Source: Candidatus Parcubacteria bacterium (lineage in GTDB: Bacteria > Patescibacteriota > Saccharimonadia > Saccharimonadales > Saccharimonadaceae). From it: DNA of 64,000 nucleotides. A program made the position numbers and the translations under genes. This document shows positions 1 through 64,000 of this stretch, piece after piece; position 1 is the first letter of the stretch, and the number at the start of each line of letters is the position of its first letter. The DNA is taken from contig JAEYUP010000001.1 of assembly GCA_023432445.1 (NCBI GenBank), positions 495,907-559,906 of the forward strand, given 5' to 3'. The notes beneath the pieces were generated by a model, which worked only from the letters and a program-made list of their open reading frames with translations, was not told where the DNA came from and did not search any database.

Positions 1-92
1 CGGTTCAGGTGGGACAGTTGAAGAGTGATTACTTAAAGAAACGATACGGCAGAGATGTCGGCGTCGCATAGGCGAGCAACAGTGAAGAAGTT

Positions 93-2888
93 ATGTTAGG
101 GGTTTTTATAACAGTCGTAGTTATCACAGCTTTGGTGGCAGGAGTTGGTTTTTTTGCTTGGTATCAATACCGCAAGCTACTGCGAGAAGCCAAGAATTAT
201 GAGCGCGGGCTCAAGATGGTGCCGCTTTACATTCATATCCCACCGATTAGCTCCGATATTGAGGGAAATGGCCGAGACGAGAGGGACCTGACAGAAGAGG
301 TGCTTTCACAGGCTCAGGTCATGTACAACATCATCGCGAGTACGGCGGTTAAGGGCTTTAAGAGTCGCGTCTATGGTCAGCGTCATATTTCGTTTGAGAT
401 TGTCGCTCACGAAGGGCTGGTTCATTACTATGCGGTCGTGCCGGTGTCATTGATAGACGTTATACAGCAGGCTGTTTCGGCGGCTTATCCGTCGGCAAGG
501 CTGGAAGAGGTTAGTGAACGCAACATATTCAACCCGGCTGGCAAGATGAGCGGTACGATCGGTGGTGAGTTTACGCTCAAAAAGGAGTTCGCCTTTCCTA
601 TCGCGACTTATCAGGAGACCAAGCGTGACGCAACACGTTCGCTTCTAGACGCTCTTTCCAAGGCTACCAGGGAAGACGGCGTTGGTATCCAAATTTTGAT
701 TCGCCCTGCGCACCAGGGTTGGACGAGTGTTGCTCAGGAGCTGGCCGATAAAATTCGCAAGGACAAGGGTCAGTCTAGCGGTGGTTTCAAGAGCAAGGGT
801 ATGCTAGAGGCACTCTGGAAACCGCCAGAGGTTAGCGAATCAAAGCCGGAGGATAGACAACTAAGTTCCACCGAGCAGGCCACGATAGATATGATTGGCG
901 ACAAGACGCGCTACCCAGGTTATGAAACTTTGATAAGAGTGGTTGCGTCTTCTGGTGTGGCCGGCAGGTCTCAGATGTTGATGAATAGTGTCGTATCAGC
1001 CTTTTCACTATTTGATTCTCCGACGAACAATGGCTTTAAGTTTACGGTTTCTAAGGATATTAGCGAGTTCGTGACGGCTTATATATTCCGTTTCTTCCCA
1101 CAAGAGGTGACGCAGAACATACTTAACACGGTGGAGTTGGCGACCATTTTTCATCTGCCAAATCAAAGCTCTATACCAACGTCTCAAGTACAACGACAGG
1201 CCACCAAGCAAGTTGATGGTCCCACACAGATACTCGATGAGGGCTTCTTGTTGGGCTACAACGAGTTCCGTGGAGTTAAAAAGCAGATCCGACTAGGGAC
1301 GAAGGACCGTCGTCGACACGCTTACATAATTGGTCAGACGGGAACAGGTAAGTCCAAGCTGCTCGAGAACCTGGCTTTTCAGGACATGATGGACGGGCGC
1401 GGTTTTGCATTTATCGATCCGCACGGCGACTCGGTTGAGGAGTTGCTGGGTATGGTGCCAAAGCACCGCGTCGAGGACGTTATTTACTTTAGTCCTGGAG
1501 ACATGGAGTCGCCGGTCGGGCTTAACCTGTTTGAGTTTGAGTACCAGGACCAGCGCGACTTCTTGATTCAAGAGACGATCGCGATGCTCTACAAGCTTTA
1601 TGACCCAGGGCACACGGGTATAATCGGCCCAAGGTTTGAGTCGTGGTTCCGAAACGCCGCTTTGACCGTGATGGCCGACCCTAATGGCTCATCGTTCCTG
1701 GATGTTCAACAGGTCTTTATAGACCAGGCCTTTGCCGACGAAAAGATCAAACACGTTAAGACGCAGTCGGTGCTTGATTTCTGGCACAAAGAGATGGCCC
1801 AAACGCCAGAGTCAGCCAAGGGAGAGATGCTTGGTTGGTTCGCCAGCAAGTTCGGCGCCTTTTTGGCTAATGACATGATGCGAAATATCATCGGGCAGAC
1901 CAAGAGTGGTTTTGATCTACGCGAGATAATGGACGGTAAAAAGATTTTATTAGTAAATCTCTCAAAGGGTAAAGTCGGGGAGCTAAACTCGCAGTTGCTT
2001 GGAATGATATTCGTTATGAAGTTTCAGGCGGCAGCGATGGGTCGGGCGAACGTGCCAGAGGACCAAAGAGAAGACTTCAGTCTGTATGTCGACGAGTTCC
2101 AGAACTTTGCAACTGATTCGTTCGCCACTATTTTGTCTGAGGCTCGAAAATATCGCCTGAGTCTCGTGCTAGCCAACCAGTTCATGACTCAGCTCACCGA
2201 CCAGATTAGGGAAGCTATCCTGGGTAACATCGGGACAGTTATAAGTGGTCGAATCGGTATAACGGACGCCGAGATATTGGTCAAGAAGTTTAGCCCAACG
2301 TTTGACGTTGAGGATCTAACAAGGATGCCTAATTTCCAGACGATTGCCTCCGTTATGATCCAGGACGTGCCGTCGGCCGCTTTCAGCATGTCGCTGTTAC
2401 CGCCGCTAGGCAAGTCAAACCCTGAGCTGAGAGACGCCCTTAAGCGCTTGTCGTCAGCTAAGTACGGCAAGCCACGCGCCGAAGTAGAAAGAGACTTTGC
2501 GATGCGTATGAGCGCGGGCGACGAAGCTCGAAAAGCCAAGATGGAGGCGATGAAACGAGCTCAGCAAGAGCGCATGGAGCGTTTTAAGGCTGGTAACGCC
2601 CTTCCTGGTGATCCAAACGCACCTGTTGTTCAATCAAGCGCCTCGCAGCCTCAGGCGGACAGTCCAAAGGTTACACCGCCATCTTTTCTTGATGAGTGGT
2701 TGGCTAAGCGTCAGCAAATTGTTCAGAATTCTCCTAATAATGCGCCGGCTCCAAACCCGGCTTTCGGCCCAACGGTTGGAGTGGCACCAACTGTAACAAG
2801 CACTACTAAAGAAGATGATCACAGGTTGTCTCTGAGAGACGACAACGCAAAAGACGACCATCCGGGCGTCTCGGTCAAGCTCCGCTAA
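93..2888 (+). CDS. Membrane-anchored VirD4/TraD/TrwB-like P-loop ATPase (type IV secretion coupling-protein-like)
   Basis: 931-aa ORF with an N-terminal TM helix (VFITVVVITALVAGVGFFAWY). Walker A IIGQTGTGKSKL is followed by FAFIDPHGD, and Walker B is LYVDEFQNF. SEARKYRLSLVLANQ block present. Long A/P/Q-rich low-complexity C-terminal tail. Confidence 0.65.
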   Translation: MLGVFITVVVITALVAGVGFFAWYQYRKLLREAKNYERGLKMVPLYIHIPPISSDIEGNGRDERDLTEEVLSQAQVMYNIIASTAVKGFKSRVYGQRHISFEIVAHEGLVHYYAVVPVSLIDVIQQAVSAAYPSARLEEVSERNIFNPAGKMSGTIGGEFTLKKEFAFPIATYQETKRDATRSLLDALSKATREDGVGIQILIRPAHQGWTSVAQELADKIRKDKGQSSGGFKSKGMLEALWKPPEVSESKPEDRQLSSTEQATIDMIGDKTRYPGYETLIRVVASSGVAGRSQMLMNSVVSAFSLFDSPTNNGFKFTVSKDISEFVTAYIFRFFPQEVTQNILNTVELATIFHLPNQSSIPTSQVQRQATKQVDGPTQILDEGFLLGYNEFRGVKKQIRLGTKDRRRHAYIIGQTGTGKSKLLENLAFQDMMDGRGFAFIDPHGDSVEELLGMVPKHRVEDVIYFSPGDMESPVGLNLFEFEYQDQRDFLIQETIAMLYKLYDPGHTGIIGPRFESWFRNAALTVMADPNGSSFLDVQQVFIDQAFADEKIKHVKTQSVLDFWHKEMAQTPESAKGEMLGWFASKFGAFLANDMMRNIIGQTKSGFDLREIMDGKKILLVNLSKGKVGELNSQLLGMIFVMKFQAAAMGRANVPEDQREDFSLYVDEFQNFATDSFATILSEARKYRLSLVLANQFMTQLTDQIREAILGNIGTVISGRIGITDAEILVKKFSPTFDVEDLTRMPNFQTIASVMIQDVPSAAFSMSLLPPLGKSNPELRDALKRLSSAKYGKPRAEVERDFAMRMSAGDEARKAKMEAMKRAQQERMERFKAGNALPGDPNAPVVQSSASQPQADSPKVTPPSFLDEWLAKRQQIVQNSPNNAPAPNPAFGPTVGVAPTVTSTTKEDDHRLSLRDDNAKDDHPGVSVKLR

Positions 2889-2897
2889 AGGAAATGC

Positions 2898-3461
2898 TTA
2901 TTTTTTGCCGGTAATCATGACTTTTAGAAAGTCGTAGAGTAGCCCGGCAATCCAGCCGGCTATAAAGGCGGCGATAGTTTCAAACCCTGAAAGTGGATAG
3001 CCGAAATTTTTGGCTACTAAATATACGGCCAGAACGGCCACAAAGGCGACAACTGCGCCACTTAAGATAGCGTTAGGGCGGGCGATGGTAGACCCGACCA
3101 CATCACTAATCTTCTCAACTGGCTTGGCGTGTATAAACTTACTAAAAGCGCGTTCTGGGGCCGATAGTTCGGCTCGAACGTTTTTCATGCGGTGATCGAA
3201 ACTAGCATCACGCTCTTTTTTGCTTATACCACGTCGAGGGGTGGGTGAGGTGCTACGCTTACGCTCAACCGTCTCTTTCTTTGCTTCGGCAGCTTTTTCG
3301 CGAGCTTCAACTAAAGCCGTTTCGGCTTTTTTCTCGGCGTTTTCCATCTTTGATTTCTCGGCGTTGGACTCTAGCTGTTCGGCCAGGCGCTCATACTGCT
3401 CGGCGCTTACCTCTGGTGTTTTGAGGTTTTCGTTGCTTTGTTCGGTGATTCGCTCTGCCAT
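2898..3461 (-). CDS. Hypothetical membrane protein (E/K/A-rich N-terminus, two C-terminal TM helices)
   Basis: 187-aa ORF whose start overlaps the stop of the upstream 3461..4633 ORF by 1 nt. Hydrophobic segments AILSGAVVAFVAVLAVYLVA and IAAFIAGWIAGLLYDFL. Confidence 0.55.
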   Translation of the reverse strand: MAERITEQSNENLKTPEVSAEQYERLAEQLESNAEKSKMENAEKKAETALVEAREKAAEAKKETVERKRSTSPTPRRGISKKERDASFDHRMKNVRAELSAPERAFSKFIHAKPVEKISDVVGSTIARPNAILSGAVVAFVAVLAVYLVAKNFGYPLSGFETIAAFIAGWIAGLLYDFLKVMITGKK

Positions 3462-4633
3462 TATATTGTCCCCGCATTAAGGTCTCGCCGGATAAGACGG
3501 ACTTCTTTGTTCATTTGTTTGGATCGGAAGTAGAAGTAGGAGACGATTGCTAAAACGATCCCACCGAAGATGACGTTTTCGGTTGGGCCGGTCTCTGGCA
3601 GTTCTCTGACGATTTCTTCAACTACTTTTGGTGGCGCACAGCTGACTGGTACCATTACGCCGTTGCCAAATACGTTATCCATCACACAGTCGTAGGATGT
3701 CTGGTCACTTTTTCCTACAGGTGTGGCTGGTATAGAAGCATTTAATTTTACGGCATAGCTACGTGACTCGGTTTTACTAGCGGCGATTGAAACCTCAGGC
3801 CAGGTAAGTGCCTTGGTGTCCTTGTTAAAGATACCGCCACCGTTATCTACTAGAGTAGAGTACTCCAGTATATCGCCCAGGTTGTCCTCAAAGACAGTAG
3901 ATACTGGACTACCGCCAGTGTTCTTGGCCGTCAGAGTGTAAGTTATGCGATCGTTGGCATGAGCCACCTGTTTAGAAGCGTCGATGTTACCCTGAGATAC
4001 GTTAAGAGCCGATTTTGAGAAGGTCAGTTTACCTGGTGCTGGTGGCACTTTTGGCGGCGGAATGTGAGTTGTTACCAGGTTGCCGCAGTCCTGCATGATA
4101 GCAAACCAGCCGATACTTGCAGAGTGACCTATGTAGCCATAGATAGTTTTGTTGCTGCTCTTGTATAGAGTAGACATTGGGCGGCCGTAAACGGTTGTGA
4201 CATGAGTACCGTTGGAGTCGGTGACTTTCATCGAGCCAGCGTCGATGGTGCGGGCGTGTCGGCCCCAGCTGTAGTAAGAGCTTGTTTTAAAGCTACCGTA
4301 AGCCGCTCGGTTAATTTCTTCTCTTGTGATACCAAAAGAGTTCATTATGTCTTGCAGATTGGCGGAGTTGCGATCGTAGGGGTTTAAGAAGTTGCTAAGA
4401 GACCGGTTCGAACCCAGACCTAGACCACCGTAGACCATGTCATTTGCGCTGGCGGCATTAGCTGGTTCAGGGGCCTGGAAGACTACTAGGGATTGTACGA
4501 CAAGAGCCAGAGCGGTGAATACAAGTCCTAAGCGGCGAGTAACTTGCTCTTTTCGAAGTCTCTTGGCGTAGAAACTCAATTGACCCACTAGGGCGGGGCT
4601 AAACGAGAGTCGAGATACTATGCGACGGAACAT
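3461..4633 (-). CDS. LPXTG-anchored cell-surface protein with DUF11-like repeat domain
   Basis: N-terminal signal/TM (LGLVFTALALVVQSLVVFQAPEPANA). C-terminal LPETG plus hydrophobic stretch plus basic tail forms a sortase sorting signal. ITYTLTAKNTGGSPVSTVFEDNLGD resembles the DUF11 conserved repeat. Confidence 0.7.
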   Translation of the reverse strand: MFRRIVSRLSFSPALVGQLSFYAKRLRKEQVTRRLGLVFTALALVVQSLVVFQAPEPANAASANDMVYGGLGLGSNRSLSNFLNPYDRNSANLQDIMNSFGITREEINRAAYGSFKTSSYYSWGRHARTIDAGSMKVTDSNGTHVTTVYGRPMSTLYKSSNKTIYGYIGHSASIGWFAIMQDCGNLVTTHIPPPKVPPAPGKLTFSKSALNVSQGNIDASKQVAHANDRITYTLTAKNTGGSPVSTVFEDNLGDILEYSTLVDNGGGIFNKDTKALTWPEVSIAASKTESRSYAVKLNASIPATPVGKSDQTSYDCVMDNVFGNGVMVPVSCAPPKVVEEIVRELPETGPTENVIFGGIVLAIVSYFYFRSKQMNKEVRLIRRDLNAGTI

Positions 4634-4723
4634 GATAATTTTTGTTTTTTAATTTACCTCTTATGTTTAAGATAGCATAAAAAATATGTTCAGCACAAGC
4701 ACTTTTTTATTCACGCGCCAATG

Positions 4724-4732
4724 TGGTACAAT
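4724..4732 (+). promoter_or_regulatory. Extended -10 promoter element (TGgTACAAT) upstream of gyrB
   Basis: TGnTACAAT sits in the AT-rich intergenic region 20 nt upstream of the first possible gyrB start. The -35 is weak. Confidence 0.5.
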
Positions 4733-4734
4733 AG

Positions 4735-6759
<2,025 letters not shown>

Positions 6760-6775
6760 GGGATAGGATAGATAT

Positions 6776-9292
6776 ATGAACGACGACACTGTAAATATGA
6801 ACGACGAACTACCTGTAGAGGGTGAAGTTATAGCACCGCTAGCTAACGGCTTAGAAGATAGGACTCTCGAGAAGGTCATGGAAGATAACTTCTTCCGCTA
6901 TTCAATGAGCGTCATTATCGAACGAGCTTTGCCAGACGTTCGCGATGGTTTGAAGCCTGTACATCGACGCATATTGCATTCGATGAACGTTAATGGCAAC
7001 CGAAGCACTGCTAAGTTTGTTAAAAGCGCACGTATAGTCGGTGACGTGATGGGTAAATTTCACCCGCACGGTGACTCAGCCATCTATGATTCGATGGTTC
7101 GACTAGCTCAGCCTTGGGCTCTTCGTTATCCGTTGATTCAAGGTCAAGGAAACTTTGGCTCTATGGATGGAGACCCGGCCGCGGCTAGCCGGTACACAGA
7201 GGCTAGATTGCAAAAGTTCTCAGATGAAATGCTGGCTGATATCGACAAGCAGACGGTTGATTTTCGTGATAACTATGACGGATCAGAGCAGGAACCAACC
7301 GTTCTGCCAGCCAAGATACCAAACCTACTCCTAAACGGACAAATAGGTATCGCCGTCGGTATGGCTACGAACATTCCGCCACACAACCTCGGCGAGCTAG
7401 TTGACGCTGTGGTAGAGCTGATCGACAACGAAGATGCTACACTCGATGACTTACTTAAGCACGTTAAGGGACCGGACTTTCCGACCGGGGCCGTAGTATA
7501 CGGCGGTTCGCCTATGAAGCAGGCTTATTTAACTGGTCGTGGTAGTGTAACTATGAGGGCCGTTGCTACGATTGAGGAGACCAAGAAGGGTCGTCACCAG
7601 ATTATAATCACCGAAATTCCTTATGGTGTAAATAAAGCATCACTTGTTGAAAAGATCGCTGAGCTTTACAAAGAGAAAAAGATTAACATTAGCGATCTGC
7701 GCGATGAAAGCTCTAGAGGCAAGGTCCGAGTTGTAGTAGAAGTTAAGAAAGATGGCTATCCGAAGAAGGTTCTTAACCAGCTTTACAAGCTAACCGCACT
7801 GCAAAGTAGCTTTAATTACAACATGTTGGCCTTGATTGACGGAATTCAACCACGAATCCTCGGCTTGCAGGAGATGTTGCAAGAGTTCATCAAGCACCGC
7901 CAGCAGGTTGTTCGCCGCCGTACTGAGTACGAGCTGAAGAAAGCCCGCGAACGAGCTCACATCCTCGAGGGCTACAAGATCGCACTTGATCACATTGATG
8001 AAGTAATTAGGATTATACGTGCCAGTAAGACGTCTGAGGAGGCTCAGAAGAACCTCATTAAGGAATTTAAGCTTAGTGAGATTCAGGCTCAGGCTATCTT
8101 GGCTATGCAGCTCCGAAGACTGACCGGCCTAGAGCGCGATGCTATTGAAAACGAGCTGAAAGAACTACTGGCGGCCATCAAGCGCTTTGAAGAAATCTTG
8201 GCTGACGAGAAAGAAATCTTGGCTATCATCAAAACCGAGTTGCTTGAAATCAAAGACAAGTTTGGTGACGAGCGTCGTTCACAGATCATCAATCATGAAC
8301 TCGGTAAGTTTAGTGATGAAGAGCTTATACCAGAGGAAGAATCCGTTGTTCTGCTTACAACAGAAAACTATATTAAGCGGACATTGGTGACAGAGTACCG
8401 TCGTCAACACCGTGGCGGCAAGGGTAAGCGCGGCATGACCACCAAGGAAGAGGACGTCATCGATCAGCTGATTCCGGCCAACACCCACGACTGGCTACTG
8501 TTCTTTACTAACAAGGGTCGTGTTTTTCGCCTCAAAGCTTACGAAGTCCCAGCGGCTAGCCTGGCAGCTAAGGGTGTGGCGGCAGTAAACCTGTTGGCAC
8601 TACAGCCTGAGGAAAAAATCACCTCTATTATCAAGCATGAAAAGAACGCTAGTGAAGATGGCTATCTATTTATGGCGACCGTCAAAGGCACAGTAAAGAA
8701 GACGCCGCTTAAGGATTACGCAAATATTCGAACAAATGGTTTAATCGCTATTAAACTTGATGAGGGTGACGAACTACGCTGGATCAAGCGAACCTCTGGA
8801 AGCGATGACATCATCATTTCGACTTCGGCAGGTCAAGCAATACGCTTCGGTGAATCCGATGCTCGACCGATGGGACGCTCAGCGCGAGGTGTTCGAGGTG
8901 TTCGCCTTCGACCAAATGACTCAGTGGTCGGGATGGACATAGTATCGAACAACGAAGGTACCTTGTTGGTTATTAGTAAGAATGGTTATGGAAAAGTTAC
9001 TAAGGCGGCCCAGTTCCCATCGCACAAACGTGGTGGTATTGGCATCAAAGCGGCAGTTGTGACGGCCAAAACCGGCCCGATAGTGGCAGTGCGATCGCTA
9101 GAAGAAGGTTCGGAAGAGATTCTGTTGATATCGAGCCAGGGCCAAGCGATTCGGGTTGGGCTTAAAGATATCCCAACTTTGGGCCGCACTACTCAAGGTG
9201 TTCGTATTATGCGAACTGGCGAAGACGACCAAGTGTCATCGTTCGGATTTGTACCTGCCCAGGCTGAACCCGAAGAAGGTGAGGCGGCGTGA
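6776..9292 (+). CDS. gyrA: DNA gyrase subunit A
   Basis: Motifs [27 protein letters not shown] (active-site Tyr context), [14 protein letters not shown], and C-terminal beta-pinwheel repeats. Confidence 0.95.
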
Positions 9293-9717
9293 TCGAGCTT
9301 TCGCCCTACATAATCGCCGGCCTAGGCGGTTGGCTGGTAGCCCAGGTGCTCAAGTATATATTTGTTAGTCTTCGTCAGCGCAAAGTTGCGTCGTTTAGGC
9401 ACCTGTACTTTTCTGGTAATATGCCGAGTGCTCACAGTGCTACCGTAGTGGCCATCTTGGTTGTGGTAGGAATATTGGATGGAATTGGTTCGGGGCTGTT
9501 TGGCCTAGCACTCGTCTTTACTAGCGTCGTTCTATATGACGCAATGATGGTGCGCCGTTCCTCGGGCGAGCAAGGTGTAGCTTTGACCGCACTGATGAAA
9601 GAGCAGAAGAGTAAGGTTGCCTTGCCTCGAGTTGCCAGAGGTCACACGCCCTTGGAGGTGGTGGCTGGTGCCTTTATCGGCGTCGTTGTGGCGATTGTTG
9701 TAATAATTTGGTTTTAG
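9289..9717 (+). CDS. Divergent PAP2 / DUF212-family membrane protein
   Basis: 142-aa hydrophobic ORF with a GTG start overlapping the gyrA stop. [11 protein letters not shown] ... [14 protein letters not shown] pattern is typical of the acid-phosphatase/vanadium-haloperoxidase-related DUF212 family. Confidence 0.55.
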
Positions 9718-9720
9718 GGG

Positions 9721-9749
9721 TTGACCCAACCCTTTTGGTAGCGTATAAT
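9721..9749 (+). promoter_or_regulatory. Sigma-70-type promoter of the 16S rRNA gene
   Basis: TTGACC (9721-9726), 17-nt spacer, TATAAT (9744-9749). Confidence 0.75.
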
Positions 9750-9933
9750 TGAGCAAGTCTGGTCGTAAGACCGTAGGTCAACGTGGAGTTGAATAAAAGA
9801 CGAGATCGTTAACAATTTGGTTGTGCAAATCTAAAACACATTCGTATGGGTATTTATATCCTTCGGATGTTTTATTAATACGTCAGTAAATTATGTATAT
9901 TGAGTCTTGTAGTGTAGAACTACATTTTTATGG

Positions 9934-11404
<1,471 letters not shown>

Positions 11405-11599
11405 AGGGAGATGTTATGCCAGCAAAACGAGCAATCTTTTGCTGAAGCTAGGTCGGTCTTTTTGTTGTGTTGAGCTTACATAACAATATAGTTCTCAAAG
11501 ATTTATTCGCGAGAACAAGACGAAGTTCAAAAAAATCTCAGTATACTAGCCGACGATTAATATAGGGTTTGCACAACTAAGTTGTTAACAAAAGAAGGC

Positions 11600-11624
11600 C
11601 CCCGAAGTGTTTCGGGGTCTTTTT
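11600..11624 (+). terminator. Hairpin plus U-tract downstream of 16S (intrinsic-terminator-like)
   Basis: CCCCGAA-GTGT-TTCGGGG followed by TCTTTTT, immediately after the 16S processing stem. Confidence 0.55.
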
Positions 11625-11638
11625 AGTTTTGTTAACCC

Positions 11639-11667
11639 TTGCGAAATGAAGCCTTTTACGTTAAAAT
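11639..11667 (+). promoter_or_regulatory. Sigma-70-type promoter upstream of tRNA-Ala/tRNA-Ile
   Basis: TTGCGA (11639-11644), 17-nt spacer, TAAAAT (11662-11667), 22 nt upstream of tRNA-Ala. Confidence 0.6.
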
Positions 11668-11689
11668 ACCAAGAGTTCTGTCACGGCGT

Positions 11690-11766
11690 GGGGCAATAGC
11701 TCAGTTGGCTAGAGCACCTGCTTTGCAAGCAGGGGGTCCAGGGTTCGAGTCCCTGTTGCTCCACCA
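11690..11766 (+). tRNA. tRNA-Ala (anticodon TGC), CCA encoded
   Basis: Cloverleaf folds by hand. Acceptor GGGGCAA/TTGCTCC includes the G3:U70 pair. Anticodon loop is TTTGCAA and T-loop is GGTTCGAGTCC. Confidence 0.95.
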
Positions 11767-11842
11767 AACGAGGGGTGAATCTGGCGAAAGTCAGAGTCAC
11801 TCCACCAGAACTGATTTACATCAAAAAACACCACGAAATCGT

Positions 11843-11919
11843 GGGCGATTAGCTCAGCTGGTTAGAGCGCGTCACTGATAATGACGAGGTCGGAGGTTCG
11901 AGTCCCTCATCGCCCACCA
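11843..11919 (+). tRNA. tRNA-Ile (anticodon GAT), CCA encoded
   Basis: Acceptor GGGCGAT/ATCGCCC, anticodon stem-loop CGTCA-CTGATAA-TGACG, T-arm GGAGG-TTCGAGT-CCCTC, discriminator A. Confidence 0.95.
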
Positions 11920-11951
11920 CTCCGTGGTGTTTTTGTATTTACAGTGATATT

Positions 11952-12689
11952 ATGAGCGATATGATTGATCCTAAACCGACGCACGAAGCTACCCCCAGAG
12001 GACCGGACGCTATACAGCAGCAATCACCCGAAGGTGAGGTTGTTGGCGGCGAACGCCATCAGCGAATAGAGGAAGATAAAATTCAAGATATCCGCAGTCG
12101 GGTATTTTCACTTATAGCAGAGGAGGGCGGGCGCAGCATGCCAGGCTCTGGGTTCAGGCGGGTAGTATCGCATGAATTAGGGCAAGAGGGTGCCGATAAA
12201 CGCCCTATAGAAGCTGCAATACCTGAGTACGGGGAGTACATGAAGAACAGACGCGAGCAATTCCCTCAAAGAAATCTTTTCTCGCGTCGCCGACCTTATC
12301 AAGTAAAAGGCAAGGTAGAGGTGGCCGCTTACGATGGGCACTTCAGTGATATTCTAGACACCTCTCAAGATTTTCCAGGCAGCCAGACTTACGAGTATGT
12401 CGATTTAAGGGTGCAGAGATTTAGCGGAGATATATCGATTGAGGGCCAGGAATACCATATTGACGATGAGCTGGTGATAGATATTGCGTATGGCTACAAT
12501 TTCGACATAACTACCCCGCAGTATTTTCTTACAGTGAACACGAGACAATGTGAAATAGTAGCTAGAGAGGTAAGGGGTAGCCTTAACGATAAAGGTGCTC
12601 TATCTGACTTTACAAACGAAGAGTTGCTGGATAAAGCATTGACCGCAGCCGAACAAGGCAGGAAATTGAAACAAAAACCCGCTCGGTAG
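11952..12689 (+). CDS. Hypothetical protein embedded between tRNA-Ile and 23S rRNA
   Basis: 245-aa ORF with ordinary protein-like composition. No motif recognised and no SD. Confidence 0.5.
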   Translation: MSDMIDPKPTHEATPRGPDAIQQQSPEGEVVGGERHQRIEEDKIQDIRSRVFSLIAEEGGRSMPGSGFRRVVSHELGQEGADKRPIEAAIPEYGEYMKNRREQFPQRNLFSRRRPYQVKGKVEVAAYDGHFSDILDTSQDFPGSQTYEYVDLRVQRFSGDISIEGQEYHIDDELVIDIAYGYNFDITTPQYFLTVNTRQCEIVAREVRGSLNDKGALSDFTNEELLDKALTAAEQGRKLKQKPAR

Positions 12690-12752
12690 TGTCGGTTATT
12701 TGCATGGTGCTCAGCCGGGTCTTCGATCGACTGGGCAACATCGAAAAGAGTA

Positions 12753-12781
12753 TTGCAAAATTAAGCCCGCTGAACTATAAT
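12753..12781 (+). promoter_or_regulatory. Sigma-70-type promoter of the 23S-5S unit
   Basis: TTGCAA (12753-12758), 17-nt spacer, TATAAT (12776-12781). A weaker second candidate is TTTACA-18-TAGTAT at 12884-12913. Confidence 0.7.
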
Positions 12782-13073
12782 ACTAACTAATATAGTCACG
12801 TTCGTGGAGAACCTCTGACACAAGACGATAAAGCTCTAACTCACCCTCGAGTAAACTTTATCGCAGAAAATGCGAAAAACCACTTTACACTATGCGAGAG
12901 TAGGTGGTAGTATCAGAAAGCTTGATTGCGAACGGGACTCATCTGATAGAGGTGATTCGAAATGCGCAATCAATCGTTGAGCGCTGGACTTTAACAATTT
13001 AATGATGTAAGAAAATTTTAAAATTGACGGTCACGATGCAACTGGTTTTTACCAATTGCTCGTTAAGTCAATG

Positions 13074-16328
<3,255 letters not shown>

Positions 16329-16548
16329 TCCTTTTCTCCAACTGTTAGTCCTTGGATTAACTGAGGGGATAAGGTAGACTTAACGAGCAATTGGTGCAAA
16401 TCACTACGATTTCACCAAGAGTGTCAATTTTAACATTCTTACTAAAAGCATCGATACTATGAGAGTACACCCGTACTTTAATAGGCATCGAAGCAAGGTT
16501 TCGGCCCACTGACCTCTATATGTCAGCGCAAAGTGTCGGAAACCTTAC

Positions 16549-16657
<109 letters not shown>

Positions 16658-16664
16658 TTATATT

Positions 16665-16698
16665 AAAGCCATCCTAACAGGGTGGCTTTAATCTTTTA
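16665..16698 (+). terminator. Intrinsic terminator after 5S rRNA
   Basis: AAAGCCATCC-TAACA-GGGTGGCTTT followed by AATCTTTT. Confidence 0.7.
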
Positions 16699-16716
16699 CA
16701 TTATAATAGATGGTGT

Positions 16717-17466
16717 ATGACTAATTTACCACCAGAACGGAAGAACGAAGACGGAGAGGTGTCGGAGCGGTTCGCTAACGATCTATTGGAGTTGGATAGA
16801 ATCAGGCGAGATTTGACTCGGAGGATAATGGGCCCGGAGGAGTTTGATAAGATTGATACTTATAGGTTAAATAAAGAAAGGGTGAGCGAGGAGCTTTCTG
16901 ACGAGGATAAAGAGAGGCGAACAATCATGAATCGTCGGGCAAGATTAGCCGCTTTGGAAAATCTGTACCTGGATAATATTAGAAGCGGCACTTTCAGGGA
17001 TGACAAGAATGCCTTTGCAGATGCTTTTATAAGGGTTGTGATAACAGACTTAGACAGTAGAGAGCTTCCAGAAGAGGCAGAGTATATCGAGATTCAATCT
17101 AGTATCAGCGATAAAATAAGAGGAACTATTGAAAGTATTGTAGCCGACGATAGAGTAAGTGAGATTGAAATTAGATCTCATGATGACAGGTCAACGGGTG
17201 TCATGTATCACATAGAGGGGGGTTCTGGCGCCGAAAAATACGACTGCACCGTTGCCGTAGATGACAGTGGCCAAGTCGTAACGACCGTCTACGAGTATAT
17301 ACCGTTTACATTCCAGAAAACGTTGAAGGATGTTTTGGCGGCTCGGGCTGAGCGACCGAATCTTGTTGAAAGTCTTGACTATCAGTTTTCAGGTATTGAT
17401 TTCAAGCGTATCGAACGCGCGATTGTCGAGGGTGTGCGGGCTGCGGTTGAACAGCTTAGGTCGTGA
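16717..17466 (+). CDS. Hypothetical acidic protein
   Basis: 249-aa ORF. TATAAT (16702-16707) lies 9 nt upstream of the ATG. No motif recognised. Confidence 0.55.
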   Translation: MTNLPPERKNEDGEVSERFANDLLELDRIRRDLTRRIMGPEEFDKIDTYRLNKERVSEELSDEDKERRTIMNRRARLAALENLYLDNIRSGTFRDDKNAFADAFIRVVITDLDSRELPEEAEYIEIQSSISDKIRGTIESIVADDRVSEIEIRSHDDRSTGVMYHIEGGSGAEKYDCTVAVDDSGQVVTTVYEYIPFTFQKTLKDVLAARAERPNLVESLDYQFSGIDFKRIERAIVEGVRAAVEQLRS

Positions 17467-17478
17467 TACGATAGATAT

Positions 17479-18351
17479 ATGAAAATAAAACGGCGAGGTG
17501 TGAAGCTTCGGTATCTTCATTGGTGGCTTTTGGGGGTGTTAACGCTTGGATCGGCCATTTTTATAGGTTGGTATTGGTACGAACAGCACCAGAGGACTAT
17601 TGAAATCGAGCAAAAAACTAGTCAGTTAGTAGCAGAGGTAGACGCTCGGATAGCCGAGATAGAGCGTAAAAGAGTCGAACCGGTCTATGTGAGTCTGCCT
17701 GGTGCCGATACGATAGAGGTGATACGCGAAGATTTTACGGAGCCGTCGAGCATTTGGGTGCTTGTTAACAAGAAAAACTCTATCCCTCTCGACTACGTTC
17801 CAGGACTCGCGTCGCCCGGAGTGCCGATACGCTCTGGAGCTACGTCAGACGAGCGGAGTGTGAGCAAAGCCATCGTGAAACCGCTTAAGAATCTATTTGC
17901 GGCGGCCGAAAAAGACGGGCACCTTCTCATGATCGGCAGTGCGTATCGGTCCTCGGCGGTCCAGACGGCCCTCTTTAATGGCTACGTGGCAAGCGCCGGT
18001 CTAGAGCAGGCGAGCAAGTATAGCGCCCGGCCTGGGCACAGTGAGCATCAGCTCGGCTTGGCGGTCGATATCAGCACACTTTCGCAGCAGTGCTATCTCT
18101 CTGCTTGTTTCATAAATACTCCCGACGGCCAGTGGTTGGCCGATAACGCCCATAAGTACGGTTTTTTTATCCGATATCAAAAGGGTAAAGAGTCGATAAC
18201 GGGATACAATTTTGAGCCGTGGCATTATCGCTACGTTGGTAAGGACTTGGCGACGGCACTTTACCAGAGCGGCCTGACGTTTGAAGAGGCCTGGCCGTAC
18301 CTTGAGGCGGCAAGACAGACCTTAATCGACAATAGGGCTATAGCCCCGTAA
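17479..18351 (+). CDS. D-alanyl-D-alanine carboxypeptidase, M15B/VanY family
   Basis: N-terminal TM. SAYRS ... SEHQLGLAVDI ... EPWHYRYVG matches the zinc-binding H-x6-D / H pattern of VanY-type peptidases. Confidence 0.8.
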   Translation: MKIKRRGVKLRYLHWWLLGVLTLGSAIFIGWYWYEQHQRTIEIEQKTSQLVAEVDARIAEIERKRVEPVYVSLPGADTIEVIREDFTEPSSIWVLVNKKNSIPLDYVPGLASPGVPIRSGATSDERSVSKAIVKPLKNLFAAAEKDGHLLMIGSAYRSSAVQTALFNGYVASAGLEQASKYSARPGHSEHQLGLAVDISTLSQQCYLSACFINTPDGQWLADNAHKYGFFIRYQKGKESITGYNFEPWHYRYVGKDLATALYQSGLTFEEAWPYLEAARQTLIDNRAIAP

Positions 18352-18389
18352 GTAATAGCCACTATTATGCTCATGGTAAAATAGAAAGA

Positions 18390-20297
18390 GTGAAGTTATT
18401 AAAGCAATTATCCAAATACAAAAACTTTCTGACAGATCCCTCTCGTAGATATTGGGTTGTTGGCGGGGTTGTTTTGATTATTTTGCTGGTTGGGGCGGTA
18501 ACTTTTGTCATCCCAAAGAAAATAAACTTCTCGTATGCTGGGGAGTCTTGTGTTTCGCATCTGGCGCTATTTCCTGCGCTGAGCCATGATTCTGGCGGGG
18601 GTGGCTTTAAGCTTATTACTAAGGACGAGCTGAAGATTGGCTCTTTCACCTACGCCACCACGAAGGTCTGTGCGCAGCCCACAAAAGCACCGGCACCAGG
18701 AAACCATGAAGTGTCGCTTGCTGGCGTATTGGCCAAGAAATTTATAGTCAGTGTGGGTGAAGAGCCAGAGGCACACGCCAGTAGCATCGTTGGTCAGACT
18801 ATTTCGACGGCACTGCCGCTTGACGTCCAACTTTCGTCACCAGATACGGTTCATAACTACAAGTTTAAGGTGGGCGACAGGGCGACAGAGTGCACTCCGG
18901 GAGGTTCAGGGGTGCTATGCGAGGTGGCCGATTTAGGTCTAGCGCCCGGCAAAAAGTATACGGCCAGCTTGTTGCGTAGCTTCGAGCAGGATGAGGCCCG
19001 GACGCTTATAGAGGGTGAAGTAGAGACATTACGCCCGGTAGTAATGAAAAAAGCCGAAGTTTCCAAAGATAAAACCGTTTACAATTCACCCAAGAAGTTT
19101 GAATTCACTTTCGACAGGTCTATAGAAAAAGCCGAGATAACGTTAGAAAGGAAAGTGGGCGACTCCAAAGAATTAGTTGCAACCACTGTTTCGCAAGATG
19201 ATAATAAGGTTAATGTCAGTTTTGACGAGGAGCTGGCGCGGAAAGCTACCTACGTTTTGACAATCTCGCAGGTCGTTGCGGACAACGGTAGTTCACTCGA
19301 AAAGCCAATCATCATTAACTTTAAGACATCGGGCGGCCCAAAGCCAAAAGATGTTTCGGTTGGTTCAGTTGGGGTTGCACGCACGGCCCAGATTGTAGTC
19401 ACCCTCGATCAGCCGATGAAAAAAGACGTTGATATCTCCAAGTATGCCCGCGTAACAGGTGTAAGCGGAAGCGTTAAAAAGCTCTCTAGCACCAAAGTTG
19501 CCTTTAGTATAAATGGAGGCCTTTGTAAGGCGTTTAGTTTAATTATAGACAAGGGCGTAGCTAGCGATAGCAACTCGGCCGTATCTGACGCCTGGAAGTT
19601 CGACTCTAGAACGGTTTGCGGTACCACCTCTGTAATCGGCTACTCTGTAAACGGTCGCCCTATAATCGCTTATTACATCGGGACTGGCTCGTCGACAGTG
19701 ATGTTTACTGGTGGCATCCACGGTAACGAGTTGGCGGCTCAGCAGACTATGCAGGCCTGGGCAAATTACCTTATGTATTATGGCAATCAGATACCATCAA
19801 ACCGCCGAGTAGTGGTAGTACCTAACCTTAACCCCGACGGAATCGCCACGGGTAGTCGAAATAACGCTAACAACGTCAACTTGGGGCGAAATTACCCTTC
19901 TAGCAATTGGTCGGCTAGTATCGATACTGCCAATGGGGAACTACCTCAAGGCGGGGGCAGCAGTCCTGGTTCGGAGCCTGAGACTAAGGCTATCATGGCG
20001 TTGACCCGTCAGCTTAGACCACGGCTTGAGGTGTCATTCCACTCACAGGGTAGCTTGGTGGGCGCTAACAAGTACGGCAATTCGGTCGCAGTGGGCTCAA
20101 CCTACGCCAATATGGTCGGCTACGGCACGATGTTTTACAACGCGGAAGAAGTCATGGGGTATTCTATAACTGGTGAGTACGAAGAGTGGATGGGCGAAGA
20201 AATGGGTATTCCGGCAATTCTCATCGAGCTGCCGTCGCACTACGGCAATTATCTTGAGTGGCACTTGAAGGCACTTCTCAAGACGCTTACAGTATAA
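18390..20297 (+). CDS. Membrane-anchored M14-family zinc carboxypeptidase-like protein with Ig-like stalk
   Basis: GTG start and N-terminal TM (WVVGGVVLIILLVGAVTFVI). About 400 aa of beta-rich, SbsA-Ig-like sequence. C-terminal FTGGIHGNELAAQQ (HxxE), SEPETKA and SFHSQG motifs of M14 peptidases. Confidence 0.7.
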   Translation: MKLLKQLSKYKNFLTDPSRRYWVVGGVVLIILLVGAVTFVIPKKINFSYAGESCVSHLALFPALSHDSGGGGFKLITKDELKIGSFTYATTKVCAQPTKAPAPGNHEVSLAGVLAKKFIVSVGEEPEAHASSIVGQTISTALPLDVQLSSPDTVHNYKFKVGDRATECTPGGSGVLCEVADLGLAPGKKYTASLLRSFEQDEARTLIEGEVETLRPVVMKKAEVSKDKTVYNSPKKFEFTFDRSIEKAEITLERKVGDSKELVATTVSQDDNKVNVSFDEELARKATYVLTISQVVADNGSSLEKPIIINFKTSGGPKPKDVSVGSVGVARTAQIVVTLDQPMKKDVDISKYARVTGVSGSVKKLSSTKVAFSINGGLCKAFSLIIDKGVASDSNSAVSDAWKFDSRTVCGTTSVIGYSVNGRPIIAYYIGTGSSTVMFTGGIHGNELAAQQTMQAWANYLMYYGNQIPSNRRVVVVPNLNPDGIATGSRNNANNVNLGRNYPSSNWSASIDTANGELPQGGGSSPGSEPETKAIMALTRQLRPRLEVSFHSQGSLVGANKYGNSVAVGSTYANMVGYGTMFYNAEEVMGYSITGEYEEWMGEEMGIPAILIELPSHYGNYLEWHLKALLKTLTV

Positions 20298-20303
20298 AAA
20301 ACA

Positions 20304-20329
20304 ACCCACCTCGCTGGTTGGGTCGTTTT
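20304..20329 (+). terminator. Hairpin plus T-tract after the M14 peptidase gene
   Basis: ACCCACC-TCGCT-GGT(T)GGGT followed by CGTTTT. Confidence 0.45.
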
Positions 20330-20443
20330 GAGTTGTTTTTGAATCTCGATTTTTGAAGATTCAAACAGGTGCTTATCTATAATATCCCACCAGGTGGGTA
20401 TTGGCAATAGTAGCATAAACATTAAATTGCGCTTACGTAAATG

Positions 20444-20472
20444 TTGACATAAAGCATAAGCTATAGTATAAT
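20444..20472 (+). promoter_or_regulatory. Consensus sigma-70 promoter (TTGACA-17-TATAAT)
   Basis: TTGACA 20444-20449, 17-nt spacer, TATAAT 20467-20472, about 90 nt upstream of the KGG-protein start. Confidence 0.8.
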
Positions 20473-20565
20473 GATAACCAGACACATATCATGTGTGAGG
20501 TATTAATGAGGGTTTTCACGCCGTATCGGTGGTGGGAACCTTTTTAATTAGGAGGAAACTGCATC

Positions 20566-20763
20566 ATGGCAGGAACCAAAGAGGGTGGCCGGAAGGCTGC
20601 ACAAAAGAACCTACAACGTGACCCACTCTTCTACGCGAAGATCGGTCGCAAGGGTGGCCAAATGGGCCGCACTGGCGGATTTGCTGCCAACCCAGAGCTA
20701 GCTCGCATCGCGGGCGCAAAGGGTGGACGTATCTCACGCCGCACTAGCAAAAAGGCTGCTTAA
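20566..20763 (+). CDS. General stress protein with KGG repeats (YciG/GsiB-like)
   Basis: 65-aa basic ORF with repeated GRKGG / GAKGG motifs. AGGAGG SD lies 10 nt upstream. Confidence 0.7.
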   Translation: MAGTKEGGRKAAQKNLQRDPLFYAKIGRKGGQMGRTGGFAANPELARIAGAKGGRISRRTSKKAA

Positions 20764-20780
20764 TAGGCTTTTTGCAAACG

Positions 20781-20812
20781 AAAGAACTCCCCAGTTGAGA
20801 GGAGTTCTTTTT
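20781..20812. terminator. Bidirectional terminator between convergent genes
   Basis: AAAGAACTCC-(10-nt loop)-GGAGTTCTTT followed by TTATT. Confidence 0.75.
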
Positions 20813-21269
20813 ATTGGCGGATTTTTTTGCGTTTTAACCCGCAAAGCCGGGCTTCGTTAACTTGCCACCGACAGGTACAGGCTGGGCAGGTGTATTCTTT
20901 GGCGCCTGATTGATAACCGCTGGCCGAACAGTCAGGGCAGGTGCTACGAGCGTGCATCCAGTCGCGATAAGTGTTGAGATTGTCGTTTATGACTTCCTCG
21001 GAGATGCTAATACCGTATTTAGAGCTGATTTCCCGAGCTTTTTCCCAAGCTGCCGCTTCCATGTTTACAAGAGAAAGGTCTTCCTGGTAGCTCTTGTGGC
21101 CGAGTATGCCGTGCGAGAGTTCGTGTAGAAGCAGTATCTCATCGTGATCTTCGGCGTTAAAGTGAACGGTGTGGGTTTCGGGGGCCCAAGCGTAGCGCGA
21201 GTCTGGCGTAAAGCGAAGCTCGGGGTAGTCAGAGGTGAGTCTAGCGAGAAGTGAGTTCATCGAGGGCAT
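20811..21269 (-). CDS. Putative zinc metalloprotease-like protein (HExxH) with C-terminal Cys4 zinc ribbon
   Basis: LLLHELSHGILGH motif. C-terminal CPDC ... CPAC pairs. Confidence 0.5.
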   Translation of the reverse strand: MPSMNSLLARLTSDYPELRFTPDSRYAWAPETHTVHFNAEDHDEILLLHELSHGILGHKSYQEDLSLVNMEAAAWEKAREISSKYGISISEEVINDNLNTYRDWMHARSTCPDCSASGYQSGAKEYTCPACTCRWQVNEARLCGLKRKKIRQ

Positions 21270-22059
21270 AGTAGTAGCAGCCGTAAATAACCGCTTCTTC
21301 GGGGTGCTTGGCTGGGATTAGTTTAGGCAGAGGAATGTGGTTTGGGAGTTTTTCGCGCAAGATTGATTTGAGGTCGGCGCCGTAACGGCTAAAATAGGTG
21401 CCGATACTGCCGCCGATGATGATGGTGTCGGGCTGTATGACGGGTATGATAGCTAAGAAACCGCGGCTGATTCGGTCGGCTATTTGATGCCAGGTTCGCT
21501 CACTAGTGATGTCACGGGCGTATTTTCCATAGGTTTTAACGATTGCTTTACCAGATGCGAAAGACTCCCATTCTCTCACTGCACCATCGAACTCGACAAG
21601 TGATCGGCCGGCCTCGCTGTGGCGGAGCCCCGGGTCGATTTTACCGTTGGTTATAACCCCGCTACCGATGCCGGTGCTGACTGTCACATAAAGCGAGCTG
21701 ACGGGAACAGGATCTAAAATGCGGGTTTCTGATAGCCCGGCTAGGTTGGCGTCGTTTTCGACGAAGAGAGGAGCGCCCCTAAGTAGACCTTGGAAGGCTT
21801 TGGCTACATCAAAATTCTTCCATTCTAGGTTATTGCACCAGATGGCAACGCCGTCCTTGATGATACCTGGTATAGCGATAACTATAGCGTCGATATCTTG
21901 TCCCTCGAATGTTTCTTCTAGATAGTTTCTTAAGACAAACACATAGTCTTTTTCCTCAGGTGGAGTTGGAAATTTAACCGGTTCGCCGACTATAGAGCCG
22001 GACTCGTCATAACAGGCTACAAGTGTCTTGGTTCCTCCGGTGTCTACGGCGATAATCAT
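21241..22059 (-). CDS. ROK-family sugar kinase (glucokinase-like)
   Basis: MIIAVDTGGTKTLVA N-terminus, ENDANLAGLSE, VSTGIGSG. Start set at ATG 22059. The 48 codons upstream in the ORF track are hydrophobic read-through of the divergent promoter region. Confidence 0.7.
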   Translation of the reverse strand: MIIAVDTGGTKTLVACYDESGSIVGEPVKFPTPPEEKDYVFVLRNYLEETFEGQDIDAIVIAIPGIIKDGVAIWCNNLEWKNFDVAKAFQGLLRGAPLFVENDANLAGLSETRILDPVPVSSLYVTVSTGIGSGVITNGKIDPGLRHSEAGRSLVEFDGAVREWESFASGKAIVKTYGKYARDITSERTWHQIADRISRGFLAIIPVIQPDTIIIGGSIGTYFSRYGADLKSILREKLPNHIPLPKLIPAKHPEEAVIYGCYYYALDELTSR

Positions 22060-22123
22060 AGCCCTAGTGTAGCATATGACAGAGAAGTGGAGTACAATGA
22101 CGGTACAAACGGGAGGTAGCGAT

Positions 22124-22498
22124 ATGGCTATGCGAAACGGGTGGATAACAGTGAAAGGAATTGTGGCTACGGTAGCGGTAATCGTACTGGCGGCCCTCAT
22201 CATTGGTGGGCTGTATGTTGTGCGAGAGCGTAGCGAACAGCTACGGCGCGAAGAGGCTATAAAGGTGGCTCAGGAGCAGCTAGAGACTCAGACTAGCGAC
22301 CCTGTTTCAGTTAATGTTGAGGAAAATGGTGCGTCTATTAAGGAAGAGGCGACGGCAGGCTCCGGTGATTTCGTCGGCGACAAACTTCCAGAGACCGGTG
22401 TGTCTGATCTCGGGGCGCTCATTGCTATGGTTCTACTGACCGCTACGGTGACATCATTTTGGCAGTCGCGCCGACAAGTAAGGGCCTTGACTCTCTAG
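22124..22498 (+). CDS. Small LPXTG-anchored surface protein
   Basis: GGGAGG SD lies 8 nt before ATG 22124. N-terminal TM (VATVAVIVLAALIIGGLYVV), acidic middle, C-terminal LPETG plus hydrophobic stretch plus RRQVR. Confidence 0.55.
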   Translation: MAMRNGWITVKGIVATVAVIVLAALIIGGLYVVRERSEQLRREEAIKVAQEQLETQTSDPVSVNVEENGASIKEEATAGSGDFVGDKLPETGVSDLGALIAMVLLTATVTSFWQSRRQVRALTL

Positions 22499-22939
22499 CA
22501 TCTTTAGCCTGTGTCCGTAGTCGGTCTCTACGCGGCTGACTTTTTCTTGTAAATTGATGAATGGCTCGGAAATCGCAACTAATATAAGTTGGTGAGCCTC
22601 GTCATTGTCGTTAAAACGCTTGTTCATGCTGGTTTCAAGGGTATGTACCTTAGGCTCTGATCTATCCATTCGGATTTCAAGCGCATCCATACGTTCTTCG
22701 AGCGCATTCATTCGGGCTTCAAGCTTATCCATGCGCTCTTCAAGTTTATCCATTCGTTTTTCAAGCGCGTCCATACGAAGCTCAAGGCGATCCAATCTTT
22801 CTTCAAGTTTGGTCATGCGTTCCTCAAGCTTATCCATGCGAAGTTCAATGCGTCTTAAGCCAACTTTAAGTTCGTCAACCGACTCGATGAGGGTTGCGAG
22901 CATAGAAACAATAGTTGGAGTAACGGCAGTATCTTGCAT
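22454..22939 (-). CDS. Coiled-coil protein built from about 10 perfect heptads (RMDKLEE-type)
   Basis: 161-aa ORF. Residues about 27-96 read LRRIEL RMDKLEE RMTKLEE RLDRLEL RMDALEK RMDKLEE RMDKLEA RMNALEE RMDALEI RMDRSEP. Confidence 0.6.
   Translation of the reverse strand: MQDTAVTPTIVSMLATLIESVDELKVGLRRIELRMDKLEERMTKLEERLDRLELRMDALEKRMDKLEERMDKLEARMNALEERMDALEIRMDRSEPKVHTLETSMNKRFNDNDEAHQLILVAISEPFINLQEKVSRVETDYGHRLKMLESQGPYLSARLPK
22664..22852 (-). repeat. Nine tandem imperfect 21-bp repeats (coding, in frame)
   Basis: Plus-strand unit ATCCATnCGnnnTTCnAGnnn repeats 9 times with no spacers. It encodes the heptads of the 22454..22939 ORF. Confidence 0.9.
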
Positions 22940-23128
22940 GTAACTAACTATAACGATCGATTATTAAATACACGTGAACTTTTGAGGCAAAATAGTAAAT
23001 TGTTTTATTAAGGGGTGGTATCTGGACTTATAGAGTGATCTGGGGTACAATAAAGGCAATCGATGTGGGGTGCCTATGTTAGGTGCGCCACCGAAATACA
23101 AGATAAGGAAGGAGTCTTTTAAAGACTT

Positions 23129-24217
23129 ATGGCTAAAGCCGCAACTACAACAACATTAACTATGGATGACCTCCTCGCAGGCGAGGAAGCGCATCTTAAG
23201 CAAATTATTCAAGGAGAGACCGTCGAAGGGCGCGTTCTTACTGTAAGAAAGCACGAGATTCTGATTGATCTCGGTCCTCACGGAGTCGGACTGGTGCCAC
23301 GACGTGAAGCTGGATTTTCAAAGACGCTGACAGAGGGTGAAGAAGTCACCGCTAGCATCGTAGACTCAGAGCTAGAAAATGGTTACGTCCTGCTTTCCCT
23401 GCGCAAAGCCGCTAAGGACAAGGGTTGGGACGAGCTTGTTGCTAAGCTTGAAAGCGGTGAGATTATCGACGTAACAGCTTACGACGCTAACCGCGGCGGA
23501 CTATTGATCGAATACGATGGCGTGCGTGGGTTCCTGCCAGTTTCACAGCTATCGGCTGAACACTATCCTCGGGTTGGCAGCAATGACAAGGACGAGATTT
23601 TACAGCGCCTTAACGGACTAATTAACCAGCCGCTAAAGGTTCGCATCCTGGATGCCGACCGTAAGGCTAACAAGCTTATCTTCTCTGAGAAAGAGGCTGT
23701 CAAAGAAGGTCTAGCGGCTCGTTTCGAGAAGCTAAAGATTGGCGATAGCGTGAAGGGTGTGGCTACTGGAGTAGTTGACTACGGCATCTTCGTTAACGTC
23801 GAAGGCATTGAAGGTCTTGTTCACATTTCAGAAATCAGCTGGGAGCGCGTTAGCAATCCAGCAGACTACGTTAAGGTCGGGCAAACTATCGATGCCAAGA
23901 TTATCGCGATCGACAAAGAACGACTCAGCCTTAGCATGAAGCAGCTGATCGAAGATCCATGGCTTAGCGAGGTTGAACAGTTTGCGGTTGGTGGTGACGT
24001 TGAGGGCACTGTAACTCGTATTACACCATTTGGCGCCTTCGTCCAGATCAGCCCAGCGGTTGAAGCGCTTGTTCACGTTAGTGAGCTCGGCGACGGCGAC
24101 GGCGTAGACCCAGAGAAGGTATTCACTCTCAACGAACGCAAGAACTTCATTGTTCTAGGTATCGAGAAAGACAATCGCAAGATTTCCCTCGGACTACCAA
24201 AAACATCTAAGAAATAG
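23129..24217 (+). CDS. rpsA: 30S ribosomal protein S1 (four S1 domains)
   Basis: Repeated G.V..V...G..V.L / GFLP.S / GLVHISE S1-domain signatures. Confidence 0.85.
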   Translation: MAKAATTTTLTMDDLLAGEEAHLKQIIQGETVEGRVLTVRKHEILIDLGPHGVGLVPRREAGFSKTLTEGEEVTASIVDSELENGYVLLSLRKAAKDKGWDELVAKLESGEIIDVTAYDANRGGLLIEYDGVRGFLPVSQLSAEHYPRVGSNDKDEILQRLNGLINQPLKVRILDADRKANKLIFSEKEAVKEGLAARFEKLKIGDSVKGVATGVVDYGIFVNVEGIEGLVHISEISWERVSNPADYVKVGQTIDAKIIAIDKERLSLSMKQLIEDPWLSEVEQFAVGGDVEGTVTRITPFGAFVQISPAVEALVHVSELGDGDGVDPEKVFTLNERKNFIVLGIEKDNRKISLGLPKTSKK

Positions 24218-24252
24218 CATGAAAACACCTGTTACGGGAGAAAGGAGCACAT

Positions 24253-26022
24253 ATGGCAGAGAAAGTACTCACGATTGCCGAATCAATTACCGTGGGCGAA
24301 TTGGCCGAAGTGCTCAATCTTCCGGTAACAACTTTGATCGGCGAGTTATTTAAAAACGGCATCGCCGCGACCATCAATCAACGGATAGATTTTGAGACCG
24401 CGACTATTATTGTTGAGGAGCTTGGACTTGATGTTGAGCTGCAAAAGAAAGAGGCCGGCGCTGCACCAGAGCGCCGTCAGCACGTAAACTCTGCTGAGGC
24501 AATCGAGCGACCACCGATCGTGGCCGTTATGGGCCATGTCGACCACGGAAAGACCAGTTTGCTTGACGCTATTCTAGGTCAAAAGGTGGTCGAGGGCGAG
24601 GCTGGCGGTATAACTCAACACATTAGCGCCTACCAGACTATCCGCAAAGATCGAACTATAACTCTGCTAGATACACCAGGGCACGAAGCTTTTGCTGCCT
24701 TGAGACAACACGGCGCAACTCTGACGGACGTTGTGATCATTGTCGTGGCGGCCGATGACGGTGTTAAGCCGCAAACAGTCGAGGCGATTCGGTTTGCCCG
24801 AACAGCCAACGCCAAGATTGTAGTGGCTATTAACAAGATAGACAAAGAAGCGGCTAACCCTCAGTTGGTAAAAACTCAATTGGCGACTGAACACAACTTG
24901 AACCCAGAAGAGTGGGGTGGCGATGTTGTTATGGTGGAAGTTAGTGCCAAGACCGGACAAGGGATTGACACGCTGCTGGACATGGTTTTGTTGGTGGCTG
25001 ACATTGAAGAACTCAAGGCCGATACTACCGGCCCAGCCGAAGGTCTTGTTATCGAAGCTCATATGGCGACTGGTCGTGGTGCGGTTGTAGGATTATTAGT
25101 GGAACACGGCATGCTCAAGCCGGGCGCTTTCTTAGTAGCGGGTACGGCCTATGGAAAAGTGCGGACTTTGCAGGACTTTAGTGGTAAGACATTGAAAGAG
25201 GCTGGGCCGTCGACGCCCGTGACTGTAAGTGGTTTCAAGGAACTGCCGCAGTTCGGTGATATTTTTGAAGTAGTTAAGAACGAAAAAGAGGCTAAAGCTC
25301 GAGCGATGGTTGTTAAGAAGGACCGAGAAGAAGCCCAAGCAACAACCAATGTTACTGGTGCCGACCTTCTAAAGCTCATGACGCAGAAGCACGAAGCGGA
25401 AGAGTTTAAAGTTATTGTTAAGGCCGACGTTCAAGGTTCTTTGACCTCAGTTCTGGATAGCCTAAAGCTGATCGATACGGGCGGTGAAGTCGCTCTTCGT
25501 GTTGTCAGTAGCGGCGTTGGTAATATTACCGAAAACGACGTACGTCTAGCTACCGACGAAAAAACTGTCATCTACGGATTTAACATCATGCTGCCTCCGG
25601 CCGTTAAACAACTAGCTACCCGGGAGCGTGCGGAGGTTCGAATTTACAACGTAATATACGAACTGCTAGACGACGCCAAGTCTTCGATGGAGGCGCTCCT
25701 CGCCCCAGAGGTGGTTGAGACGGAGCTGGCTAAACTTGAAGTTAAGGGCGTCTTCCGAACCCAAAAAGACGAAATTATCACCGGTGGTTTGGTCAAGAGC
25801 GGAAAGGTTAGTACTGGATTGCTGGTCAGGATGAAGCGCGGTGAAGAACTATTGGGCGAAGCGGAGATTACTAGTCTACAGCGTGAAAAGGTTGAAGTTA
25901 AAGAAGCTTTTGAGGGCGATATGTGTGGCCTAAGTCTTAAAACAACCAAAAAAGTTTTACTGGAAATTGGTGATACACTCGAGTTCTTTACTCGCGAAGT
26001 CGTTAAGCGAACTTTGTCATAG
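24253..26022 (+). CDS. infB: Translation initiation factor IF-2 (short N-terminus)
   Basis: [28 protein letters not shown]-domain motifs. C-terminal IF2 beta-barrel domains. Confidence 0.95.
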
Positions 26023-26041
26023 TTAGTGATATAATTGAAGT

Positions 26042-26461
26042 ATGTTTAGACTGGATGATACATTCCTGGAAGATGTTGGGCTGGGCACGCTTCCCGAGGA
26101 GCAGAAAAAACCATTTCTCCAGCACGTCTATGATCAACTAGAAGCCCGTGTAGGTGCAAGCCTGAGTGAAGGCATGACAGATTCTCAACTTGACGAGTTT
26201 GAGGCTATTATCGACCACCGCGACGAAGTGGTCGGGCCTTGGTTACAGCAGTATGCACCTAACTACCAAGACGAAGAGACTTTTAAACGACTTCAGGAGG
26301 CTACCAAACTTCCGGCCGACAGTGCCGACCTGCGCGCTGAATACGCCGCTACTAAGTGGCTCGAGGTAAATCGACCTGATTACCGCGATGTAGTAGCTAG
26401 GACCCTTGAGTCTCTTAAGCAAGAAATCATTGCGAATAAAGATACGATTCTTGGTGCGTAG
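26042..26461 (+). CDS. Hypothetical acidic protein (possibly DUF5663-like)
   Basis: 139-aa ORF. TGaTATAAT lies 6 nt upstream of the ATG. The family assignment is from memory only. Confidence 0.5.
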   Translation: MFRLDDTFLEDVGLGTLPEEQKKPFLQHVYDQLEARVGASLSEGMTDSQLDEFEAIIDHRDEVVGPWLQQYAPNYQDEETFKRLQEATKLPADSADLRAEYAATKWLEVNRPDYRDVVARTLESLKQEIIANKDTILGA

Positions 26462-26475
26462 GCGGCATAGTTGCC

Positions 26476-27363
26476 TTATTTTTTATAGCCGCGCAAAAAA
26501 TCACCAGCAGTCATTTCTCGACCTGAAGGGCCAATTAGCTTCTCGATACGGAGGTATGAGCCGCCTTTACAAGCGACGTCTATCTCTGAGGTGGGGTGTT
26601 CGACGACTTGAGCTTTTTGGACGATAATTGGCTGACCAAGAACAGTTAGTTTTGTTTTTGGAAATGCCAGATGAGCACGAATGCGTCTCTCAGCTTCGGC
26701 TGCTGTAAACTTGGCTGGGTCAAGCTGAGCGTCGGACTTTTTGAGAAGTCGGCAGTAGGTCGCCTTAGAGTCATCCTGGGGTTTTGGTTGTAGATCGCCG
26801 CTGATTATAGTTGGCAATATTTCGCTCAGTCTTTTGGCGCCGATTCCACCAAGAATTTCTTCTAGTTCCGGAGAGCTTTCTCGTCCAGAAAGTGAGACGG
26901 TAGTTTGGTCGTATACCGGGCCGGCATCCATAGCAGCACTGAGTTGCATGATGCTGACGCCAGTCTCCTCGTCGCCGTTAAGGATGGTGGTTTCGATTGG
27001 CGAGGGGCCGCGGTATTTAGGCAATAGAGAGGGGTGTACGTTAACGATTCCGGGGGAAAACAGGTCAATTATAGACTGAGGAATTATTTTGCCATAGCTA
27101 ACCAGGACGCCGATAGGTGAGTCTAGCGCTCTGATGTTATCGGCTATATCCAATAGACGCTCTGGCTGCCAGACGGTTATGTCGTGCTGCTCGGCAATTA
27201 TTTTTACGGCTGGCGGCGTAAGCTTGCGACCGCGTCCTTGAGGGCTGTCTGGCTTGGTTATGACGGCGGCAATAGAAAAACCGTCCTCTATAAGGCGATT
27301 TAGGCTTTGAGCACTGAAATTATCAGTCCCAAAGAATACGACTGTCTTTGATGTGCTTGTCAT
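26476..27363 (-). CDS. fmt: Methionyl-tRNA formyltransferase
   Basis: VVFFGTDNFS, NVHPSLLPKYRGPSPIE, TGVSIMQLSAAMDAGPV. Confidence 0.9.
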   Translation of the reverse strand: MTSTSKTVVFFGTDNFSAQSLNRLIEDGFSIAAVITKPDSPQGRGRKLTPPAVKIIAEQHDITVWQPERLLDIADNIRALDSPIGVLVSYGKIIPQSIIDLFSPGIVNVHPSLLPKYRGPSPIETTILNGDEETGVSIMQLSAAMDAGPVYDQTTVSLSGRESSPELEEILGGIGAKRLSEILPTIISGDLQPKPQDDSKATYCRLLKKSDAQLDPAKFTAAEAERRIRAHLAFPKTKLTVLGQPIIVQKAQVVEHPTSEIDVACKGGSYLRIEKLIGPSGREMTAGDFLRGYKK

Positions 27364-27898
27364 AATCTAACGGAGCCAACTCTCCTGTGTCATCTAGGGT
27401 GTAGAAGGCATCCTCTCTGTCTTTAATATGGTCAATAAAAACAACCCCGTTGGTGTGGTCTATTTCGTGCTGGATAACCCGGGCCAGGAACCCATCTGCC
27501 TTAAAGCGGACCTCTTTGCCTTCGATATTCAAAGCTCGCACGCGCACTTTGCTGTACCTAGGCACCTTACCGTAAATGTCTTTTACGCTTAGGCAGCCTT
27601 CGTAATCTTCGACTATATTTCCTTCATATTTTACGATTTCTGGGTTGATGAGGGCAGTAAATTCTTTGACACCTTTGTCGTCAAAGTCGCTGCGTATGAT
27701 GACGACGCGGTCTAGTGAGTCTATTTGAACAGCTGCTAGGGCAGCACTAACTTCGTGTGGTCGAGAGTCTTCCCAATCAAGCGCGGCTGCCGTCATTGCT
27801 TCAATCAACCTCAAGGCCGGTTCGCCAAAGTGGGTGACGCGCTTGGACTTTTGTCGCAGGTGAGGGTTTGGCAAATTGATGATGTCGTCTTTGGTCAT
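27323..27898 (-). CDS. def: Peptide deformylase
   Basis: Three deformylase motifs: ALAAVQI, EGCLS, QHEIDH. Overlaps the fmt start by 41 nt. Confidence 0.9.
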   Translation of the reverse strand: MTKDDIINLPNPHLRQKSKRVTHFGEPALRLIEAMTAAALDWEDSRPHEVSAALAAVQIDSLDRVVIIRSDFDDKGVKEFTALINPEIVKYEGNIVEDYEGCLSVKDIYGKVPRYSKVRVRALNIEGKEVRFKADGFLARVIQHEIDHTNGVVFIDHIKDREDAFYTLDDTGELAPLDYDKHIKDSRILWD

Positions 27899-27985
27899 TA
27901 TCTATACAGTATACAGAATCAAAGGGGAGAATTACAGAGGCAAACGCGCTTCGATCTGCATCTTGCTCATGCTATACTTTACTAT

Positions 27986-29110
27986 ATGCACTCTCGTGGA
28001 CGAAAGAAAAATAAAAACATATCTAGGCCAGCCTTTACGATCGTCGAACTACTGATAGTCGTAGTTGTCATTTCGATTCTTGCCACGCTTTCCTTTGTAG
28101 CCTATAACGGGATCACAGACCGCGCCAAAGACGCTGCCGCTAAAAACGAAGCAAAGCAAACCTACACCAAGCTGCTTACGCATTCTATCAGCAATAATGA
28201 CCAGTACCCTGTTGATTTGGAAGATATTGGCGTGTCGAGCTCTGACGACACGTTCTACGAGTACACCCGTGACGACCCATCGACCTTTTGTCTAACCACG
28301 ACCGTGGCGGGCATCAGTTACTATGTATCTTCGTCCCAGTCTACGCCTAAGGAAGGTCTTTGCGATGGGCACCTGGGTGAAGAGGCGCCACCACCTCCGC
28401 CACCGCCAATTGCCGACGGTGACTTCCTTCAAATAATTACGAGTGAAAACTGCCCGAGTACGAGAGTCCGTGCTGTCGATGCTCGTGATAACCGCACGTA
28501 TTGGGTCCAAGAGATGGCTGATGGTAGGTGTTGGATGCTCACTAACCTAGCTTATGCCGGGGGAGGCGCGAATACCTATGGCGACGTCAGAACATTAACC
28601 ACTGGGGGTTCCGCAACCTATACTGAGCCAAAGTACTATGCCCCAAGTGGCGCTAATCCCACTACTGAGCCGAATAATCCTTCTACGGCCACGAATGCTA
28701 GTGGCCAGTACGGCTACTTATACAATTGGTGTGGCGCCATGGGCGGACAGGCTACCGCGGCCTGTGCGAACGCCGAAACCCCAACCCCTGACACAACTGT
28801 CACAGTTTGCCCGGCGAGTTGGAGACTCCCTATCGGAACCCCGACTACGGGTGAGTTTGCGCTGCTTAATAATGCAGTAAACGGCGGATCCACATCGAAC
28901 AGCTCAGGACTTCGCTCTACTTGGCTTGGCCAGTATAGCGGTCGTGGCGGTAGCAGCTTCGTAAATCAGGGCGTTTATGGCTATTACTGGTCTTCAACTC
29001 AAGACCTCGGCTCCAACGCTAAGTATTTATTGTTCGGCAACCCTTTTGTTTATGCACCCGATACAACAACCAAGAATCTTGGTCTTGCGGTACGCTGTGT
29101 AGCTATTTAG
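27986..29110 (+). CDS. Type IV pilin-like protein fused to a FISUMP (Fibrobacter succinogenes major paralogous) domain
   Basis: Start ATG 27986. Prepilin-type N-terminus RPA/FTIVELLIVVVVISILA with Glu at +5. Poly-Pro linker EEAPPPPPPPI. C-terminal RDNRTYWVQEMADGRCWMLTNLAY, YGYLYNWCGAM, CPASWRLP, GYYWSST, LGLAVRCV. Confidence 0.75.
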   Translation: MHSRGRKKNKNISRPAFTIVELLIVVVVISILATLSFVAYNGITDRAKDAAAKNEAKQTYTKLLTHSISNNDQYPVDLEDIGVSSSDDTFYEYTRDDPSTFCLTTTVAGISYYVSSSQSTPKEGLCDGHLGEEAPPPPPPPIADGDFLQIITSENCPSTRVRAVDARDNRTYWVQEMADGRCWMLTNLAYAGGGANTYGDVRTLTTGGSATYTEPKYYAPSGANPTTEPNNPSTATNASGQYGYLYNWCGAMGGQATAACANAETPTPDTTVTVCPASWRLPIGTPTTGEFALLNNAVNGGSTSNSSGLRSTWLGQYSGRGGSSFVNQGVYGYYWSSTQDLGSNAKYLLFGNPFVYAPDTTTKNLGLAVRCVAI

Positions 29111-29113
29111 TCG

Positions 29114-31057
29114 TTAGAGAAGGCTTGCAGGATCAAGCTCAGCCTGCCAGTTGGTGGCCGGGACCAGTTTCATTGCTTCGATGAGGTCTTGACGTTTCGC
29201 GCTCTTAAGAATGAGCTGCCAGCGGTAGGTGCCGTGCTGGCGTTCATAGAAGGCTGGAGTGGGACCTAGTATTTCAACGGACTTGGGGAGTTCTTTTCGG
29301 AGGGTATCGAGCAGCGAGCGACCCGCACGAACCGCTCCGGCCTCTGTTTTGTAGACGGTTGTGAGCTGTAGTAGGTACTGATAGGGCGGGAATTTAGCGC
29401 GCTGGCGTTCTTTGAGGGCGTACTGGTAGAAGCCTTCGTAGTTTTGGGTCACACCGAAGGTTATAACGGGGTGTGTCGGTTGGTAGGTCTGGATGACTAC
29501 GCTAGTGTCGCGTTGGTCACGTCCGACACGGCCGATGACCTGAGCGAGGAGCTGAAAGGTGCGTTCGGCAGCGATGTAGTCGGGGAGAGCAAGTCCGCTG
29601 TCGGCCTGGATCACGCCGACGGTGCGGAGTTTTGGAAGGTCCAAGCCCTTCGCGACCACTTGGGTGCCGACTATGATATCAATCGAGCCGTCGTAAAGCT
29701 CTTTATAGCGGTCTTGAAGGGTTTGCCCTTTGGTGTTGTCGGAGTCGAAGCGGGCAACGGTTGCGCGTGGGAATAGGCGCTCGAGCTCGGTAGCTATACG
29801 CTTGGTACCGACACCCTTATGGATGATGTTAGCCGAGCCACAGTCCGGACAGCTGGTAGGTGGCTTGTCGGTGGCGGAACAGATGTGGCAGGAGAGGGTA
29901 AAGCTGTCTTCGTGGAGGATGAATGGCACAAAACAGCGCGAACAAAGCGCCGTCCAGCCGCAGGCTTCGCAGAGGGTGGTGCTGGCGCTACCGCGACGAT
30001 TGTGAAACAAGAGAACTTGCTCGCCCTTGGTGAGGGTTTCTTCAATCTCGCTTAGCAACTGCCGTGAAAAGAAGCGGTGGGTGGAGCGATTGTCCAGGTT
30101 CGTCATGTCTACCAGCGAGACGCTTGATGGCAGTACGCCCTCTCTTGCGCGCTTGTCGAGCCGGATGATAGGTGCGCCGTTTTGCTCGGCAGTGAAGCGG
30201 TCTGCGACCAAAGGAGTCGCGGTACCGAATATAACCCGTGCCTTACATAGCTGACCAAACATACTGGCGACTCTTAGGGCCGAATAGCGGGGAGATTGCT
30301 CCTGTTTGTAGCTGGTTTCGTGGGCTTCGTCGACAATAACCGCACCGAGTTCGCGCACGGGTAGGAATAGGGCGGAGCGGGGTCCGATTATAACTTGTGG
30401 CGTCGTAGAGATAAGGGCTTTTTGCCAAACTTTGTGCCGCTCTGCTTCTGACATTTGCGAATGGGTGACTATGGCGCCGGGGAATTCGTGCGCAAACTCC
30501 TCAACGACCTGTTGGGTGAGGCCGATCTCTGGGACGAGAACGATAGTCGACTTGCCGTCTGACAAATTTCGGCGCGCGATTTCCTTATAAACTTCGGTCT
30601 TGCCCGAGCCGGTAACACCTTGAAGAATCGCAGTACCAGAGGGAATAGCGAAGATTTTTTCGATTGCTGAGGCTTGCTCGGGGTTGAACACAATATTTGT
30701 TCGGTCTCGGATTTTCTCTTTAGCTATGACCGGTTTTGAATCGCGCCTTTTGGTCGTTAATCCTCGAGGAAGTATGGTTTGAAGAACGGTTGCGAGAGGC
30801 GTGTGGTAATAATCGGCCAGCCATAGGGCTATCGACACGATGTGTCTTGGAAGCGGCGTTTCTTCGATAATCGATTCGACGGCTTTAGTGGCATAGGGGG
30901 GCTTGCCGACTTCGTTTATAACGAGGCCGGTCAACTTTTTGTTTCCCACCGGTATGATGACGAGTTGCCCGACTTTAACATCAAGTTCTGTCTCATAAGT
31001 AAAGACGTCACTTGACGCTCGAATAATTCGGTTTGGTGCTACCTCAACATATTTCAC
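29114..31057 (-). CDS. priA: Primosomal protein N' (replication restart helicase PriA)
   Basis: GVTGSGKTEVY, VDEAHE, paired CxxC zinc-finger insert (CEAC..CSRC..CHIC..CPDC), GTQVVAKGLD. Confidence 0.9.
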   Translation of the reverse strand: MKYVEVAPNRIIRASSDVFTYETELDVKVGQLVIIPVGNKKLTGLVINEVGKPPYATKAVESIIEETPLPRHIVSIALWLADYYHTPLATVLQTILPRGLTTKRRDSKPVIAKEKIRDRTNIVFNPEQASAIEKIFAIPSGTAILQGVTGSGKTEVYKEIARRNLSDGKSTIVLVPEIGLTQQVVEEFAHEFPGAIVTHSQMSEAERHKVWQKALISTTPQVIIGPRSALFLPVRELGAVIVDEAHETSYKQEQSPRYSALRVASMFGQLCKARVIFGTATPLVADRFTAEQNGAPIIRLDKRAREGVLPSSVSLVDMTNLDNRSTHRFFSRQLLSEIEETLTKGEQVLLFHNRRGSASTTLCEACGWTALCSRCFVPFILHEDSFTLSCHICSATDKPPTSCPDCGSANIIHKGVGTKRIATELERLFPRATVARFDSDNTKGQTLQDRYKELYDGSIDIIVGTQVVAKGLDLPKLRTVGVIQADSGLALPDYIAAERTFQLLAQVIGRVGRDQRDTSVVIQTYQPTHPVITFGVTQNYEGFYQYALKERQRAKFPPYQYLLQLTTVYKTEAGAVRAGRSLLDTLRKELPKSVEILGPTPAFYERQHGTYRWQLILKSAKRQDLIEAMKLVPATNWQAELDPASLL

Positions 31058-31109
31058 TTCTTTAGTATAAACGCTTGAGATAAAAAGAGGTAATCGCTAA
31101 TATAGGCAT

Positions 31110-31766
31110 ATGTACTTTGAAAGTCGTGAGCAGGCGGGTATAAAGTTAGCTGGTCGATTGTTCGACAGCTACCGCTATGAAAACTGTGCGGTTATCGCTC
31201 TGAATGACGGCGGCGTAATAGTCGGTGAACAAATAGCATCTTTTTTGCACTGCGTGCTTACTATGTTACTGGTTGAGGATGTTGTTATACCGGGTGAAAA
31301 TTTGACGTTTGGAGCCGTTTCGCAATCTGGAAGCTTTACAGTTAACAGCGATTTTTCACAAGGTGAAATAGACGGTTATAACTCTGAATACAACGGCTTT
31401 TTCCAAGAAAAGAAGCGAGAAGCTTTTCAGAAGATCAACCGCTTAGTGGGTGATGGTGGCACAATTAACTACGATTTACTTCGAAACAGGACGGTTATAT
31501 TGGTCAGCGACGGGTTCCGTGATGGCGGCGAGCTTGATTCGGTGGTTGACTTTCTGAAGCCGGTTCGCATCGATCGTTTGGTGATTGCTTCGCCGATTGC
31601 CTCTAGTTCGGCAGTCGACAAGCTCCACATTATTGCCGACGAGCTACACATACTAGATGTTAAGAGCAACTACCTCGACACGGACCACTATTATGAGAAT
31701 AATACAGTGCCTTCACACGAGGAGACGGTGGATAAAATTAATAAGATTGTGCTGAATTGGCGTTGA
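31110..31766 (+). CDS. Phosphoribosyltransferase-family protein (degenerate PRPP motif)
   Basis: 218-aa ORF. VILVSDGFRDGGELD sits at the position of the PRT acidic-loop motif. Overall layout resembles the 'putative phosphoribosyl transferase' family. Confidence 0.55.
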   Translation: MYFESREQAGIKLAGRLFDSYRYENCAVIALNDGGVIVGEQIASFLHCVLTMLLVEDVVIPGENLTFGAVSQSGSFTVNSDFSQGEIDGYNSEYNGFFQEKKREAFQKINRLVGDGGTINYDLLRNRTVILVSDGFRDGGELDSVVDFLKPVRIDRLVIASPIASSSAVDKLHIIADELHILDVKSNYLDTDHYYENNTVPSHEETVDKINKIVLNWR

Positions 31767-31833
31767 CCGACGAGCCATGGTCGGTGTAGAATAAGCTACA
31801 ACACGACTGAGTGCAGGCAATAAAAGGGGAGTA

Positions 31834-32136
31834 ATGTTAGACGTTTTTATCACATCAAGGGTGCGCCGGAAAATTGTGGTTGTTTATGCCAAGTATCCTG
31901 ATTTTCGCACTCATGTCCGCGGCCTTGCTAAGCTCATCAAGGAAGACCCGGGAAATATTCAGCGCGAGCTGAAGCGCCTAGAGAAAGTTGGCTTTCTCAA
32001 TAGCGAGCGTCAGGGTAACACTAAGATTTACGCTACTAATAAGCAGTTCCCGATTTTTAAAGAGTTGCAAAGTATCGTGATTAAGTCACAGCAGCAAGCA
32101 TCACGCGTTAAGCGCAGCTCATCTGACATTGCCTAA
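31834..32136 (+). CDS. Small winged-helix transcriptional regulator
   Basis: 100-aa ORF. VRGLAKLIKEDPGNIQRELKRLEKVGFL resembles a wHTH recognition helix plus wing. The stop overlaps the recJ start. Confidence 0.5.
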   Translation: MLDVFITSRVRRKIVVVYAKYPDFRTHVRGLAKLIKEDPGNIQRELKRLEKVGFLNSERQGNTKIYATNKQFPIFKELQSIVIKSQQQASRVKRSSSDIA

Positions 32137-33809
32137 TGACCCTTTTTGACCGCATCCTTGCGGCGCGCGGCCTGTCCCCAGCGGAACAGGCGCTTTTTGT
32201 GTCGCCGGACTATGAAAAGAGCTGCGACCCTTTCTTGTTGCCGGATATGTCAGAGGCTGTCGATAGACTAGTGGCTGCGCATAAAGCCGGCGAGAAGATC
32301 GCTATTTATGGCGACTATGACATCGATGGCCTGACAGCTACCACCTTACTTTTGGACGCGCTGGAGCGGTTTGGGTTTCAAGACGTGGCGCCATTTATAC
32401 CAAATCGCTTTACTGAAGGCTATGGATTAACAATTGATGCCGTAGAGCGGATAATCGCCGATGGCGCGGAGCTTATCGTGACCGTGGACTGTGGTAGTCT
32501 GAGCCACAAAGAAATTGCAAGAGCCGCCGAGTTGGGGGTCGACGTTATAGTTACCGACCATCATAATGTTGCGCCCGAGCAGCCGTCGGCCGTAGCTGTG
32601 GTCAACCCTAAGCGGCTGCTTCAAGATAATCCGAGTGATTATAAAGAATTGATTCTATCTAGTGATCGAACTGACCTCTATCCTTTCTTGGATTTGCCTG
32701 GAGTTGGTGTAGCCTTTAAGTTGGTCCAAGCCCTTCAGACGCGCCTAGAAGGCATCCCGAAAGGTCAGGAGAAGTGGTATTTAGACTTGGTGGCCCTCGG
32801 CACGGTTTGCGATGTCGTAACGCTTTTGGATGAAAACAGAACCCATGTCTACTGGGGCCTAAAGGTGCTTGCTAAAACACAGCGACCAGGCCTAAGGGCT
32901 CTTATGGCGGTGTCCGGCGTCGAGCCGCAAAAAGTTAACGCTGGCTCGCTAGGGTTCGCGCTAGGGCCGCGCATGAATGCTGCCGGACGACTAGAGACGG
33001 CCCTGATCGCCCTGAACCTGCTTACTTCTAAAGGCGGCGAGGAAGCGATGAAATATGCGCGCCTACTTGATGACATGAATAAAACCAGACGGCAGGAGCA
33101 GGCGGATATCTTGAAGGCGGCGATAGTTCAGGCCGAAAAGTATGCAGACGATAAAGTTTTAGTGGTTAGCGCGCCTGGCTGGAATCACGGCATCGTTGGC
33201 ATCGTGGCAGCTAAATTACTAGAGCGCTTCAAGAAGCCTACTTTTGTCATTGAAGAAGGTGAGAATGAGGCCAAAGGGTCTGCTCGTAGCTACGGTGACT
33301 TTAGCGTGGCCGATGCTATTCGGGCGGCTGACGACATCATCATAAAAGGTGGCGGTCATCGTTTGGCCGCGGGTGTGACTTTGCCAGTCGCTAATATAGA
33401 TATGTTTCGGCGTCGAGTTAATGAGTATTACGCTAGTCAAAAACTTGAGAATCAAGAAGATTTATTATTGCCGCGTGCCGATGTCGATGCGCGATTTGAT
33501 GAGCTCGAAGAATCGGTCGTGCTACAGATCGCTAGTTTGGAACCTTTTGGCAAGGGTAACCCGCAGCCTATACTGCGCACCGAGAACGTGACGGCCATCG
33601 ATGTTCGTCGCATGGGAGATAAGGGCCAACATGTCAAAATTCTCTTTCGTGATGAAAATGGCGTAACGTTGTCGTTGCTAGCTTTTAGTGCCCCGGAAAA
33701 CTTCTTTTTAGAGATCGGACAAGCCGTAACTGTTTGGTACTCACCGGACATTAACGAATGGCAAGGCCGGCGGGCGGTCGAAGGCCGGTTGGTTCATCTG
33801 GAAACGTAA
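32136..33809 (+). CDS. recJ: Single-stranded-DNA-specific exonuclease RecJ
   Basis: DHH-family motifs: IYGDYDIDGLTAT, VTVDCG, VTDHH. GGHRLAAG DHHA1 motif. Confidence 0.9.
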   Translation: MTLFDRILAARGLSPAEQALFVSPDYEKSCDPFLLPDMSEAVDRLVAAHKAGEKIAIYGDYDIDGLTATTLLLDALERFGFQDVAPFIPNRFTEGYGLTIDAVERIIADGAELIVTVDCGSLSHKEIARAAELGVDVIVTDHHNVAPEQPSAVAVVNPKRLLQDNPSDYKELILSSDRTDLYPFLDLPGVGVAFKLVQALQTRLEGIPKGQEKWYLDLVALGTVCDVVTLLDENRTHVYWGLKVLAKTQRPGLRALMAVSGVEPQKVNAGSLGFALGPRMNAAGRLETALIALNLLTSKGGEEAMKYARLLDDMNKTRRQEQADILKAAIVQAEKYADDKVLVVSAPGWNHGIVGIVAAKLLERFKKPTFVIEEGENEAKGSARSYGDFSVADAIRAADDIIIKGGGHRLAAGVTLPVANIDMFRRRVNEYYASQKLENQEDLLLPRADVDARFDELEESVVLQIASLEPFGKGNPQPILRTENVTAIDVRRMGDKGQHVKILFRDENGVTLSLLAFSAPENFFLEIGQAVTVWYSPDINEWQGRRAVEGRLVHLET

Positions 33810-33886
33810 TTACTTGTGGTTTGTTTTTCGGTGTCATTACACTATAATTGACACACCATCGTCGTTTTCTATAGAAAGGTTACGAC

Positions 33887-34360
33887 ATGCGCACATCAAA
33901 GCGAGAACGACCCCGTAAGGTGCTTGAGGATGTCGGGAGCCAGCCTATATCAGTGAAGGTCGTACTTGACGCCCCAAGCGTTGAAGAGGTGAGGCTAGCA
34001 CTCAACAAGCGAGAGAGTAAGACTCAGCTCAGTGTGACGATTGCAGAGCTATTCCGCCTTTCTACTGCGTCACTGACGAGGGCGGGCGATGTTCGTCTGG
34101 GCGGCGTTTCCAAGATTGTGGAGCTGAAGCTTTACAGAGTGGAGCAGCTTGTCCTTAACGCTGACGGGGGTTATACCTTCCTTGGTGTTATTCACAGTTC
34201 GTCAGAATGGGAAGCGAATTACAATGCAGGGTGGGAAACTTATGACGTGTGGCAACTGTGTCGCTTCAGTGTCCCAGGGAATAAAGACAGGCTTGCGACC
34301 TACGAGGTTATTAGCAGTGAAGAGTTGTCTTATGACCCCTGGCTATCTAAGGGTGTCTAG
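33887..34360 (+). CDS. Hypothetical protein
   Basis: 157-aa ORF with an AAAGG SD-like element upstream. No motif recognised. Confidence 0.45.
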   Translation: MRTSKRERPRKVLEDVGSQPISVKVVLDAPSVEEVRLALNKRESKTQLSVTIAELFRLSTASLTRAGDVRLGGVSKIVELKLYRVEQLVLNADGGYTFLGVIHSSSEWEANYNAGWETYDVWQLCRFSVPGNKDRLATYEVISSEELSYDPWLSKGV

Positions 34361-34373
34361 CCCGTTCTAGAAG

Positions 34374-34409
34374 TTGAGCCTGCTCCTTCTGGGGCGGGCT
34401 CAATTTTTT
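34374..34409. terminator. Bidirectional terminator between convergent genes
   Basis: TTGAGCCTGC-(10-nt loop)-GCGGGCTCAA followed by TTTTTT. Confidence 0.75.
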
Positions 34410-34734
34410 AGAGACGCTCCAGCCGGCGAGCGTCAGGAGGCATGGTGATGATGCGTCCAGCCGCTTCAGCGGCGGCAGGGTCTGCGCTAGATGTGTCGGT
34501 TTCGGGCTCCAAGCTAGGTATAAATGTTGGTTCTATCATCGCTTCATGGCCGCGAATTGACTTTGCAGCTACCTCTTCGCGCGTGATACTCTGTGGCTGG
34601 TCGTGTTCAAAGCTTGTCTCAAGGTTAACTTCAGGTAGGGGTATGCCACCAGGTGCTAGTTGGTCGCCTGTAACGCTCTTGGGTGCCAGATAAGGGCCTT
34701 GGCTGTCGGTCAAATTTTTTATTATTTCGTTCAT
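34408..34734 (-). CDS. Hypothetical acidic/Pro-rich protein
   Basis: 108-aa ORF. On the minus strand TGtTATACT lies 7 nt upstream of the ATG. Confidence 0.45.
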   Translation of the reverse strand: MNEIIKNLTDSQGPYLAPKSVTGDQLAPGGIPLPEVNLETSFEHDQPQSITREEVAAKSIRGHEAMIEPTFIPSLEPETDTSSADPAAAEAAGRIITMPPDARRLERL

Positions 34735-34802
34735 AATTTTCAGTATAACATTATGGTTAAGCTTGTTCTTTCTTGGACGGACTCAATTTCTTTTTATACC
34801 CC

Positions 34803-34831
34803 TTGCAAGTCTCCTCTACATCTGTTACAAT
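34803..34831 (+). promoter_or_regulatory. Promoter of rpsU
   Basis: TTGCAA (34803-34808), 17-nt spacer, TGtTACAAT (-10 at 34826-34831), 11 nt before the ATG. Confidence 0.7.
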
Positions 34832-34842
34832 CAACCACTGAT

Positions 34843-35058
34843 ATGGTACAAGTAACACGTAAAGACGAACGCGAAGCGAACGAAAACATCATTCGTCGTT
34901 TTAACCGTAAAGTTTTGCAGAGTGGTGTTTTGGCTGAAGCAAAGGCATCAATGCGCTTTTCGAAAGACATCAGCAAGACCGAGCGACGCAAAAAAGCAAT
35001 TATCCGAAAAGAGCGAAAAGCCCAAAAGGTTTCTAAAGCTCGACTCGGTCTACGCTAA
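34843..35058 (+). CDS. rpsU: 30S ribosomal protein S21
   Basis: MVQVTRKDEREANENIIRRFNRKVLQSGVL ... ERRKKAIIRKERKAQK. Start set at ATG 34843. Confidence 0.85.
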   Translation: MVQVTRKDEREANENIIRRFNRKVLQSGVLAEAKASMRFSKDISKTERRKKAIIRKERKAQKVSKARLGLR

Positions 35059-35069
35059 GGAGTTCACCA

Positions 35070-35525
35070 GTGTCTCTTAAGACGCAACTTGAAAGCGACC
35101 TAAAAAAGGCGCTACTTAGTGGTGAGCGATTTAAGGCCGATACACTACGCAACTTGAGGGCCGCAATTCTAAACGAAGAGGTTGCAAGTGGTAAGCGAGA
35201 CGAAGGTTTGGCCGATGCTGAAATTGAGAAAATTATCGCTCGTGAAGTAAAGAAGCGGGTCGAGAGCGCCGAACTCTACGTTCAAGCTGGTCGCCAAGAG
35301 CTGGCTGATAACGAAAACGCTGAAATTGCCGTGCTGGAGGTTTATTTGCCCGAGCAGGTCTCTGAGGCCGACATACAAAAAGTGGTCGATGAGACAATCG
35401 CCACACTGGGTGTCTCTGGTCCACAAGCGATGGGTCAGGTTATCGGTGCAGTTAAGGGCAAGCTTGGCAACGCGGCCGATGGCGCAACCGTCGCCCGTCT
35501 GGTCAAAGACGCTTTGTCTGCTTAG
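35070..35525 (+). CDS. GatB/YqeY domain-containing protein
   Basis: GTG start. LKKALLSGERFKADTLRNLRAAILNEEV ... VYLPEQ ... MGQVIGAVKGKLGNAADG is typical of YqeY. Confidence 0.75.
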   Translation: MSLKTQLESDLKKALLSGERFKADTLRNLRAAILNEEVASGKRDEGLADAEIEKIIAREVKKRVESAELYVQAGRQELADNENAEIAVLEVYLPEQVSEADIQKVVDETIATLGVSGPQAMGQVIGAVKGKLGNAADGATVARLVKDALSA

Positions 35526-35545
35526 CTCTGTGGTACGATAGAAAT

Positions 35546-36094
35546 ATGATTGTTATTTTTGGTCCAGCCGGTGCTGGAAAAAGCATCCAGGGGCAAATCT
35601 TAGCTGCTCGTATGGGCTGGCGTTGGCTGAGCGCCGGGCAGATTTTGCGCGATACGCGTGACCCGGAGATTTTGCGACATATGCACGGTGGTAATCTTAT
35701 GCCACACGAAACAGTCGTCAAGGTTATGGGCGAAGCTATTTCTAAAGCCGGCGATATCGACGAGATTATTTTGGACGGTTTTCCGCGTGAGATGGAGCAA
35801 GCCGAGTGGTTAGTTAACAGCCAGACCGATCATGGCCGGGACATTAAACTAGTGGTCGTACTGGAGGTGTCTCGCCAGGAGCTTCTGAACCGTCTGGCTA
35901 TTCGAGGGCGGGCAGACGATGTTCCGGATGCCATCGATAAGCGACTTGAGATTTACCGTCAGGCTATGTATCCAATCTTGGGGTATTTCACCGACCAGCA
36001 TGTGGCGGTCGTCCATATCGATGGTGAGGGACAGGTGGGTGAAATTCACGATAGGATTTATGCAGAGCTCGACAGTCGAGGATTGATCAAATAA
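35546..36094 (+). CDS. adk: Adenylate kinase (short-LID type)
   Basis: P-loop IFGPAGAGKSIQG, ILDGFPRE, RGRADD. Confidence 0.8.
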   Translation: MIVIFGPAGAGKSIQGQILAARMGWRWLSAGQILRDTRDPEILRHMHGGNLMPHETVVKVMGEAISKAGDIDEIILDGFPREMEQAEWLVNSQTDHGRDIKLVVVLEVSRQELLNRLAIRGRADDVPDAIDKRLEIYRQAMYPILGYFTDQHVAVVHIDGEGQVGEIHDRIYAELDSRGLIK

Positions 36095-36846
36095 TGCAAA
36101 AGCCAAAGACAGACTCTGAATTACAGGCTATGCGCGAGGGCGGCAAGATTCTCGCAGCTGTTCTTGCTGGCGTGCGCGAGCGAGCCAAGCCTGGTGTGAG
36201 CGAAAAAGAGATTGACGCCTGGGTGGCTGAGGAGATTGTGCGTCGTGGGGCTGAGGTCACTTACAAGACGCCAGAAGTTAATTTTCCGGCGGCTATTTGT
36301 ATATCGACAAATTCCCAATTAGTCCACAGTGTTCCGACTGATTACGTTTTTAAGGATGGCGATGTGGTTGGTTTTGATCTCGTGATTGGTTATAAGGGTA
36401 TGAAAACCGACAGTGCCTTCACGATGATAATTGGTGAGTCATCAAGCAAAGAAGCCGAAAGGCTATTAAAGACAACTGAACGGGCGCTTTATGCCGCAAT
36501 CGACGCTATTAAAGGCCCAGTTCACGTTGGCGACATCAGCGCAGCGGTCGAAAAGGTGCTTTCGGATGGAAAACTCGGTATAGTTCGCGAGCTGGTTGGC
36601 CACGGGATCGGTCACGAAATGCACGAGAAGCCAGAGATCCCAAACTACGGCAATAAAGGTGACGGTCCGCTTCTGACACCTGGTGACACTATTGCGATCG
36701 AACCAATGGCGACCCTGGGCAAAGAAAGGATAGTTGTCGACCCCGACGGCTGGACTATTTCGGCAGCCGACGGTAGTTTAGCGGCTCATTTTGAACACAC
36801 GGTTTTGATTACTGAAAACGGCGCCGAAATCCTGACTCAAGCCTAA
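36094..36846 (+). CDS. map: Methionine aminopeptidase, type I
   Basis: Metal-ligand pattern FDLVIGYKGMKTDSAFT, GHGIGHEMHEKPEIPNYG, IEPM, FEHTVLIT. Confidence 0.9.
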   Translation: MQKPKTDSELQAMREGGKILAAVLAGVRERAKPGVSEKEIDAWVAEEIVRRGAEVTYKTPEVNFPAAICISTNSQLVHSVPTDYVFKDGDVVGFDLVIGYKGMKTDSAFTMIIGESSSKEAERLLKTTERALYAAIDAIKGPVHVGDISAAVEKVLSDGKLGIVRELVGHGIGHEMHEKPEIPNYGNKGDGPLLTPGDTIAIEPMATLGKERIVVDPDGWTISAADGSLAAHFEHTVLITENGAEILTQA

Positions 36847-36885
36847 GCACTTCCCAACGACGAGCGTAAGCGTTATACTGTTGTT

Positions 36886-38115
36886 ATGCAAGAAGTGTCT
36901 CGCTATGCGGTAGGGCTTGATATCGGATCGACGAAAGTCCGAGCTGTGGTAGCTCATATCGATTCAACCACGGGTGTTCCGTCGATAGTTGGTTTGGGTG
37001 AAGCTGACAATACTGGTATGCGTAAGGGCGTCATCGTAAACCTTCAAGGTCCAGCCCAAGCAATCGACCAGGCGCTTGGCGACGCCGAGAGAATGAGCGG
37101 TTACCAGGTCAATGGAGCAACTATGAGCGTGAGTGGCGCTCACATTTTAACTACTCGAGCAGATGGAATGGTGGCGGTTGGTTCACCGGATCACGAAATT
37201 ACTCACGATGACCTGGCTCGCATCGACGAAGTCGCCACGATGGGGAAAGTACCGGCGAATCGCGACATTCTCGAAGTTATTCCGCATGCCTATAAACTCG
37301 ATGGTCAGGACAACATCAAAGACCCATTGGGTATGACTGGCATTCGGCTCGAGATGGACGCACACGTTGTATCGGCTCTGACGCCGTATCTTGTTAATGT
37401 GCAAAAGACGGCCGAGCTGGCCAAGGTGGAGCCACGGGCGATTATCGCGGCGCCTATTGCGGCTGGACGAGCAGTCTTAAACGAGAAGCAGCTTGAAAAT
37501 GGTGTAGCGGTTGTCGATCTTGGCGGCGCCACTACTAGCGTGGCGGTCTATGAAGAGGGCGATCTACAGTACGTTGGTATTATTCCGATTGGAGGCTCGC
37601 ATGTAACGAACGACCTCGCTATAGGACTCAAGACTGACCCTGAAATTGCCGAGAAGGTGAAGTGTGAGCACGCTTCGGCAACGGTTCGACGCGAACATTC
37701 CGGTGTAAGTATTAAACACGACGGCGAGATATTTAGCTTTACTAGTGCCGATATCGACGACATCGTTGAGGCGCGCCTGGAAGAGATTTTTGAGTCTGTA
37801 CAGCACGAGCTCAAGAAAGCTGGTTATGCCGGCAAGCTACCAAGCGGCGTGGTTTTGACCGGTGGTGGGGCGCAATTAAAGAATATTGCGGAATTTGTTA
37901 AAGATTTTCTTGGCTTAGCAGTTAAGGTTGGTAAGCCAGCTATAAATAGCGCCGTTGCCGACGGCATCGAGCCGTCATCGTTTGCGACGGCTATAGGTTT
38001 GATGCAAATAGACGCTGAAGGTGCTGGGCCGAAAGATGACGGTAAGCGCAAGAAGATATCGTCCAGGGGTGTGAAAGAAAAGGCTTCACGAGCGTTCTCG
38101 TGGCTGAAGCCATAA
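36886..38115 (+). CDS. ftsA: Cell division protein FtsA
   Basis: Actin-fold motifs VGLDIGSTKVRAVV, VVDLGGATTSVAV, VLTGGGAQL. Basic amphipathic C-terminus. Confidence 0.9.
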   Translation: MQEVSRYAVGLDIGSTKVRAVVAHIDSTTGVPSIVGLGEADNTGMRKGVIVNLQGPAQAIDQALGDAERMSGYQVNGATMSVSGAHILTTRADGMVAVGSPDHEITHDDLARIDEVATMGKVPANRDILEVIPHAYKLDGQDNIKDPLGMTGIRLEMDAHVVSALTPYLVNVQKTAELAKVEPRAIIAAPIAAGRAVLNEKQLENGVAVVDLGGATTSVAVYEEGDLQYVGIIPIGGSHVTNDLAIGLKTDPEIAEKVKCEHASATVRREHSGVSIKHDGEIFSFTSADIDDIVEARLEEIFESVQHELKKAGYAGKLPSGVVLTGGGAQLKNIAEFVKDFLGLAVKVGKPAINSAVADGIEPSSFATAIGLMQIDAEGAGPKDDGKRKKISSRGVKEKASRAFSWLKP

Positions 38116-38193
38116 CAAACTGAATCATATATTTGCTCACAGGCATAAAATGCTATACTAGTATGTAGATATAAAGACAGGGGAGAGACAGGC

Positions 38194-39387
38194 ATGCCTG
38201 AAGTAAAACCAAGTGACATCCAGACATTCGCGAGCATCAAGGTAGTTGGTGTTGGTGGGGCCGGCGGTTCAGCAGTTAATCGTATGAAAGAGGCCGGGTT
38301 AGCTGGTGTTCAGTTCATAGCTATGAATACGGACGCCCAGGCGCTTCACAACAGTAAGGCCGATATTAAGATTCACCTCGGCCACTCGACAACTGGTGGA
38401 CTTGGTGCGGGAGCCGACCCATCTAAGGGTGAGGCGGCAGCCTTGGAGTCCCGTGATGAGATCAAGTCGGCGCTTGAGGGTGCAGATATGGTGTTCGTTA
38501 CTATAGGCGCCGGTGGTGGCACCGGCTCGGGCGCCGGCTACGTGGTGGCTGAGGTTGCTCGTGAACTGGGCATCCTGGTGGTAGGTGTTGCGACTCGACC
38601 ATTTAGCTTTGAGGGTGAAAAACGACGCACTAACGCCGAGTGGGCTATCGGCCGACTACGTCGAAATGTCGATACTCTCATCACTATTCCGAACGACCGA
38701 TTGCTTCAAACTATCGATCGTCGAACTCCATTACTCGAAACCTTCAAGATCGCTGACGACGTGCTGCGACAGGGTGTTCAGGGTATTTCTGAGCTAATTA
38801 CCGAGCATGGTCTGATCAACCTGGACTTCGCTGACGTCAAAGCTATCATGAGCAACGCTGGTTCGGCCCTCATGGGCATCGGTCGCGCCAGCGGCGACAA
38901 CCGCGCCGCACAGGCTGCTCAACAGGCTATCGAATCACCACTTATCGAAGTGTCAATTGACGGCGCTCGAGGTGTTCTATTTAACGTCACTGGTGGTTAC
39001 GACATGAGTATGAGCGAGATCCAGGAGGCGGCCGAGATTATTACCAGTGCCGTTTCACCGGACGCGAACATCATCTTTGGTGCGACGCTCAAGCCTGAGA
39101 TGGAAGACGAACTCGTCATCACTGTTATTGCAACTGGCTTTGACACGGCGTACTTTACCGACGAGGAGTCAGAAGCGAACGACGCCGAGTCAACTGAAAG
39201 CGGCGAGGCGATTAACCAGAAAGTTCAAGACATCGATATGAATCTTGACCAGACCGAGTCGGCTAGTATTTTTGCCGAGGAAAACAACCAAAACATCTGG
39301 AACGAACCGGCCGAAGAGAGTGACGAGTCGGACACGCCAGCCTTCCTACGTCGCCGCAAAAAGCGCAACAAGAAAAACGAGGAGTAG
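38194..39387 (+). CDS. ftsZ: Cell division protein FtsZ
   Basis: VVGVGGAGGSAVNRM, GGGTGSGAG tubulin signature, NDRLL. C-terminal DTPAFLRRR peptide followed by a K/R-rich tail. Confidence 0.95.
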   Translation: MPEVKPSDIQTFASIKVVGVGGAGGSAVNRMKEAGLAGVQFIAMNTDAQALHNSKADIKIHLGHSTTGGLGAGADPSKGEAAALESRDEIKSALEGADMVFVTIGAGGGTGSGAGYVVAEVARELGILVVGVATRPFSFEGEKRRTNAEWAIGRLRRNVDTLITIPNDRLLQTIDRRTPLLETFKIADDVLRQGVQGISELITEHGLINLDFADVKAIMSNAGSALMGIGRASGDNRAAQAAQQAIESPLIEVSIDGARGVLFNVTGGYDMSMSEIQEAAEIITSAVSPDANIIFGATLKPEMEDELVITVIATGFDTAYFTDEESEANDAESTESGEAINQKVQDIDMNLDQTESASIFAEENNQNIWNEPAEESDESDTPAFLRRRKKRNKKNEE

Positions 39388-39390
39388 CCT

Positions 39391-39840
39391 GTGGCAAAAG
39401 TAAAAATTGGCGATAGTCGAGTTGTTGAGTCGCGCGAAGTTAGCGACGGAGTTACTATTCGTCGCCGCCGTGAAGCGCCGGACGGCACTCGCTTTACTAC
39501 TTACGAACGTATCGAAAAGCCAAACCTGGCTGTTGTTAAGAAAAATGGCGCCCGCGAACTTTATGACCGCGATAAACTGGCTACGGCTATTAAACGCTCG
39601 GTTGGAAAGTTCTTTAGTTCTGAAGTCGAAGTCGAAGAAATGATTGACGTCATCGAAGAGGCTCTGTACGACCTCGGCGAGAATGAGATTAGCTCAAAGC
39701 AGATCGGCGATATAGTTCTTGACCAACTGGCAGACCGCAACGAGGTAGCCTATGTACGTTTTGCGAGCGTTTACCGAGAGTTCAAGACCTTAAACGATTT
39801 CTTGAAAATTCTTGAAGAGCGAAAGAAAGCCCAGGAGTAG
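39391..39840 (+). CDS. nrdR: NrdR-like transcriptional repressor lacking the zinc-ribbon cysteines (ATP-cone intact)
   Basis: GTG start 3 nt after the ftsZ stop. DSRVVESR ... IRRRRE ... RFTTYE aligns to the NrdR N-terminus. ATP-cone: VVKKNGARELYDRDKL ... VAYVRFASVYREF. Confidence 0.75.
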   Translation: MAKVKIGDSRVVESREVSDGVTIRRRREAPDGTRFTTYERIEKPNLAVVKKNGARELYDRDKLATAIKRSVGKFFSSEVEVEEMIDVIEEALYDLGENEISSKQIGDIVLDQLADRNEVAYVRFASVYREFKTLNDFLKILEERKKAQE

Positions 39841-39844
39841 TCTA

Positions 39845-40105
39845 GTGAGGGTGGTTATTATATCGAAGGACCGGACGGATTACGCGCGGGACGTTGAGGT
39901 GTATCGAAATGATTTTAAGCGTGTAACTGGCCGCGAACTTGAGGTCTTGGACCCAGAATCCCGTGATGGCGTGAGCTTTTGCCGAGCCTACGACATTCTA
40001 GAATTTCCGACAGTCGTAGCCCTGAGTGATGATAGTCAGCTGCTGAACCAATGGCGGGGGATGCCGCTACCAACCATTAATGAACTTAGTTATTATTCAA
40101 GTTAG
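39845..40105 (+). CDS. Hypothetical small protein (thioredoxin-fold-like, no CxxC)
   Basis: AGGAG SD lies 7 nt before GTG 39845. 86 aa. Confidence 0.45.
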   Translation: MRVVIISKDRTDYARDVEVYRNDFKRVTGRELEVLDPESRDGVSFCRAYDILEFPTVVALSDDSQLLNQWRGMPLPTINELSYYSS

Positions 40106-40149
40106 CCAGATAGGGCTTTATGGCTGAGTAAAATGATGTATAATCAAAG

Positions 40150-40349
40150 TCAGAAACGTTTGAGTGGTTATCAGCCACGAGTTTTCGGAAGAAACCTGGT
40201 GCGCCAGCGAGTAGAACCGAACGCGATCGCCGCGTGAGAGCAATCAACGAAGTGCTGAAAAGAAAATCTTTTCGGAAATCGGATGGTACCACCCGCCTGA
40301 CGGGTTCCGATGGACGAAGGGATTTTATTATTTTAAAAAAGGAACAACT
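40150..40349 (+). promoter_or_regulatory. T-box leader upstream of ileS
   Basis: AAATCGGATGGTACCACCCG matches the T-box consensus AAnnnGGGTGGTACCGCG. It folds as helix A1 ATCGGA/TCCGAT (40278-83/40306-11), a 7-nt bulge TGGTACC (40284-90), and helix A2 ACCCG/CGGGT with loop CCTGA. AGTA (40210-13) and GAGAG (40236-40) elements and an ATC codon (40226-28) lie upstream. Confidence 0.6.
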
Positions 40350-43300
40350 GTGAAGTTTAAAGCCAACACCCGCCGCCGCGCACTAGAGTACGAGAAAGAC
40401 ATTGTCCAGCAGTGGAAGGCGAACAAAACGTTTGAGAAATCGATCGAGCAACGTTCGGTCGAGAACTCATACGTGTTTTACGATGGTCCGCCGTTTATTT
40501 CGGGTGTGCCACACCACGGGACGCTCCTCAGCTCGATTGTAAAAGACGCGGTGCCTCGTTACCAAACGATGAAGGGCAAGAGAGTTGAGCGTGTCTGGGG
40601 TTGGGACGCTCATGGTCTCCCCGCAGAGCGCTATACCGAAAAGAAACTGGGCATTAACTCTCGCCAGGAAGTGATCGAATACGGTATCGAAAAATATATT
40701 AACGCTACCCGTGAGAATATGCTTGAGACAAGTTCGCTTTGGGAAGAGACCGTCGACCGGGTTGGTCGTTGGGTCGATTTCAAGGGTGCTTACAAGACCA
40801 TGGATAAGGACTACATGGAAAGTATTTGGTGGGCGTTCAAGACATTGTACGAAAAGGGCAAGATCTACGAAGGCGAGAAGGTTCTTATGTACTGTACCCT
40901 CGACGCCACACCACTGTCGAAGGCGGAGGTTACCATGGACGCCGGCGCCTACCAGGATGTGACCGACCCGAGTGTGTATGTGAAGTTTAAGCTGAAACCG
41001 TCGCAGGATAGTCTCAAGTTTACACCTGAGCTTTCAGAGCTGGTCAAAAGTGGGCGGAAGACAGCAACCTTCCGACTAGGTGTAAAAAATCTTAAGGTCG
41101 GTGATATTGCCGAACTGTTAACTCGACACGAAGATCACGTAAGCCCGTTTGGGTATGCAAAGATAACAGACGTCAAGACGATGACTCTTGGAACGCTGCC
41201 GATCGATTATGCTGGGCACGAAAAGTATACCTCGAAAGAACAACAATTAGAGGTGTATCGTGGGTACTATGGCGATGGCGTGACGCTTGAATCAGAGTTC
41301 ACAATTTATGACTTTGAACTTATGAATGAAGTGGAGGAACAGCCTTTCCTCCTTGGCTGGACGACAACCCCTTGGACCCTACCTGCGAACACCGCGCTGG
41401 CGATTAACCCGACTCTTGATTATGTGAAGGTTGCCTATGAAGGTGAAGTATTCATTCTCGCAAAAGAACTTGTTGAAAATGTTTTCACCGACGAGAAGCA
41501 CCAGCCGTTGCCTTACGAAGTTATCGGTCCTGTTGACGGGGATTCAATCGTTGGCATTGCCTACGAGCCACTATTTGGTGATCGAGGTGAAAACGCTCAT
41601 AAGATCTGGGCCGCCGACTATGTCACGACTGAGTCCGGTACGGGCATCGTTCATATCGCGCCGGCCTACGGCGAGGAAGACTTTGCGCTGGCGAGCAAAG
41701 AAAAAATCCCGGTCGTGCACGTTCTCGACGAAAACGGTGAATTTACCGAAACCGAATGGCAGGGCCAGAACGTTTGGGAAATCAACAAAACGATTGCTAA
41801 GACACTGCACGAGCGTGGTGTCGTTTGGAAGATTGATTACATTCGTCACTCGTATCCGCACTGTCACCGTTGTGGTACGCGCTTGATGTACCGAGCGCAC
41901 CCGAGTTGGTTTATGGACATCGACAGCCAGCGCGACCAGATGCTGACGCAAAATGCCGACATCAATTGGTTCCCAGACCACGTTAAGAATGGTCGGTTTG
42001 CCAAGACGATCGAGCAGGCGCCAGACTGGAACATATCGCGTGATCGTTTTTGGGCGACGGCGATGCCAGTTTGGAAGTCTGAGAGCGGCAAGGTAAAGGT
42101 GGTGGGAAGCTACGCTGAGCTTAAAGATCTGAGTGGCGTCGAGCTTGAGGATTACCACCGACCATGGATCGACGATGTCACATTCGAGATTGATGGCGAG
42201 AAGTACACCCGAATCGACAAGGTGATGGATAGCTGGTTTGAGGCTGGTAGTATGCCGTTTGCGCAGTTCCACTATCCGTTTGAGAACAAAGAGAAATTTG
42301 AAGCCAATTTCCCCGGTGATTTCATTGTTGAGTACATCGGGCAGGTACGCGCCTGGTTTTACTACATGCATGCTATGAGTGTGGCGCTGTTCGGTGAAAA
42401 TTCATTCAAGAATGTTATCGTGACCGGAAACGTGGCGGGTAACGACGGTCGCAAGATGAGTAAAAGCTATGGGAACTATACCGACCCGAACGAGCTGATG
42501 GATAAATTTAGCGCCGACTCGCTCCGTTTTTTGCTTCTCTCCAGCCCTCTACTTTCCGGCGAAGACTTTGCTTTGCAAGACAAGGAAGTTGGAGACGTTG
42601 CGCGCAAGCTCAGCATGATTTGGAATATGTACGACTTCTTTACGATGTACGCCGAAGTTGATGGCTGGGAGTACGACCCAGAAAGCGCTGCGGAGATAAG
42701 CCTAGATGAACTCGACAACCCATTAGACAAGTGGATTGTCTCCAGGCTACATCAGCTAAACGAGCACATTACAACCTACATGGATGGATATAATATCCCC
42801 GATGCAATGTCCGAGATATTGCCGTTCATCGACGATGCCAGTAACTGGTATGTGCGCCGTAGTCGCCGACGTTTCTGGAAGAGCGGCGATGATAACGATA
42901 AGGTTGACGCTTATAAGGTGCTGCATTGTGTACTGATGAAACTGGCTATTATATTGGCGCCGTTTACACCATTTTTGGCGGAAGAGCTGTACTTGAAGTT
43001 GACGGGCAATGACGACTCAGTGCACCTACTCGATTGGCCGGCGGACTACTCGAAAGACGAAGCAACGCTTGATTATATGAAGGCAGCTCGGAAGATAATC
43101 GAGATTGGTCTAATGCAGCGCATGGAGCGCGATGACGAGTTCGGACAGATAAAGGTTCGCCAGCCTTTGGCGGAATTAACTTATGGTGGAGTCGAACTGC
43201 CGGACTTCTATGAGCAGATGATCGCCGACGAGGTTAATGTCAAAAAGGTGTCGCGTGGGTTTGTCACGGACGAAGGCGGCGAGAGTTTGGTCGACGAATG

Positions 43301-43604
43301 GCAAAACAACGGAGCGGTCTATGTGGCGCTAGACAAAAAAATCACTCCAGAGCTACATCGCGAAGGCTTGTCGCGCGAAGTTATTCGTCACGTTCAGGCG
43401 GCCCGCAAAGAAGCCGGCTTAAACGTTGACGATAGAATCACGCTGTCGCTCTCTAGCTCAGACGAAACAGTAAGCTCCGCCGTGCAGGAGCACGCCGAGG
43501 CTATCTACCACGAAACACTAGCCACTGTCGGAGAGGCAAGTGCTTACACTACAGAGGTCACCGTGGAAGGTGCAGTGCTGACAATATCTCTTGAGAAAAA
43601 ATAA
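40350..43604 (+). CDS. ileS: Isoleucyl-tRNA synthetase, type 2, with about 115-aa ASCH-like insertion
   Basis: GTG start. PHHGT (HIGH variant), [17 protein letters not shown] editing motif, [16 protein letters not shown], KMSKS. Confidence 0.95.
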   Translation: [1084 protein letters not shown]

Positions 43605-43615
43605 AAACCAATTGA

Positions 43616-43660
43616 AAGGCCGCCCGTTCCCTCGCTTGCAGCAAGGTACTAGGGCGGCTT
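43616..43660. terminator. Hairpin between convergent ileS and the membrane-protein gene
   Basis: AAG(G)CCGCCC ... GGGCGGCTT long hairpin. The flanking T-tracts are weak. Confidence 0.45.
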
Positions 43661-43661
43661 A

Positions 43662-44228
43662 TCACTTCCAAATCGGCTTGTAGTTGGTGGGATGCTGACG
43701 TTTGTTGGGTACCTGCTTCTGGATGACGTCATAGATAACGCCGTATACCCAAAAACCAAGACCACTGATCATCAACAAAACTAGCGGATAGTTCTCTTGG
43801 CTGAAAAAACCGCCAAAGAGCGACGGAACAAACAAGTAGCATACTGCCGCCGTGAAGCCAAAGAACATTACGAAGTCGTGCCAGCGTTTACTGGGGGACT
43901 TCCATGCCTGGGGCGTGTAGTCGCTAGGGCTATACATAACCCGTCGACCGATGTAGAAGACCAAAACCCCAGCCAGAAGTGATGCCAAAATCCACCACCA
44001 GTTCGACGCCCATGCGGGACGAGAAACTTCGGCTAAGATCACGACCGTAACAGCCAGCGATAAGCCGAAACCTCCCGGAAGAAAGGCCCTTGACTGGTCG
44101 CGCCACACTGGAACATCCCTTGGTCCGTTACCTGGCTTGCGAGACTCGAAGAGCCACGCCACTAGGTACATAGCGTAGGGGACGGCTGCAATACCGGCCC
44201 AGACTAACAAGAATAGCAGGAAACTCAC
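43662..44228 (-). CDS. Hypothetical multi-pass membrane protein
   Basis: GTG start preceded by GGAGGCGGAGG SD. Five hydrophobic segments, Trp-rich. Confidence 0.55.
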   Translation of the reverse strand: MSFLLFLLVWAGIAAVPYAMYLVAWLFESRKPGNGPRDVPVWRDQSRAFLPGGFGLSLAVTVVILAEVSRPAWASNWWWILASLLAGVLVFYIGRRVMYSPSDYTPQAWKSPSKRWHDFVMFFGFTAAVCYLFVPSLFGGFFSQENYPLVLLMISGLGFWVYGVIYDVIQKQVPNKRQHPTNYKPIWK

Positions 44229-44371
44229 GCCTCCGCCTCCATTCGCATTTAAAGGATCTCATTGGAAATGTATGCATATTATACCAATTTTAGTATGAAA
44301 AAGCAATTGACCGTAGGATGTTTTTGTGATTATATTGAAGGCAGTTATTGAAAAAACAAACCAACACAAGT

Positions 44372-45544
44372 ATGACTTCAGAGAACAAATCACCCCGCGA
44401 CTATAAAGACATTCGTCAGACATATTCTGATGATGATGTTAACTACCAAGTCTTAAAAACCGAGAAACAGGGAATTACATATCGGGATCAAAGGGGAGGC
44501 CTGCGTGTTGAGAACGGCGTCTGGACAAATGAATACTTGCGCGAACAGTATCTCAGGGAAACCGGTCTACTGATTGGAAAGATGGACGGAAGGGTCGACC
44601 TAAACGTTATTCAGGGAGATATAATAGATGATCGTGTTGAAGATGGTGACCACCGCCCCGACACCGTAATTTGGCTAGACAAGTCGGCACGTCCTGTGTC
44701 TTGGTTTACAGATGCTTTCTGGGATCAAATTGCCCGTGACGGATCTAAAAAACCTGAAAACGATTTTCTAAACATCGATAGGGTTAACTGGTTTGTTCAG
44801 CTTGGGTATGATCAGCTAACTGCATCGCGTAGACTCGGCCGCGATGATTTTAAAATAGAAGATGTTAACCCAGACTCTATAACGGCGCTTCGCGCTTACT
44901 TTACTGTCGGCAAGCTTACTGAAGAGAACTGGCGTGAAGAGGCCTGGAAGTTGCCGACACGTCTAGATGGCCAGCACATTTTAGTTGTTGATGAGGTCAA
45001 AAATCGGGGAGGAACTCTTCTCATAGCCACAGAGGTACTGAGGAAAGCTATCCCAGAGGCCACTGTCGACGGTACGTATTTCTGGCATGGTGGACGCCTG
45101 TCTATTGACGGTATGTCGGCCGATTTTGATAACCAACAAATGGAATCGGCGCCGCTATGGTATGACAATAACGACCCAATGGGCCGTGAAGTCGGTGATA
45201 TCTCAATCGGATATTATGAACGATTGTATAAAAAAGAACCGACCCAAGAGAACTTACGCAAAAAAATCGCTGCATTTGCTTTAAGCGCCCCTCATCACAA
45301 TCCTTTAACAGACGAAAAACGCGACGATTTGTCGGCTAAAAAATTGAAGCAAGACATAGCCTATGCGACCTATGCCTTGGCGGCTAAGAAGATGGTACAT
45401 GTACCAAGTCCTGAGTTCGGAGCAGAAGAACTTTTCAAAGTTATGGAATCACAAGGGCTATCGCGCGAAGAAGCTAAAACATTTATCCAAAACAGACAGA
45501 GCGAAAATCGCGACCAAGCAAGAAATCCACGTCGGGTTGCCTAG
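44372..45544 (+). CDS. Hypothetical protein with phosphoribosyltransferase-like motif
   Basis: HILVVDEVKNRGGTLLIA resembles the PRPP-binding loop of type I PRTases. The start is ATG 44372, or TTG 44348 as in the ORF track. Confidence 0.5.
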   Translation: MTSENKSPRDYKDIRQTYSDDDVNYQVLKTEKQGITYRDQRGGLRVENGVWTNEYLREQYLRETGLLIGKMDGRVDLNVIQGDIIDDRVEDGDHRPDTVIWLDKSARPVSWFTDAFWDQIARDGSKKPENDFLNIDRVNWFVQLGYDQLTASRRLGRDDFKIEDVNPDSITALRAYFTVGKLTEENWREEAWKLPTRLDGQHILVVDEVKNRGGTLLIATEVLRKAIPEATVDGTYFWHGGRLSIDGMSADFDNQQMESAPLWYDNNDPMGREVGDISIGYYERLYKKEPTQENLRKKIAAFALSAPHHNPLTDEKRDDLSAKKLKQDIAYATYALAAKKMVHVPSPEFGAEELFKVMESQGLSREEAKTFIQNRQSENRDQARNPRRVA

Positions 45545-45557
45545 CAAAAAAGAAGAA

Positions 45558-45584
45558 GCTCCGGTCCCAAAATGGTGCCGGAGC
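45558..45584. terminator. Hairpin between convergent genes
   Basis: GCTCCGG-(13-nt loop)-CCGGAGC, preceded by an A-run on the plus strand. Confidence 0.55.
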
Positions 45585-45586
45585 CG

Positions 45587-45910
45587 TTAATCGTCCTCGA
45601 TGCTAACTTCCATGAGGCCGATTACCTTCTTGCCGAAGTGTGCATCTGTTTGTACCAAGTGGTACCCCCGCACAATGCGCGATTCTCCGGATACGGTAGT
45701 GTATCCTTCGATGCGCGCCGTAGCGCGGCCCCACGAGTTATCGACGTAGGTCAGGGTAACAAAAATTTTCCTGACTTTCTGGTGTTTGATAATCGACGAC
45801 TTTTGTCGTTTCTTTTGTCGAACTACTCGGTAGACAGTGGTTATGTTGGCCTCTGGTTTGGGAAGGTGCAGGCTGTCGGCGATGATGTCGTATTTCTCGA
45901 TCGTCGCCAC
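45587..45910 (-). CDS. Hypothetical basic protein
   Basis: On the minus strand, TTGACT-18-TATAAT (the -10 falls inside the TTG-started ORF of the track), then a GAGAGAGG SD 7 nt before GTG 45910. 107 aa with a K/R-rich centre. Confidence 0.45.
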   Translation of the reverse strand: MATIEKYDIIADSLHLPKPEANITTVYRVVRQKKRQKSSIIKHQKVRKIFVTLTYVDNSWGRATARIEGYTTVSGESRIVRGYHLVQTDAHFGKKVIGLMEVSIEDD

Positions 45911-46068
45911 GATTATGCCTCTCTCTTTGTAGGGGAGATTAACGGTATAATTATACCGCAAAATGATAAATAAGTCAATAACCTACTAGCCTTGGGTGGG
46001 GTAGGGGGTGCGATTGACAAAACTTAAGCATTATGCTAGGATAGTAGGGTAAGTTAAGAAAAACAAAC

Positions 46069-46254
46069 ATGTCATTATATCAATACCTCCAGTTACAGCC
46101 AGTTGACCCGCAAGACGACGGGTCGGTCAGCGACCTTGATGAATACCAACAGGACGACACGATCGACCTGACCCAGGACATCGACGAAGAGACGCTTGAA
46201 ACGAACTTAAACCTAATCCTCAAAGATATGCACGAGGACGATAAGACGGTTTAA
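46069..46254 (+). CDS. Hypothetical very acidic small protein
   Basis: 61 aa with 13 Asp, 5 Glu and 2 Lys. TGcTAGGAT extended -10 at 46034-46042. Followed by a terminator. Confidence 0.4.
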   Translation: MSLYQYLQLQPVDPQDDGSVSDLDEYQQDDTIDLTQDIDEETLETNLNLILKDMHEDDKTV

Positions 46255-46289
46255 CGTTTTACTAATTTTGCTATAAATTAGCGTAAATG

Positions 46290-46310
46290 ACACCGGTAAC
46301 GGTGTTTTTA
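46290..46310 (+). terminator. Intrinsic terminator
   Basis: ACACCG-GTAA-CGGTGT followed by TTTTA. Confidence 0.7.
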
Positions 46311-46427
46311 AGTTGCGTTATTGTGCAAAAAAGGGTATATTTAATTAAAATACAAAAGTTGAGAGATTTGTATATATTAATTTACCGTGCGAGGTTGGTG
46401 GAATCTTGTGCCTAAAGGGAGCAGGCT

Positions 46428-48929
46428 ATGGGAGCAAAATTGCGAGCACTATATCAAAGAATCGGCCTAACGACGGCAAGTCTCGTCTTGGCAATAAGTA
46501 CATTGACGGCGGCTGTGCCGTTTATTTTGTCGCAGAATGTTGGTGCGGCTAGCCCAACAACAGTTTGTGAGACGGGCGGCTGTACGTACACTAGCCTTCA
46601 AGACGCTATCGATGCGGTTTCTGATGGAACTAGCATCTCTATACAGAGTGATCTGCACACCAGTTCTGAGGTAAGGATTACAAAACCAGTTACTATTCGG
46701 GGACACGGGTTTACAATATTCCCACTGTTTAGCTTTGTGTCGAACTCTGGGTCAAACTCGGTAATAGAAGTACTCGGAGCGTCGGCGTCTAACGTAGTTA
46801 TCAATAACCTTACTATCGAGGGTGTGGGTGGAACAAACATTCACGGAATCAACCTTTACGAGGCTCCACGAGTTGAAGTAACTAACGTTACTATTCGTAA
46901 CAACGACAAATCTGGACTTGTAGTAAACCGTTCGGTAGCAATAGTAGAAAACATTACTACCAGTGGTAACGGCTGGAATGGTATCAACGTAGACTCAACT
47001 GATGGTATTACTAATTCAAAGCTTCGAATTAAGAACGTTAGCTCTCACTCGGAGACAGCGCCTATTTACATTGATGATACAACTCGTCCTGTAGAGGTTA
47101 TCGATGTCCACAATCAGTACAACTATGCACACATTAACCATGAAGGCTCTCACCCTTATGACCGCGTTTATGCTCTAAAGATTGCTGGTCCAACTTTAAA
47201 CACACCAGCTACTGACAGCGTCTTCAAGACTAGCGACCTTCCAAAGACACAGTCATGGACTGCGGTTGCTGGTGCTACTCAGTACCGTTACGAAAGTTAT
47301 ACAGAAGACCCTACCGTAAATCCATCAGCAACTCCTTTCTATGGCGAGAATCGAACAGGAACTAGCCGAACAATTGGTAATACCGCGCCGGAAGGTAAGT
47401 ATTGGTGGAGGGTGAAGGCGACTGTTGGTCCGTTTGAGTCCGAATGGAGCGCCGTACGCACGTTCTCAGTTGATAACACTGCTCCAGTAGTGTCAATAGC
47501 GCAGCCTACAGGCTCTCTGTACAGCTCTAACACAGAAGTGCGCGGAACCGTAACTGACGAAAACCTACGCCACTACTGGGTGCAAGTGAAGCGAAACGGT
47601 TTGGTTGTATACAGCAACACAGTTCTTAGCACTGGTATCTCAAACGAATTACTATATACAGCAAACCTTGATGGTGACTACGAAGTAACTCTCGCGGCTC
47701 GCGATACTGCTGGCGGTGGATCAGGCACGGGTAACCGTAGCGTCGATGCGGTTAAGACTTTTACTGTTGATAAGACAGCCCCAGCGGTTCCTACGGATCT
47801 GGCATGGACAAACGCTGATGGCTCTATCGTTAACGGCGGGGTCACTAACCTATACAGCGGTACAGCTTCATGGGGCGCAAGCGACAGCGACACAGTTCGC
47901 TACATCTATCGATACTGGAATACTATTTCGAGCTCGCCTTACGGCGCAAGCTCTCCATGGGAGAACCCAAGCCTAACTGGATTGAGTGCTGCTGGAGTAT
48001 TTAATCAGGGAGAGGGTACTCACTTCTTCAGCGTCGCTGCAGTCGATCATGCTGGAAACGTCTCAGAATTTAGTGCTCCATTCGAGATTACTTACGATGC
48101 AACAAACCCAACAGTTCTAGTTTCGGCGACCAGCCCAGCTGGTGGACCAACTGGAACGAGCACAATCTCTGCGACGATTGACGATGCTGTAAGCTACGAG
48201 CTATTTGTCGACGGCGTATCTGTTGCAACTGGCGATGCCACTTTCTCGGACTTTGTCCTTGACACGACAACATATACATCGGGTTCATACGTAGTTAAAG
48301 TTGTAGCGGTTGACGCAGCTGGTAACGTTGGCGAAGGCGAGACTACAATTGTTATCGACAACGACGCCCCTGCGGCTCTTATCACTACAACCGGCACTCA
48401 AGCGACTGCAACCCCAGTTATTGAGGGAACAGTTGACACTGACGCTACTGAACTAGAGTTCTACATTAACGGCGTACTTCAGACAACCGGTCTTACCTGG
48501 ACCACCGGTGACAGCACCTGGTCATTTACCGGTGTAACATTCACCGATGGTGACTACGAACTGTCTATCGTGGCTCGTGATACTTACGGCAACGAGGGCG
48601 GACAGCTAGCTGATATGACCGTTTCTATCCCAGTTATCGAAGACGATCCTGAAACTGAAGAAGACGAGTCTGCACCAGCTACTACAACGACACCTGGCGA
48701 AGTTCTTGGCGACCAGGACACTAACCCTGACTTGACTCCAGAGGACGATGAGCAGGCAGTTGAGGGTGACTCAACTGAGCAGGCTGCTCAGGCTACTGAC
48801 GCTGATAGCGACAACGACAGTTCACTTCTAGGACTCGCTTGGTACTGGTGGGTGCTGATCGGGGCAGCCGTACTAGGTGCTGGATGGTGGATAGTCGGTG
48901 CTATCCGACGACGCGGCGCAGACGCTTAG
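46428..48929 (+). CDS. Large surface protein: right-handed beta-helix plus several Ig-like domains, acidic stalk, C-terminal TM anchor
   Basis: Signal/TM N-terminus. Parallel beta-helix-like repeats (NNLTIEG, NVTIRNN, NITTSGN). Ig-like modules each open with D(N/K/A)TAP-type strands (DNTAPVVSI, DKTAPAVP, DATNPTV, DNDAPAA). D/E/T-rich linker, then WYWWVLIGAAVLGAGWWIVGAI plus RRRG. Confidence 0.7.
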   Translation: MGAKLRALYQRIGLTTASLVLAISTLTAAVPFILSQNVGAASPTTVCETGGCTYTSLQDAIDAVSDGTSISIQSDLHTSSEVRITKPVTIRGHGFTIFPLFSFVSNSGSNSVIEVLGASASNVVINNLTIEGVGGTNIHGINLYEAPRVEVTNVTIRNNDKSGLVVNRSVAIVENITTSGNGWNGINVDSTDGITNSKLRIKNVSSHSETAPIYIDDTTRPVEVIDVHNQYNYAHINHEGSHPYDRVYALKIAGPTLNTPATDSVFKTSDLPKTQSWTAVAGATQYRYESYTEDPTVNPSATPFYGENRTGTSRTIGNTAPEGKYWWRVKATVGPFESEWSAVRTFSVDNTAPVVSIAQPTGSLYSSNTEVRGTVTDENLRHYWVQVKRNGLVVYSNTVLSTGISNELLYTANLDGDYEVTLAARDTAGGGSGTGNRSVDAVKTFTVDKTAPAVPTDLAWTNADGSIVNGGVTNLYSGTASWGASDSDTVRYIYRYWNTISSSPYGASSPWENPSLTGLSAAGVFNQGEGTHFFSVAAVDHAGNVSEFSAPFEITYDATNPTVLVSATSPAGGPTGTSTISATIDDAVSYELFVDGVSVATGDATFSDFVLDTTTYTSGSYVVKVVAVDAAGNVGEGETTIVIDNDAPAALITTTGTQATATPVIEGTVDTDATELEFYINGVLQTTGLTWTTGDSTWSFTGVTFTDGDYELSIVARDTYGNEGGQLADMTVSIPVIEDDPETEEDESAPATTTTPGEVLGDQDTNPDLTPEDDEQAVEGDSTEQAAQATDADSDNDSSLLGLAWYWWVLIGAAVLGAGWWIVGAIRRRGADA

Positions 48930-48952
48930 GCTTAAAAAACAGACCAAAAATA

Positions 48953-48980
48953 AAGTCCTCGCATCTAGCGGGGACTTTTA
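48953..48980 (+). terminator. Intrinsic terminator
   Basis: AAGTCCTCGC-ATCTA-GCGGGGACTT followed by TTAATTT. Confidence 0.65.
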
Positions 48981-49023
48981 ATTTACTGGCGCAAAAAACC
49001 TCTTATGCTATACTATTGGTATT

Positions 49024-49938
49024 GTGACAAAAACAAAACAAACATCAGTAAAGAGAAAAGCTCTACCGGCGAAAACGCGGCAACATGCCAAGCGTTTGTT
49101 GGTCCCTCACAAGGCGAATGATTATCGACCGCACCTTATACGTACGCCGGCTATCGTGCTGGTGATTGTCATATCGCTGCTGGTGCAGGTAGTCTATGGT
49201 TTTATCACGACCGGGCACATAGAGGTGTTAGGTCGAGTTTCAAACATCACGACCTCTGAGCTTTTGTCGGGCACTAACCACGAGCGAGCTTCTGAGGGTC
49301 TCGGTGAGCTGAAAATGAACGACTCCTTGAACGAGGCCGCTTTTCGTAAAGCCCAAGACATGTTTGCTAATGATTATTGGGCACACACCTCACCGAGTGG
49401 TGTAAAGCCCTGGAGGTGGTTGGCTGATGTCGGCTATAGATATAGCGTAGCAGGGGAGAACTTAGCGAAGAATTACCCGAACGCTTCGGCGGCGGTAGCA
49501 GCCTGGATGGGGTCTGAAACGCACCGAGCAAATATTTTGAACGATAAATACAGCGAAGTTGGTTTTGCGGTCGTCGACGGCGAGTTAAATGGTCGTGAGA
49601 CGACGCTGGTCGTGGCTTTTTACGGCGCTCCGGCAACCGAGGCGGCGGTCCGTGGCTCATCAACACCAATTGAATACGCCGCCCCAGTATCGGCCGGTGG
49701 AACTAACCCAGCTGGCTACTTTGCGACTGCCTTGCAATCGCTCAGCCCAGCAACCATTTTCTGGCTTGGACTGTTGGCGATAGTGTCGATAGTGGCGGCG
49801 GCGGCTCACCATTACCGCGACAAGCTACCAAAGAGCTGGAAGAAAAGCTGGAAGCTTCATCACGGTCTCTATACCTTCCTCGGCATGATGCTCATGGGCG
49901 TCATGTTGGTCCTGGCTACTGGCGGCGGGTCGATTTAA
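49024..49938 (+). CDS. CAP/SCP (YkwD-like) domain membrane protein
   Basis: GTG start and N-terminal TM. NHERASEGLGELKMN ... YWAHTSPSG ... GENLAKNY ... WMGSETHRANIL CAP-domain pattern. Two C-terminal TM helices. Confidence 0.75.
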   Translation: MTKTKQTSVKRKALPAKTRQHAKRLLVPHKANDYRPHLIRTPAIVLVIVISLLVQVVYGFITTGHIEVLGRVSNITTSELLSGTNHERASEGLGELKMNDSLNEAAFRKAQDMFANDYWAHTSPSGVKPWRWLADVGYRYSVAGENLAKNYPNASAAVAAWMGSETHRANILNDKYSEVGFAVVDGELNGRETTLVVAFYGAPATEAAVRGSSTPIEYAAPVSAGGTNPAGYFATALQSLSPATIFWLGLLAIVSIVAAAAHHYRDKLPKSWKKSWKLHHGLYTFLGMMLMGVMLVLATGGGSI

Positions 49939-49952
49939 GAAAGCTAGACAAC

Positions 49953-49981
49953 TTTACAAAACAACCCATCTCTGTTACAAT
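49953..49981 (+). promoter_or_regulatory. Promoter of rplU
   Basis: TTTACA (49953-58), 17-nt spacer, TGtTACAAT (-10 at 49976-81). Confidence 0.7.
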
Positions 49982-50019
49982 TGACTACTGATTGTTATAT
50001 TTTAATAAAAGGAATCACA

Positions 50020-50328
50020 ATGACAAAAGCAGTCGTTAAGATCGGTGGCTCACAGTTTATAGCTACCGAAAAAGAGACCCTCCTGGTGGACCTCCTCCCG
50101 GAAGGAACAAAAGAGCTCACGCTTGACGCACTATTGGTCATCGATGGCGACAACGTTACCGTCGGTACACCAACAGTCAAAGATGTGAAGGTTACCGCTA
50201 AGGTAGTCGAAGACGAAGTAAAGGGCGACAAAATCAAAGTCATCCGATACAAGTCAAAGAAGCGTGTTCACAAAGTGAATGGACACCGCCAGAAGTACTC
50301 GAAAATCGAGATTGTTTCGATAAAGTAA
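50020..50328 (+). CDS. rplU: 50S ribosomal protein L21
   Basis: MTKAVVKIGGSQF ... KVIRYKSKKRVHKVNGHRQKYSKIEI. AAAGGA SD. Start set at ATG 50020. Confidence 0.9.
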   Translation: MTKAVVKIGGSQFIATEKETLLVDLLPEGTKELTLDALLVIDGDNVTVGTPTVKDVKVTAKVVEDEVKGDKIKVIRYKSKKRVHKVNGHRQKYSKIEIVSIK

Positions 50329-50357
50329 ACTTTCTTTGAGGATTTCAGCCTAAGACT

Positions 50358-50387
50358 AAAGAAGACATCCGACGGGTGTCTTCTTTT
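50358..50387 (+). terminator. Intrinsic terminator after rplU
   Basis: AAAGAAGACATCC-GAC-GGGTGTCTTCTTT 13-bp hairpin ending in a T-tract. Confidence 0.7.
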
Positions 50388-50475
50388 AAAGCGCGCTTCC
50401 GAAAGCGCCGTAAGAGAGCTTATTTACAACCCGCATATGTTACAATTAGATCAGTAAAAGAAGAGGGAAATCTCA

Positions 50476-51249
50476 GTGACGACTGTTATTGCAGTGACAA
50501 ATCAAAAGGGTGGGGTGGGTAAAACGACCACCGCTATTAATCTGGCGTACTTTTTGGCTAAAGCTGGCCGGTCGACTTTGTTGGTAGATTTTGACCCTCA
50601 GGGTAACGCAACTAGCGGGCTTGGTGTTGATAAAACTTCGTTGCAGACAACAATGACCGATGTTCTACTGGGGGAAGCTAGCTTAGACGAAGCGGTTGTT
50701 GCAACCGAACACAAGAATTTATTTTTGGCCCCAACAACCTCGATCTTGGCAAATACCGAGGTTGAGCTGGCAAGGGCCGACAAGCGGTTTTCTAAACTGA
50801 AGCAGGCTATCGAGGCGAGCACAAAGGGCTATGACTACATCATCATAGATAGCCCACCGAGCCTAAGTCTGTTGACTGTGAACGGCCTGATAGCGGCTAA
50901 GTATGTCTTACTGCCCGTTCAGGCGGAGTTTTATGCTCTGGAAGGGCTTGGTCAGCTGCTTGAGACCATGAAGCTTATCCGCAAAGGTATGAACCCAGGC
51001 CTAGAACTGCTTGGCGTTCTACCTACGATGCTTGATAGCCGCACCACACTTAGTAACCAGGTTCATGGTGAAATCAAGCGGCATTTTCCAGGCAAGGTTT
51101 TTGAAACAACTATACCGCGCAACATTCGTCTAGCCGAGGCGCCAAGCCACGGCATCCCCATAGGTGTTTATGACCGCTTTTCTAAGGGTTCCAGGGCTTA
51201 CAAGGCCGTTGCTAAAGAAGTTATGGAACGAACAGGAGGCGCAGCGTGA
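50476..51249 (+). CDS. parA: Chromosome partitioning ATPase ParA/Soj
   Basis: GTG start. Deviant Walker A NQKGGVGKTTTAINLA. DSPPSL. Confidence 0.9.
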   Translation: MTTVIAVTNQKGGVGKTTTAINLAYFLAKAGRSTLLVDFDPQGNATSGLGVDKTSLQTTMTDVLLGEASLDEAVVATEHKNLFLAPTTSILANTEVELARADKRFSKLKQAIEASTKGYDYIIIDSPPSLSLLTVNGLIAAKYVLLPVQAEFYALEGLGQLLETMKLIRKGMNPGLELLGVLPTMLDSRTTLSNQVHGEIKRHFPGKVFETTIPRNIRLAEAPSHGIPIGVYDRFSKGSRAYKAVAKEVMERTGGAA

Positions 51250-52121
51250 GCACCAAGAAAGGACTGGGCAGAGGTTTTGACTCGTTAATCCCCACGGATC
51301 TTTTTGATGATTCTTTTGACCCGACTGCGCAGCAGGACGTTAAGGTCAGCGAGCTCATGGAAGTGCCTATTTCTAAGGTGCACGCTAACCCCGACCAGCC
51401 TCGTCGCCGTTTTGACGAAGAGGCCCTTCAAGAACTCTCTCTGTCCATAGGTGAGCACGGCGTCCTTCAGCCGATCATAGTCGTCCCCGACCAGAGAGGC
51501 TACATGATAGTCGCTGGCGAGCGTCGTTTTCGCGCTTCCCAGATGGCTGGACTTAACAGCATCCCGGTTATTATTCGTTCTTTGTCAGACCAGCATCAGT
51601 TGGAAGTCTCGTTGATTGAAAACATTCAGCGTCGTGACCTAAATACCATCGAGACGGCGACTGCATATGCTAAGTTGCGAGACCAGTTCAATATGACCAA
51701 TGAGCAGATTGCCAAGCGAGTCAACAAATCTGTTTCGGCGGTCATGAACACAATGCGTCTTTTGAAACTACCCAAAGAAGTTATTATGGCTATCGCCGAG
51801 GGTCAGCTGTCGGAGGGCCAAGCTCGTCCATTGATCGGTCAGCCCGATGACACCATAGTCCAATTAGTGCCACGTATTATAGCTGAGGAATGGTCGGCGC
51901 GTAAGGTGGAGCAGTATATAGTTCACCTCAAACAAAGCAAAAAGCCGAGCGAAGCACCGGCTACCCAGCGCTACCAAGAGGACGTCCAAATTCTTAAAAG
52001 TCGTCTTGGCACCCCAGTGGCTATTCAGACCAATGCTAAGGGCGCAGGCAAGATCACCATTTCATTTGCAGACGAAAAAGAGTTTGAGCGTATCAAGAAG
52101 CTGATACAGCCGCAGGGCTAA
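51246..52121 (+). CDS. parB: Chromosome partitioning protein ParB/Spo0J
   Basis: GLGRGFDSLIP, PDQPRRRFDEEALQELSLSIGEHGVLQPIIV, VAGERRFRAS, HTH region. Confidence 0.9.
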   Translation: MSTKKGLGRGFDSLIPTDLFDDSFDPTAQQDVKVSELMEVPISKVHANPDQPRRRFDEEALQELSLSIGEHGVLQPIIVVPDQRGYMIVAGERRFRASQMAGLNSIPVIIRSLSDQHQLEVSLIENIQRRDLNTIETATAYAKLRDQFNMTNEQIAKRVNKSVSAVMNTMRLLKLPKEVIMAIAEGQLSEGQARPLIGQPDDTIVQLVPRIIAEEWSARKVEQYIVHLKQSKKPSEAPATQRYQEDVQILKSRLGTPVAIQTNAKGAGKITISFADEKEFERIKKLIQPQG

Positions 52122-52717
52122 AAGCCGCGGACCTTATCGAAGGGGAAGATCCTAAAGGAGACCGGCCCGACGATGTCGTACAGTGGGATTGTACCCATGC
52201 CATTTCTAGAGTCAAAGGAATAGGTGCCTTCACGGTGATCGCCTGATACGAACAATTCACCGCTAGGAACAATTTTGTCGATTTCACCTGTGGTTGGACT
52301 GCCTGGTTCGCCTCCATTTTGGTCGTCAGGATTGAATCCGCGCGGGTTTTCGTCGTTGTAGACGGTAAATGTACCGTTTTTTAGTACTACGCGTTCGCCG
52401 GGCAAGCCTATGACTCGTTTAACTACGTACTCATCGTCAACGCCTCGGCTGTAGTGAGGGTTTTTAAAGACGATTATCTCGCCTCTGGAAGGTATATATG
52501 ACGTGCCGCTAAGCTGGGCCAGGGTCGCTGGTAGTCGGTTTACTATCAGGCGGTCACCGGTGTACATAGTGGGCTCCATGCTTGGGCCGACAACGTTATA
52601 ACTACGAAAAACAAAGTTGTTTATGAGAATTGTGCCGATTACGACGCATATAACGAATATAACAAGACCTAGGGCGTCTTTCATGACAGGGTGGCGGGTA
52701 AAAAATGAAGCTTCCAT
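52118..52717 (-). CDS. lepB: Signal peptidase I
   Basis: GPSMEPTM (catalytic Ser), VKRVIGLPGE (Lys box), GDHREGTYSFDSR. Confidence 0.85.
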   Translation of the reverse strand: MEASFFTRHPVMKDALGLVIFVICVVIGTILINNFVFRSYNVVGPSMEPTMYTGDRLIVNRLPATLAQLSGTSYIPSRGEIIVFKNPHYSRGVDDEYVVKRVIGLPGERVVLKNGTFTVYNDENPRGFNPDDQNGGEPGSPTTGEIDKIVPSGELFVSGDHREGTYSFDSRNGMGTIPLYDIVGPVSFRIFPFDKVRGF

Positions 52718-52806
52718 GAACTCTGGTTATTATACTTGAGTGCAAAGTGAAATGCCACTTATGCTTCAAAACGTGAGCAGTATCGTCTATAATGATACGA
52801 GTATTT

Positions 52807-54435
52807 ATGAAAAAACAACGATCTTCTATAGACGGGTTTATCCCTAGGCGACCCGGCAGTGAACTAGGGGAGCTACATGCCCACAAGGACCCTGATGGAG
52901 CTATAAAACCGATCGACCGTACACTTCATACTGGCGATAACGACTCTACTGATATAGTCGGTGTCCCCAGGGCCGGCAAAGAGCTTGGCCGTGACGACAT
53001 TTTTGACTCACTGCGCGACATTGACGAGTCAACTGCCGAGGAGACCAAGAAAGAGCGCCGCCGCCGCAAAAAAGAAGCTAAGATTGCTCGTCCAAAGCGC
53101 AAACTCACTAAGATCATAAAATGGTCGGTGCTTGGCCTGCTGCTCACCGGGCTAATAGTGGCCGGTTACATATTTGTAAAAGGTTATATTGCCGGAAACA
53201 ATGTATTTGAGGGTAATATTTTTGACGTTATCACCAAGAGTGATCCTTTGAAAAAGGATGACAATGGTCGTAGTAACTTTTTGGTGTTTGGAACGGCCGA
53301 AGATGACGAAGGTGGAATGCACGGCGGTGCGAACCTGACTGACTCAATCATGATATTGAGCGTCGATCAGGAGAAAAACGACGCCTACATGATCAGCCTG
53401 CCGCGCGATCTTTGGGTTCAGTATGCGGAGGCTTGTAGCGTTGGCTACCAGGGTCGCATTAACGCTGTTTATTTTTGTGCCTCAAACGACGGCAAAGACG
53501 AGGCGGCTGGGGCCAAAGCTCTAAGCGAAAAGGCTGGTCAGATCACCGGCTTAGATATTCAGTATTATATCCACCTTAACTTTACGGCCGTAGTAGAAGC
53601 GGTTGATGCGGTCGGTGGAGTCGATGTAACCATAGAGAGCAGCGACCCGCGCGGTATCTTAGACCGCAACTTCGACTGGAAGTGTAATTTTACTTGCTTC
53701 TATGTGAACTATAAAAATGGACAAAAAGTCCACCTCGATGGTGAGCACGCCCTTGCCTTAGCGCGGGCTAGAAACGCAGCCGGTGGATATGGCCTACCGA
53801 ACGGAAACTTTGACCGTGAGAAGAATCAACAGATGATCATAAAAGCCTTGCGCGACAAAGCCATGAGCGCCGGGACCCTTACTAATGTCGGTGCAGTCAC
53901 GGGGCTGATAGACGCGCTGGGCAATAACCTTCGTACCAATATTCACGCCAAAGAGATTCGAACATTGATGGACCTTGGCACTAAGATTTCGAACGACAGC
54001 ATAGTGTCGCTGAGCCTGAATGAAGAAGGTAATATGCTGGTTATGACTGCTAACCAAAATGGACAGAGCATTGTTCGCCCAGTGGCTGGACTACTAGATT
54101 ATTCTCAGATCCAAGCCTATGTTAACAAGAATGTCACGAGTGATCCGTTTGTGCGCGAGGACCCACACGTCTCAGTACTAAACGGGTCAGACACCGCAGG
54201 AGTGGCTGGTGTTGAGGCCGATAAGCTTAAGGCGCTCGGTTTTACGGTTGATACAGTCGGTAACGCACCGAGCGGTAGCTACGACCGAGTAGAGGTTTAC
54301 CAGATTAGCGCTGACAAGCCGGCAACCGCCGCTAAGCTACAGCAAATTTATAGTGTTACTATCAAGACGACAGCTCCACCCGCCAGTGTTGTAGGCGAGA
54401 CTGACTTCCTAGTGATCATCGGAAAGGCATCATAA
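52807..54435 (+). CDS. LytR-CpsA-Psr (LCP) family protein with LytR_C domain
   Basis: TM helix. NFLVFGTAEDDE ... LTDSIMILSVD ... ISLPRDLWV LCP core. Start is ATG 52807, or 52792 as in the track. Confidence 0.8.
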   Translation: MKKQRSSIDGFIPRRPGSELGELHAHKDPDGAIKPIDRTLHTGDNDSTDIVGVPRAGKELGRDDIFDSLRDIDESTAEETKKERRRRKKEAKIARPKRKLTKIIKWSVLGLLLTGLIVAGYIFVKGYIAGNNVFEGNIFDVITKSDPLKKDDNGRSNFLVFGTAEDDEGGMHGGANLTDSIMILSVDQEKNDAYMISLPRDLWVQYAEACSVGYQGRINAVYFCASNDGKDEAAGAKALSEKAGQITGLDIQYYIHLNFTAVVEAVDAVGGVDVTIESSDPRGILDRNFDWKCNFTCFYVNYKNGQKVHLDGEHALALARARNAAGGYGLPNGNFDREKNQQMIIKALRDKAMSAGTLTNVGAVTGLIDALGNNLRTNIHAKEIRTLMDLGTKISNDSIVSLSLNEEGNMLVMTANQNGQSIVRPVAGLLDYSQIQAYVNKNVTSDPFVREDPHVSVLNGSDTAGVAGVEADKLKALGFTVDTVGNAPSGSYDRVEVYQISADKPATAAKLQQIYSVTIKTTAPPASVVGETDFLVIIGKAS

Positions 54436-55241
54436 TGGAGTTTCTAAAATCAGTTCGGCGCCGACGCTCACTACTTAGCGAAGTTATATACATGGGGTTA
54501 AACGTCGCCCTGGCGGTAGGCGTAGCTTTGATTATTTTCTACACTGGCTCTATCTGGATGGCTATCACGTTGGTGGTGCTCAGTAAGTGGCGTGTTTTTG
54601 CGGTCCGTCCTCGCTATTGGTGGGTTAACTTACAGTCAAACCTGGTCGACTTTATTGTCAGCATAAGCGTAGCCGTGCACCTTATGATAGTAAATGAAGC
54701 TGCCCTGGGCGGGTCTTACAAGCTTCTGCTAATGGCTTTATTGACACTACTTTACATAGCTTGGCTACTTTACCTCAAACCGCGGTCAGCCCGTCATATG
54801 GTATCGATTCAGGCAGGTGCGGCTATATTATTTGGTAGCTCGGCCTTGTTTGCCGTTTCCTACGCTTGGCCAGTGTCGGTGGTGGTCTTGTTCATGTGGC
54901 TGATAGGCTACGTGGCCGCTCGCCATACTTTAACTGCATTTGATGATGAGACGCATGCTTTCTTTTTGAGCTTGGCCTGGGGGTTGGTATTTGCAGAGTT
55001 CGGCTGGGTGGCTTACCACTGGACGGTCGCTTACTCTATACCGGTTTTCACAAGTGTTCAGATGCCACAAATATCAATTATCATGACCTTAATCGGCTTC
55101 GTGTCTTATAAAGTCTACGACTCTTTCTACCGTAACGACGGCAAAGTCCGGTCTAACGACGTAGTGCTGCCGCTACTACTAACACTTAGTATCATCGGAT
55201 TATTGCTACTTTTGTTTAACCGTGTCGGAACGGCTATCTAA
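54435..55241 (+). CDS. Hypothetical polytopic membrane protein
   Basis: 268 aa with about 8 hydrophobic segments. The start overlaps the LCP gene stop. Confidence 0.55.
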   Translation: MEFLKSVRRRRSLLSEVIYMGLNVALAVGVALIIFYTGSIWMAITLVVLSKWRVFAVRPRYWWVNLQSNLVDFIVSISVAVHLMIVNEAALGGSYKLLLMALLTLLYIAWLLYLKPRSARHMVSIQAGAAILFGSSALFAVSYAWPVSVVVLFMWLIGYVAARHTLTAFDDETHAFFLSLAWGLVFAEFGWVAYHWTVAYSIPVFTSVQMPQISIIMTLIGFVSYKVYDSFYRNDGKVRSNDVVLPLLLTLSIIGLLLLLFNRVGTAI

Positions 55242-56124
55242 GCTTTTCGAACAGCAGGCCATAACCCTCGTTTTTAGCTAGTATTAACCCCTCGTTGGCC
55301 GCCTCTTTGACTATGGCGCCGTGTTGTTCGGGGTCGGCTTCCAAAATCAGATAACCACCTTGCATGAGCTTGATTCTAGTTTGTTTGATGAGTTGTTTTA
55401 TCAAGGCCAGCCCATTATCGTCGGCAAATAGGGCTGCTGCTGGCTCATGGTCTGTTTCGGGCGATCTTTCCCATGATTTATCAACGTAAGGTAAGTTGGC
55501 GATAATGACATTAGCCACATGAGGATAATTTTCTAGCAAGTCGCTTTCAATTAGGGATACGTCGGCCTTAAGTGCCTCGGAATTTTTTTCGGCGACAGCT
55601 AGGGCGTAGCGGTCGTTATCAAGTAGGGTAACTTCGCTGGACGGCGATATAAGTTTTATGACAATGCCGAGAGAGCCACTGCCGGTGCCGACGTCGACTA
55701 CACGGTAGGGTGTCTCTGGACTGGGGTTGGTGGGAACGGCTATTGACTTAAACAAGTCTATTAATACCTCTGATTCTGGTCTAGGTATCAAGGTGGCGGT
55801 AGTCACTTTGAACTGATAGCCGTAAAACTCTTTATGACCGACGATATAGGCGACTGGTACGCGGTCAAGACGGAGGTCGATCCGGGCTCTAGCTATATCG
55901 ACAGTGCGTGAATCGAGAATGTCATCAGAGTGGGCGTGAAGCCAGGTTCGCGACTGCCGCAGGGTGTGTGCCAATAAAACCTCAGCGTCGAGTTTTGCGG
56001 ACGGTATGCCAGCAGCAGCTAGCTGTTCTGAGGCCCAGACCAACCAGTCGTTAATCGTTGGTTGTGAGGGAGAGTTCTCGTTCATAAGCCTGTAGATGCT
56101 CCACAAGGTCATCGATCTGACCAT
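55234..56124 (-). CDS. prmC: Release-factor glutamine N5-methyltransferase PrmC/HemK
   Basis: [14 protein letters not shown] motif. IIANLPYV (NPPY variant). The start is uncertain (56124, 56112 or 56085) and overlaps the prfA 3' end. Confidence 0.85.
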
Positions 56125-57118
56125 TCATTGCGCCAGGTATTCCAGAGCGGCTGTAGCCGATGCGGTGGTCGGTTATCCGGTCTTGCGGGAAGTTATAAGT
56201 ACGGATTTTTTCGGAGCGGTCACCTGAGCCTATCAGCGAACGACGCTCGGCGGTTAGCTTGGCGTTTTCTTGGTCGATTTTCTGCTGGAGAAGTCGGGCT
56301 CGTAGGACGCTCATAGCTTTTTCCTTGTTTTTAATCTGAGATTTTTCGTCTTGGTTGGTGACGACGAGACCAGAGGGTAGGTGGGTGATACGGACAGCTG
56401 AGTCGGTGGTGTTGACAGACTGACCACCATGTCCGCCGGCGCGATACACGTCTATCTTGAGGTCGTTTGGATTAATCTCGATGTCTGTTTCCTCGGCCTC
56501 GGGCAGGACAGCTACGGTAACTGTGCTGGTATGGATGCGTCCTTGGGATTCGGTCGCCGGGACTCGTTGGACACGGTGTACCCCCGACTCGAACTTGAGC
56601 TTAGCATACGGACTGTCGCCCTTAATGCCAAAAATAACTTCTTTGTAGCCGCCTGTGTCGTTAGCGCTTTCGCTGATAAGTTCGGTTTTCAAGCCGTGTG
56701 ACTCACAGTAGCGCAGGTACATTCGGTACAGCTCGGCCGCAAACAAGCTGGCTTCGTCACCACCTGCACCTGCCCGGATTTCTATAATAATGTTCTTATC
56801 ATCGTTGGGATCTTTTGGCGCCAATAGTGAAAATAGTTCGGCTTCAAGTGACTCCAGCTGATTTTCGGCCTCGGCCACCTCTAGCTTGGCTAGTTCCGCT
56901 AGGTCATCTCCGCCTTGGGACAGCTCTTTGGCCTCTAATAGATGGGCTTCAAGAGTCTCGCGCAGGCTGGCTTTTTCTATAAGAGTCTGAAGTTCCATAA
57001 GACGTTTATTTTTCTTTGAAAAATCAGGGTCGCTGTAGGCGTCAGGGCGAGCAAGAAAATCGTCGAGCTGTTTTTTCTCGGCTTTTAGTTCGTTGACATT
57101 GATCGCAATTTTTGGCAT
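56051..57118 (-). CDS. prfA: Peptide chain release factor 1
   Basis: PAT tripeptide ([10 protein letters not shown]), [11 protein letters not shown] (GGQ). Confidence 0.95.
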
Positions 57119-57147
57119 AAACTCCCTTTATCTATTATTGTAACAAA

Positions 57148-57177
57148 AAAGAACCTACTTTAAGAGGTAGGTTCTTT
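57148..57177 (-). terminator. Intrinsic terminator after rpmE (minus strand)
   Basis: AAAGAACCTAC-(8-nt loop)-GTAGGTTCTTT with a T6 run on the minus strand. A TGtTACAAT promoter for prfA follows (57137-57145, minus). Confidence 0.7.
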
Positions 57178-57188
57178 ATAAGGCGAAG

Positions 57189-57515
57189 CTATTTGTCAGA
57201 AGTGGTCTTTTTTGCTTTGTTAGCGGCTGATTTCTTGGCCTTGTTAGCGAGCTCTTCTTTGCGTGCTTCGGCGGCTGCGGCGCGGTTCTTAAAGCGGTCA
57301 ACGCGACCTTCGGTGTCGATAATCTTTTCTTCACCGGTAAAGAACGGGTGAGAGGCGCTTGAGATGTGCACCTTAATAAGTGGATATTCGTTGCCGTCTT
57401 CCCATTTAATGGTGTCGTTTGACTGGGCAGTCGATTGCGTTAGGAACGCAAAACCAGCCACTTCGTCGCTAAATACGACAGGGCGGTAGTCGGTTGGGTG
57501 TAGGTTGCTTTTCAT
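57189..57515 (-). CDS. rpmE: 50S ribosomal protein L31, type B (no CxxC), Lys/Ala-rich C-terminal extension
   Basis: [15 protein letters not shown] ... SHPFFTG ... DTEGRVDRF. Start set at ATG 57515. Confidence 0.85.
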
Positions 57516-57596
57516 AATCCGAACTATTGTATCTGTTTTTTGTTCATTTGTCCAGACCTTTGTCTCTGTAAAAAAGAGCGTATAATAAAAGTACAT

Positions 57597-58190
57597 ATGA
57601 AATCTCGTCTAAGATCAGCAAAGGTAATGGGTATAGTGCTGGCAGTATTGGCAGCTGTTGGGCTGTTAGCGTCGTTTACGTTGCTCCACGAAACACTTGA
57701 GGTTGCAAAGAGTCCGACTTACGAACCATCCTGTAACATCAATCCGCTAATAAGTTGTTCATCGGTTATGTCGCGACCTGAGTCGGAGGTTCTTGGATTG
57801 CCATTTGCCGCTTTTGGAGTAGCGGCCTTTAGTGCACTATTGACCTTCGCGGTATTGCTGGCGGCTGGTTCAAAGTTTGCGCCTTGGGTGTGGAAGGCGG
57901 CGCTGCTAGCTAGTCTCGGTGGTATGGCGGCTATCATCTGGATGATCGTGTTAAGTTTGGTATCATTCGGCACTATTTGCCCGTGGTGTTTCGTGACCTG
58001 GCTTACAACCATCGGGATTTTTTGGACACTAGTCAGTTACGTCGGGGCCGCTCGTCCTATCAAATTGCCGAAGTCATGCGATGCTTCAGCCAAACTATGG
58101 GTTAAATTTGCACCGATGATTTTGGCGGCAATGTTTGTAGCGTTGCTGTTCATCATCTTCTTGAGGTTTAACGAGGCACTGCTCGGATGA
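57597..58190 (+). CDS. Vitamin K epoxide reductase (VKOR)-family membrane protein
   Basis: Loop cysteine pair [14 protein letters not shown], in-membrane CPWC, 4-5 TM helices. Start set at ATG 57597, 10 nt after TATAAT. Confidence 0.7.
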
Positions 58191-59302
58191 TCTTAGCCAG
58201 GCCGTCGGTCGTTATATATAAACATGTCGTCAGGCCAGTTATGTTTAAGTTTCACCCAGACCGCGCCCACCACGGCGTCACGACACTTTTGCACGTCTCG
58301 GGGAGGGTTCCTGGAGTTCCTGCTGTTACGCGCCTGGTTCTTAATCGTCGTCATAAAGAGCTCGAAATCGACTGGAAGGGGATGCACTTCTCGTCACCAG
58401 TTGGCTTGTCGGCAGGGCTTGATAAGAACGGACGGCTAGTTCCAATGGTGAAAGCTCTCGGATTTGGTTTTACTGAGGTAGGTTCGGTAACCGCTGAACC
58501 TTGCGCCGGCAATGAAAAGCCATGGTTTTATCGACTACCAAAAACCGGTTCGCTAGTGGTTCACGTTGGACTTGCCAACGTCGGAGTGAAGCGCGTACTA
58601 GAGCGGATGCACGCTTTGCCGTTAAGACTGCAAAAAGATTTTCCAAAGATTTTATCGGTTGCTCGAACCAATAGCCAAGAAGCATCTGGCGTCGAAGAGG
58701 GCGTTGCTGACTTTGTCGCGAGTGTTAAGGCGGCCAAGAAATCACCGGCAATCCAGGCGGTCGAGATAAATATTTCCTGCCCGAATGCTTTCTGTGGCCA
58801 GGCATTTACGGATCCTGAGTTGTTCGAGAAATTAATGGTTGCTATTGATGCCGTGAAATTTAAGAAACCGATTTTTATTAAACTACCGATCGACCAGCCA
58901 TGGAAAGAAACGAAGAAGATTCTCGACGCGGCTGTAGCGCATGGTGTAACTGGGGTAACGGTAGCTAATTTGACCAAAGACCGGTCGAAGCTAGATCTTA
59001 AAGATGAATTGCCAGATCACGTACAGGGAAGCTTCAGCGGAGCGCCGGTTCGGGCGCAGAGCACCGACTTGGTGCGCAAGATCTATAAGTCTTACGGCAA
59101 AGATTTGGTGATTATCGGGGTCGGTGGAGTGATGTCTGCCCAAGATGCCTACGACAAAATCAAAGCTGGCGCCACATTCGTCGAACTTATAACAGGCCTC
59201 ATAATGCGTGGACCGTTCATCGAAGAAGTTAACAGTGGCCTCGTCAAGCTTTTGAAAGCTGACGGCTATTCTCATATTTCACAAGCTGTTGGCAAGGGAT
59301 AG
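58187..59302 (+). CDS. pyrD: Dihydroorotate dehydrogenase-like flavoenzyme (class-2-like scaffold, Cys at catalytic-base position)
   Basis: N-terminal Y..V.RP..F...PDRAH domain, GLSAGLDKNG, GNEKPWFYRL, NISCPNA, PIFIKLP, VIIGVGGV ... GATFVELITGLI. ATGA overlap with the VKOR stop. Confidence 0.7.
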   Translation: MILARPSVVIYKHVVRPVMFKFHPDRAHHGVTTLLHVSGRVPGVPAVTRLVLNRRHKELEIDWKGMHFSSPVGLSAGLDKNGRLVPMVKALGFGFTEVGSVTAEPCAGNEKPWFYRLPKTGSLVVHVGLANVGVKRVLERMHALPLRLQKDFPKILSVARTNSQEASGVEEGVADFVASVKAAKKSPAIQAVEINISCPNAFCGQAFTDPELFEKLMVAIDAVKFKKPIFIKLPIDQPWKETKKILDAAVAHGVTGVTVANLTKDRSKLDLKDELPDHVQGSFSGAPVRAQSTDLVRKIYKSYGKDLVIIGVGGVMSAQDAYDKIKAGATFVELITGLIMRGPFIEEVNSGLVKLLKADGYSHISQAVGKG

Positions 59303-59315
59303 CCGGAAACTGCCC

Positions 59316-59345
59316 TTGACCATCACCTCTGTTACATGATATAAT
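59316..59345 (+). promoter_or_regulatory. Promoter of the rpsB-tsf operon
   Basis: TTGACC (59316-21), 18-nt spacer, TGaTATAAT (-10 at 59340-45). About 85-nt structured leader (CCTTTCGC ... GCGAGAGG helix enclosing a CCTG-TAAAA-CAGG hairpin) before the AAGGAG SD. Confidence 0.7.
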
Positions 59346-59432
59346 CAGTCGGTAACATTTTTATAAACGACACAGCCTTTCGCATAACTCCTGTAAAACA
59401 GGGCGAGAGGTGAGGAAAAAGGAGTTCACACT

Positions 59433-60152
59433 ATGGCAGTTACTGTCGATATTAAGGCATTGCTCGAAGCCGGTGTTCATTTTGGACACAAAACGAGCCG
59501 TTGGCACCCAAAGATGGCGCCATACATTCATTCAAAGCGTCAAGATAGCCACATAATTGACCTGACTAAGACGGTTGAGGCCCTAAACGTCGCACTACCG
59601 TTCTTGACAAGCGTGGCGGCGGCCGGAAAGCCGGTGCTTTTTGTGGCAACCAAAAAACAGACCAAGGAAATCGTTCGCAAAACAGCTGAGACGCTTGGTC
59701 AGCCATATGTAACCGAGCGTTGGCTCGGTGGTACGTTGACTAACGTCGCGACTATCACGGCACAGATCAAGAAGCTTCAGGACTTAGAGCGTCGTATGGC
59801 GTCTGGCGACTTTGAAAAGCGTTTCAACAAGCTTGAGATCCAGCGATTCCAAGAAGAAATTGATGAATTAAACGGCAAATACGGCGGCGTTAAAGACCTA
59901 GCCGGCAAGCCTGGCGCTTTGTTCCTGGTTGACGTTAACGGCGACCTAAACGCTATCCGCGAAGCTAAAACTCTTGGTGTGCCTGTGGTGGCGATTGTCG
60001 ACACGAACGCTGACCCAAGCCTCGTCGATTATGCTATCCCAGGTAACGACGACGCCATTAAGGGTGTTGAACTTTTCCTCGATTACGTAGCTCAGGCTAT
60101 TGCTGAAGGAAAGGGCGTGACAAAGAAAGAAAAGGGTGAGGAGGAAAAATAA
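59433..60152 (+). CDS. rpsB: 30S ribosomal protein S2
   Basis: LLEAGVHFGHKTSRWHPKM, ERWLGGTLTN, VDTNADPS. Confidence 0.95.
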   Translation: MAVTVDIKALLEAGVHFGHKTSRWHPKMAPYIHSKRQDSHIIDLTKTVEALNVALPFLTSVAAAGKPVLFVATKKQTKEIVRKTAETLGQPYVTERWLGGTLTNVATITAQIKKLQDLERRMASGDFEKRFNKLEIQRFQEEIDELNGKYGGVKDLAGKPGALFLVDVNGDLNAIREAKTLGVPVVAIVDTNADPSLVDYAIPGNDDAIKGVELFLDYVAQAIAEGKGVTKKEKGEEEK

Positions 60153-60748
60153 TGGCAGTTTCAATCGAAGACATCAAGAAGCTTAAAGAATTGACTGGGG
60201 TCGGACTTGGTGACGCCAAGGCGGCTCTTGTTGAGGCTGACGGTGATTTTGACAAGGCTCTTGAAGAGATGCGCAAGAAGGGTCTGACAAAAGCGGAGAA
60301 AAAAGCTGACCGCGAAGCCCGAGAAGGCGTTATCGACAGCTATGTTCACGGTGGCCGTATCGGCGTGCTGGTCGAAGTAAACTGCGAAACTGACTTTGTT
60401 GCTCGTACCGATGGTTTTAAAGAGTTCGCTCACATGATCGCCCTGCAAGTGGCTTCAATGTCGCCAGAGTATGTTTCTGAAGCTGACATCCCAGCTGAGG
60501 AGATCGAGCGTGTTCGTAGCGAGGCGCTTGCTAGCGACACCTTGAAGAGTAAGCCAGCTGAAATGGCTGAGAAAATCGTTGAAGGTCAGGTTAAGAAGCA
60601 TTTTGCTGAAAAAGTTTTGCTTAACCAGACATACATCATGGACGACTCGCAGACTGTTGAGCAGTTCCTCAAAGAGAACATCGCCAAGACTGGTGAGAAC
60701 ATCATCATTCGTCGTTTCAAGCGCATCGAGCTTGGCGTCAACGACTAG
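60152..60748 (+). CDS. tsf: Elongation factor Ts (short form)
   Basis: IKKLKELTGVGLGDAKAALVEADGDFDKALEEMRKKG UBA-like N-terminus. VEVNCETDFVART. Confidence 0.9.
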   Translation: MAVSIEDIKKLKELTGVGLGDAKAALVEADGDFDKALEEMRKKGLTKAEKKADREAREGVIDSYVHGGRIGVLVEVNCETDFVARTDGFKEFAHMIALQVASMSPEYVSEADIPAEEIERVRSEALASDTLKSKPAEMAEKIVEGQVKKHFAEKVLLNQTYIMDDSQTVEQFLKENIAKTGENIIIRRFKRIELGVND

Positions 60749-60833
60749 TTTGACCAGAAAACACTCTTTTATCGCTTCATAAGCGAGAGAGTGCTTTCTG
60801 CTATAATCAATATAGTTAAAGAAAGAGAGAGCT

Positions 60834-61388
60834 ATGTTTGACACTGGGCCATTTGAAGAGAAGTTTAACCATGCAGTGGTGCATTTTGGCGAAGAGCTAA
60901 AGAAGGTTCGTACAGGCCGCGCCCATCCTTCGATGCTTGATAGTGTTCACGTTGAGGCTTATGGACAGCGGATGCCGCTGAACCAGGTCGCAAATGTGAC
61001 CGTACCAGAGGCGCAGCTTTTGACCGTGACGCCGTTTGACCCAAGCAATATTCAAACCATCGTGGCTGCCATTCGCCAGGACCAAACCCTAGGGCTGAAC
61101 CCGAGCGATGATGGACGCGTTATTCGCGTACCGGTACCGCCACTTACAGAGGAGCGCCGCAAGCAAATCGTTAAACAAACTTCTGAAAAAGTTGAAGAGG
61201 CACGAATTGTGCTACGCAACGTTCGTCAGGATGCGCTGAAAGAAGCTAAGAGGCTCAAAGACGCCAAAGAGCTTTCCGAGGACGACTTTAAGCGAGCAGA
61301 AAAGTCAATTGATGATCTTATGACAGCGCAAAATGCTAAACTTGATGGGCTTTTCAAGGACAAAGAGAAAGAGATTTTGACACTCTAA
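60834..61388 (+). CDS. frr: Ribosome recycling factor
   Basis: ELKKVRTGRAHPSMLD, IRVPVPPLTEERRK. TGcTATAAT promoter at 60799-60807. Confidence 0.95.
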   Translation: MFDTGPFEEKFNHAVVHFGEELKKVRTGRAHPSMLDSVHVEAYGQRMPLNQVANVTVPEAQLLTVTPFDPSNIQTIVAAIRQDQTLGLNPSDDGRVIRVPVPPLTEERRKQIVKQTSEKVEEARIVLRNVRQDALKEAKRLKDAKELSEDDFKRAEKSIDDLMTAQNAKLDGLFKDKEKEILTL

Positions 61389-62086
61389 TGGCTGATGATG
61401 CGCCGATAGTGCCAAAGCACGTGGGTTATATTGTCGATGGTAATCGACGATGGGCTAAAAAACACGGCTTACCGAACTATGAGGGTCATCTGGCGGGTTA
61501 TAATGCTCTCAAGCAGGTCGGGTTAGCGACGCTAGAGGCTGGCGTTCAATATATGTCCGCCTATGCATTTTCAACCGAAAACTGGAAGCGTAGCGCTGAT
61601 GAGGTTTCTAAACTCATGGGACTGACATTGCGAGTCCTTAGCTCTGATGTTCCTGAATTTAATAAACACAATGTTCGACTGCGTGTGATAGGCTCGCGCG
61701 ATGGTCTAGACGACAAGATTATTAAGGCGATTGAAAAGGCCGAAGAGGCGACAGCTGGAAATACCGGCGGCGTATTTGCGCTTTGTTTTAATTATGGCGG
61801 ACAGTCCGAAATTGTCGAATCGGTTAAAAAAGTTATTCAATCAGGGGTTTCGGCCGACGATGTGACAGAAGAGCTCATAGCTGAAAATCTTTATGCCCCA
61901 GAGATACCACCAGTCGACGTGATCGTCCGCACTAGTGGTGAGCAGCGTATCAGCAATTTTATGTTGTGGCGCTCGGCTTATAGTGAGCTAATTTTTATAA
62001 AGAAGATGTGGCCCGATATGACAAAAGATGATGTGGACGCTATAATCAAAGAATACGCGCGACGACAACGTCGCTTTGGAGGGTAG
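61388..62086 (+). CDS. uppS: Isoprenyl transferase (undecaprenyl-diphosphate synthase)
   Basis: HVGYIVDGNRRWAKK, YAFSTENWKR, RTSGEQRISNFMLW. Confidence 0.9.
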   Translation: MADDAPIVPKHVGYIVDGNRRWAKKHGLPNYEGHLAGYNALKQVGLATLEAGVQYMSAYAFSTENWKRSADEVSKLMGLTLRVLSSDVPEFNKHNVRLRVIGSRDGLDDKIIKAIEKAEEATAGNTGGVFALCFNYGGQSEIVESVKKVIQSGVSADDVTEELIAENLYAPEIPPVDVIVRTSGEQRISNFMLWRSAYSELIFIKKMWPDMTKDDVDAIIKEYARRQRRFGG

Positions 62087-63220
62087 ATGCTGATATTTGG
62101 AATAATAGTTGGGCTAGTAGTTCTGGTAGCTCTGGTAGTTGTTCATGAACTTGGTCACGCTATAGTTGCTAGGCGCAATGGTGTAGTAGTAGAAGAGTTT
62201 GGCATTGGTTTCCCGCCTCGAGCCTGGAAGAAAAAGCTAAAGAACGGCGTGCTGTTGACGTTGAATTGGTTGCCTCTGGGTGGCTTTGTTAAGCTCCAGG
62301 GCGAGCACGACTCCGCCAAGAAAAAGGGCGATTATGGCGCAGCTACATTTTGGGTTAAAACCAAGATTTTGTTCGCTGGAGTAGTGATGAACTGGGCTAT
62401 GGCCGTGATTCTTTTGACTATCGTGTCACTGGTTGGTCTGCCAAAGCTCATTCCGAACCAATTTTCCGTTGCCTCTGACGCCACTGTCGTTCGAGCGCCT
62501 GTCACCTTAGGGTCGTTAGAGTCTGGCTACCCGGCCGAGAAAAGTGGCCTACAAGCTGGCGACGAAGTAACGGCCGTTTCAGGCGAACCGGTCAGTACGG
62601 TCGAGCATTTCATCGAACTTACCCGACAGAACCGAGGACAAGATATCACCGTTGACTATACGAGAGCCGGTGAGACTAAGTCGGTTGAGGTATCTTTACG
62701 CGACACAGAGACTGCCGTCTTTGGGGCGACGCTTCTACAAAGTGAATCCATTAGGTCTACTTGGTCGGCGCCACTTGTGGGTGTAGTGACCACCGCGCAG
62801 TATACCTGGGCCACCATGCAAGGCATCTGGCAACTTGGTAGCGACTTCTTTGCTGGACTTTTTGGTCAACTGAGTACAGATCAGGCAGTGCGCGACCAGG
62901 CCAAAGACCAACTGGACCGAGCGGGTGCTAGCGTCGCTGGACCGGTCGGAATATTAGGCGTGATCTTTCCAGCGGCCAGCGAAGCCGGGCCGATACAGGT
63001 GATTTTTCTAGCTGCCATAGTATCGCTTACCCTGGCGGTTATGAATGCATTGCCGATACCGGCGCTAGATGGTGGACGATGGTTTGTAACAATGTTGTTT
63101 AGGCTGTTAAAGAAACCGCTAAGTAAATCGCGTGAAGAGAACATTCACGGGACAGGGTTCCTGCTACTTATGGTATTAATAGTATTAGTTACAATAGCCG
63201 ATGTCACAAAGCTTCTCTGA
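62087..63220 (+). CDS. rseP: RIP metalloprotease RseP (M50 site-2 protease) with PDZ domain
   Basis: VVHELGHAIVA (HExxH in TM1), a PDZ-like segment, NALPIPALDGG. Confidence 0.85.
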   Translation: MLIFGIIVGLVVLVALVVVHELGHAIVARRNGVVVEEFGIGFPPRAWKKKLKNGVLLTLNWLPLGGFVKLQGEHDSAKKKGDYGAATFWVKTKILFAGVVMNWAMAVILLTIVSLVGLPKLIPNQFSVASDATVVRAPVTLGSLESGYPAEKSGLQAGDEVTAVSGEPVSTVEHFIELTRQNRGQDITVDYTRAGETKSVEVSLRDTETAVFGATLLQSESIRSTWSAPLVGVVTTAQYTWATMQGIWQLGSDFFAGLFGQLSTDQAVRDQAKDQLDRAGASVAGPVGILGVIFPAASEAGPIQVIFLAAIVSLTLAVMNALPIPALDGGRWFVTMLFRLLKKPLSKSREENIHGTGFLLLMVLIVLVTIADVTKLL

Positions 63221-63974
63221 AACTATTAGTCATAGGTTTAAAAACTGGCGCCGCTATGCTTTAGTTTTAGGCCTGCCGCTCTGGGCGTTTTTAGGCTTTA
63301 TATTAGCCCAGGCGCTGGTGTTTGCGCTTATTGCTGTTTTACAGGCCCTCAAAGTTCCAGTTGAAAATGTAAACCAAGCTATGCTTAGTACTATACTGGC
63401 GGCGGCGATTTACACTGTTTCGGTAGGCTTGGTGCTGATGGTTCCTTGGTGGGTTAAAAGGCGCCCTACGACCATCAAAGACCTAGGGCTAACAGCTAGT
63501 CCTAGCGGTCTGGACTTTTTATGGGCACCAGCAGGATACGTTGTCTACGCTATCGCCTCGGTTCTAGTAATGGCCTTGGCGACCATTGTTTTGCCCTTCG
63601 TTGATTTCCAACAAGTTCAGCAAACAGGCTTTAACGGCATCACGCAGCAGTACGAATTGATATTGGCCTTCGTGTCATTAGTGGTGGTAGCGCCTGTAGC
63701 CGAAGAGGTGCTATTTAGGGGCTATCTACTCGGCAAACTTCGTAAGCGAGCACCGCTATGGATCGCTATCTTGGTAACAAGTCTTACATTCGCTATCGTA
63801 CACTTTGCCTGGAATGTTGGTATCGATGTATTCGTGCTCAGTATCGTACTCTGCGTACTGAGAGTTATGACGGGAACTCTCTGGGCGCCCATCATGCTTC
63901 ACATGCTCAAAAATGGCATCGCATTCTATTTCCTCTTTATTAACCCGACACTTATCGGTACACTAGGAGGATAA
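63201..63974 (+). CDS. CPBP-family intramembrane glutamic endopeptidase (CAAX protease-like)
   Basis: PVAEEVLFRGYL, FAIVHF, MLHMLKN motifs across TM helices. Confidence 0.75.
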   Translation: MSQSFSETISHRFKNWRRYALVLGLPLWAFLGFILAQALVFALIAVLQALKVPVENVNQAMLSTILAAAIYTVSVGLVLMVPWWVKRRPTTIKDLGLTASPSGLDFLWAPAGYVVYAIASVLVMALATIVLPFVDFQQVQQTGFNGITQQYELILAFVSLVVVAPVAEEVLFRGYLLGKLRKRAPLWIAILVTSLTFAIVHFAWNVGIDVFVLSIVLCVLRVMTGTLWAPIMLHMLKNGIAFYFLFINPTLIGTLGG

Positions 63975-63976
63975 TG

Positions 63977-64000
63977 ATGCGAGTATCTCAATTATTTACA
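63977..64000 (+). CDS. 5' end of next ORF (possibly prolyl-tRNA synthetase), truncated by the window edge
   Basis: AGGAGG SD lies 6 nt upstream. M(M)RVSQLFT resembles ProRS N-termini, but only 8 codons are visible. Confidence 0.3.

Follow-up and report, generated by a model that had tools for sequence, protein, structure and literature searches.

A predicted modular type IV pilin with a C-terminal FISUMP module in a Saccharibacteria genome, and the apparent targeting of its relatives by DGRs

Introduction

In Nanosynbacter lyticus TM7x, both type IV pili and minor pilins of a lectin-like kind have been linked to the way in which ultrasmall Saccharibacteria recognise and hold their host bacteria, and one of these minor pilins, PilX2, contributes to host binding (PMC11623550). 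The 64-kb stretch of DNA analysed here (the window) contains a gene whose product starts like a type IV pilin and ends in a FISUMP domain, which raises the question of what such a protein is and what it could present at the cell surface. FISUMP/TIGR02145 presumably corresponds to the InterPro entry IPR011871. In the survey of Raynaud et al. (2021), the combination IPR012902-IPR011871 is the fifth commonest type of modular pilin, with 40 proteins (PMC8179133, Dataset S1), and the authors call the function of the added module unclear (PMC8179133). A sequence-only reading of the window had proposed that the globular head of the pilin is replaced by a FISUMP domain held on a poly-proline linker, and that the protein is a candidate adhesin for host recognition. 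We followed up this reading with profile searches, structure models and comparisons across the family.

Results

Reading frame and upstream region

The open reading frame (Table 1) offers only one possible start ahead of the hydrophobic helix. The start Met of the syntenic orthologue (locus L085) is the same Met as that of this ATG, and a protein identical to the product is recorded on a 645-kb contig. Two other starts were considered. A GTG at 27755, which would give a longer frame, was rejected because it overlaps the divergent def gene and because the Met of the orthologue agrees with the ATG call; the GTG version matches only an over-extended gene call (P0121). A true start past the hydrophobic helix, the objection that the sequence-only reading had raised against itself, was rejected as well, since the stretch from the ATG to the helix holds no other start codon and the orthologue points to the same Met.

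On inspection, no Shine-Dalgarno sequence was found before the ATG at 27986. The extended -10 promoter-like element that had been picked out earlier is present where it was placed, at 7 nt from the start codon. A generic scan for sigma-70 -35/-10 elements and terminators called neither the promoter at TGCTATACT nor any terminator. Elements resembling TGnTAnnnT lie 6-10 nt before the ATG in about 10 of 43 homologous genes (e.g. L025, L028, L034, L035 and L045). The layout of this region suggests that the mRNA is leaderless or has a very short leader, and such a transcript is plausible as a trait of the pilin-FISUMP family.

Table 1. Position of the gene, of its upstream element and of the parts of its product in the window
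Feature	Residues	Positions	Strand	Basis and remarks
Extended -10 promoter-like element, TGCTATACT		27970-27978	+	7 nt before ATG; read from sequence
CDS, putative complete modular type IV pilin		27986..29110	+	374 aa plus stop; ORF list and sequence
Predicted class III (prepilin) leader, MHSRGRKKNKNISRPA	1-16	27986..28033	+	TIGR02532 and PF07963 matches at residues 16-35; family alignment
Pilin module	17-130	28034..28375	+	AF2, family profile versus solved pilins, Foldseek
Linker, GEEAPPPPPPPI	131-142	28376..28411	+	Sequence; pLDDT ~66
FISUMP (Fib_succ_major, C-type-lectin-like) module	143-374	28412..29107	+	TIGR02145, PF09603, AF2
DGR variable-region equivalent, presumed ligand-binding tip	309-374	28910..29107	+	Gapless alignment to L090 VR/TR

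A complete pilin module

The N-terminus reads MHSRGRKKNKNISRPA followed by FTIVELLIVVVVISILA, with a predicted cleavage after Ala16 and a Glu at +5. This class III signal, expected of a type IV pilin, had been recognised in the sequence-only reading (RPA before the cut, Glu+5 after it) together with the advice to search pilin N-terminal models. The search supported it by one model and narrowly not by the other: TIGR02532 gave 20.2 bits, above its cut-off of 16.3, whereas PF07963 remained just under its gathering cut-off (19.8 versus 21.2 bits). Across 42 homologues, F17, T18 and E21 (F+1, T+2 and E+5) are invariant, and the residue at -1 is G or A. In the window protein it is Ala where the canonical residue is Gly; Ala occupies this position in 12 of the 43 family genes and Gly in most of the others. 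In mutagenesis of the Pseudomonas pilin, Ala was reportedly the sole substitution at -1 that still permitted cleavage.

The module that follows consists of a hydrophobic alpha1-N with Glu+5, a long alpha1 helix, a beta-sheet head of three to four strands and the pair Cys102/Cys126. In the AF2 model built with 42 homologues, a helix spans residues 19-69 and strands span 89-97, 100-107 and 110-115, with a pLDDT of 85-98 for residues 19-125. Compared with solved pilins, the family profile gave matches from 1.2e-14 to 1e-7, among them Geobacter PilA (1.2e-14), Thermus thermophilus PilA4 (6xxd; 7.9e-13, covering positions 15-114) and Neisseria PilE (5.4e-11). In a Foldseek search with this model, the top match was again Thermus PilA4 (6xxd_A, probability 1.00, TMt 0.60). 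The lollipop fold of a type IV pilin, a long alpha1 on an antiparallel beta-sheet head, is thus recovered by AF2, Foldseek and the profile alike. Cys102 and Cys126 are kept in at least 90% of the 42 homologues, as expected for the predicted disulfide of a pilin.

The idea of a globular head replaced by FISUMP, which gave the sequence-only reading its title, was wrong. Residues 19-125 model with high confidence as a full small pilin. Because of this modelled head, the profile and fold matches to pilins and the conserved Cys pair, we conclude that the protein has a complete small pilin to which the FISUMP module has been added.

Linker and FISUMP module

The linker between the two modules contains a run of seven prolines (P135-P141, nt 28388-28408) and not the eight that had been counted. 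It is not conserved in the family: the orthologue has a run of six prolines, and elsewhere the linker is Gly-rich or absent.

The FISUMP signature, for which an HMM check had been proposed, was recovered by both models above their cut-offs. Residues 164-372 match TIGR02145 with 54.3 bits, where 41.65 is required, and PF09603 reaches 44.8 bits, where 33.9 is required. Six Cys are conserved in the module (156, 182, 249, 260, 275 and 371). A VKOR homologue is encoded within the window at 57540-58190 and could be the source of disulfide formation.

When the whole protein was modelled by AF2 with 42 sequences, the pilin part was good, the FISUMP part had a pLDDT of 30-78 and the fold search gave only pilins. 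The FISUMP module was then modelled alone (residues 143-374) with 124 homologues, which gave a pLDDT of 95.5 and a pTM of 0.92. The best fold matches of this model are two predicted phage structures named 'Fibrobacter succinogenes major paralogous domain' (E 7.3e-07 and 9.6e-05), and through both of these phage FISUMP proteins the module shares the fold of a FISUMP domain. A Foldseek search of the PDB with the same model returned nothing significant, the nearest entries being the C-terminal domain of Legionella Lcl (8q4e, E 0.11), 4EPS (E 0.19) and Bd2740 (E 1.1); likewise, a profile search of PDB sequences gave no match for the FISUMP module. We know of no ligand for any FISUMP domain.

A solitary gene of a large family

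Upstream of the gene lie fmt and def, on the opposite strand, and downstream lies priA, which is convergent; IF-2, S1 and RecJ are encoded nearby. Pfam scans of the large ORFs (at least 110 aa) of the 64-kb window detected no pilus-machinery gene (prepilin peptidase, PilB/C/M/T), and a six-frame motif scan found no second pilin motif in the window. The earlier remark that the gene stands alone therefore holds for the 64 kb. The genome of the window has a second paralogue (P0033), 51% identical, which is also solitary and lies between the genes for CTP synthase and G6PD.

We found 651 homologues at E<=1e-5, and the majority of the 120 highest-scoring ones have a length of 350-390 aa and both Pfam domains. 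JGI names several of them 'TIGR02145 family / prepilin-type N-terminal cleavage/methylation domain'. The 79 loci taken from species-representative genomes belong nearly all to Saccharibacteria or Saccharimonadales, in agreement with the assignment of the organism to this group. The number of pilin-FISUMP copies reaches seven per genome, with two in the cultivated TM7i (L028 and L045), where the genes lie at about 748,679-749,767 and 358,113-359,177 of CP075337.1. Some genomes have tandem arrays of 3-5 copies, and in the SZUA-359 MAG (QJZZ01000001.1) three copies stand in a row beside an RCC1-propeller protein. Over alpha1 and the head, the paralogues have diverged strongly (45-68% identity).

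The window protein has the parts that define a modular pilin sensu Raynaud et al. (2021), namely a complete pilin module, a linker and a module that is not specific to pili. The fusion noticed in the sequence-only reading is thus real, being a modular pilin with a linker, but it is not unusual: the architecture is catalogued, is annotated automatically by JGI and has hundreds of members. The window gene is a new, ordinary member of it. To our knowledge, no pilin-FISUMP protein has been studied experimentally. In the literature searched, we found no discussion of FISUMP in Saccharibacteria.

The tip is a DGR variable region in relatives

The family alignment shows a highly conserved FISUMP scaffold and, over the final ~60 aa, hypervariable positions interleaved with an invariant framework. 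A reverse transcriptase (RT) of the type found in diversity-generating retroelements (DGRs), with the motifs IGNLTSQ and YxDD, is encoded at several related loci. In locus L078, the 188-bp 3' segment of a pilin-FISUMP gene (N-terminus ending in RLAPAFTIVELLIVVVVIAILA) is repeated 1.5 kb downstream as a template repeat (TR), with the RT between the copies; the two copies mismatch at 23 sites, and at each of them the downstream copy has an adenine. In locus L090, a pilin-FISUMP gene of the same subfamily as the window gene (P0134, 50% identity over the full length) is followed by a 239-aa ORF, an RT (IGNLTSQ, YVDD) and a TR. This template repeat is 202 bp long and has 17 mismatches, all at TR adenines. 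The four members of the 90% cluster of P0134 are near-identical over ~350 aa; their differences lie almost only at ~25 separate sites within the final 60 aa, a pattern which, at the level of these sequences, indicates diversification ongoing in nature. With an RT and an adenine-mismatched TR, the pilin-FISUMP relatives in L090 and L078 are true DGR targets.

Residues 309-374 of the window protein align without gaps to the variable region (VR) and TR of L090, and they form a C-terminal variable region in a C-lectin-type domain, as in DGR targets. The 18 positions that are Asn in the template are R320, G322, S323, V326, N327, Y331, Y333, D340, N344, L349, G351, Y356, D359, T360, T361, T362, N364 and L365 in the window protein. 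A family entropy of at least 3.0 bits was observed at 17 of the 18 TR-Asn columns of L090 and at 5 of the 48 others (Fisher p 1.7e-10, Mann-Whitney p 3.7e-09, nominal values that overstate the significance as the sequences are related). With the L078 template, the TR-Asn codons likewise fall on hypervariable columns. Family-wide, 83% of the codons at the TR-Asn columns have a pyrimidine as their last base, versus 65% at other variable columns, in related sequences for which nominal p-values again overstate the significance. This NNY bias is the footprint that would be expected of AAY-to-NNY mutagenesis.

In other Saccharibacteria DGRs (L087-L089), the FISUMP targets are not pilins, and their N-terminal anchor is a TM helix that carries an LANTG-like motif. 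Therefore, the variable module is common to different surface anchors. Among DGR variable regions, Wu et al. count Fib_succ_major as a member of the CLec2 class, along with DUF1566 and DUF823 (PMC5758913), and Roux et al. report that DGR targets in the candidate phyla radiation (CPR), which includes Saccharibacteria, are mostly without recognisable domains. We found no description of DGR-written type IV pilin adhesins in the literature searched. That DGRs target predicted type IV pilins in Saccharibacteria is a family-level observation, and it is the new part of this analysis.

The window gene is probably a fixed allele

Within the 64-kb window, the gene has neither a cognate TR nor an RT in the same element. 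No part of it longer than 16 nt is repeated anywhere in the window, which leaves no template repeat and no paralogue there; no RT domain was present in the scanned large ORFs, and a motif scan for RT gave nothing. Compared with its syntenic orthologue (P0003, 66% identity overall), the tip is the most diverged part, with 47% identity versus 72% for the scaffold, and the flanking genes are 66-92% identical. The gene is mosaic in appearance, with its pilin module nearest P0003 and its tip nearest the non-syntenic P0006. The VR is 78% identical to that of P0006 at the protein level despite saturated synonymous sites, which argues for purifying selection and not hypermutation; dN/dS was not computable since synonymous sites are saturated in all pairs. 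Because no TR or RT lies within 64 kb and the tip is conserved with one relative, the gene looks like a fixed allele, and it is probably not itself diversified.

It is very unlikely that the gene is instead an active DGR target, diversified in trans by a retroelement elsewhere in the 645-kb genome. Such a situation has some points in its favour, as remote targets are documented for DGRs (PMC5758913), the window is only 10% of the genome, and the C-terminus is a gapless homologue of a genuine variable region, with its last 18 nt (CGCTGTGTAGCTATTTAG) one base off the end of the L090 VR/TR. DGR-type RTs are also very common in Saccharibacteria, with at least 7990 matches when the L078 RT was used as a query; however, among the best 120 of these at least 7990 matches, none is attributable to the genome of the window. 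The lack of a TR-like repeat in the 64 kb and of an RT domain in its scanned large ORFs, and the conservation with P0006 described above, likewise speak against diversification in trans. The VRs of the window gene and of the paralogue P0033 are only 52% identical in nucleotides, and therefore no single template could be shared by both. Moreover, 4 of the 18 template-Asn positions of the window gene have codons ending in a purine.

Discussion

We consider it likely that the product of the gene is a modular type IV pilin, a pilus-displayed adhesin carrying a FISUMP module on a linker, for which we infer the processing, the assembly, the position in the filament, the adhesin function and the ligand. 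A prepilin peptidase whose gene lies in another part of the genome would cut off the basic 16-residue leader. The mature protein, starting with FTIVE, would then be inserted into a filament by the type IV pilus machinery by virtue of its hydrophobic alpha1 with Glu5 and its small, presumably disulfide-bonded beta-sheet head, and its most plausible place there would be that of a scarce subunit at the filament tip. From there, the proline-rich linker would hold out the 230-residue, disulfide-rich, C-type-lectin-like FISUMP module, and the C-terminal beta-strands and loops (residues ~320-365) would be the ligand-binding face, as suggested by their homology to DGR variable regions. This face is rewritten by a DGR in relatives, and here the gene appears to be a fixed allele without a retroelement of its own. 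The genome has at least two such solitary paralogues between housekeeping genes, and each probably gives the epibiont a single specificity, for binding some molecule on the surface of a host or neighbouring cell. A ligand-binding role of the C-terminal tip has indirect support, since in relatives this tip is what DGRs diversify, and the interpretation as an adhesin is reasonable. Several points stand against reading the protein as a modular pilin: no prepilin peptidase, PilB/C/M/T or other pilin was found within 64 kb; the residue at -1 is Ala and PF07963 scores just below its gathering threshold; and the FISUMP module has no significant match among solved structures (best E 0.11).

The protein could instead be a surface-anchored binding protein for which the class III signal serves only export and anchoring, without long pili, in the manner of a short pseudopilus or of the sugar-binding 'bindosome' proteins of archaea. 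The solitary gene, with no pilus genes found in the 64-kb window, would fit this, and so would the related DGR-targeted FISUMP modules on a TM helix with an LANTG-like motif, which indicate that the module works on other anchors; Ala at -1 may in addition lower cleavage. However, a mere anchor would need neither the beta-sheet head nor the Cys pair, and the whole pilin fold is conserved including both. The pilin module furthermore matches the major pilins of real filaments in sequence and in fold, and the invariant Glu+5 is a feature of filament assembly. We therefore regard a simple anchor as unlikely. At the other extreme, the protein could be the major subunit of a filament of its own, with FISUMP on every subunit of the shaft, and not a minor pilin at the tip. 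Its pilin module is indeed nearer to major pilins (the Myxococcus PilA model, Thermus PilA4 and Geobacter PilA) than to minor-pilin models, some genomes have the tandem arrays of 3-5 copies, and a flexible linker could permit packing in a shaft (PMC8179133). Yet a 230-residue module on each subunit would be hard to pack, and the Saccharibacteria systems that have been characterised use small major pilins, with large modular pilins in minor roles (PMC11623550). The strong divergence of the paralogues over alpha1 and the head (45-68% identity) also speaks against it, and a role as major subunit seems highly improbable to us.

Several known systems resemble this protein in part. The modular type IV pilins PilB (vWA) and PilC (lectin) of Streptococcus sanguinis have the same design, with a module appended to a pilin (PMC8179133). 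The window gene differs from the modular pilins of that study in being solitary and not in a pilus operon, and its family is expanded as many Saccharibacteria paralogues. Closer in phylogeny, PilX1 and PilX2 of TM7x belong to the same phylum and also join a pilin to an extra C-terminal carbohydrate-binding-like domain (PMC11623550). Their added folds are a beta-jelly roll and an RCC1 beta-propeller, where the window protein has FISUMP; they lie in pilus loci and are without a predicted PilD signal (PMC11623550), whereas the window protein has a clear prepilin signal. FISUMP is not mentioned in the TM7x pilus study (PMC11623550).

On the side of the variable tip, the CLec2 proteins of DGRs, with Legionella LdtA as the prototype, likewise have their variable region at the C-terminus of a C-type-lectin-like domain, and they share the invariant scaffold W..Q..G, YWSS and K..G.AVRC interleaved with variable positions (PMC5758913). 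LdtA is a lipoprotein (PMC5758913), in contrast to the window protein with its pilin anchor, whose gene has no TR or RT in the 64-kb window. The tip adhesins of Bacteroides type V pili (PMC11601372; 4EPS) embody the same concept, a C-lectin-like pilus tip rewritten by a DGR, and 4EPS is the second, weak fold match of our FISUMP model (E 0.19). However, type V pili, which form through strand exchange, have no relation to type IV pili, and the carrier domains and the phylum differ as well.

At the level of the family, the pilin-FISUMP proteins of Saccharibacteria may form a repertoire of type IV pilus adhesins with a DGR-written binding face. Some lineages (L090 and L078) would still have the cassette and vary in natural populations, and the window gene would be a 'frozen' product kept by purifying selection after loss of the cassette; we see the arguments for and against this broader picture as evenly balanced.

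The gene itself is an ordinary member of a large, so far unstudied pilin family that carries a C-lectin-like module, and the link between DGRs and type IV pilins in this family is the part worth pursuing. Comparison with the DGR-bearing relatives singles out 18 residues that are predicted to be the likeliest to contact a ligand. This prediction of the binding face at the level of residues, together with the family-level link, is the most useful output of the analysis. Should the broader picture of a DGR-written repertoire hold, epibionts would have a means of changing or widening their host range in the hypermutation of a type IV pilin by a retroelement.

Composition of the pilin-FISUMP genes

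We compared the window gene (27986-29110) with L085:8001-9137, the locus of its syntenic orthologue P0003, and with L086:4669-5733. In the pilin module, P0003 was the closest sequence, being 68% identical (45% for the non-syntenic relative P0006). The C-terminal tip was closest to that of P0006 (78%, against 47% for P0003). The gene looks mosaic, which suggests that modules were exchanged between paralogues. Three pilin-FISUMP genes are arranged in tandem in L082, immediately downstream of a gene encoding an RCC1 beta-propeller protein reminiscent of the minor pilin PilX2 of Nanosynbacter lyticus TM7x, and another copy lies about 8 kb downstream of the trio.

FISUMP targets of Saccharibacteria DGRs

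The commoner type of DGR target in Saccharibacteria is a non-pilin FISUMP protein, as in L087, L088 and L089. At the N-terminus of these proteins, an LANTG-like motif precedes a hydrophobic helix, which leads into a basic tail. The arrangement resembles a sortase signal, here located at the N-terminus. VR and TR differ at 30 (L087), 28 (L088) and 17 (L089) positions, every one at an adenine.

In the DGR-targeted pilin-FISUMP gene of L078 (region 7928-8036), the sole ATG, at 7928 and 9 nt past TGCTATACT, is +1 out of frame with the pilin, and a (CT)11 tract (7978-7999) lies between the two. Adding one CT unit would restore the frame. The offset could reflect slipped-strand phase variation or else an assembly error.

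Other features

Features and their coordinates
Feature	Location	Details
TraG/VirD4-like coupling ATPase and two ORFs on the opposite strand	window 93-4633	ATPase of 931 aa with DUF87 and TraG-D_C matches
rRNA operon	window 9927-16658	16S, tRNA-Ala, tRNA-Ile, 245-aa ORF, 23S
Ig-like-domain and CAP-domain proteins	window 46428-49938	
VKOR-family protein	window 57540-58190	
RCC1 protein and pilin-FISUMP genes	L082:7115-12305 and 20046-21122	Saccharibacteria MAG SZUA-359, contig QJZZ01000001.1
DGR-target FISUMP proteins	L087:3568-4917; L088:3455-4888; L089:3472-4902	450-477 aa

The 23S gene spans 3253 nt against 2925 model positions, which suggests that it carries an insertion; the spacer ORF (11952-12689) had no Pfam match. 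The coupling ATPase, followed by two opposite-strand ORFs without clear family, may belong to the type IV secretion or conjugation-like system of Patescibacteria. There are two additional candidate surface proteins: one of 833 aa, which contains bacterial Ig-like domains and weakly matches a pectate-lyase-like adhesive domain, and the CAP-domain protein that comes after it. Finally, the VKOR-family protein is likely a disulfide-forming oxidoreductase, which is relevant here in that the pilin-FISUMP protein has eight conserved cysteines.
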